Below, one piece after another: positions 1 through 32,700 of a DNA stretch of 32,700 bases. The stretch is from NCBI GenBank assembly GCA_039027015.1, contig JBCCLG010000003.1, forward strand, positions 1 through 32,700. Reading direction: 5' to 3'. The notes beneath the pieces are model-generated. The model had not been told where the DNA came from, searched no databases, and saw only the letters and a list, made by a program, of their open reading frames with translations. Numbering within the stretch: the first letter of the stretch is position 1; each line of letters starts with the position of its first letter. The stretch comes from Acidobacteriota bacterium. Lineage in GTDB: Bacteria; Acidobacteriota; Thermoanaerobaculia; Multivoradales; J023. Position numbers and translations under genes: made by a program.

Positions 1-36
1 ATCTTCAAGCGCGAGCTGCGGCGCGGCTTCCGCTGA
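1..36 (+). CDS. 3' end of a CDS entering the window, possibly an AMP-binding (acyl-CoA synthetase) enzyme
   Basis: Frame 1 reads IFKRELRRGFR-stop (TGA 34-36), resembling the C-terminal GKI.KRELR motif of adenylate-forming enzymes; converges on the kinase stop at 44. Confidence 0.4.
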   Translation: MFKRELRRGFR

Positions 37-43
37 TGCCGCC

Positions 44-1648
44 TCAATCCCGGGCCGCGGCGGGAAACGACCCGCAGGCCCGCAGCGCCGGGATCAGATC
101 CCGGCGCAGGTCGGCGGCTCGCTGATAGCGATCGCCAGGCGCCTTGGCGAGGGCTCTGGCGAGAACCTCCGCTACCGCCCGCTGGGCGTCGGTCTCAACG
201 CGCAGATCGAGGGGCGAGCTGGCCACGGCGCGCAGCATCTTGCCGAGGGTCTTGGCCCAGAATGGCGGCCTGCCGGTGAGCGCCTCGCAGGCTAGAACGC
301 CGAGCGCAAAGAGATCCGCGCGGTGGTCGACCCGCTCGCCCGCCAGCTGCTCCGGCGACATGTAGGAGAGCGTGCCGATCACCATGCCGACGGCGGTCAA
401 AGCCCGGCTGCCCGTGGGGCTTGAGTCGCGGACCTTGGCGAGGCCGAAATCGAGGATCTTCGGCACTTCCTCGCCGGCCTCATCGAGGGTCAGCATGATG
501 TTCTCGGGCTTGAGGTCCCGGTGGATGATGCCGCGCTCGTGGGCCGCCTGAACGCCGCCCAGGATCGCCTCGAACCAGCGCGCCGTCCGGCTCGGCTCGA
601 TCGGGCCTTCCTTCTCGAAGGCGGCGCGCAGGGTGCGTCCTTCGACGTACTCCATGACCATGAAGGCGGCGGTGTCGGTCTCTGCGGGATCCGTGGAGCT
701 GAGAGTGCCCGAGTCGAGCACCCGAGTGATGTTCGGGTGCCTTAGCACCTGACCCGCCCGCGCTTCGTTGGCGAAGCGTCCCTGGGCGACGCGGTCGCCG
801 CCGGCGAGGATTTTGATCGCCGCTTTCTCGTCTCCGCCATCCGCTGCCGGGTCGATATTCGTCGCCAGGTAAACCAATCCCATGCCGCCGCGTCCGAGGC
901 GGCGCTCGAGCCGGTAACGCCCCGCCACCGTGCGCTCGATGCGCAAGGTCGGCTCTAGGGGGTGGTCGTCGCCGTCGCAGAAAGCCGCCTCGGGATCGAA
1001 GCAGCGGCCGCAGATGGGGCACTCCTTGAGCCAGATCCCCGGACCCTGGGCGAAACTCATCTGCAGGCGCTGGACGTTGATGAGGGCGGCCTGGCAGGCC
1101 GCGGTGCGATCCGCCAGGGTCTGCAGGAGATCGAGCTGAACCTCCTTCAGCGGCGAGGCGAGCTCGCCGATCATCAGAAAGCCGCGCAGCCCCTCGGGCC
1201 GTCTCGGCGGATGCTGCAGCGCCGCGAGCCAGTGAGCGCCCCACTCGCGCAAAAAGGCTCGGTCTTCGCTTCTCAGATCGCCGAGTCCCTGGACCCGCCG
1301 CGGCTCGCACCACGCGGGCGCCAGGTCGCGCAGGGCGGTGGGTTCGGGGATCAGGACCTGGTCGTCCAGCTCATGGTCGCTCGAATAGATGAGTCGAAAT
1401 CGGTGACCGCGGCGGCAGAAGAGGTGCAGCCTCGAGGGGGAGAGGGCCTCGAGCAGCGCGATGCCGACCGCGCGCCCCAGCTCCGGCTCGTCCCGGCAGC
1501 GGTCGAGATCGCCGATCAGCTCAAGAAGAATCTGCTCCCGGTGATGCTCCTCGCGAAAGAAGAGTCGGTGGAGAAGCGCGCTGAGTCGTCCCCTGGGCGT
1601 TCTGCCCGGAAGTTCCGCAGTCGTCTCGCGATCCGGGTCAAACGTCAC
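44..1648 (-). CDS. Hanks-type Ser/Thr protein kinase with N-terminal GAF-like region and Cys-rich zinc-ribbon linker
   Basis: LGRGGMGLVY, AIKIL, HRDLKPEN, DFGLAK, GTLSYMSPEQ and DLFALG motifs all intact; CPICGRCF...C before the kinase domain. Confidence 0.93.
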   Translation of the reverse strand: MTFDPDRETTAELPGRTPRGRLSALLHRLFFREEHHREQILLELIGDLDRCRDEPELGRAVGIALLEALSPSRLHLFCRRGHRFRLIYSSDHELDDQVLIPEPTALRDLAPAWCEPRRVQGLGDLRSEDRAFLREWGAHWLAALQHPPRRPEGLRGFLMIGELASPLKEVQLDLLQTLADRTAACQAALINVQRLQMSFAQGPGIWLKECPICGRCFDPEAAFCDGDDHPLEPTLRIERTVAGRYRLERRLGRGGMGLVYLATNIDPAADGGDEKAAIKILAGGDRVAQGRFANEARAGQVLRHPNITRVLDSGTLSSTDPAETDTAAFMVMEYVEGRTLRAAFEKEGPIEPSRTARWFEAILGGVQAAHERGIIHRDLKPENIMLTLDEAGEEVPKILDFGLAKVRDSSPTGSRALTAVGMVIGTLSYMSPEQLAGERVDHRADLFALGVLACEALTGRPPFWAKTLGKMLRAVASSPLDLRVETDAQRAVAEVLARALAKAPGDRYQRAADLRRDLIPALRACGSFPAAARD

Positions 1649-1687
1649 GGCGTGCTGCGGGTCCTCGAATTTCGGGCCGCCCCGCCG

Positions 1688-2107
1688 TCAGGCCACCAAA
1701 TAGGCGCTGGTTCGGAGCTGAAGTCGAGTGCGTCCCTCAAAGCCGCTGCCGAAGATCGAAAAGGCGCTCTTCTCGGCCAGGATCGGCAGCACGATCCAGC
1801 CATCGAAGCTGTCGCCCGCGCCGTAGGGCGGAACCACCGGCTCGATCTCCGCCAGCTTGACCCACCAATTCTCGTCGGGGTCGAAGGAGCCGCGTAGCTC
1901 GGCGTAGGTGCGGTCGAGATCCAGCACGCTGTTGGCCGACGGGGTCCACAGCGACACGATGAACCGCACCTCGTCGTAGTGGCGCGTCTCGATCCACGGA
2001 TCGCCCTGGTATTCGAGCGGAAATGTGAACATTCCGGAGCTGTCGGTCGCGAAGACTTCGGAGGTCGAGTCAAAGAGAATCTGGCGCGGCGTATGGTCGC
2101 GGCTCAT
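1688..2107 (-). CDS. hypothetical protein (139 aa, acidic and aromatic, predicted beta-rich)
   Basis: Natural amino-acid composition and GC3-biased codons; AGGAG upstream on the minus strand; co-oriented between trmJ and the kinase. Confidence 0.75.
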   Translation of the reverse strand: MSRDHTPRQILFDSTSEVFATDSSGMFTFPLEYQGDPWIETRHYDEVRFIVSLWTPSANSVLDLDRTYAELRGSFDPDENWWVKLAEIEPVVPPYGAGDSFDGWIVLPILAEKSAFSIFGSGFEGRTRLQLRTSAYLVA

Positions 2108-2201
2108 CGTGGGAGGGCTCCTTCTTCAGGCCAACGGGCGGAATGGATCGGGACTGTATCACCCGCCAGGGCCGGCCCCAGTGGCGCTTTTCGCGGCCTC
2201 C

Positions 2202-2972
2202 TCAGCCCTCGAGGCGGCCGAGCATGCGCTCGACGAGGCGCCGCAGGAGGCCCACCTGGCGAGCGTCGGGATCGGCGCCCGCAAGCATTCTGCGGCAGTC
2301 GCGGAGCATGGTGCGATGGAGGTGAGGCTGGTCGAAACCGAGCCGCTCGATCAGGGCGCCGGAGCGCTCGATCAGCTGCTCGCGGGCGGCGAAGGTCGGG
2401 CGCTCGTCCTCTTCGGTCGCCTCGGAGCGCTCGCGGCCTCGGGCGGCGGAGTCCGCGGCCGCATTCGATCTCGAGGCGAGGTGGAGGTCATAGGCCACCA
2501 GCAGCACCGCCTGGGCCAGGTTGAGGGTGGGGTGCTCGGCGGCGCAGGGAATGCGCAGCACCGGCTCGCATAAATCGAGCTCGCGCGCGGTGAGGCCGCT
2601 CTTCTCGGTGCCGAAGACCAGGGCGACCCGCTCCGCGGGCCCGAGCACGTCGGGCAGCCTTCGGGATTCGACGATCCGGCGGCCTTTAAGGGGCCGCTCG
2701 CGGCCCGAGCTGGTGCCGACGGCGCGGTGGAAGGGCGCCAGGGCCGACTCGAGATCCGGCGCGCGGACGGCGCCCTCGAGCACGTGCCAGCCGCCGACCC
2801 CAAAGCCTCGAGCCACCCCGCCGAGCTGCGGGGCCGGCTCCACCAGGATCAGCGTCTCGAGTCCCATATTGGCCATCGCCCGGGCCACCGAGCCGATATT
2901 GCCCTCCTCGCGAGGGCGCACCAGCACGATGGCTGGCGGCGGAGCGTGGGGTGCGGGCGCTGTGGTCGGCAT
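2202..2972 (-). CDS. trmJ: SPOUT RNA methyltransferase, TrmJ/LasT family
   Basis: IVLVRP..EGNIGSVARAMANMG, LVFGTEKSGLT..EL..C and IP....PTLNLAQAV motifs. Confidence 0.85.
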   Translation of the reverse strand: MPTTAPAPHAPPPAIVLVRPREEGNIGSVARAMANMGLETLILVEPAPQLGGVARGFGVGGWHVLEGAVRAPDLESALAPFHRAVGTSSGRERPLKGRRIVESRRLPDVLGPAERVALVFGTEKSGLTARELDLCEPVLRIPCAAEHPTLNLAQAVLLVAYDLHLASRSNAAADSAARGRERSEATEEDERPTFAAREQLIERSGALIERLGFDQPHLHRTMLRDCRRMLAGADPDARQVGLLRRLVERMLGRLEG

Positions 2973-3046
2973 CTTTTTCCGTTGCGAGGGGCGAGAAGAG
3001 CGGGGCCGAGGGGATCAGCCAGGGCGAAGATCCTGCCTCGCCGCGC

Positions 3047-3076
3047 TTGACAGATGACTTCCGGGGGTTTCAAATT
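3047..3076 (+). promoter_or_regulatory. putative sigma70 promoter
   Basis: Perfect TTGACA at 3047-3052, 17-18 nt spacer, then TCAAAT/CAAATT; about 50 nt upstream of the ATG at 3125. Confidence 0.5.
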
Positions 3077-3124
3077 CTTGAACACACCGCGCCGCATCTC
3101 AACCTCTTCGGCGAAAGGACTCCG

Positions 3125-3439
3125 ATGCCCCAATCCAGAATGCGTTCCTATTTGATTTTCACCGGCACCGGCCCGATTTTGGTTCTCTCGACCTACCCCA
3201 AGCTGACCGACGAGCGACTGATCACCAAGCTGCGCTACAAGGGCATCGATAAATTTATGGCGTATCAGGTCGATCTCGACGTGGTGGAGAGCCGCTACAG
3301 CCAAAACTTTGCCTCGGTCGTAGAAGACCTCAAGGATGAGGGGCTCGAGGACGTTCGGGTGCTCGACTTCAACGGCCACCAGATCATGGCCAACTTCTCC
3401 CTCGATTCCCTGGGCGATCCGATCAAATTTGGCGGCTGA
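3125..3439 (+). CDS. conserved hypothetical cytosolic protein (about 104 aa)
   Basis: GAAAGGA RBS before ATG 3125; IFTGTGPILVL...KGI.KF.AY...VRVLDFNGH pattern resembles a family of uncharacterised small proteins; the 2951 start overlaps trmJ and is unlikely. Confidence 0.8.
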   Translation: MPQSRMRSYLIFTGTGPILVLSTYPKLTDERLITKLRYKGIDKFMAYQVDLDVVESRYSQNFASVVEDLKDEGLEDVRVLDFNGHQIMANFSLDSLGDPIKFGG

Positions 3440-3588
3440 TCGCGGGCGGTGAGCGCCGCGAACTGGACAGAGCGGCCCCGGTCTCCGTTTGATAGGCGAT
3501 GGCCCCGCCTCCCGCCGGATGTCAGGACAGCGGCGGACGGTGTTCACCGCAAACCCTCTCACCAGGCCGACCGCTCACCGCTCCCCTG

Positions 3589-5067
3589 ATGACGACAAGA
3601 AAGCACTGGATCGGACTCGCGATCGTCGCCGTGTGGCTGGCGGCGACCGCCCTACTCATCGAGCGTGAGTTTGGCGGACAGCGCCTCGAGCTGACGGGCG
3701 AGACGCCCGCGGGCACCTCTTCAACCTGGCTGGGCCTCTACCTGGCGGACGGGCCGCGCGTCGGCCACGTGCACCTGCGCCGCCAGGAGGAAAGCCGCTC
3801 CGAGCAGCCCGGTACCCGCCTGACCCTGGATTTACAGATGGCCATGCAGCTGCTCGGCCGCGAAACCGACCTGACCGTGTCGGGAGTTTTATGGCGTTCG
3901 GCGGACGGCCAATCTGCCGAGCTCGACGTCACCGTCGACTCCTCGGAGCAGACGGTGCGCCTCGTCGGCGCGCTGGCCGACGGTCAGCTGGTGGCGGAGG
4001 TCGAGTCGGGGGGCCAGAGCTTCCCCTTCGAGGTGCCCCTCGAGGCCGACGTGCTCCTGCAGAGCGGCGGCCTCGGCGCTGCCGTCGGGCTGCCCGTGCT
4101 GGCGGTGGGCGACGATATCCGCCTGCCGAGCTTCGATCCCATCACCCTCAGCAGGGGTACGGCGAGGATCCGCTGCGTTCGCGAGGAGACCCTCGAAATC
4201 GCCGGCCGGCAGGTCCGCGCCCGCCGGCTCGAGGTCGAGGCGAGCGGCCTCAACTCGACCGCCTGGATCGATCTCGAGGGCGAGGTGGTGCGCGCCGAAA
4301 CGCCGGTCGGCCTGGTGCTCGAGCGCATCGATCCCTCGGCCTTAGCGACCTCGGAGGCGGCGGGCGGCGCAGCGGCCGGGGGCGGCGATTTTCTGGCGCG
4401 CACCGCGATCCGGCCCACGGGCGAGAGGCCTTTTCGAGGCGCCCGCCGGCTCGAGGCGCGCCTCTCGATGGCGGAGGGCCCGCTGCCGCCGGTGCCGTCG
4501 GGCGGCGCCCAGAGATTCGCCGCGGGGGGGCGGCTCACCGTGGACGCTCGCCCGGGGGCCTTGACCGCATCCGAGCAGCCGCCCACGGATCTTTTGGCCG
4601 CCGACGCCTTTGTGCAGAGCGACCACCCGCTCCTGCGGCAGCAGGCCGCCGGCATCGTCGGTGATCTCGAGGACCCGAGGGCCCAGGCCGAGGCGCTTTA
4701 TGAGTGGGTCTTCACCGAGATCGAGAAGGTGCCGGTGATGAGTCTGCCGTCGGCTCTCGAGGTGCTCGAGACCCGGCGCGGCGACTGCAACGAGCACACC
4801 GTGCTCTTCGCCGCCCTGGCGCGCGCCGTGGGCCTGCCCACGCGCATCGCCGTCGGCCTGGTGTGGAGCGAGGACCTGGCGGGCTTCTACTACCACGCGT
4901 GGCCCGAAGTGCTGATCGGCGAAGTCTTTGTGCGCCTCGACCCGACCCTCGGTCAGCCCGTCGCCGACGCCACCCACATCAAGCTGCTCGAGGGCGGTAT
5001 CGAGAGCTGGCCTCGTCTGCTGCCGTATTTGGGCCGGCTGCAGATCGAAATTCTGGAGATCGAGTGA
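3589..5067 (+). CDS. membrane-anchored transglutaminase-like domain protein
   Basis: N-terminal TM helix (WIGLAIVAVWLAATALL); catalytic triad GDCNEH, YHAWPEV, RLDPT. Confidence 0.88.
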   Translation: MTTRKHWIGLAIVAVWLAATALLIEREFGGQRLELTGETPAGTSSTWLGLYLADGPRVGHVHLRRQEESRSEQPGTRLTLDLQMAMQLLGRETDLTVSGVLWRSADGQSAELDVTVDSSEQTVRLVGALADGQLVAEVESGGQSFPFEVPLEADVLLQSGGLGAAVGLPVLAVGDDIRLPSFDPITLSRGTARIRCVREETLEIAGRQVRARRLEVEASGLNSTAWIDLEGEVVRAETPVGLVLERIDPSALATSEAAGGAAAGGGDFLARTAIRPTGERPFRGARRLEARLSMAEGPLPPVPSGGAQRFAAGGRLTVDARPGALTASEQPPTDLLAADAFVQSDHPLLRQQAAGIVGDLEDPRAQAEALYEWVFTEIEKVPVMSLPSALEVLETRRGDCNEHTVLFAALARAVGLPTRIAVGLVWSEDLAGFYYHAWPEVLIGEVFVRLDPTLGQPVADATHIKLLEGGIESWPRLLPYLGRLQIEILEIE

Positions 5068-5068
5068 C

Positions 5069-5821
5069 GTGATCGAGATCCGCTCCTTGACGAAGCGCTT
5101 CGGCCCCAAACTGGCGGTCGACAGGCTCGATCTCGAGATCGGTGCCGGCGAATTCTTCTGTTTCCTGGGGCCGAACGGCGCCGGCAAGACCACCACCATC
5201 AAGATGCTCACCGGCCTGATCCGGCCGACCGAAGGCGAGGCCCGGGTCGGCGGCATCGACGTGCAGAAGGATCCGGTGGGCGCCAAGCAGCTGCTCGGCT
5301 ACATCCCCGACCATCCCTTTCTGTACGACAAGCTCACCGGCCGCGAGCTGATGCGTTTCGTCGCCGGCCTCTACCGGCTGAGCGACGCGCGCTTCGAAGA
5401 GCTCGCGGAGCCCTTGCTCGAGACCTTCGAGCTGACCCACGTGGCCGACACCCTGGTGGAGCGCATGAGTCACGGCATGCGCCAGAAGCTGTCCTTCGCC
5501 TCCTGTTTTCTGCACGAGCCAAAGGTTGTGGTGGTCGACGAGCCGTGGGTCGGCCTCGACCCTAAGAACATCCGCGCGGTCAAGACCTACCTGCGCCGCA
5601 GGGCCGATGAAGACGGCCTGACCATCTTCATGTCGACCCACACCCTGTCGATCGCCGAGGAGGTGGCGGACCGCATCGGCATCATCCACGGCGGGCGCCT
5701 GCGCCACATGGGCACGGTCGACGAGATCAAGGCGCTCTCCGAGTCTCCGGGATCGCTCGAGGACGTCTTTCTCGAGCTGACCCGCGACGAGGCGGAGAGT
5801 CGCGAAGCGGGCCCCCCATGA
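5069..5821 (+). CDS. ABC transporter ATP-binding protein
   Basis: Walker A GPNGAGKTT, signature MSHGMRQK, Walker B VVVVDEP, H-loop STH; GTG starts 1 nt after the upstream stop. Confidence 0.95.
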   Translation: MIEIRSLTKRFGPKLAVDRLDLEIGAGEFFCFLGPNGAGKTTTIKMLTGLIRPTEGEARVGGIDVQKDPVGAKQLLGYIPDHPFLYDKLTGRELMRFVAGLYRLSDARFEELAEPLLETFELTHVADTLVERMSHGMRQKLSFASCFLHEPKVVVVDEPWVGLDPKNIRAVKTYLRRRADEDGLTIFMSTHTLSIAEEVADRIGIIHGGRLRHMGTVDEIKALSESPGSLEDVFLELTRDEAESREAGPP

Positions 5822-7530
5822 GCCAGCTCGGCGCCCTCCTATGGTCCAAGAGGAGAATCGCGCGCCACAGCCTGGCGGCGATTCGCGAGCAGTCCAAGCT
5901 CAAGGTGGGCTTCGTCGGAGTCTCCTCGCTGCTGCTCCTGATCGGCATCTACGGCGCGTCGCGGCTGGTTTTCTTCCTGCTCGAGAGCCTGGGCTCCGAA
6001 GCTCTAGGCGGCGCCCAGCTGAGCCTCGGCGATCTGGTGATGTCGCGGCTGCTCTCCACCTTCGCTCTCACCGTCTTCGTGCTGCTGATCTTCTCCAACG
6101 TGCTGGTGTGCTACGCCTCGCTCTTCCGCTCGCGAGAGATGACGATGCTGGTGCACAGCCCGCTGCCGGTCAGCACGCTTTTTCTCGGCCGCTTTGTCGA
6201 GTGCGTGAGCTTCTCCTCGTGGGCGACCGCCTTTTTGGGCGCGCCGATGCTTCTGGCCTACGGCCTCGAAAGCGGTGCGCCGCCGGCCTTTTACCTCTCC
6301 CTGGTTCTTTTCTACGTGCCGTTCGTGGTCATTCCGGCGGCGATCGGCGCCGTTCTCTCGCTGCTCATCGTGCGGCTGGTCGCCGCCCTCCGGGTGCGGC
6401 TGCTGCCCCTGGCGGCGGGCGCGGCGGCGATTGTCTCGGCTCTTTACCTTGCCCTGCGCGGCCGACTGAAGGCGCCGGACCTCTCAGAGCCCTCGGGGGT
6501 CCAGGCGATCCTCGACGTTCTGGCCGGCAGCCAGAACCCGTTTCTGCCCAGCCAGTGGCTGGCCCAGGGCGTTCTCGCCGCGGCCACCGGTGATCTCGGC
6601 GAGGCGGCCTTCCAGCTCTTCCTGCTGACCGCCAACGCGGCTCTCGCCCTCTTCATCGCCACCCTGCTGGCCGAGAGGCTGTTTTACGGCGCGTGGTCTT
6701 CGCTCCTGGCCTCCGACGCCCAGAAGCCCGCGGCCGCCTCCGCCGGCGGGTCCGCGCGGGTGCTCGAGACCCTGCTGCGCCCGCTGCCCGAGCCCGCCCG
6801 CTCGCTGACCGTCAAAGACATTCGGAGCTTTTGGCGCGAGCCGAGCCAGTGGTCGCAGTTCGTGCTCTTTTTCGGCATTCTCGCCGTCTATTTGGCGAAC
6901 CTCGGCGGCGATCGGCGGGTGGCTCTTGATCCCGAGACCTGGCAGGCGTGGGGCACCCTGCTCAACCTGGGGGCGGCGCTCCTGATCCTCGCCTCCCTGA
7001 CCACCCGCTTCGTTTACCCGCTGATCAGCCTCGAAGGGCGGCGGATCTGGATTCTGGGCATGGCCCCGCTCACCCGCCGAGGCCTGGTGTGGCAAAAGTT
7101 CTGGCTGAGCGTGGTCACCACGTCTCTGTTCACCGTCGGGCTTTCCGTGCTCTCGGCCTCCAAGCTCGAGCTGGGTCCGCTGGCCTTCGCCCTGTCGGTC
7201 GCCGCGGTGCTGGCCGCCACGATCGCCCTCTCCGGCCTGGCCGTCGGCCTGGGCAGCCTCTACCCCGACTTCGCGGACGACAACCCGGCGCGCATCGTCT
7301 CGGGCCTGGGAGGCACCCTCAACTTCCTGCTCAGCATGGTCTACGTCACTCTTCTGGCGGCGGCTCTGGGCGTCGTGCTGCTGTGGCACCGCCTCTCTGC
7401 TCAGCTCGGGGAAGACTCCTTTCCCCAGGTGCTGGCCGGCGCCATCCTGTGGATCCTCGTTCTGACCGCCGTCACCTGCTGGCTGCCCATGCGCCTCGGC
7501 ATCCGCAACCTCGAGCGTCTCGAGATTTAG
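5818..7530 (+). CDS. putative ABC exporter permease (about 12 TM helices)
   Basis: Highly hydrophobic; KDIRSFWREPSQW and SLEGRRIWIL motifs; ATGA overlap with the ATPase gene. Confidence 0.88.
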   Translation: MSQLGALLWSKRRIARHSLAAIREQSKLKVGFVGVSSLLLLIGIYGASRLVFFLLESLGSEALGGAQLSLGDLVMSRLLSTFALTVFVLLIFSNVLVCYASLFRSREMTMLVHSPLPVSTLFLGRFVECVSFSSWATAFLGAPMLLAYGLESGAPPAFYLSLVLFYVPFVVIPAAIGAVLSLLIVRLVAALRVRLLPLAAGAAAIVSALYLALRGRLKAPDLSEPSGVQAILDVLAGSQNPFLPSQWLAQGVLAAATGDLGEAAFQLFLLTANAALALFIATLLAERLFYGAWSSLLASDAQKPAAASAGGSARVLETLLRPLPEPARSLTVKDIRSFWREPSQWSQFVLFFGILAVYLANLGGDRRVALDPETWQAWGTLLNLGAALLILASLTTRFVYPLISLEGRRIWILGMAPLTRRGLVWQKFWLSVVTTSLFTVGLSVLSASKLELGPLAFALSVAAVLAATIALSGLAVGLGSLYPDFADDNPARIVSGLGGTLNFLLSMVYVTLLAAALGVVLLWHRLSAQLGEDSFPQVLAGAILWILVLTAVTCWLPMRLGIRNLERLEI

Positions 7531-7540
7531 CCGGGTCGCC

Positions 7541-8941
7541 GTGGGTTCCGCGGAGCGCCTTTACTCGCGCCTGCCCGTTTGGGGGCAGAATCTGGCCGTC
7601 ACGGCCTACGGGGTCAGCTGGTTTCTCAAGAGATTCGGCCCGGGCTTCAGGACCCAGGTCGAGGGCCTCAAGGCGCGCGATCGCTGGAGCCGGCGGGATC
7701 TCGAGTCGTGGCAGCGTCACGCTCTTTTAGACCAGCTCGCGGCCGCGGCCGAGCGCGTGCCGTTCTATCGGGAGCGCTGGAGCGGAGCCGAAAAGCGGGC
7801 GGCGCTGCGCGGCGACCTCGCGGCGCTGCCGCTGCTCGAGAAAGGCGACCTGCGAGGGGAGGAGCGGAGGTTCCTGCGCGCGGATATGGGGAACCGCCTC
7901 GGCGTCCAGACCTTCTACACCAGCGGCTCGACGGGTACCCCCATCGCCACCCACTGGACCCTTCATGAGCTGCGCGGCGCCATGGCCCTGCGGGAGGTGC
8001 GCTCGGCGGGCTGGGCCGGGGTGTCCTTCGCCGAGCCGAGGGCCACCTTTTCCGGTCGAATGGTGGTGCCCGAGGCCTTGAGCGGCGGTCCCTTTTACCG
8101 CCTGAACCGGGTCGAGAGGCAGGTCTACTTCTCCGCCTTCCACCTCTCTCCGAGCACGGCGCCCGCCTACGTTGAGGCCCTGAGGCGTCACGGCTGCCGC
8201 TGGCTCACCGGCTACGGCGTCTCTTTCTATCTGCTCGCCCGCTTCATGCTCGATCAGGGGCTTCGGCCGCCGAATCTGGCCGCGGTGATCACCACCAGCG
8301 AGAAAATCACCGAGCCCATGCGCCGGGTCATGGAAGAGGCCTACGGCTGCCCCGTTTTCGAGGAATATTCGACCGTCGAAAACATCTCCTTTGCCAGCGC
8401 CTGCGAGCACGGGCGCCTGCACGTCAGTCCGGAGGCCGGCGTCCTCGAGATCCTCCGCCCCGACGGCGCGCGGTGCGATCCCGGAGAGCCCGGCGAGGTC
8501 GTCGCCACCGGGCTGCTGAGAAGGCTTCAGCCGATGATTCGCTTCCGCCTGGGAGACGGGGCCGCGTGGGATCCCGACCCGTGCCCCTGCGGCCGGCCGT
8601 TTCCGGTCCTGCGCGAGGTGCTGGGCCGCCTCGAGGACGTGGTCGAGGGCCCCGACGGTCGACGCATGGTGCGCTTCCACGGCATCTTCATCGACCTGCC
8701 GAACGTGCTCGAGGGTCAAATCATCCAGGAGTCTCGAACCCATCTCCGAGTCAAGATCGTCGCCTCGCCGGGCTTTGGCCCCGAAGAAGAGGAGCAGATT
8801 CGCGGCCGGGTTCACCAGCGCCTGGGCGCGGAGGTCCGCGTGGACGTCGAGCGGGTCGACTCCATTCCTCGAACCTCGGCTGGAAAGTTCAGGGCCGTCG
8901 TCTCCAAGATAGGCGGCGAGACGACCGGTTCCCCCGTTTAG
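7541..8941 (+). CDS. phenylacetate-CoA ligase family / CapK-like adenylate-forming protein
   Basis: TSGSTGTP P-loop, EEYSTVE, MIRFRLGD, CPCGR, GRLED, PRTSAGKFRAV. Confidence 0.88.
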   Translation: MGSAERLYSRLPVWGQNLAVTAYGVSWFLKRFGPGFRTQVEGLKARDRWSRRDLESWQRHALLDQLAAAAERVPFYRERWSGAEKRAALRGDLAALPLLEKGDLRGEERRFLRADMGNRLGVQTFYTSGSTGTPIATHWTLHELRGAMALREVRSAGWAGVSFAEPRATFSGRMVVPEALSGGPFYRLNRVERQVYFSAFHLSPSTAPAYVEALRRHGCRWLTGYGVSFYLLARFMLDQGLRPPNLAAVITTSEKITEPMRRVMEEAYGCPVFEEYSTVENISFASACEHGRLHVSPEAGVLEILRPDGARCDPGEPGEVVATGLLRRLQPMIRFRLGDGAAWDPDPCPCGRPFPVLREVLGRLEDVVEGPDGRRMVRFHGIFIDLPNVLEGQIIQESRTHLRVKIVASPGFGPEEEEQIRGRVHQRLGAEVRVDVERVDSIPRTSAGKFRAVVSKIGGETTGSPV

Positions 8942-8955
8942 GGTCTCGGCGAAGC

Positions 8956-10311
8956 TCAAACGGCCGCGTAGGCGTTGAGCCGGTTGTAGAGGGTCTTGAG
9001 GCTGATCCCCAGCAGGTCGGCGGCCCGCTTCTTATCGCCGTCCACGTCCTCGAGGGTGATCTCGATCAGCTTGCGCTCGGCGTCGGCGATCGACATGCCG
9101 GGCTGCAGCTCGAGCCCGTGGGTGAAGCTGCGGCGGCCCCTCGTGACTTCCGGCGGCAGGCAGCCGGCGTCGACCTCGTCGCCGGCGACGATGAAGGCGC
9201 GCTGCACGGCGTTTCGCAGCTCGCGCACGTTGCCCGGCCATGAATGACCGCACAGCGCCTCGAGGGCGTCGGCGGTGAACTGCTTCTCCACGCTCCCCTC
9301 CCGGCTATGCCCCTCGAGAAAGAACTCGGCGAGCTGCGCGACGTCGGCGCCGCGGGCGCGCAGGGGCGGCATGCGGACCGGAAAGACGTTCAGGCGGTAG
9401 TAGAGGTCCTCGCGCAGCTCGCCCTCGGCCACCGCCTTCTCCGGATCGCGGTTGGTCGCGCCGACGATGCGGACGTCGATCCTCCGCGGCTCGGTGCTGC
9501 CGACCCGGGTCACCTGGCTGGTCTCGAGAACGCGCAGCAGCTTGACCTGCAGCTCCGGCGGCATCTCGGTGACCTCGTCGAGAAAGAGCGTGCCGCCGTC
9601 CGCCTGCTCGAAATACCCCCGGTGCATTCTCTCGGCGCCCGTAAAGGCGCCCTTCTCGTGGCCGAAAAGCTCGCTCTCGATGAGGTTGGCGGCCACCGCG
9701 CCGCAGTTGACGGCCACAAAGGGCTGACGACGCCGGCGCGAGAGGCGGTGCACGGTCTCTGCCGCCAGCTCCTTGCCGGTGCCGCTCTCGCCCACCACCA
9801 GCACGGTGGCGTCGGTGGGCGCTACCTTCTCGAGCAGGTCATAGAGCCGCTGCATCGCCTTGGAGGTGCCCACCATCGATCCGAAGCGACCGAGCTGACG
9901 CAGCTCGCCGCGCAGGCTCGAGATCTCGTTCTTGAGCTCCCGGGTGCGCCCGACGCCGGCCAAAAGCGCCTTGAGGCGGGACTCGTCCAGCGGCTTGGTC
10001 AGGTAGTCGTAGGCGCCGAGTCTCAGAGCCTCCACCGCGGTGGCCACCGACGCGTTGCCGGTGATCATGATCACCTCCACCCCGGCGATCGACCTCGCGT
10101 CGGCCAAAAGCGCCGTGCCTTCGCCGTCGGGCAGATGAAGATCGGCCAGCACCACGTCGGGCTTCCACTCTTCGAGGGCCCGCGTGCCGCCGGCCAAATC
10201 CCTGGCGATGCGGGTCTCAAAACCCTCCATCTCCACCAGCGCCGCCAGCGCGTGCACCGTCGCCTCGTGATCCTCGACCACCAGGACCTTGCCGGAACTC
10301 TTCTCGGTCAT
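8956..10311 (-). CDS. sigma54-dependent response regulator (REC-AAA+-Fis HTH, NtrC family)
   Basis: REC (VVEDH...ADLHLPD...KP), GESGTGKE, GAFTGA, LFLDEV, WPGNVREL, HTH AADLLGISLKTLYNRL; ATG at 10311 overlaps the upstream stop (ATGA). Confidence 0.95.
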   Translation of the reverse strand: MTEKSSGKVLVVEDHEATVHALAALVEMEGFETRIARDLAGGTRALEEWKPDVVLADLHLPDGEGTALLADARSIAGVEVIMITGNASVATAVEALRLGAYDYLTKPLDESRLKALLAGVGRTRELKNEISSLRGELRQLGRFGSMVGTSKAMQRLYDLLEKVAPTDATVLVVGESGTGKELAAETVHRLSRRRRQPFVAVNCGAVAANLIESELFGHEKGAFTGAERMHRGYFEQADGGTLFLDEVTEMPPELQVKLLRVLETSQVTRVGSTEPRRIDVRIVGATNRDPEKAVAEGELREDLYYRLNVFPVRMPPLRARGADVAQLAEFFLEGHSREGSVEKQFTADALEALCGHSWPGNVRELRNAVQRAFIVAGDEVDAGCLPPEVTRGRRSFTHGLELQPGMSIADAERKLIEITLEDVDGDKKRAADLLGISLKTLYNRLNAYAAV

Positions 10312-10946
10312 CGGGACGCCTCGATTCGGATCTCGATTCGGTGATCGCTCGCCCGCACGCGGGCGCCTGAGGGAGACCAGAGGGTCTCGAGCAGCCGCGG
10401 CTCGGGGCGACCCCCGCCCTCGAGGCGGGCGAGCGCGGCGCTCGGGCCTGCGCCGGAGACGGTCAGCAGCACCGGCGACCCGGAGCCTTCGGGCGCCGAA
10501 TCCAGAGCTGCGGAGGCCGTTGCGAGCAGCGCCGAGCCGGCGCCCGGGGCCCAGTCGCCGATCCGCGGCTCGGCCTCGAGACGCCAGGAGCGGTCCCGCT
10601 TGCCGGCCAGGGACTCGAGGAGCGGCTCGGCCGCGCGCAGGCGCCGACAGAGGTCCCTTGGGCCCGCGGGCACTTCCCGCTGCGGGTCCGCCGGCTCGAG
10701 CCAGGAAGCCAGCTCGAAGAGCTTCTCGAGACTCGAGACCTCCTCCTGAACCACCCTCAGCCAGCGGCCGGCCGAAGCGGTGCCGAGGGTGCGCTCGAGC
10801 AGAGTGAGATTGAGCTTGACGGCGTTGAGCGGCGAGCGCAGATCGTGCTCCACGGCCCTCAGCAGGGGCCGCAGGGCCAGCTCGCGGGCGCCGAGCCACG
10901 CGAGATCGACAGGTTCGTGCCGGGAAGGGATATCTGAAAGCGTCAT
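10308..10946 (-). CDS. histidine-kinase-like protein with DHp His motif and degenerate ATPase domain (possible phosphotransferase)
   Basis: EHDLRSPLNAVKLNL H-box; no recognisable N, G1 or G2 boxes; no sensor domain; translationally coupled to the regulator. Confidence 0.75.
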   Translation of the reverse strand: MTLSDIPSRHEPVDLAWLGARELALRPLLRAVEHDLRSPLNAVKLNLTLLERTLGTASAGRWLRVVQEEVSSLEKLFELASWLEPADPQREVPAGPRDLCRRLRAAEPLLESLAGKRDRSWRLEAEPRIGDWAPGAGSALLATASAALDSAPEGSGSPVLLTVSGAGPSAALARLEGGGRPEPRLLETLWSPSGARVRASDHRIEIRIEASR

Positions 10947-10979
10947 GGGGAGACGGAGCCTCCGCGCTGTTGGCTAAAG

Positions 10980-11014
10980 CGGAAGTTTTCCACGCTGCTT
11001 GTAATTCCTGCAAG
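10980..11014. promoter_or_regulatory. tandem enhancer-like palindromes (putative bEBP upstream activating sequence)
   Basis: CGGAA-GTT-TTCCA (10980-10992) and TGTAA-TTC-CTGCA (11000-11012), 20 bp apart; motif recurs at 21209-21241. Confidence 0.6.
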
Positions 11015-11056
11015 CCGGCTTCTCAGAAGACCCTGACCAGCTCGGTTCGCGGCCGT

Positions 11057-11069
11057 CAAATCGTTGAAT
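11057..11069 (-). promoter_or_regulatory. putative IHF site
   Basis: Minus strand ATTCAACGATTTG versus consensus WATCAANNNNTTR (one mismatch), lying between the enhancer and the -24/-12 promoter. Confidence 0.45.
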
Positions 11070-11109
11070 CTATGGGTTTTGTCGAATGTTCGTGCAGCCT
11101 GGCGAAGCA

Positions 11110-11126
11110 CGGCACGGACCGTGCTT
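11110..11126 (+). promoter_or_regulatory. sigma54 -24/-12 promoter
   Basis: CGGCACGGACCGTGCTT = GG-N10-GC with GGCACG, upstream of the hybrid kinase. Confidence 0.65.
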
Positions 11127-11386
11127 ACTCCCCTTTCGTGAACCTCACGACCGGAGACCCCATGAAGCCCTACGACCTGCCCAAAGCGCCTCGAGCGAAA
11201 CCGCGGTCCAGCCGGCAAGCCCTGCGTCTCGCCGACGTCGATCGGTCAGACAGCGGCGGATCGGGCCCGGGTTTGCCCGAGGGGGCGCCGAACCCTGGGT
11301 ACACTGCGCAGAACCGCCGCACCCTGCCCGCGCCCGGAGCCGCTTTGCCCTCGATCGAGTCTTCGGCCGCACGGAGAGCTCCCGCC

Positions 11387-12994
11387 ATGACGCCGCCGAC
11401 TCCGATTCTGAAGATACCCCTCCACGCCGACCAGGACCTCGTTCTGGTGCGCCAGAGAACCCGGCAGATAGCCGGGCTTCTCGGCCTGGACGCCGGCACC
11501 CGGAGCCGGGCGGCAACCGCCGTTTCGGAGATCGCCCGGGTGATCCTGGAGGGCGGGGAGCGAGGGGAGATCGAATTCGCCGTCTGTCCGGGCGCCGCCG
11601 CGGACGATCTTGGGATCCGCGCGCATGGAGACGGCCCGGACGTCACAAGTTTCGACGAGAGTCTTCGCGACGTCCGCGAGCTCGCCGACGCCGCCGAAAT
11701 CCATCGCGCTTCGAGCGGCGCTCCCCGCGTCGAGATGCGATGGAGGCTCGGCCACACCGTCACGCGCCAGGCTCTCGACGAGCTGCGGGACAGGCTCCAC
11801 CAAGAGCCGCCGGGCAGCGCCTTCACCGAAGTGCAGCAGCAGCATCAGGAGCTGCTGCACGCCCAGAAAGCGCTGGCCCACGCCCGCCGCGAGCTGGCCA
11901 GCGCCGACCGCTCGAAGGATCGATTCATGGCGATGCTCGGCCACGAGCTGCGCAATCTCCTGAACGCCCTGCACAGCGGTCTCGAGGTGCTCAAGCGCGA
12001 TCCGCCGCCGGCGCTCCAGGCGCGCATGCAGAACCTGGCGATCGGCCAGACCGAGCACCTGCGGCGGCTGATCGACGATCTGCTCGACGCCTCTCAGATC
12101 CAGCGCGGCCAGCTCGAGGTGCGGGCCCTGGCGCTCGATCTAACCCGCGAGGTCGAAGCGCTGCTCGAGTCGTGGCACGGCGAGGTCTCGCGGGCCGGCC
12201 TCCGTCTGCGCATCGAGCGGCCGGCCGAGATTCTCTGGGCCCGGGCCGACCCGACCCGCCTGGCGCAAATCGTCGGCAACCTGCTCTCGAACGCCTGCAA
12301 ATTCACCGACCCGGGAGGCGAGATCGTGGTCCGGATCGAGGAGTCCGGCGACCGGGTGCGGCTGACCGTGGCGGACACCGGATGCGGCATGGAGCCGGAC
12401 GCGCTGGAGAAGGTCTTCGAGCCCTTCGCGCAGACTTCAGAAGCCAAGAAGCGCATGACCGGCGGGCTCGGCCTGGGCCTGGCGATCGTCCGCGGCCTGG
12501 TGGAGAGTCACGGCGGCGCCATGCGCGCGGAGAGCGACGGCCCCGGGCACGGCACGCGCTTTCTCGTCGAGCTGCCGAGGGTCGAGGAGCCCCAGGAAGA
12601 AACGATGCTGATCCCGGTGGCCGAGCCCGAGGGGCTCAAGATCCTGCTGGTGGACGACCACCGAGCCTCGGTGGAGGGCCTGGCCGAGCTGCTGCGCCTC
12701 GAGGGCCACGAGGTGGAGGTCGCTCTCGACGGGCCACAGGCCCTCGAGATCCACGCCCGCATGACGCCGGACATCATGCTGTGCGATCTCGGCCTGCCGG
12801 GCATGGACGGCTACGAGGTGGCGCGGCTTCTGCGCAGCTCGGAGGACGGCGAGGCCCTGCGCCTTCTCGCGCTTTCGGGCTTCGCCGACCCCGAGGCTAA
12901 AAACCGGGCGATCGAGGCCGGCTTCGACGCCCACCTGAGCAAGCCGGTCAACGTGGTCGAGCTGATCCAGCGCCTGCACGCCGAGGAGGGCTGA
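11387..12994 (+). CDS. hybrid histidine kinase (RsbT-like N-terminal domain, HisKA, HATPase, REC)
   Basis: DLVLVRQRTRQIA..LG.....ATAVSEIAR (RsbT-like); GHELRN; NLLSNACKFT, DTGCGM, GLGLGL; REC with CDLGLPGMDG and SKPV; alternative in-frame ATG with RBS at 11162. Confidence 0.92.
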   Translation: MTPPTPILKIPLHADQDLVLVRQRTRQIAGLLGLDAGTRSRAATAVSEIARVILEGGERGEIEFAVCPGAAADDLGIRAHGDGPDVTSFDESLRDVRELADAAEIHRASSGAPRVEMRWRLGHTVTRQALDELRDRLHQEPPGSAFTEVQQQHQELLHAQKALAHARRELASADRSKDRFMAMLGHELRNLLNALHSGLEVLKRDPPPALQARMQNLAIGQTEHLRRLIDDLLDASQIQRGQLEVRALALDLTREVEALLESWHGEVSRAGLRLRIERPAEILWARADPTRLAQIVGNLLSNACKFTDPGGEIVVRIEESGDRVRLTVADTGCGMEPDALEKVFEPFAQTSEAKKRMTGGLGLGLAIVRGLVESHGGAMRAESDGPGHGTRFLVELPRVEEPQEETMLIPVAEPEGLKILLVDDHRASVEGLAELLRLEGHEVEVALDGPQALEIHARMTPDIMLCDLGLPGMDGYEVARLLRSSEDGEALRLLALSGFADPEAKNRAIEAGFDAHLSKPVNVVELIQRLHAEEG

Positions 12995-13002
12995 GCCGCC
13001 GG

Positions 13003-14199
13003 TCATAGGGTCAGCAGGCCGCTGGCCAGAAGGCCGGCCAGAAGCCCCGCGCCGCCGCTGACGCCGCCGAGCACCAGGCCGAAGAGGGCCCGCCGCCGCC
13101 GGATCTCGAGGCGCTGGGCCACCGCCTCGGCGCAGCCGTCTTCCTCGGCCACAAAGCGGCCCTCGAGGATCTTCGGCAGCCACCCGAGGTAGATCGTCGC
13201 CATCGTCGCCAAGAACGTCAGGTAGACGGCCACCGGTCCGAGCCAGTGGGCGCGCAGGGGCGGCGCCATAAAGCCCAGGCAGCCCACGGTCACGGCGAGA
13301 AGAGCCGAGGCTCGGAGCCTTTTCAGCTGGTGCCTCTCGGCCTCGCTGCGGGCGGCCTCGAGGTCGCGGCGCAGACCCAGCACCACGCCCGCGGCGCCGC
13401 CGAGCCAGCCCACGGCCGCGCCGCCTCCGAGGATCAGGAGTTTTTGGACCCAGCCGGCGTGGCCGGAGGCGCCCGCGAGGGCCGCGGCGGCGGCCGTCGG
13501 CGCCGAGGCCGTGGCCGCCAGAACCGAGGCGGTAAACGCCGCCCCCGGCGCGCTCTTTCTGGCCAGCTCGGCGAAGCGCTCCAGCATTTCCGCGCGCAGG
13601 CCGGCGCGGGCGCGCTGCAGGCGTTTTCTCACCGCGGCCTCCGAGAGCCCGAGGAGTGAAGCCACCTGGCGGGTCGAGCGACCCTCACGGTAGAAGAGCA
13701 CCATGACCTCCCGAGACTCGTCGGGCATGGCTTCGAGGGCCTGGGCGAGAATCGCCTCGCGCTCTCGGCCGAGCAGCGCGCCCTCCGGGCCCAGGGCCGG
13801 GTCGGCGGCGCGCTCGACGCTGGACTCGGCGGCGCCTTGGGTCTCGAGATCGCCGGACTCAAGATCGCCGGGCCCGGCGATCAGGCGGGCTCGCGTGCGC
13901 CCGTCGCGCACCCAGGTTCGCGCCGTGAGGCGAGCGATCTGCCGCACCCACGGCAGGAAGCTCGCCGGGTTTTCAAGCTCCGGCAGCCGGCGCCACGCGG
14001 TGAGAAAAACATCCTGGGCGATATCTTCGCTCGCCGCCACGTCGCGGCTAATGGCGAGGGTGATCGCGGTCACCGAGCCCTTGGCGGCGTCCACCAGACG
14101 CCGGAATGCGCTGCCGTCGGCTCGGGCCGCGGCCTTGACGAAGGGGACCAGCTCCATCTCGAGGGGCAGGGGGTTCGAGGCGGCGGCGGCGGCGCTCAT
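13003..14199 (-). CDS. ECF sigma factor with C-terminal transmembrane extension (RfaY-like)
   Basis: Region 2 SEDIAQDVFLTAWRRL..L..PASFLPWVRQIAR; region 4 LFYREGRSTRQVASLLGLSEAAVRKRLQRAR; about four C-terminal TM segments; resembles Xanthomonas RfaY from memory. Confidence 0.88.
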   Translation of the reverse strand: MSAAAAASNPLPLEMELVPFVKAAARADGSAFRRLVDAAKGSVTAITLAISRDVAASEDIAQDVFLTAWRRLPELENPASFLPWVRQIARLTARTWVRDGRTRARLIAGPGDLESGDLETQGAAESSVERAADPALGPEGALLGREREAILAQALEAMPDESREVMVLFYREGRSTRQVASLLGLSEAAVRKRLQRARAGLRAEMLERFAELARKSAPGAAFTASVLAATASAPTAAAAALAGASGHAGWVQKLLILGGGAAVGWLGGAAGVVLGLRRDLEAARSEAERHQLKRLRASALLAVTVGCLGFMAPPLRAHWLGPVAVYLTFLATMATIYLGWLPKILEGRFVAEEDGCAEAVAQRLEIRRRRALFGLVLGGVSGGAGLLAGLLASGLLTL

Positions 14200-15200
14200 C
14201 GGCCCTCTCCCGCGCCCGCCTCGAGGTGCTCCAGGGTCAGCTCCAAAAAGCGCTCCGGCGCGTCGAGCATCACGAAGTGGCGCGTGCCGGCGATCATCTC
14301 GACCCGGGCGTTCGGCGCCTTCGCGACCTGCTGGCGGTAGCGCCCGATAAGCTCTTCCGTCGCCTCCTCGGTGGTCGCCGCGGCGCCCGCCGCGAGCATC
14401 AGCACGGGGCTGCGCACCTGCTCGAGAAGAGGCCGCAGATCGCGGGTCATGAGATCGTGAACCGCCCGGGCCACGGTGCTCGGGTCGCTGCCCTTGGAGG
14501 CCTCCGCGATCCGCTTGGCCACGGCCGGATCGCTGATCATGGTGCCCAGGGTGAAGGCGGTTTGTCGATCGTAGGCCTCGGGGGTCATGCCCTCGAGCAT
14601 GCCACGCATGCCGTCGGCGGCCTCGCGCGAGCTCTCCACCGTCGCTCCCGGGTTCTGCAGCGCCGGCAGGAAGGCCACGCCGTCCACCGCCACGATGGGG
14701 CCGAAAAGCTCGGGCTCGCTAGCGCCGAGCCAGAGGGAGAGAGTGGCGCCCAGGCTGTGCCCCACTAGGGCCGGGCGTTCGGCCCGCTCCCCGCCCGAGG
14801 TCGCGAGCTGCCGGGCGTAGGCCGCCAGCTCGCGGCGCACCCGTGGCAGGAACTCGCCCTCGACCGGCGGCTCACCGGCGAAGCCGGCGAGGGTGAAAAG
14901 GTGAGCCTCATAGCCCTCCTCGACGAGAGCGCGGGCGGCTTCGTCCCACACCGAGCCGGGGCTGCCGAGACCGGGAATCATCAGGACCGCCCGGCGCCTC
15001 TCGCCGCGGGCGGCCGCGCCGGAGCCCTCGCTGGCGCCCTGAGGGGCGATGACGCGCACCGAAAAGGCGCGCTCCGCGGCCGGCTCGGCGAGGCTCGGCG
15101 AAGCGAGGAGCGCGGCGGCGGCCAGGCAGGGGAGGGCGCGCGAGCGAAGACGGCGGATGGATCGAGAGAAACGGGGGGATAAGGCTGCGAGAGAGGTCAT
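14196..15200 (-). CDS. secreted alpha/beta hydrolase
   Basis: IPGLGS oxyanion motif, GHSLG nucleophile elbow, RHFVMLD catalytic His; signal peptide; AGGAG RBS; ATGA overlap with the ECF gene. Confidence 0.88.
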   Translation of the reverse strand: MTSLAALSPRFSRSIRRLRSRALPCLAAAALLASPSLAEPAAERAFSVRVIAPQGASEGSGAAARGERRRAVLMIPGLGSPGSVWDEAARALVEEGYEAHLFTLAGFAGEPPVEGEFLPRVRRELAAYARQLATSGGERAERPALVGHSLGATLSLWLGASEPELFGPIVAVDGVAFLPALQNPGATVESSREAADGMRGMLEGMTPEAYDRQTAFTLGTMISDPAVAKRIAEASKGSDPSTVARAVHDLMTRDLRPLLEQVRSPVLMLAAGAAATTEEATEELIGRYRQQVAKAPNARVEMIAGTRHFVMLDAPERFLELTLEHLEAGAGEGR

Positions 15201-15270
15201 CTTTCGAGGCTCCTGAAGGTGTTGAGAAAGGTCTAGCCGATGCAAGAGGGCGCGCTCTCCTGATGACCCC

Positions 15271-15298
15271 AAGTGGCGCCAGGCCGAAAAATGTGACC
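15271..15298 (-). promoter_or_regulatory. possible ECF-type promoter for the hydrolase-sigma operon
   Basis: Minus strand GGTCACA-N15-CCACTT about 70 nt upstream of the start; GTCACA is an ECF-like -35. Confidence 0.3.
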
Positions 15299-15383
15299 GG
15301 CCGCTTGCCTTTTTCGCTATTTTTTTCAGGATCCGCCGCACGCTTCAGCTGGGCTCTCGAGCTGCGAGAGCTCCTCGGTCGAG

Positions 15384-15662
15384 GTGCTGGGCCCGGATCT
15401 ACTTCCCCTCGAGGCGGATCTACCCAGCGTTCTCGGCGACTCCGGCCTCGAGCTGACGCGCCGAGCGGGGAGAGCGGCGGACGGACCCCCTCGAAGGCCG
15501 CGGCTCGACACCCCGGACGGCGCGCCTAGGGTCCTGTGGCTCGAGCCGCGGCAGGAGGGCCTCGGCACGGAGATTCTCTACCTCGAGAAGGGCGTTCCCT
15601 CTAGCTTCGAAATCGCGCGCTCGGCCCGGCGATTTCGTCTCGAGGTGCGCGGCGGGCGCTGA
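15384..15662 (+). CDS. possible small hypothetical protein or gene remnant
   Basis: C-terminal half looks protein-like (VLWLEP...EILYLEKG...FRLEV) and fills an intergenic gap; no clear RBS. Confidence 0.3.
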   Translation: MLGPDLLPLEADLPSVLGDSGLELTRRAGRAADGPPRRPRLDTPDGAPRVLWLEPRQEGLGTEILYLEKGVPSSFEIARSARRFRLEVRGGR

Positions 15663-15714
15663 CCTGCCCCTCGAGGCGAGGGAAAAGCGGAGCAGAGGGG
15701 ACCGGCGACCCGGA

Positions 15715-16083
15715 TCAGCGGTCGTCAGCCCATCCGGCCTCTTCTTGCCAGCGCGGTTCCGCGGTGCTTTCAAAGGCCAGGGTGGTCGCGCGCACCCCGA
15801 TCGCCACCAAGATGCCGGAAAGAATCAGGCCCATCAGCACGATCAAGACCGCCAGCAGCTTAGAGCCGCGCTGTTTGGGCGTCAGGTCACCGTAGCCCAC
15901 GGTGGTGCCGGTGATGAAGGACCAGTACAGGGCGTCGAAGAGCGGCCACCCCTCTTTTTTGCCGACCACGGCGCCGAGGCCGAAGATCAGGAGATTGAGG
16001 CAGAAGAGCACCGGTGCGACGAGGTAGAGGCCGACGGCCAGGGCCTCGGCGAAGATCAGCAGAAACTCGAGGGTGCTCTCCAT
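15715..16083 (-). CDS. two-TM potassium channel family protein (Ion_trans_2)
   Basis: DALYWSFITGTTVGYGDLTP pore helix and selectivity filter flanked by TM helices. Confidence 0.9.
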   Translation of the reverse strand: MESTLEFLLIFAEALAVGLYLVAPVLFCLNLLIFGLGAVVGKKEGWPLFDALYWSFITGTTVGYGDLTPKQRGSKLLAVLIVLMGLILSGILVAIGVRATTLAFESTAEPRWQEEAGWADDR

Positions 16084-16101
16084 GCCTCACTCAAGGGGAG
16101 T

Positions 16102-17127
16102 TCACGGCTCGGGACCGATCTGCACGATCAGCTTGCCCTTATTGCTGCCGTCGAACAGGCGCAGCAGGGCCTGGGGCGCGTTCTCGAGGCCGTCCATGAT
16201 GTCGTAGCGCCCCTCGAGCTTGCCCTCGGCGACCCATCGGCCGAGCTGCTGCAGGGCCTCCGGGTACTTCTTGGCGAAGTCGAAGACGATAAAGCCCTCG
16301 ACCCGCGCTCGGTTGATCAGGATCGAGAGATAGTTATAGGGCCCCGGCACCGGCTCGGTCGCGTTGTATTGGGAGATGGCGCCGCAGAACGGCACCCGCG
16401 CCTTGAAGTTCAGAAGCCCCAGGCAGACGTCGAGAATCGTTCCGCCGACGTTGTCGAAATACACGTCGATACCCTTGGGGCAGGCCGCCTTGAGCGCCTT
16501 GGGCAGGTCGTCCTTCTTGTAGTCGACGGCGGCGTCAAAGCCCAGCTCTTCGGTCAGCAGGGCGCACTTTTCCGGCCCGCCGGCGATGCCGACCACGCGG
16601 CAGCCGCGGATTTTGGCGATCTGGCCGACCACCGAGCCGACGGCGCCGGCCGCCGCCGAAACCACCACGGTCTCCCCGGCCTGGGGCGCGCCGATTTCGA
16701 GCAGGCCGAAATACGCGGTGAGCCCCGTCATGCCCAGGGGACCGAGAAAGAGGGGCAGAGGCTGACCCTTGGGAACCTTCTGGACCTCCTTGGGATGGGC
16801 GAGGGCATAGCTCTGCCAGCCGAGGGAACCCGAGACCAGATCGCCCTCGGCAAATCCGTCGGCGCTCGAGCTCACGACTTCGCCGAGGGTCAGGCCGCGC
16901 ATCACGTCGCCGAGCTGAATCGGCTCGATGTAGGACTTGCGCTCGGTCATCCAGCCGCGCATCGCGGGGTCGAGGGAGAGGTAGATATTGCGCACCAGGA
17001 TCTGACCTTCGGCGGGCTCGGGCACCGCGCCTCGGGTGGTCTCGAAGTCGCTGGCCTTGGGCAGTCCCTCGGGGCGTGCGGCAAGGCGAATCTGCACGTT
17101 TTCGGTGGGTGTTGCGGTCTCGGTCAT
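16102..17127 (-). CDS. NADP-dependent oxidoreductase (CurA/prostaglandin reductase MDR family)
   Basis: LAARPEGLP, YLSLDPAMRGWM, GMTGLTAYFGL, SAAAGAVGS, YFDNVGG, CGAISQYN; GGAG RBS before ATG 17127. Confidence 0.92.
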   Translation of the reverse strand: MTETATPTENVQIRLAARPEGLPKASDFETTRGAVPEPAEGQILVRNIYLSLDPAMRGWMTERKSYIEPIQLGDVMRGLTLGEVVSSSADGFAEGDLVSGSLGWQSYALAHPKEVQKVPKGQPLPLFLGPLGMTGLTAYFGLLEIGAPQAGETVVVSAAAGAVGSVVGQIAKIRGCRVVGIAGGPEKCALLTEELGFDAAVDYKKDDLPKALKAACPKGIDVYFDNVGGTILDVCLGLLNFKARVPFCGAISQYNATEPVPGPYNYLSILINRARVEGFIVFDFAKKYPEALQQLGRWVAEGKLEGRYDIMDGLENAPQALLRLFDGSNKGKLIVQIGPEP

Positions 17128-17234
17128 CTCGGTCTCCACTCTAGGGTTTCCATGCGGGACGGCCACGGCGAAGGGAAAGAGCGTATCGCGGCGGCGGTGG
17201 TTGTCTGTCGAGGGCGTCTCGGCGCCCTCGTCCA

Positions 17235-18557
17235 TTAGGCCTCGCGGGCGGCGTCGAGCGCCTCCTGCAAATAGGCGAAGTCGGGGGTGAGCCGGCCGCG
17301 GTGGGTAATCACCGCGCGGCGCACGGCGTCGGGCAGGCGGAGCTCCTCAAACGGCCGGGTGAAGTCGGCCTCCGCCAGCCACGGCACCAGCTCGCGCAGC
17401 TGGCGGCTGAAGTGCACGGAGGCGTCGCGCGGCAGCTCGCACGGCAGGTTGTCGACCGCCATCACGCACACTCCCTCGCCGTCGAATCCGTCCTCGAAGC
17501 GGTCGCGCTGCGGGTCGTACGTATAGGTCGGACCGTCCGAGTCGGTGGCCTTGTAGGTCAGCTCGAAGGCGCCGTCGATGTCACAGGTGATGTCGCCGAT
17601 CACGCGCAGCCGCCGCTCGCCGCGGCGCCACAGGTCCTGGATATGGGCTTTGGTCACGAAGCGCGGATACTCCGGGCTCCAGTAGATGCCGTTGATCAAG
17701 ACCGTCAGAAAGGGCAGGAATTCGTGCAGGCGGCCGACGAAGCGCTCCGGATGATGGCGGTAGGTCTCTTCGTCAAAGGCCTCGTCGGGATCGCGGGTCG
17801 CCGCCAGGTGGTGCTTCTCGAAGATCACCTTGAAAAGACGGTCTCGATCGCCGCGGGTCGCCGCCACCTCGGGCAATTCCTCGGGGGTGACGGTCGTGTG
17901 CGGCAGGAGGTCAAAAATATCCAGCGCGCCCTGAGTGACGCTGCCGGCGCCGGTAAAGCCGACGATCAGGGGCTCGTCGAGGCCGCTGCCGGCGAGTAGC
18001 TGACGGCCGATCTCGGCCAGCTCGCCCTCGGCTTCCGCCACGTCGGCGTAGCGATGGGCCGGCAGCACGCGGCCGAACGGGGTGGTGAGCCCCTCCCGGG
18101 CGAGTCTCTCCCCTAGGCTCCAGAAGCTATCGATCATGCCGGCCTGCCCGGCCTGCCGACCGAATTTCACCATGCGGTGTCCGGCGGCATCGGCGATCTT
18201 CTCGTAGTCCACGAGGGTGATGTTTTTCTCGAGCAGAGCCTCCAGGAGCGGCATGTTGTGGCGCTGGCCCTTGATCACGTGGGCGAAGAAGGCGTAGCAG
18301 CGGTCGGGCAGCAGTTTGGCGATCGGCACTTCCTTGACCGCCAGGACGACGCCCGCGGGCGAGAGATCCGAGTCGAGGCGGGCGCCGGCCTCGCGGAACT
18401 CGGCGTCGCTGAATACCCGCACCGCCGAAGGCTGAACGATCGCCTCGATGGCGTGCTCGTCGCGCAGCCGCACGACGTCAGCGGGCACCAGGGGTACCCG
18501 GCGCTCCCAGTGGCTCTTGTCCTCCAGGCGAATGCCGATCGTCGATCCGGCCGCCAT
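17235..18557 (-). CDS. lysine-ketoglutarate reductase / saccharopine dehydrogenase-like protein (AlaDh/PNT fold)
   Basis: EDKSHWERRVPLVP, VKEVP, FAHVIKGQ.HNMPLL, DYEKI, FGRQAG.AGMID, GIYW...YPR, DITCDIDG, MAVDNLPCELPRDAS..FS. Confidence 0.85.
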   Translation of the reverse strand: MAAGSTIGIRLEDKSHWERRVPLVPADVVRLRDEHAIEAIVQPSAVRVFSDAEFREAGARLDSDLSPAGVVLAVKEVPIAKLLPDRCYAFFAHVIKGQRHNMPLLEALLEKNITLVDYEKIADAAGHRMVKFGRQAGQAGMIDSFWSLGERLAREGLTTPFGRVLPAHRYADVAEAEGELAEIGRQLLAGSGLDEPLIVGFTGAGSVTQGALDIFDLLPHTTVTPEELPEVAATRGDRDRLFKVIFEKHHLAATRDPDEAFDEETYRHHPERFVGRLHEFLPFLTVLINGIYWSPEYPRFVTKAHIQDLWRRGERRLRVIGDITCDIDGAFELTYKATDSDGPTYTYDPQRDRFEDGFDGEGVCVMAVDNLPCELPRDASVHFSRQLRELVPWLAEADFTRPFEELRLPDAVRRAVITHRGRLTPDFAYLQEALDAAREA

Positions 18558-18752
18558 CACGCCCGCCCGCCGGCCCGGCCGCGGCTGAGTCGGGAAGCGC
18601 CTGAGCAGGCGAGGCCGGTCGAGGCCAGGCTTCGAGAGCGGGGCGCTCGCGGAGCGCTGGGAGGCTGGATCGTGGGCATGGGCGATCTCCGAAAAGTGGC
18701 AAGAGCAGGGCGGTGGCCGGATTGTAGACCGCGCTGACCCGGCCGCGGCCGA

Positions 18753-19277
18753 CTAGCGCGGTAGCCAGGTCTCATGGAGATGGAGCCACTCCACCCCCGC
18801 GGGCTTCCCCTCGGCGTTGCGCAGCAGCGCCGTCGACACTCGGCCGGTCGCCTGCTCTTCGCCGCGCTGCTGCCACTCTTCATAGGTCACGACCGCCAGA
18901 TCGTCCAGGGTCCGGCGGACTTTGAGGTTGCGGATCCAGATTTTGATGCCGCCGCCCTCGCTCGCCGCCGCCGAGCCGTGGGCCTGCCGCAGGCGGCCCA
19001 GGAGATCGGCGCGCTCGGTGACGTTGCCCGAAGGCGAGACGATCACGAAGCCTTCGCTCATCACGGTCGCGAAGCGCTCGAAGGCCTCCTCGGTATCGGG
19101 CAGGACGCCCACGAACCAGTCGTGAAAGAAGCGATGGAGGTCTTCGACCTCCTGGGCGCACCGCTTCTCGAAGCTCGGCTCGGAGGCCTCGCTCGGCGCC
19201 TGGGAGGGTGCGGGGTCGCCCGACGCGGCCGGGCCTGCGGAGATCAACCCTAGGGTCAGGAAGGCGATTCTCAACAT
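18753..19277 (-). CDS. secreted NTF2-like / DUF4440-like protein
   Basis: Signal peptide; EVEDLHRFFHDWF...F.IVSPSG...TYEEWQ...R.STALL...WLHLHETW. Confidence 0.75.
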   Translation of the reverse strand: MLRIAFLTLGLISAGPAASGDPAPSQAPSEASEPSFEKRCAQEVEDLHRFFHDWFVGVLPDTEEAFERFATVMSEGFVIVSPSGNVTERADLLGRLRQAHGSAAASEGGGIKIWIRNLKVRRTLDDLAVVTYEEWQQRGEEQATGRVSTALLRNAEGKPAGVEWLHLHETWLPR

Positions 19278-19523
19278 GTTTTTCTCGTGTGGCTTTTATC
19301 AACGTTTTTCCGGAACGGTCTTGCCGACTGCCTCATGGCCAGATAGCATATTAAGTTCCCCAGTCGGCTTCCTCGCCGACCGGGGAAGGAATAAGGGCTG
19401 CGGGCAGCTGCTCCGACTTTGTCATTTTTCGACCCGACTTTTGCCACGCCCTGAGGGCACGCTCTTCTTATGCCATGGGCGGCAGCAGTTTTACGGGCAA
19501 CAGCGGACCTGAGGGATCTCACG

Positions 19524-20141
19524 ATGGAAAAACGGAGGCGGTATCTGGGAATGAAGGGCGCTATAACGCTGGCCTGCGGGCTCTGGCTGACGCTCTTTGC
19601 CTGGAACACCGTCCTCTGGTCCGACGACTCGCGTCTGGACTCGGTGGCCTCTTCCCTGGCCGAGGCGCGCGGCCTGGGCGGCGCCCTGCTCGATCCAGAT
19701 CGTCTGGCTGACGCCGAGCTCGATCTCCTCAAGGCCCGGGAGCTCGCCGACCTTGAAAGGGGTAAGTCCGCTCCGCTGCGGGTCTTCGTGGGCGCCGAGA
19801 GGCACTTGACCCGCGCCCGCCGAGAGGCCAGGCGACTCGAGGCCCGTTCGCGATCGGCGTTCCGCTCGGCCCACGACGGAGCGGAGCAGACCCTGTCGAC
19901 GGCGCATCTGGCGGTCCACAGGGCGGTGAGTCTCGAAGGGCGAGTGCCCCTCGGGCGGGATACCCAGCTCGAAAGGGTGCAGATGCGTCGCGAGGCCCGG
20001 CGGCTGACGGTGGTTCTTGGGCATGCCGAGAAGGCCTTTGCGAGCGGCGAGCCCATTCTTGCGGGGAGCCTGGCTCGAACCGTGGAGCGGGAGGCCCGCA
20101 CGCTGGGGGATTTGATCGATCTCTCGATAAGCCACCGCTGA
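19524..20141 (+). CDS. hypothetical membrane-anchored helical protein
   Basis: GAGGGA RBS, N-terminal TM (ITLACGLWLTLFAW), Ala/Leu/Arg/Glu-rich helical body. Confidence 0.6.
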   Translation: MEKRRRYLGMKGAITLACGLWLTLFAWNTVLWSDDSRLDSVASSLAEARGLGGALLDPDRLADAELDLLKARELADLERGKSAPLRVFVGAERHLTRARREARRLEARSRSAFRSAHDGAEQTLSTAHLAVHRAVSLEGRVPLGRDTQLERVQMRREARRLTVVLGHAEKAFASGEPILAGSLARTVEREARTLGDLIDLSISHR

Positions 20142-20292
20142 AGGGTCGCGTGATCCAGCCTCCGGAGGCCGCTGGGTCTTGGGGGCTGCCGCTGGATCGG
20201 CCTCCGCTGCGGCGCCCGGGGGGCTGCGCGCGGGTCCTCAAACTCGCTCGGCCAGCCGACGAAACGCTGGAGGCCAACGAGCCTCCCAAACG

Positions 20293-20325
20293 CAAGACAA
20301 GCCGACCCAAAGCCGGCTTGTCTTG
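20293..20325. repeat. 12-bp perfect inverted repeat in a convergent intergenic region
   Basis: CAAGACAAGCCG-N9-CGGCTTGTCTTG. Confidence 0.8.
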
Positions 20326-20376
20326 ATCCGGCCGAACGCGGCCAGATCCGAATGTGCAGCGGGCCTGGAGTCCAGG

Positions 20377-20961
20377 CTAGCTGGCTGAGACGTCAATCAA
20401 ATCGATCACGCGCTCCACGCCCGAGATGCCCTGGGCGGTCTCGAGGGCCAGCTTCTCGTGTCGATCCTCGTCCAGCTGACCGCGAAGGCTGACCTGGCCC
20501 TCGCTAGCCTCCACCTCGATATCGAAAGCGCGCCGGCCCATCTCGCCGATAAGAGCGGCCTTGACCCGACTCTCGAGGATGGCGTCCTTTACCTCGAGCT
20601 CAGCCTTGGCCACGCCCTCGCCCACTGGAGCGTCCGTGGGTGAGTCGATGACCTTGAGCTCGTTGGTGACCTTCTCGACACCCTCGATCGACAAAGCCAC
20701 TTCCTTGGCCAGCTCGCGATTCGCTTTGCTCTCGGCTTCGCCCAGGAGGAAGACGTGGTCGCCCTCGGCCTCGACGTCGGTATCGATCATGTCCCAGCCG
20801 ATTTTGCTGAGCAGCGCGGTCTTGACCTGCAGCTCGGTCGCCGCATCCTTCACCACGTCGCCGAGATCTGTCTCGGTCGTGGCCAGCGCCGGTGCGGAGA
20901 GCAGGGCGAGGGCGACGAGAGCGGCGGTGAAGAGGGTGCGTTTCGTGTCGGTGGAAAACAT
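20377..20961 (-). CDS. secreted double BON domain protein (OsmY-like)
   Basis: Signal peptide; two repeats D......VK.AL.......I.VE...G.V.L.G......A...A..I.GV..V; AAAGGGA RBS. Confidence 0.9.
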   Translation of the reverse strand: MFSTDTKRTLFTAALVALALLSAPALATTETDLGDVVKDAATELQVKTALLSKIGWDMIDTDVEAEGDHVFLLGEAESKANRELAKEVALSIEGVEKVTNELKVIDSPTDAPVGEGVAKAELEVKDAILESRVKAALIGEMGRRAFDIEVEASEGQVSLRGQLDEDRHEKLALETAQGISGVERVIDLIDVSAS

Positions 20962-21070
20962 GTTTCCCTTTCTCGATCGTGCGGTTTGAGATCGCGTTAT
21001 CTGTAGGTCTGGCTGTGTGTGTATGTATGCATGTATGCGGGAAGCGTCTCCCCGCGAACGCCGTAGGAGA

Positions 21071-21087
21071 GTGCAGCCCGCGTGCCA
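21071..21087 (-). promoter_or_regulatory. sigma54 -24/-12 promoter for the BON gene
   Basis: Minus strand TGGCACGCGGGCTGCAC, near-consensus. Confidence 0.75.
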
Positions 21088-21206
21088 GGGCTCCTGTTTA
21101 GGCGCCTGGAATCGCGGTTTCCGGGCCTGGGCGAGTTGCGCCCATGTAAGAAGCCAGGATGACCCAGCACGCGAGACGCCGGAGTCTCGGGGCGCCGAGA
21201 GCGCTG

Positions 21207-21241
21207 CTTGTAACGCTTACAAGGGAACGTGCAGATTTGCA
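21207..21241. promoter_or_regulatory. tandem enhancer-like palindromes (putative bEBP upstream activating sequence)
   Basis: Perfect CTTGTAA-CGC-TTACAAG (21207-21223) plus GTGCA-GAT-TTGCA (21229-21241) 20 bp away. Confidence 0.65.
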
Positions 21242-21306
21242 CCGCGGGCGAAGGGGGGCTGCCGAAAGGCCCGCGGATCCGCGGCTTTTGGAGGAAATTC
21301 GAGGGC

Positions 21307-21323
21307 TGGCACCGCCCCTGCAA
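21307..21323 (+). promoter_or_regulatory. sigma54 -24/-12 promoter for the repeat protein gene
   Basis: TGGCACCGCCCCTGCAA, about 40 nt before the AGGAG-ATG start. Confidence 0.75.
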
Positions 21324-21365
21324 AGTGGGACCCCGCAGCGACAACAACCGACCAGGAGTCTTCCC

Positions 21366-22631
21366 ATGACTTTCAGAAATATATTCCTCTATTCGAGTCT
21401 CTTCGCCCTGACCGCGTCACCGGTCCTCGCCCAGAAGGCAGCCTCCAGCAGCCTGCGATCGCAGGGCGACACGCGGGTCAACACCATGATCTCCTCCGCC
21501 CAGGAGCGCCCGTCGGTCGCCGTTTTCGAGGGCGGATGGGTCAGCGCCTGGCAGAGCCGGGAGGGCACCGCCGACCTCGAGAGTCGGGCTCGCCGCTCGC
21601 AGGCCAGCCAGCAGGACATCCTGGTCAACACCTCCAGCCTCGGCACCCAGCGCGACCCCGACGTGGCCGCGGATCCCCAAGGTAATTTCGCGGTGGTTTG
21701 GTACTCCAACGAGCCCGCGGAGCCGGGCGGTGACGACTCCGGCTTCGGGATCGCCGCGCGCCTCTTCGACGCCGACGGCAACGCCCTCGGCCCCGCTTTT
21801 CAGGTGAACGACCTCACGGACGGCCACCAGATGCACCCGCGAGTGGCGATGGCTCAGGACGGCAGCTTCGTGGTGACCTACCGCAGCAGCGAGTCCTTCG
21901 GCGGCGACGACTCGGGCTCGAGCGTTCAGGCCCGCCTGTTCGACGCCGGCGGCATTCCGCTGGGGCCGAGCTTTCAGGTCAACACCACCACATTTCTCGA
22001 TCAGCAATACCCCGACGTGGCGTTGAGCCCCGCCGGAGCCTTCATCGTGACCTGGCAGAGCCTGCTGCAGGACGGATCGGTCGACGGCGTCTACGCCAGG
22101 CGCTTTGACGCGAACGGCACGCCGCTCTCCGGTGAGCTTCAGGTGAACGTGACCACCGAAGGTTCCCAGAGCCGTCCCGAGATCGTCATCGCCAACAACG
22201 GACGCGCCATGATCGTGTGGCAGTGCGAGGATCTCGAGGCGGGCCTCGAGGTGCGCGGACGGATTTTTGCCGCCAGCGGACAGGCCATCGGCGGCGAGAT
22301 CCCTCTTAATACCCTGACCGGCGGCACGCAGAATCTGCCGAGCGTTTCCGCCTTGAGCACCGGCTTCATCACCGCCTGGCAGAGCAGCATCACCGAAGGC
22401 ACCGACCAGAGCGGCTTCAGCGTGCAGGTGCGGGTGTTCGGATTCGGCGGCCAGACCTTCGCCCCGGAGCTGCAGCTCAACACCTCCACCCAGGGCGGCC
22501 AGACCAACGTTTCCGCGGCCGGCTACAGCACCGAGATCGCCGTGGTGTGGGATAGCGATCACCAGTCCTTCACCGACGAAGACATCTATATTTTCCGGGA
22601 CGAGACCGCGCAGCAGAAGCCGCGCCGCTAG
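21366..22631 (+). CDS. secreted repeat protein, probable 7-bladed beta-propeller
   Basis: AGGAG RBS, signal peptide, seven repeats of (F/L)QVNT.T...Q..P.VA....G.F.V.W.S. Confidence 0.85.
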   Translation: MTFRNIFLYSSLFALTASPVLAQKAASSSLRSQGDTRVNTMISSAQERPSVAVFEGGWVSAWQSREGTADLESRARRSQASQQDILVNTSSLGTQRDPDVAADPQGNFAVVWYSNEPAEPGGDDSGFGIAARLFDADGNALGPAFQVNDLTDGHQMHPRVAMAQDGSFVVTYRSSESFGGDDSGSSVQARLFDAGGIPLGPSFQVNTTTFLDQQYPDVALSPAGAFIVTWQSLLQDGSVDGVYARRFDANGTPLSGELQVNVTTEGSQSRPEIVIANNGRAMIVWQCEDLEAGLEVRGRIFAASGQAIGGEIPLNTLTGGTQNLPSVSALSTGFITAWQSSITEGTDQSGFSVQVRVFGFGGQTFAPELQLNTSTQGGQTNVSAAGYSTEIAVVWDSDHQSFTDEDIYIFRDETAQQKPRR

Positions 22632-22711
22632 GACCACCGGAGCCCGGGCCTCGAGGCCGAACCGCGGCGTCTCCGAGCGCCGTCGGCAGCAGAACCCGAG
22701 ACACTCGAATG

Positions 22712-22750
22712 CCGCCGTCTCCCTCTCCCGAGGGGAACGGCGGTTTTTTT
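22712..22750 (+). terminator. intrinsic terminator
   Basis: Hairpin CCGCCGTCTCCCTC-TCCC-GAGGGGAACGGCGG followed by T7. Confidence 0.8.
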
Positions 22751-22868
22751 CGTGTCTTGGTCTGCGGGATGGCCGGCGCGAGCCGTTAAGATGCGCTGCC
22801 CACTTGCTGAATTGGTCAGAAGGCAGGCACGCGTCGAGAACCAGCTGCGCCGCGAGCGCGGGGGAGCC

Positions 22869-24134
22869 GTGAAAAGAGTCGTCACAGCAATTTTGGGAGG
22901 CGGACAGGGAAGCCGCCTTTGGCCCTTGACCCAATACCGCTCGAAGCCGGCGGTGCCCGTGGCGGGCAAATTCCGCCTGATCGACGTGCCGATCTCCAAC
23001 AGTCTGCACGCCGGCATCGACCGCATCTACGTGCTGACCCAATTCAACAGCGCCAGCCTGCACCGGCACATCGCCCAAACGTACCGCTTCGATATGTTTT
23101 CGAAGGGCTTTGTCAACATCCTGGCGGCAGAGCAGAGCCTGGGCAATCGGGATTGGTATCAGGGGACCGCCGACGCGGTGCGCCAGAACGTCGAGCGCCT
23201 GACCTACGACGGGCCCGACGACGTGCTCATCCTCTCCGGCGATCAGCTCTACGCCATGCAGATGAGCGAGTTCGTCGGCCAGCACCGCGAGCGCGGCGCG
23301 GATCTGACCATCGCGGTCAAGCCGGTGAGCCGCGAAGAGGCTCCGGGGCTCGGCATCATGCGCGTCGACGCCCAGGGCCGCATCGTCGAATTCGTCGAGA
23401 AGCCCAAAGACCCGGGCGTGCTCGATAGCCTCACCCTCGACCACGAGACGATCACCACCCTCGGCCTCGACGCCGAGCCGGGCACGCTGCTCGCCAGCAT
23501 GGGGATTTACGTCTTCAAGGCGTCGGTGCTCGGCCCGATCCTCGCCGAAGATCCCTCAAAGACGGACTTCGGCCGCGAGATCATTCCGTCGGCCCTCGAG
23601 ACGATCGACGTGCGCGCCTACCTCTACAACGGCTACTGGCGCGACATCGGCACGGTGCCGGCCTTCCACGAAGCCAATATCGAGCTGACCGAGGAGAATC
23701 CGCCGCTCAACCTCTACCGCCAGGACGAGCCGATTTTCACCCACGCCCGTTTTTTGCCGGGCCTCAAGATCCTCAACTGCCAGATCGAGCAGTCGGTGCT
23801 GTGCGAGGGCTCGGTGATCAAGGCCGAGCGCATCGTGAAGTCGGTGATCGGCATTCGCTCGATGGTGCGCGAGGGCACGGTGCTCGAGCGCTGCGTGGTC
23901 ATGGGCACCACCCAAAGACAGTCGACCAACGCCGAGGACGAGGTGCAGATGGGGATCGGCCGCGACTGCCATATCCACAACGCGATCATCGATAGCGGCG
24001 CGCGCATCGGCGACGGCAGCCGGCTGATCAACGAGAGCGGGGTCGAGGAGGCGGACGGCGACTTCTACTGCATCCGCGGCGGCGTGGTCGTGATTCCGGC
24101 CATGGCCGTGGTGCCGCCCGGCACGGTCATCTAA
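22869..24134 (+). CDS. glgC: glucose-1-phosphate adenylyltransferase
   Basis: ILGGGQGSRLWPLT..RSKPAVP, TQFNSASL, WYQGTADAVRQ, LSGDQLY, FVEKP, ASMGIYVF, DFGREIIP, YWRDIGT; GGAG RBS before GTG. Confidence 0.96.
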   Translation: MKRVVTAILGGGQGSRLWPLTQYRSKPAVPVAGKFRLIDVPISNSLHAGIDRIYVLTQFNSASLHRHIAQTYRFDMFSKGFVNILAAEQSLGNRDWYQGTADAVRQNVERLTYDGPDDVLILSGDQLYAMQMSEFVGQHRERGADLTIAVKPVSREEAPGLGIMRVDAQGRIVEFVEKPKDPGVLDSLTLDHETITTLGLDAEPGTLLASMGIYVFKASVLGPILAEDPSKTDFGREIIPSALETIDVRAYLYNGYWRDIGTVPAFHEANIELTEENPPLNLYRQDEPIFTHARFLPGLKILNCQIEQSVLCEGSVIKAERIVKSVIGIRSMVREGTVLERCVVMGTTQRQSTNAEDEVQMGIGRDCHIHNAIIDSGARIGDGSRLINESGVEEADGDFYCIRGGVVVIPAMAVVPPGTVI

Positions 24135-24169
24135 GACCGCCGCGCCGCCCGAGGAATCGGAGACAAGCC

Positions 24170-25630
24170 ATGAAGATCTGCTACGTCGCCTCGGAGGTCT
24201 CGCCGTTCGCTAAAACCGGCGGCCTCGCCGACGTGTCGGCCGCGCTGCCTGCCTATCTGGGCCGCAGCGGGCACGACGTGCGGGTCTTCATGCCGCTTTA
24301 CCAGACCCTCAAGGTGCCGCCCGACCTCTCGTTGGTGCCGGTGGACTTCCTGCACCACATCCCGGTGGCCCTGGGACCCAGGGTGCACCATTTCTCGGTC
24401 TTTGCCGCCAAGCTGCCCGACTCCGAAGTCGATCTCTACTTCATCGGCTGCCCGGCGCTCTACGACCGCGACCGCATCTACACCGGCGACTGGGAGGACG
24501 CCCTGCGCTTCGCCCTGCTCAGCCAGGCGGCCCTCAAGTGCTGCCAGCACATGGGCTGGGCGCCGGATATCGTGCACTGCCACGACTGGCATACGGCGCT
24601 CATCCCCCTCTACCTCGAGTCTCTCTTCGCCTGGGACCGCAAGATCTTCGGCGGCGCGCGCTCGGTCTTGACCCTCCACAACATCGCCTATCAAGGCTGG
24701 TTCGGCTCCGAATGGGTCGGCAGCCTGGGGCTCGATTCCTGGGCCCACCTGCTGCACCAGGACGATCTGCACCATCGCGGGGCGATCAATTTTCTCAAGA
24801 CCGGCCTTCTGTGGGCCGACGCCATCACCACCGTGAGCCGCACCTACGCCCGCGAGATCCAGACGCCGGCCTTTGGTCACGGTCTCGAGGGCGAGCTCCA
24901 GCGGCGCTCCTCGCGGGTCGTGGGGATCGTCAACGGCGTCGACTACGGGGTGTGGAATCCAGAGACCGATCCCCTGCTGGTGCGCAACTACGGGCCCGAC
25001 GACGTGGAGGAGGGCAAGGCGGAGTGCCAGCGTCACCTGCTGGAGCAGCTCAAGCTGCCCTACGACCCCGCGGCTCCGGTGCTCGGCATCGTGTCGCGCC
25101 TGACCTCCCAGAAGGGCTTCGAGCTGATGCGCGAGGGTCTGGCCCAGGCGCTGCGCTATCTCAACGTGCGCCTGGCCGTTCTGGGCAGCGGCGAGCGCGG
25201 CCTGGAGGAGTATTTCCAAACCCTGGAGCGAGACTTCCCGGGCAAGGTTTGCTTCTATCGGGGCTACAGCGAAGAGCTAGCCCACTGGATCGAGGCGGGG
25301 GCCGACATCTTCCTCATGCCCTCGCGCTTTGAGCCCTGCGGCCTCAACCAGATGTACAGCCTGAAGTACGGCACCGTGCCGATCGTGCGCCGCACCGGGG
25401 GGCTGGCCGACACCGTGCAGCAGTTCGATCGCGAAACCGGCACAGGCACGGGGATCGTTTTCGACCACTACGACAGCACCGGCTTCGCCTGGGCGCTCAA
25501 AACCGCCCTCGAGCTCTACCGCGATCGCGAGGCGTGGCGCACGCTGCGCCGCAACGGCATGCTCGAGGATTTTTCCTGGGAGCGCCAGGGAGCTGAATAT
25601 GAGAAGCTCTATCGGCTGATGCTCGCGTAG
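24170..25630 (+). CDS. glgA: glycogen synthase
   Basis: SEVSPFAKTGGLADV, HCHDWHT, NGVD, PSRFEPCGLNQMYSLKYGT. Confidence 0.96.
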   Translation: MKICYVASEVSPFAKTGGLADVSAALPAYLGRSGHDVRVFMPLYQTLKVPPDLSLVPVDFLHHIPVALGPRVHHFSVFAAKLPDSEVDLYFIGCPALYDRDRIYTGDWEDALRFALLSQAALKCCQHMGWAPDIVHCHDWHTALIPLYLESLFAWDRKIFGGARSVLTLHNIAYQGWFGSEWVGSLGLDSWAHLLHQDDLHHRGAINFLKTGLLWADAITTVSRTYAREIQTPAFGHGLEGELQRRSSRVVGIVNGVDYGVWNPETDPLLVRNYGPDDVEEGKAECQRHLLEQLKLPYDPAAPVLGIVSRLTSQKGFELMREGLAQALRYLNVRLAVLGSGERGLEEYFQTLERDFPGKVCFYRGYSEELAHWIEAGADIFLMPSRFEPCGLNQMYSLKYGTVPIVRRTGGLADTVQQFDRETGTGTGIVFDHYDSTGFAWALKTALELYRDREAWRTLRRNGMLEDFSWERQGAEYEKLYRLMLA

Positions 25631-25731
25631 CTGTGCCGAGAGCGTCGCTTCTTTTTGCCGCTGTGGTGGCGGCCTCCTTTACCTGATCGAGCGCGTCAAC
25701 ATCTCGATGACTCCACAAGGAGACGGAGACG

Positions 25732-26160
25732 ATGCTGAACGGGACCTCTTCCCTGCCCCTCTCGCTTCGCGTAGCCGCGGGCTCCGCTGCGCCGCCCCCC
25801 AACCGGGCCTTCCTGAGCCGCGTGGTCGCGGTGATCGAGCAGCACCTCGATGACGAGGACCTGCAGGTCGACACCCTCGCGCGCCACCTGGCGATGGGGC
25901 GTACGCCCTTCTACAGGCGCCTGCAGGACGTCACCGGCTGCACCCCGGCTCGGCTGATCCTCGAGACCCGCCTCGAAACGGCGGCGCGCCTGGTGGCCCA
26001 CGACACGCGGCCGCTGCACGAGATCGCCGGTCTGGTGGGTTTTAAGACCTCCTCGCACTTCGGGCAGCGCTTTCGCGAGCGCTTCGGCGTCTCGCCCTCG
26101 GCCTGGCGGCGCCGCTTCCGCGCGTCGGCCCAAGGCTCTGCCGACGACCCTCGCCGCTGA
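25732..26160 (+). CDS. stand-alone AraC-family HTH transcriptional regulator
   Basis: LARHLAMGRTPFYRRL..TG.TP...RLE.AARL...EIAGLVGFKTSSHFGQRFRERFGVSPS; AAGGAG RBS. Confidence 0.85.
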   Translation: MLNGTSSLPLSLRVAAGSAAPPPNRAFLSRVVAVIEQHLDDEDLQVDTLARHLAMGRTPFYRRLQDVTGCTPARLILETRLETAARLVAHDTRPLHEIAGLVGFKTSSHFGQRFRERFGVSPSAWRRRFRASAQGSADDPRR

Positions 26161-26187
26161 GAGATGAGTCAGAGAGAGGGCGCTCCC

Positions 26188-26649
26188 TCAGTCCTCGTCG
26201 ATCAGCAGGCCCAGAAGATCGGAGGTCGAGATCAGGCCGACGAGCTGCCCCTCCTCCACCACCAGAAGCCGGTGGAGGTGATGGCGCAGCATGGTGCGCG
26301 CGACCTCTGAGACCGTCGTCTCGGTGTCCACCGACACGATCTCGGGGGTCATCAGCTCGCGCACCGACATCTCGTCCCCCTTGAGGCGGACCTCCTCGAT
26401 TCCGCCGCCTCCCCCCGCGCCGACCGCGCGGTCGGGCACGTGCAGATAGCTGCCGCCGCTCGGCCAGGAGACGTCGCGCACCACGTCGACCACCGAGACC
26501 ACGCCACACACGAAGCCGTCTTCGTCCACCACCGGTGCGCCGGTGATCTTGTTGTCGGCCAGGAAAGAAGCCAGCTCGGCCAGCGTCCAATCATCCTGAG
26601 CGGTCAAGACGCTCGGGTTCATCACGTCGCGGGCTACGATCGGCCGCAT
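26188..26649 (-). CDS. CBS domain pair protein
   Basis: ARDVMNP...ITGAPVVDEDG..CGVVS..D and VRELMTP...HRLLVVEEGQLVGLISTSD. Confidence 0.9.
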   Translation of the reverse strand: MRPIVARDVMNPSVLTAQDDWTLAELASFLADNKITGAPVVDEDGFVCGVVSVVDVVRDVSWPSGGSYLHVPDRAVGAGGGGGIEEVRLKGDEMSVRELMTPEIVSVDTETTVSEVARTMLRHHLHRLLVVEEGQLVGLISTSDLLGLLIDED

Positions 26650-27569
26650 GGTGCCGTTCTCCTTGAGCGGACCGGCACGACGTCGCCGACGATGCCGAGG
26701 TGGTCGGAAAGAGGGGTGCGGAGGGTGTGATGGGCGTGCCAGGTCAGCTCGCGCGAGACCAGGATCCAGTCGAGGCGCCGCCGCGGGTTGTGAGCCGGGA
26801 AGGTCGGCACCGTGCGCTGTGGCTCGAAGGGGCGCACGCCCAGGGTCTCGGCGAGCAGGCGCAGGGAGTCGGGCTCGCGCTGCCAGCAGCAGTTGAGATC
26901 CCCGAGAACCACCATCGGGCGTTGGCCGCGCCGGGTCTGGAGCTCCTCCACCATGCGCAGAATCTGCTGCCTGCGCAGCGCCGGCCGCAGAAAGTCGAGG
27001 TGCACCGAAACCAGGTCGATTTCAAGGTCCCGCCACCTGGGGACTCGGATGGTGGCCACCACGAATCCCTTGGTGTCGCGCCAATTCGATCGGAAGCGGC
27101 GCGACAGGCGCTCGCCGAGGGGCCAGGCGGAGAGCAGGGCGGTGCCCGAAGCGAGGGGGAAGCGCGGGCTGCCGAACGGATTGTGGTCGCCGCGGTAGTG
27201 GTGGAGCAGCCGGGCGTGGCGGGCCAGCGACTCCACGTGGTCGAAATTGCCGCTCCACGCCGAAGGTCCGTCGGCCTCCTGCAGGGCCAGCACGTCGGCC
27301 CTGACCGTGTGCAGAATGCGTCCGACCTCCGAGACGTTGCGGCGCGCCGTGCGCTCGAGCAGCAGGGCCTGGTGCGTTGCGGTGCGCCTGCCGTGGCCGA
27401 CGTTGAGCGAGACCAGGCGCAGCGCGTTCGCCGGCCGCGGGGGGATGGCCTCGGCGCTCACCAGCGCAGGGTGGGCCGGTCCGGGTCCGGGGTCTCGCTT
27501 GAGGCCCACCGTGCGCAGCGTCAGCTCGCGCAGCTGATCGGCGCTCTTGTTGAGGCCTTGAAGGAGCAT
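26634..27569 (-). CDS. endonuclease/exonuclease/phosphatase (EEP) family protein
   Basis: SLNVGHG, LALQEAD, SVHLD, LGDLN, LDWIL, SDHL. Confidence 0.88.
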   Translation of the reverse strand: MLLQGLNKSADQLRELTLRTVGLKRDPGPGPAHPALVSAEAIPPRPANALRLVSLNVGHGRRTATHQALLLERTARRNVSEVGRILHTVRADVLALQEADGPSAWSGNFDHVESLARHARLLHHYRGDHNPFGSPRFPLASGTALLSAWPLGERLSRRFRSNWRDTKGFVVATIRVPRWRDLEIDLVSVHLDFLRPALRRQQILRMVEELQTRRGQRPMVVLGDLNCCWQREPDSLRLLAETLGVRPFEPQRTVPTFPAHNPRRRLDWILVSRELTWHAHHTLRTPLSDHLGIVGDVVPVRSRRTAPCGRS

Positions 27570-27752
27570 CCCGGAGATTCTGTCACGCTGGAAAGCCGCG
27601 GGCCGTCGTCGCGCTTCCGATCGGCGCGCCGGAGGGCCTGCCCGCGGGCGTAGGATCCTGCGACGCCTGACGCCTCGGAAGGTTTCCCGGCGAGGGCCCC
27701 CGGGGATCCGTCCGCTCCCCGGGACCTCTCGATGGGATTTAATAGGCTCTCG

Positions 27753-28703
27753 ATGACGACCGAGACCCACGCCGCCGCCGCCGCTGCCGACAGCGGGCCG
27801 AGCCTCGGCCTTCGCCAGGCCGGCCACGTGCTGGCGGTGCGCCTGTGGCGCCTGTTTCCGTGGCCCGGCGGCCGCGGCCGCTATTGGTTCAAGAAGAAGA
27901 TTTTCGGCCCGCGTCGCGGCCGGCCGGCGTCGCCGATTCCCACCGACGCCGGCTGGCTGCTGCTCGAGTGGGCCGACGATCTTCTGCAGCAGAACCTCTA
28001 CGCCACCGGCAAGCACTACGAGACCGAGGTGACCGCCTGGTTCGAGTCGGCCGGAGGCGGCGGCTCCCTCGAGGGCGCCACGGTGCTCGACGTCGGCGCC
28101 CACGCGGGCTTCTACACCCTGCTCCTGGCGCGCGCCGTGGGCCCGGAGGGGCGTGTGGTGGCCTTCGAGCCGCAGCCCGATTTGGCCGCGGCGGTGCGCC
28201 AGGCCCTCGCGATCAACGGCCTCTCCGGCCGCGCGCGGGTCGAGGGCCTGGCGGCCGGCGATCGCGACGGCGAGATCACCCTCCACCGCCCCGGAGACCG
28301 CGGGCGCACCACCGCCGGCGCCCCGCCCGCGGGAGGCAGCGACAGCTTCACGCTGCCGATGGTGCGTCTCGATCGCTGGATCGAGGAGCAGCTCGACGAG
28401 CCGCCGGCCCTGATCAAAATGGATATCGAGGGCGCCGAGTGGCTGGCCCTCGAGGGCCTCGAGGGGACGCTTGTCGGCGGCTCGGCGCCGCGCCTGCTGA
28501 TCGAGATGCATCCTCAGCAGATCGGCGACCTCGGCGGCAGCGTCACAGGCCTCGTCGAGCGGCTCTCGGCCTTCGGCTACCGGCTCAGCTGGCTCCACCC
28601 CAGGCGGGGCGAGGTGGACCTTCCCGCGCCGCTCACCCGCCTCGAGTCGACGTGGCACCTGGTGGCCGAGCCTGCCGGCGGCGATCGGCGCACCTCGACG
28701 TGA
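27753..28703 (+). CDS. FkbM family methyltransferase
   Basis: VLDVGAHAGFYTL, VAFEP, LIKMDIEGAE, LLIEMHP. Confidence 0.9.
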   Translation: MTTETHAAAAAADSGPSLGLRQAGHVLAVRLWRLFPWPGGRGRYWFKKKIFGPRRGRPASPIPTDAGWLLLEWADDLLQQNLYATGKHYETEVTAWFESAGGGGSLEGATVLDVGAHAGFYTLLLARAVGPEGRVVAFEPQPDLAAAVRQALAINGLSGRARVEGLAAGDRDGEITLHRPGDRGRTTAGAPPAGGSDSFTLPMVRLDRWIEEQLDEPPALIKMDIEGAEWLALEGLEGTLVGGSAPRLLIEMHPQQIGDLGGSVTGLVERLSAFGYRLSWLHPRRGEVDLPAPLTRLESTWHLVAEPAGGDRRTST

Positions 28704-29677
28704 CCAGGAGCTCGCCCCCCAGGGTCTCGGTGGTGATCGCCACCCACAACCGCGCGGATCTGCTGCCCGCCTGCGTCGAGTCGATCCGGCAGCAAACCCT
28801 GCAGGACCTCGAGATCGTGGTGGTGGACGACGCCTCGAGCGATCGCACGCCGGAGGTGCTCGAGGAGCTGCGGGCGGCGGATCCCCGAGTGCGGCCCGTG
28901 CGCGCGGCGCGCAACCTCGGCCCCGGCGGCGCGCGCAACCTCGGCGCCAGAGAGGCCCGCGCTCCGCTCATCGCGGTTCTCGACGATGACGATCGCTCTT
29001 TGCCCACCCGCCTCGAAAAGCAGGCCGGCTATCTCGACCAGCGTCCGGAGGTCGACGGGCTGTTCACGGCGATTCGCTGGCACGACGCCGCCGGCGTCAC
29101 GCTGCGCCACGTGACCGGCCCGATCCTCGCCGATTCCCTGCCCCGCGATCCCGGCGAGCTCTTCGAGCTGCTCTATCTCGACAGCAATCGGCTGACCTCC
29201 ACCACCCTGATGATCCGCCGCGACGCGCTGCTCGAGGAGCCCTACGCCGAGGACGTGCGGGTCGGTGAGGATTGGTCGATGTTCCTGCGCCTGTCGGCGC
29301 GCGGTCGTCTTCTGCGCTCGATCCCCGAGTCCCTGGTCGATATGCAGCGCGACGCCGGGCACGCCAGCCTGATGAGCGACAAGGCCCGGGCGTTCGCCGA
29401 CCAGCGCCGGGTTCTTCGGCAGATCCGCGCCTGGCTGCGCCAATGCGGTATCCGCGACTTCGATTCCCTGCACCGCCGGGCGTGGGCGCGGCAGCTCGTG
29501 CGCGAGGCTCGCTTCTGGTACGGCGCCCGGGCTCTGGCCCTGATCGGGCGGGCCCTGCTCTCAGCCCCCCGCGACCGGGAGCCGTGGCGCGCCGTCGCCT
29601 GGCTCGGCGGCGTGGCGAGGGCCAAGGCGGCGCGGCGCCTGGTCGGGCCGCCGGGCGGCGCGGAGGGGCAACCGTGA
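28700..29677 (+). CDS. glycosyltransferase family 2
   Basis: VSVVIATHNR, VVDDASSD, GPGGARNLG, LDDDD, EDW; GTGA overlap. Confidence 0.92.
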   Translation: MTRSSPPRVSVVIATHNRADLLPACVESIRQQTLQDLEIVVVDDASSDRTPEVLEELRAADPRVRPVRAARNLGPGGARNLGAREARAPLIAVLDDDDRSLPTRLEKQAGYLDQRPEVDGLFTAIRWHDAAGVTLRHVTGPILADSLPRDPGELFELLYLDSNRLTSTTLMIRRDALLEEPYAEDVRVGEDWSMFLRLSARGRLLRSIPESLVDMQRDAGHASLMSDKARAFADQRRVLRQIRAWLRQCGIRDFDSLHRRAWARQLVREARFWYGARALALIGRALLSAPRDREPWRAVAWLGGVARAKAARRLVGPPGGAEGQP

Positions 29678-30786
29678 GCGAGAGGGCCCCGATCCTCTAC
29701 ACCCTCCCCAATCTCACCACCGCCGGCTCGGGGAGGGCCCTTTTCGAGATCGCCCGCCGCCTCGACCGGGCGCGCTTCCGGCCGATGCTCTGCCTGGCCG
29801 CCCGCGGCGGCGAGCTCGAGCGCGAGTTCGAGGCCGCCGGAATCGAGGTGATGGAGGCCGCCGTGACCCTCCCCGCGGCCCCCCGCTGGAGCCTGCCGGC
29901 GCGCGCCCTGCGCCGCGCCCGTCGCCTCGCCGGGCTGGTGCCGCGGGGCGCCCTCTGGCATTCCTTTCACTATCTCGACGACTACACCGAGCCCCTGGTG
30001 GCCAGGGCTCACGGCGCCGCGGCCTGGCTCTACACCAAGAAAAACATGAGCTGGAATCGCCAGTCGTGGCAGCTGAGAACCTGGGGGGCGACCCGGGTGC
30101 TGGCGCAGAATCGCGATATGGAGACCCGCTTCTTCGGCGGTCGGTGGGCGCGGCGCTGCGTGAGGGTGCCGCGCGGGGTCGACTGCGAGCGCTTTGCTCC
30201 GGCAGCGCCGGGCGAGCCCGACGGCCCCGCCACAGACCGCGATCTCGTGCTCGGCTGCGTCGCCCATCTGGTGCCGGTCAAGGGGCACCCGACCCTGCTC
30301 GACGCCCTGGCCCGCGCCCCTGGCTTTCGCCTGCGCATCGCCGGGCGAGCGCTCGACTCGGGCTATCGCCGGCGGCTCGGCGAGCAGACCCGGCGGCTGG
30401 GGCTCGAGGAGCGGGTGGACTTCGTCGGCTCGGTGAGCGACGTTCCTAGCTTCCTGCGCCGCCTCGACGCCCTGGTGCTGCCGACCTGGGCGCGCTGGCG
30501 TCAGGAGGGCTGTCCGGTCGCCCTGCTCGAGGCCATGGCCAGCGGCCTGCCGGTGATCGCCACCGATATTCCGGGCAGCCGCGACGTGGTGGAAAACGGG
30601 CGCAGCGGTCTGCTGGTGCCGCCCGAAGATCCGGCGGCCCTCGCCGGGGCGCTCGATCGGCTGCGCGACCCGAGGCTGCGCCGCGCCCTGGGCGAAGCGG
30701 CCCGCCGGCGCGCCGTGGGGAACTACTCGATCGAGCGCGAGGTCGCGGATCACGAGAGTCTCTACCGGGAGGTCCTGGCACGATGA
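29674..30786 (+). CDS. glycosyltransferase family 4
   Basis: AHLVPVKGH, EGCPVALLEAMASGLPVIATDIPG; GTGA overlap. Confidence 0.92.
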   Translation: MSERAPILYTLPNLTTAGSGRALFEIARRLDRARFRPMLCLAARGGELEREFEAAGIEVMEAAVTLPAAPRWSLPARALRRARRLAGLVPRGALWHSFHYLDDYTEPLVARAHGAAAWLYTKKNMSWNRQSWQLRTWGATRVLAQNRDMETRFFGGRWARRCVRVPRGVDCERFAPAAPGEPDGPATDRDLVLGCVAHLVPVKGHPTLLDALARAPGFRLRIAGRALDSGYRRRLGEQTRRLGLEERVDFVGSVSDVPSFLRRLDALVLPTWARWRQEGCPVALLEAMASGLPVIATDIPGSRDVVENGRSGLLVPPEDPAALAGALDRLRDPRLRRALGEAARRRAVGNYSIEREVADHESLYREVLAR

Positions 30787-32573
30787 CCGCGGGGTCCGTC
30801 GACCCGGGCCGCTGCGGCGACTGGCTGCTCCTGGGCCCGGGCGCCCGGGTGCCCGGCGCCGGGCGCTGCGGAGAGTGGCGCGAAGTGCATCGGGCCGGCG
30901 ACCGGCGGCTGCTGGTGGCGCAGCCGGGCCCCGCGTGGGCGGGCTCGCCGTGGCGCGCCGTCACCCCCGCGGACGGCGGAGGCACTCGCGCGTGGCTTCT
31001 GGGCGAGTCTCCCGCCACCGACGCCGAGGTGCTGGCGGCGGCGCGGGAGCTCGGGCGCGGCGTCGACCCGTCTATCCGGCTCGGCGGCCGCTTCCTGCTG
31101 CTGATCGAGCGGACGGGCTCTTTTGAGGTCGTGACGGATCGCTTCAACACCCTGCACGCCTACCGCACCGCGAACGGCGCGGCCGTGGGCACAAGCTATC
31201 GGGCCGTGTGCGCCGCCGGCTCGGCGCGCCGGCTCGACTGGCCCGCGCTCCGCGGCTTCTTCACCCTCGGCTTTTTTCTGGGCGAGAGCACCCACTACGA
31301 CGACGTGCGCTGCCTGGGCCCGGCGGCGCGCCACAGGGCCACAGAGGCCGGCGACTCCGGCGGCGAGCGCTACTGGCGCTGGAGCTATCGCCCCGAGAGG
31401 CGCCGTGACCGCCGCGAGACGGTGGACGAGCTGGCGTCGCGTCTCGAGCGGGCGGTGGGCGCCGCGGCCGCGGGCGAAGCCGGCGAGAGGCTGGCGCTGC
31501 CGATCTCCGGCGGGCTCGACTCCCGCGTTCTGGTCGCCTGCCAGCCCGCCGGTTCGCGCGCCTGGGGCTTCTCCTACGGCTACCAGAAGGGCTCGGTGGA
31601 AATCCGGCTCGCCGCCGAGATCGCCCGCCGGCGCGGCCTCGACTTCGAGTCGTTCGTCGTCGAGGCCTACCTCGAGCGGGAGCTCGACGTCGTTCTCGAC
31701 GCCGTCGAGGGCTTTCAGGACGTCACCCAAAGCCGCCAGATCTCCCTGCGGGGCGAGCTGGCGCGGCGAGCCGGTGCCGTGCTCGGCGGTCATTGGGGGG
31801 ACGTGTGGCTCGACGACGCGCACCTGGATCTCGCCGCCTCTGGCGCCGAAGGGCGGGCGGAGGAAGAGCTGCCCGGCAGGGTGCTGGCCTCGATGCGCAA
31901 ACGCGGCCACGGCTGGCTGGTCGAGAACGTGTGCGCTCACCATCTCGAGCCCGGCGGGCCTGCGAGCGGGCGCGACCCTCTCGAGCTCGCCATCGCCCGC
32001 GGCCTGGAAGAGCTGGCGGACGTCGAGGATCTCGACTTCCGCGTCAAGGCATTCAAGACCGACCACTGGTCGAGTCGCTGGACTCTGGCCAGCGTGCGCG
32101 CCTACCAGGCGGCCTCCTTCCCTCGGCTGCCGTTCTACGATCCCCAGCTGGCCGACTTTTTCGCCACCGTGGCCACCGAAGAGCTGCGCGACCGCAGCCT
32201 CGAGATCGACTATCTGAGGCGCCACGCCCCCGACCTGGCGGCGGTGCCGTGGCAGGAGACCGGCGCGCCCCTCGGCCGATCCCGCCGGCGCGCCTGGTGG
32301 CTCGGGCTGCCCGAGCGCGCCGCGCGTCGCGCCTGGCGAACCCTGCGTCGCCGGCCGGTGATCGAGCGCAATTGGGAGGTGCAGTGGCTCAGCCCGGGAG
32401 GGCGGACGCTGCTGCGCGGGCTGCTGACCGCTCCGGGCCTGCGCCTGCACGACGTGGTTCCGAGGCGGAGCGTGGAGCAGCACCTCGAGGAATTCCTGCG
32501 CGCTCCGAGCGCCGCGAACGGCTACTCCATCTCGATGCTGGCGACCTTCGCCGCCTGGCTGGAGAGGGAGTAG
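30783..32573 (+). CDS. asparagine synthase-related amidoligase
   Basis: PP-loop LPISGGLDSR, RLPFYD; degenerate Ntn-like N-terminal half (TDRFN..H.Y); ATGA overlap. Confidence 0.8.
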   Translation: MTAGSVDPGRCGDWLLLGPGARVPGAGRCGEWREVHRAGDRRLLVAQPGPAWAGSPWRAVTPADGGGTRAWLLGESPATDAEVLAAARELGRGVDPSIRLGGRFLLLIERTGSFEVVTDRFNTLHAYRTANGAAVGTSYRAVCAAGSARRLDWPALRGFFTLGFFLGESTHYDDVRCLGPAARHRATEAGDSGGERYWRWSYRPERRRDRRETVDELASRLERAVGAAAAGEAGERLALPISGGLDSRVLVACQPAGSRAWGFSYGYQKGSVEIRLAAEIARRRGLDFESFVVEAYLERELDVVLDAVEGFQDVTQSRQISLRGELARRAGAVLGGHWGDVWLDDAHLDLAASGAEGRAEEELPGRVLASMRKRGHGWLVENVCAHHLEPGGPASGRDPLELAIARGLEELADVEDLDFRVKAFKTDHWSSRWTLASVRAYQAASFPRLPFYDPQLADFFATVATEELRDRSLEIDYLRRHAPDLAAVPWQETGAPLGRSRRRAWWLGLPERAARRAWRTLRRRPVIERNWEVQWLSPGGRTLLRGLLTAPGLRLHDVVPRRSVEQHLEEFLRAPSAANGYSISMLATFAAWLERE

Positions 32574-32577
32574 AAGG

Positions 32578-32700
32578 GTGGGTGCCCCCAAGAGACCGCG
32601 ACTGCTGGTTCTGGGCGCCGAGCCGCCGCTGCAGACGTTTCTCGAGCGGCTGTTTCGCGGCCTCGAGGGGGATTTCGAGATCGTTCTCGCCTCGCGGCGA
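32578..32700 (+). CDS. 5' part of a further glycan-cluster gene, probably a glycosyltransferase (truncated by the window)
   Basis: GTG 4 nt after the upstream stop; open to the window end: MGAPKRPRLLVLGAEPPLQTFLERLFRGL. Confidence 0.55.
   Translation, partial: MGAPKRPRLLVLGAEPPLQTFLERLFRGLEGDFEIVLASRR

Follow-up and report, generated by a model that had tools for sequence, protein, structure and literature searches.

Gene content of the locus

The window, a 32,700-nucleotide stretch of an Acidobacteriota contig (JBCCLG010000003.1), carries three regulatory genes at positions 8956–12994, and the architecture that the first-pass annotation had given them, a sigma-54 activator coupled to a small His-box protein and divergent from a hybrid kinase, was borne out by Pfam domains and residue checks. 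The activator gene (8956..10311, minus strand) encodes a 451-aa bacterial enhancer-binding protein (bEBP) of the NtrC family with REC, AAA+ and HTH_8 domains. Pfam scores were 79.9 bits for Response_reg and 241.7 bits for Sigma54_activat, with further matches to AAA_lid_14 and HTH_8; the receiver Asp57 and a GAFTGA motif at residue 221 are present, and orthologs with 65–77% identity occur in six relatives. An rpoN gene was found in the same genome. The start of the activator gene overlaps the stop of the gene upstream in an ATGA, so that the two are translationally coupled.

That upstream gene (10308..10946, minus strand) encodes p212, a 212-aa DHp protein and candidate histidine phosphotransferase. 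HisKA was its sole Pfam family (30.6 bits, cut-off 26.9), with a conserved His34; Pfam detected no HATPase_c in it and no match to the ChpT family PF10090 at E ≤ 0.01. Its C-terminal part is a degenerate ATP-binding domain that lacks the ATP lid, and the AF2 model (pLDDT 83.5, pTM 0.80) consists of a DHp hairpin and a lidless CA-like alpha/beta domain. The top fold match of this model in the PDB was ChpT (4qpk, E 2.2e-7; also 4fmt, E 6.7e-7), a match no better than those to true kinases (E 2e-7 to 1e-6, TM about 0.44).

Divergent from this pair lies a gene for a 535-aa hybrid histidine kinase (11387..12994, plus strand; alternative start 11162). Its core is complete, with Pfam matches to HisKA (48.1 bits), HATPase_c (108.3 bits) and a terminal Response_reg (85.4 bits), His186, an intact CA domain with N, G1 and G2 boxes, and the receiver residues DD423, D467 and K519. 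The kinase had been called RsbT-like, a label that holds for its N-terminal domain (11387..11806): RsbT of relative G002 matches residues 4–93 of the kinase (E 8.4e-6), and the orthologs in G001 and G002 score 51.8 and 71.6 bits for HATPase_c_2. The copy in the window is degenerate, with no Pfam match at E ≤ 0.01; alignment A2 shows that the N-box Asn is lost, that G1 is altered and that a 12-residue deletion takes out G2.

Conservation and genomic context

Orthologs of the kinase were found in 6 of 40 relatives and, counting this genome, in 7 of 300 genomes of the order; none was found in 400 other genomes sampled from the phylum. All seven genomes belong to one family and span four genera. 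When the synteny check proposed in the first-pass annotation was run, all seven were found to combine the kinase ortholog with a HisKA-only gene and an activator ortholog, the HisKA-only gene lying directly upstream of the activator gene each time. A metagenomic relative, L077, counts against the relay proposed below: it too has a HisKA-only gene adjoining its activator ortholog, but its 9-kb contig, on which an IS66 transposase lies upstream, carries no hybrid kinase.

Five relatives carry the kinase gene at the end of a stressosome operon (MscS-RsbR-RsbS-RsbT-PP2C), and its linkage to the activator persists despite the gain or loss of this 4.7-kb block between them. Such linkage in 7/7 genomes argues against the notion that the kinase and the p212–activator pair are mere neighbours with separate partners, and that the promoter and palindrome matches described below are coincidental. 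We disfavour that notion as very improbable.

The proposal of a general-stress circuit fared less evenly. Stressosome operons in five relatives and the BON or DUF2383 genes that adjoin the activator in relatives speak for it, whereas no stressosome was detected in the window's genome and the RsbT-like input domain is degenerate here; because of these two points, a stress input is inferred from the relatives rather than from the window, and the module as a whole would have a stress role.

Sigma-54-like sites and a shared palindrome

Motif scans and comparison with relatives placed three −24/−12-like elements in the window: CGGCACGGACCGTGCT (11110..11125, plus strand, two mismatches) upstream of the hybrid kinase gene, TGGCACGCGGGCTGCA (21072..21087, minus strand, one mismatch) upstream of a BON gene, and TGGCACCGCCCCTGCA (21307..21322, plus strand, one mismatch) upstream of a gene for a putative secreted protein. 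All three had been predicted, the second at 21071, which should read 21072. A palindrome search found a 17-bp candidate activator-binding site (UAS), CTTGTAATTCCTGCAAG (10998..11014), some 100 bp from the kinase promoter and 52 bp from the p212 start, upstream of both, and a perfect 17-bp palindrome, CTTGTAACGCTTACAAG (21207..21223), as a candidate UAS between the two divergent promoters.

The BON-domain protein (20377..20961, minus strand) has two BON repeats by Pfam and is a candidate regulon member, since its ortholog adjoins the activator gene in G001, G002 and G006. The protein on the other side (21366..22631, plus strand, 421 aa with the start as read from the sequence) has an N-terminal hydrophobic stretch that reads by eye as a signal peptide. 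It matched no Pfam family above the cut-off, with Atlas leads only; by tblastn it shares 55% identity with a G001 ortholog that adjoins BON and activator genes.

By number alone the sigma-54-like sites do not exceed chance in the window: eight were found with up to two mismatches against 9.14 expected, and two with at most one mismatch against 0.55 expected, a count that 12 of 100 shuffles reached. A coincidental arrangement of neighbours would draw on exactly these counts. The three sites are credible because of their position, orientation, conservation in relatives and common palindrome, and the palindrome itself stands against coincidence: it matched twice in the window against 0.03 expected (0/100 shuffles reached two), and with up to one mismatch its sole occurrences in the 6.57-Mb assembly are the two predicted sites, a control pattern read backwards giving one site.

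Sigma-54 promoter-like sites, together with the common palindrome, precede the kinase gene or its operon in 7/7 loci; the equivalent site in G001 is TGGCATGCACCGTGCA, and the MscS-stressosome-kinase operons are preceded by similar ones. Across the seven loci, 12 of 16 palindrome matches (up to three mismatches) fall in the 260 bp ahead of sigma-54-like sites, stretches that make up 2.9% of the sequence, a comparison in which the consensus CTTGYAA-N3-TTRCAAG had been set by eye from the same regions that were later counted in relatives. These data agree with the earlier suggestion of a local sigma-54 regulon with feedback on the kinase gene, in which the activator would bind the 17-bp palindrome.

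p212 descends from the cognate kinase of the activator

In six related loci, whose fetched flanks carry no hybrid-kinase ortholog, the gene upstream of the activator ortholog encodes an intact kinase of 487–662 aa with sensor domains and a HATPase_c score of 75–78 bits. G033 has an intact minimal kinase of 250 aa at the p212 position, and in two relatives the remnant is about 98 aa long and consists of the DHp alone, the CA-like domain being entirely lost. All nine further p212-family proteins scanned with Pfam are HisKA-only, like p212 in the window; the G001 copy matched no Pfam family at E ≤ 0.001. Comparison of these sequences shows that p212 derives, much reduced in size, from the kinase once cognate to the activator, and that CA loss tracks the presence of the hybrid kinase. 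The residues at DHp positions +11, +12 and +15 (L-N/H-L in the p212 family, [LVIM]-N/T-L in 12/12 intact cognate kinases, S-[SGA]-V in 7/7 hybrid kinases) indicate that the p212 family retains the activator-docking face of the DHp.

The same series, from 487–662 through 250 and about 212 to about 98 aa, could also be that of a relic in decay that no longer has a function, left behind when the activator acquired a new phosphodonor and its old kinase shed the sensor and ATP-binding parts. On that account the donor could be the hybrid kinase itself, without an intermediate, or some other kinase, or acetyl phosphate. The C-terminal half of the family is highly variable (alignment A1), the family is rare (seven proteins at E ≤ 1e-10, p212 included, among 1.84 billion representatives), and p212 is fast-evolving, with a high dN/dS of about 0.5 between G000 and G001 (DHp 0.54, C-terminal part 0.47; the activator and the kinase core have 0.19 and 0.26), these ratios being rough because dS is near saturation. 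We nevertheless consider a relic improbable. The gene has been kept uninterrupted in 7/7 genomes of the four genera, where it still abuts the activator gene or overlaps it; alignment A1 has 28 invariant DHp columns including His34; and the DHp-only form has a dN/dS of 0.22, so the remnant is under selection. Poor conservation is also seen in Spo0B, even inside one genus (PMC6136694, in part).

A candidate phosphorelay into the activator

Among the 107 receiver domains of the genome, the kinase receiver has its best helix alpha-1 match in the activator receiver, and the reverse also holds (BLOSUM62 score 46, next best 36 and 32), as aligned with a receiver HMM built from these two receiver families and with alpha-1 columns chosen by the analyst; by full-length identity they rank 32nd and 51st of 106. 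In the Spo0F/Spo0A/Spo0B system, a shared phosphotransferase requires specificity overlap between the receivers (part of PMC6136694). The alpha-1 likeness may represent such an overlap, and would equally fit docking of both receivers on the hybrid kinase's own DHp.

Prediction of REC–DHp complexes, another suggested check, gave a pass that offers weak support: two p212 chains with the kinase receiver scored an ipSAE of 0.33 (best of three controls, 0.00), with a partner pLDDT of 82 and runs agreeing in at least 81% of contacts. When the mark was calibrated, 58 of 80 solved complexes and 2 of 110 mismatches passed it, with scores up to 0.60 in 7 of the 80 solved complexes and in both passing mismatches; the pass may reflect memory, because DHp–receiver complexes have already been solved.

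Alongside the observed domain content, synteny, p212 descent, promoter and palindrome architecture and sequence signatures, we infer every phosphotransfer step of a His-Asp-His-Asp relay through p212 into the sigma-54 activator. This is our best reading, to which we give an even chance on sequence and modelling grounds, and it leaves the overall interpretation of the first-pass annotation partly supported. After autophosphorylation of the hybrid kinase on His186, the phosphoryl group would go to Asp467 in the receiver of that kinase, from there to His34 of the dimeric DHp protein p212, which cannot bind ATP and is therefore proposed to act as a histidine phosphotransferase of the ChpT/Spo0B type, and then to Asp57 of the activator. 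Once phosphorylated and bound to the palindrome, the activator would drive the sigma-54 promoters of the kinase gene (positive feedback), the BON-domain gene and the secreted-protein gene. In relatives the kinase would be the output of the stressosome operon; in this genome the stressosome would be gone and the input domain decaying.

Alternatively, p212 might carry no phosphate and serve the activator solely as its phosphatase or modulator; the hybrid kinase DHp would then phosphorylate the activator directly, with the kinase receiver as a competing sink or autoinhibitory domain. Descent from a bifunctional kinase lineage, the retained docking face and co-translation with the activator would all suit such a role, and the hybrid kinase DHp could in principle see both receivers, as they share alpha-1 features. 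The earlier premise that a terminal REC needs a phosphotransferase does not always hold, as such receivers may be regulatory instead, a possibility raised for RsbK (PMC4574943, in part). Against direct phosphorylation, the S-S/G/A-V signature of the hybrid kinase DHp is unlike that of the activator's cognate lineage in all seven orthologs. For phosphatase activity a HisKA protein can do without the His but requires T or N at His+4, yet the His is invariant in the 13/13 p212-family sequences tabulated and the family has S, G, E or A at His+4, this last argument being weak because intact relatives also have A there. We regard a phosphatase role as possible, if unlikely.

A relay through p212 would also be superfluous if a classical Hpt protein encoded elsewhere served the pair and p212 carried no phosphate from the hybrid kinase. 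In both known relays into sigma-54 activators the carrier is an Hpt protein, ShpA in one (the cascade treated in part of PMC7010744) and LuxU in the other, and there are eight Hpt-domain matches in the window's genome and 8–19 in four relatives. Against this, 37 of the 54 matches across these five genomes lie in open frames longer than 500 aa and only 15 in frames shorter than 300 aa, and Pfam and tblastn found no Hpt gene in the window or any of the six orthologous loci. An Hpt elsewhere would leave unexplained the constant presence of a CA-less DHp gene beside the pair, and we think it quite improbable.

Comparison with known systems

The p212–activator pair resembles the NtrB-NtrC operon in having a HisKA gene upstream of and coupled to a REC-AAA+-HTH_8 activator gene, and a 17-bp palindrome, here a candidate binding site, upstream of a −24/−12 promoter. 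It differs in that p212, the kinase partner, has lost the ATP-binding domain and so could not autophosphorylate. Five relatives also recall the stressosome RsbRST(X) modules, such as VvD1/VvD2 of Vibrio vulnificus, by encoding the kinase directly after RsbR-RsbS-RsbT-PP2C. Stressosome clusters are listed with downstream phosphorelays of HisKA and REC proteins in section 10 of PMC9237108; neither that section nor the excerpted part of PMC10014275 names a sigma-54 activator as output. The window differs from these modules in that the kinase itself bears an RsbT-like domain, not RsbU_N, and that no stressosome was detected in its genome.

The combination had been taken for an undescribed one, but relays from hybrid kinases through a phosphotransferase to a sigma-54 activator are known. 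In the quorum-sensing relay of Vibrio, the hybrid kinases LuxN, LuxQ and CqsS feed the phosphotransferase LuxU, and LuxU in turn governs LuxO, a sigma-54 activator. That relay differs in having an Hpt protein, LuxU, as carrier in place of a DHp protein of kinase origin, and small RNAs as targets. TacA of Caulobacter crescentus is a sigma-54 activator too, and ShpA, which precedes it, is an Hpt-type protein, unlike the kinase-derived DHp (HisKA) of p212. The hybrid kinase ShkA signals to TacA in a multistep cascade through ShpA, a separate histidine phosphotransferase upstream of a response regulator as proposed here (PMC7010744, in part, a text with no occurrence of the term 'sigma54'); the ShkA input is c-di-GMP, not a stressosome or an RsbT-like domain.

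Closest to the proposed role of p212 are ChpT (CckA-ChpT-CtrA) and Spo0B (Spo0F-Spo0B-Spo0A). Each is a dimeric phosphotransferase of the DHp type whose CA-like domain is degenerate, and each carries phosphate between two receivers. Like p212, Spo0B shows little conservation and is not easily distinguished from kinases (PMC6136694, in part). The p212 family differs from ChpT in lacking the PF10090 match, and from both in belonging to another HisKA lineage with intact kinase relatives still identifiable, in the complete loss of the CA-like domain in two of its members, and in a module that ends in a sigma-54 activator instead of CtrA or Spo0A.

A hybrid kinase faces a HisKA protein coupled to a sigma-54 activator

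The assembly comprises 6.57 Mb in 1301 contigs with a completeness of 89.6%, and the window, which is all of contig C3, has a G+C content of ~69%. The anatomy of the three-gene module described in the first-pass annotation proved correct in coordinates, Pfam domains and key residues. The activator gene (8956-10311, minus strand) encodes a 451-aa protein of the NtrC family with matches to Response_reg (79.9 bits), Sigma54_activat (241.7 bits), AAA_lid_14 and HTH_8. With a receiver Asp at residue 57, an AAA+ domain carrying GAFTGA at 221 and a Fis-type HTH, it has the full set of features of a sigma-54 enhancer-binding protein. Its start overlaps, in an ATGA, the stop of the gene for p212 (10308-10946, minus strand), a 212-aa protein whose sole Pfam match is HisKA, at 30.6 bits against a cut-off of 26.9. 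Divergent from this pair lies the gene for a hybrid histidine kinase (11387-12994, plus strand) with HisKA, HATPase_c and a terminal Response_reg domain. Its start at 11387 is consistent with the orthologs; an alternative start is found at 11162. His186, the N, G1 and G2 boxes, DD423, Asp467 and Lys519 are all present and, judged by its sequence, the kinase has the phosphorylatable His, functional ATP-binding domain and receiver Asp expected at the head of a phosphorelay.

Full-length kinase orthologs were found in six of 40 relatives and, this genome included, in seven of 300 genomes of the order, all of one family; none was detected at E<=1e-100 among 400 other genomes sampled from the phylum. 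An HMM search placed a member of the p212 family immediately upstream of the activator ortholog in every one of the six relatives with a kinase ortholog, which confirms the trio as a conserved neighbourhood.

The genes around the trio were also inspected. Convergent with the kinase gene is a gene for a 398-aa ECF-type sigma factor (13003-14199, minus strand; Sigma70_r2 and r4_2) with a long hydrophobic C-terminal extension. We rejected it as part of the module because in relative G001 this position is occupied by an SDR gene. On the other side, a same-strand cluster (3499-8941, plus strand) that ends 15 bp from the activator stop encodes a transglutaminase-like protein, an ABC ATPase, a PF16949 'ABC_tran_2' membrane protein and a 466-aa enzyme whose AMP-binding match is weak and sub-threshold. 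In relative G002, a 1708-aa nSTAND1 NTPase with RHS repeats (10043-15169 of its locus, L032) is convergent with the hybrid kinase gene.

p212 derives from the cognate kinase of the activator

The AF2 model of p212 (pLDDT 83.5, pTM 0.80) consists of a helical hairpin and a small alpha/beta domain in which only six residues occupy the position of the ATP lid. Its best PDB match in Foldseek was the phosphotransferase ChpT (4qpk, E 2.2e-7), with true kinases scoring almost as well and a TM of ~0.44. The predicted fold is a His-box hairpin (DHp) with a degenerate ATP-binding (CA) domain, as in the ChpT family. However, p212 did not match the ChpT-family model PF10090 (HPTransfase) at E<=0.01, which places it outside that family; PF10090 gave weak matches from intact kinase relatives only. 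Pfam likewise found no Hpt domain (PF01627, the four-helix bundle) in p212. With HisKA, no HATPase_c, no modeled ATP lid and an invariant His34, p212 has the predicted properties of a His carrier that does not autophosphorylate.

A word-based homolog search with p212 returned nothing besides p212 itself, and an exhaustive search among 1.84 billion representatives yielded seven proteins at E<=1e-10, namely p212 and six others of 97-225 aa. Two more distant members of ~230 aa still show the N, G1 and G2 motifs. In the family alignment all 28 invariant columns, His34 among them, fall within residues 1-83; the C-terminal half varies greatly. The forms upstream of the activator range from 232 aa in G001 and open frames of 281-376 aa whose C-terminal part is degenerate in G008, G011 and G012 to ~98 aa, DHp only, in G002 and G006. 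HisKA without HATPase_c was the Pfam result for all nine family members scanned, as for p212; the G001 copy matched no Pfam family at E<=0.001.

For comparison, we used related activator loci (activator identity 50-62%) with no hybrid-kinase ortholog in the fetched flanks. In all six scanned, a complete kinase of 487-662 aa precedes the activator, with HATPase_c at 75-78 bits and weak, sub-threshold N-terminal matches to GAF, PAS or sCache, and in a further relative (G033) an intact minimal kinase of 250 aa precedes the activator ortholog. Loss of the ATP-binding domain in the cognate kinase therefore coincides with a hybrid kinase next door. The DHp positions 11, 12 and 15 residues after the His, which we picked with the HK853 rewiring mutations named in PDB titles as a guide, read L - N/H - L in 13 of 13 p212-family proteins, [LVIM] - N/T - L in 12 of 12 intact cognate kinases and S - S/G/A - V in all seven hybrid kinases. 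The p212 family and the intact kinases share one signature, and p212 is a shrunken descendant of the activator's own cognate kinase.

A metagenome scan with the p212 alignment gave at least 40 loci, and among the matches listed none exceeded 30% identity over the whole protein, so that the contexts of the nearest family members (P0002, P0003, P0005, P0006 and P0007) were not among them; it added further intact cognate kinases and the contig L077 described below. Purifying selection acts on the DHp-only gene (dN/dS 0.22 between G002 and G006). The two halves of p212 itself evolve fast, both at a dN/dS of ~0.5 between this genome and G001 with dS near saturation. That p212 is a relic seems improbable to us, its His having been kept throughout the family.

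The hybrid kinase ends a stressosome operon in five relatives

The kinase had been called RsbT-like. Its first ~150 residues match no Pfam family, and the orthologs of G001 and G002 carry an N-terminal HATPase_c_2 domain of the RsbT/SpoIIAB type (51.8 and 71.6 bits). The relatedness held up, since residues 4-93 of the window kinase are matched by the free-standing RsbT of G002 (E 8.4e-6), but the nucleotide-binding motifs did not. Where the six orthologs read SEI.RNA, this copy reads SEIARV, with Val in place of the N-box Asn; its G1 is altered and its G2 is removed by a 12-residue deletion, so that the motifs of an RsbT-type serine kinase fail here and are intact in all six orthologs. Compared with G001, dN/dS is 0.46 in this N-domain and 0.26 in the kinase core.

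Among the six relatives, five (G002, G006, G008, G011 and G012) have the kinase gene as the final member of an operon of MscS, RsbR (RsbRD_N+STAS), RsbS (STAS), RsbT, a HATPase_c_2+SpoIIE phosphatase and the kinase. This is a stressosome cluster, in which RsbR, RsbS and RsbT are linked to an output. In this genome and in G001 the block from MscS to the phosphatase is absent, and the genes for the kinase and p212 lie face to face. A search for RsbR found none in either genome (both ~89% complete), and the RsbT query matched only the kinase N-domain at the two orthologous loci, plus one weak match elsewhere in each (E 3.1e-4 and 1.2e-4). The proposed general-stress circuit is thus tied to a stressosome in the five relatives but not in this genome, where the block that would link RsbR, RsbS and RsbT to the output is missing and the N-domain has decayed. 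That decay is consistent with the loss of the block.

Two further observations concern these domains. The N-domain is degenerate in this genome only (11387-11806), and G001, which also has no stressosome genes, keeps the motifs; the degeneration may reflect a function given up recently, once the partner was gone. Each stressosome operon of the relatives contains three RsbT-like domains (7224-8264 of L032 in G002, with equivalents in L033-L036): the free RsbT, one on the SpoIIE/PP2C phosphatase and one on the hybrid kinase, an arrangement that suggests direct docking of outputs on the stressosome and not docking through RsbU_N.

A palindrome accompanies putative sigma-54 promoters

Three sigma-54 promoters had been proposed in the window. 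Two were recovered at 11110 and 21307 and the third at 21072 instead of 21071; all three precede a gene in the correct orientation and are matches to the consensus only, with GG at -24 and GC at -12 correctly spaced. The number of such sites in the window is not above chance (eight versus 9.14 expected at <=2 mismatches; two versus 0.55 at <=1 mismatch, matched by 12 of 100 shuffles). Equivalent sites precede the kinase gene of G001 and, in each of the other five relatives, the MscS-stressosome-kinase operon; they are also found upstream of the BON, DUF2383 or secreted-protein ortholog adjoining the activator.

Each window site has a 17-bp palindrome, CTTGYAA-N3-TTRCAAG, ~80-130 bp upstream. 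At <=2 mismatches the window contains two matches (10998-11014 and 21207-21223) against 0.03 expected, a count reached by none of 100 shuffles, and at <=1 mismatch the whole 6.57-Mb assembly has no others; the motif read backwards, as a control, gave one site. Across the seven loci, 12 of 16 palindrome matches at <=3 mismatches fall within 260 bp upstream of sigma-54-like sites, stretches that make up 2.9% of the sequence, although this count is partly circular in the relatives because the consensus was drawn by eye from the same regions. The genome encodes rpoN, and a scan of 10850-11450 for sigma-70 promoters and terminators found none. As the first palindrome is just 52 bp away from the start of p212, the activator's own operon may be among its targets too. 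The BON gene, 10 kb from the activator here, adjoins it in G001, G002 and G006, which supports a functional link. The conserved sites and shared palindrome thus back the putative local sigma-54 regulon.

The secreted-protein gene (421 aa) behind the last site starts at 21366, not 21159; its product matches no Pfam family above the cut-off, and its Atlas leads are hypothetical, phytase-like or BNR-like only. Genes for an ADP-glucose pyrophosphorylase-like GlgC and a starch synthase-like GlgA (22752-25630, plus strand) follow 120 bp downstream. Their co-transcription from the sigma-54 promoter is possible, and we rejected them as regulon members because their order behind the secreted-protein gene is not conserved in G001. 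The BON gene's presumed 5' leader includes a low-complexity TG/TA-rich run (tgtgtgtgtatgtatgcatgtatgc, 21000-21045). In G012 (9966-10219 of L034) and G011 (9674-9689 of L035), further sigma-54-like sites (0 to 2 mismatches), with palindromes nearby, are found just downstream of the kinase gene. The genes behind them, small or unassigned (62-433 aa) and with no Pfam match, are likely additional regulon members there.

Phosphate may pass through p212

A DHp that is blind to ATP can have its His charged only from a receiver or by another kinase, which we count in favor of a relay. Furthermore, at loci with a kinase ortholog, proteins of the p212 type always accompany a hybrid kinase with an intact terminal receiver, and p212 appears to keep the face by which its ancestors would have docked the activator. 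This genome has eight Hpt-domain matches outside the module, which could supply another route for the relay. Given that constant company, we find the Hpt route hard to credit.

Of 107 receiver domains found in this genome, those of the kinase and the activator are reciprocal best matches in helix alpha-1 (BLOSUM62 46; next best 36 and 32), in a comparison whose receiver HMM was built from these two receiver families themselves; by overall identity they rank 32nd and 51st of 106. A shared phosphotransferase needs receivers of overlapping specificity, as described for Spo0F, Spo0A and Spo0B in PMC6136694, and the alpha-1 likeness would provide that overlap. A hybrid kinase whose own DHp reads both receivers would fit this likeness equally well. 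We regard p212 as rather unlikely to be a phosphatase or modulator instead of a carrier; that equal fit leaves room for such a role, and the ATP-blind DHp with its chargeable His speaks for the relay.

One metagenomic contig, L077, also counts against a relay: it has a HisKA-only gene beside an activator ortholog and no hybrid kinase within its 9 kb. An IS66-family transposase is encoded at 1608-3158 of this contig, upstream of the HisKA-only and activator genes, and the upstream context, where a hybrid kinase might be expected, appears disrupted. That the kinase and the p212-activator pair are unrelated neighbors is very hard to sustain beside the arrangement conserved in all six relatives.

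Complex prediction for two copies of p212 and the kinase receiver scored 0.33, against 0.00 for the best of three controls, with a partner pLDDT of 82 and at least 81% of contacts agreeing between runs. In calibration, 58 of 80 solved complexes passed, as did two of 110 mismatches; with a score <=0.60, only seven of the 80 passed, along with both of these mismatches. The prediction lends weak support to the proposed receiver-DHp pairing, but because DHp-receiver complexes have already been solved, the pass may reflect likeness alone. Altogether, the module and its local sigma-54 regulon read by the first-pass annotation appear real and conserved, while the carrier role it gave to p212 is plausible; on these sequence comparisons we give a phosphate relay through p212 an even chance.

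A possible origin of a phosphotransferase, and known systems

The graded stages from kinase to DHp-only protein in related genomes, beside a stressosome-linked hybrid kinase, go beyond the earlier proposal. Taken jointly, they could mean that a DHp-type phosphotransferase arose independently for a third time, Spo0B and ChpT being the first two, and was captured under a stressosome-controlled kinase and later rewired, a reading we offer tentatively and place somewhat short of even. The activator's cognate kinase would have passed, in one order, from a sensor kinase of 487-662 aa through a minimal kinase of 250 aa and a CA-degenerate form of ~212 aa to a DHp-only protein of ~98 aa, and would have been captured as a relay step below the stressosome-controlled, RsbT-fused hybrid kinase. 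The stressosome would then feed a sigma-54 general stress response with no need for a SigB-type sigma factor. In this genome, where the stressosome is lost and the input domain is decaying, the circuit would be undergoing rewiring again.

For the path from simple two-component pairs to phosphorelays, the known DHp-type carriers Spo0B and ChpT are, to our knowledge, too old to preserve intermediate stages. In the related genomes compared here, a single locus holds one kinase lineage in intact, minimal, CA-degenerate and DHp-only versions. With these graded versions, and with loss of the CA domain beside a hybrid kinase, the emergence of a phosphotransferase can be tested directly on a few purified proteins. 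If the reading is true, a sigma-54 activator would join the known stressosome outputs, with a small, clean regulon of one palindrome and three promoters, in uncultured Acidobacteriota-type bacteria.

The claim that this is not a described system applies to the exact combination; relays into a sigma-54 activator are known. We found no description of a stressosome/RsbT-fused hybrid kinase with a kinase-derived DHp carrier and a sigma-54 activator in literature that included few subscription journals. The supplementary tables of stressosome output types in PMC9237108 could contain a case with a sigma-54 activator, and that paper and PMC10014275 catalogue stressosome clusters with two-component or phosphorelay outputs. 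The proposed p212 relay would work like a ChpT-type relay, with a protein that itself has no PF10090 match. Known DHp-type carriers are ChpT and Spo0B. In LuxU-LuxO, a hybrid kinase relays through a phosphotransferase to the sigma-54 activator LuxO, and TacA is likewise a sigma-54 activator. The relay from hybrid kinase through phosphotransferase to TacA, ShkA-ShpA-TacA, is described in PMC7010744. The carriers in both of these relays are Hpt proteins, whereas p212 is a kinase-derived DHp.
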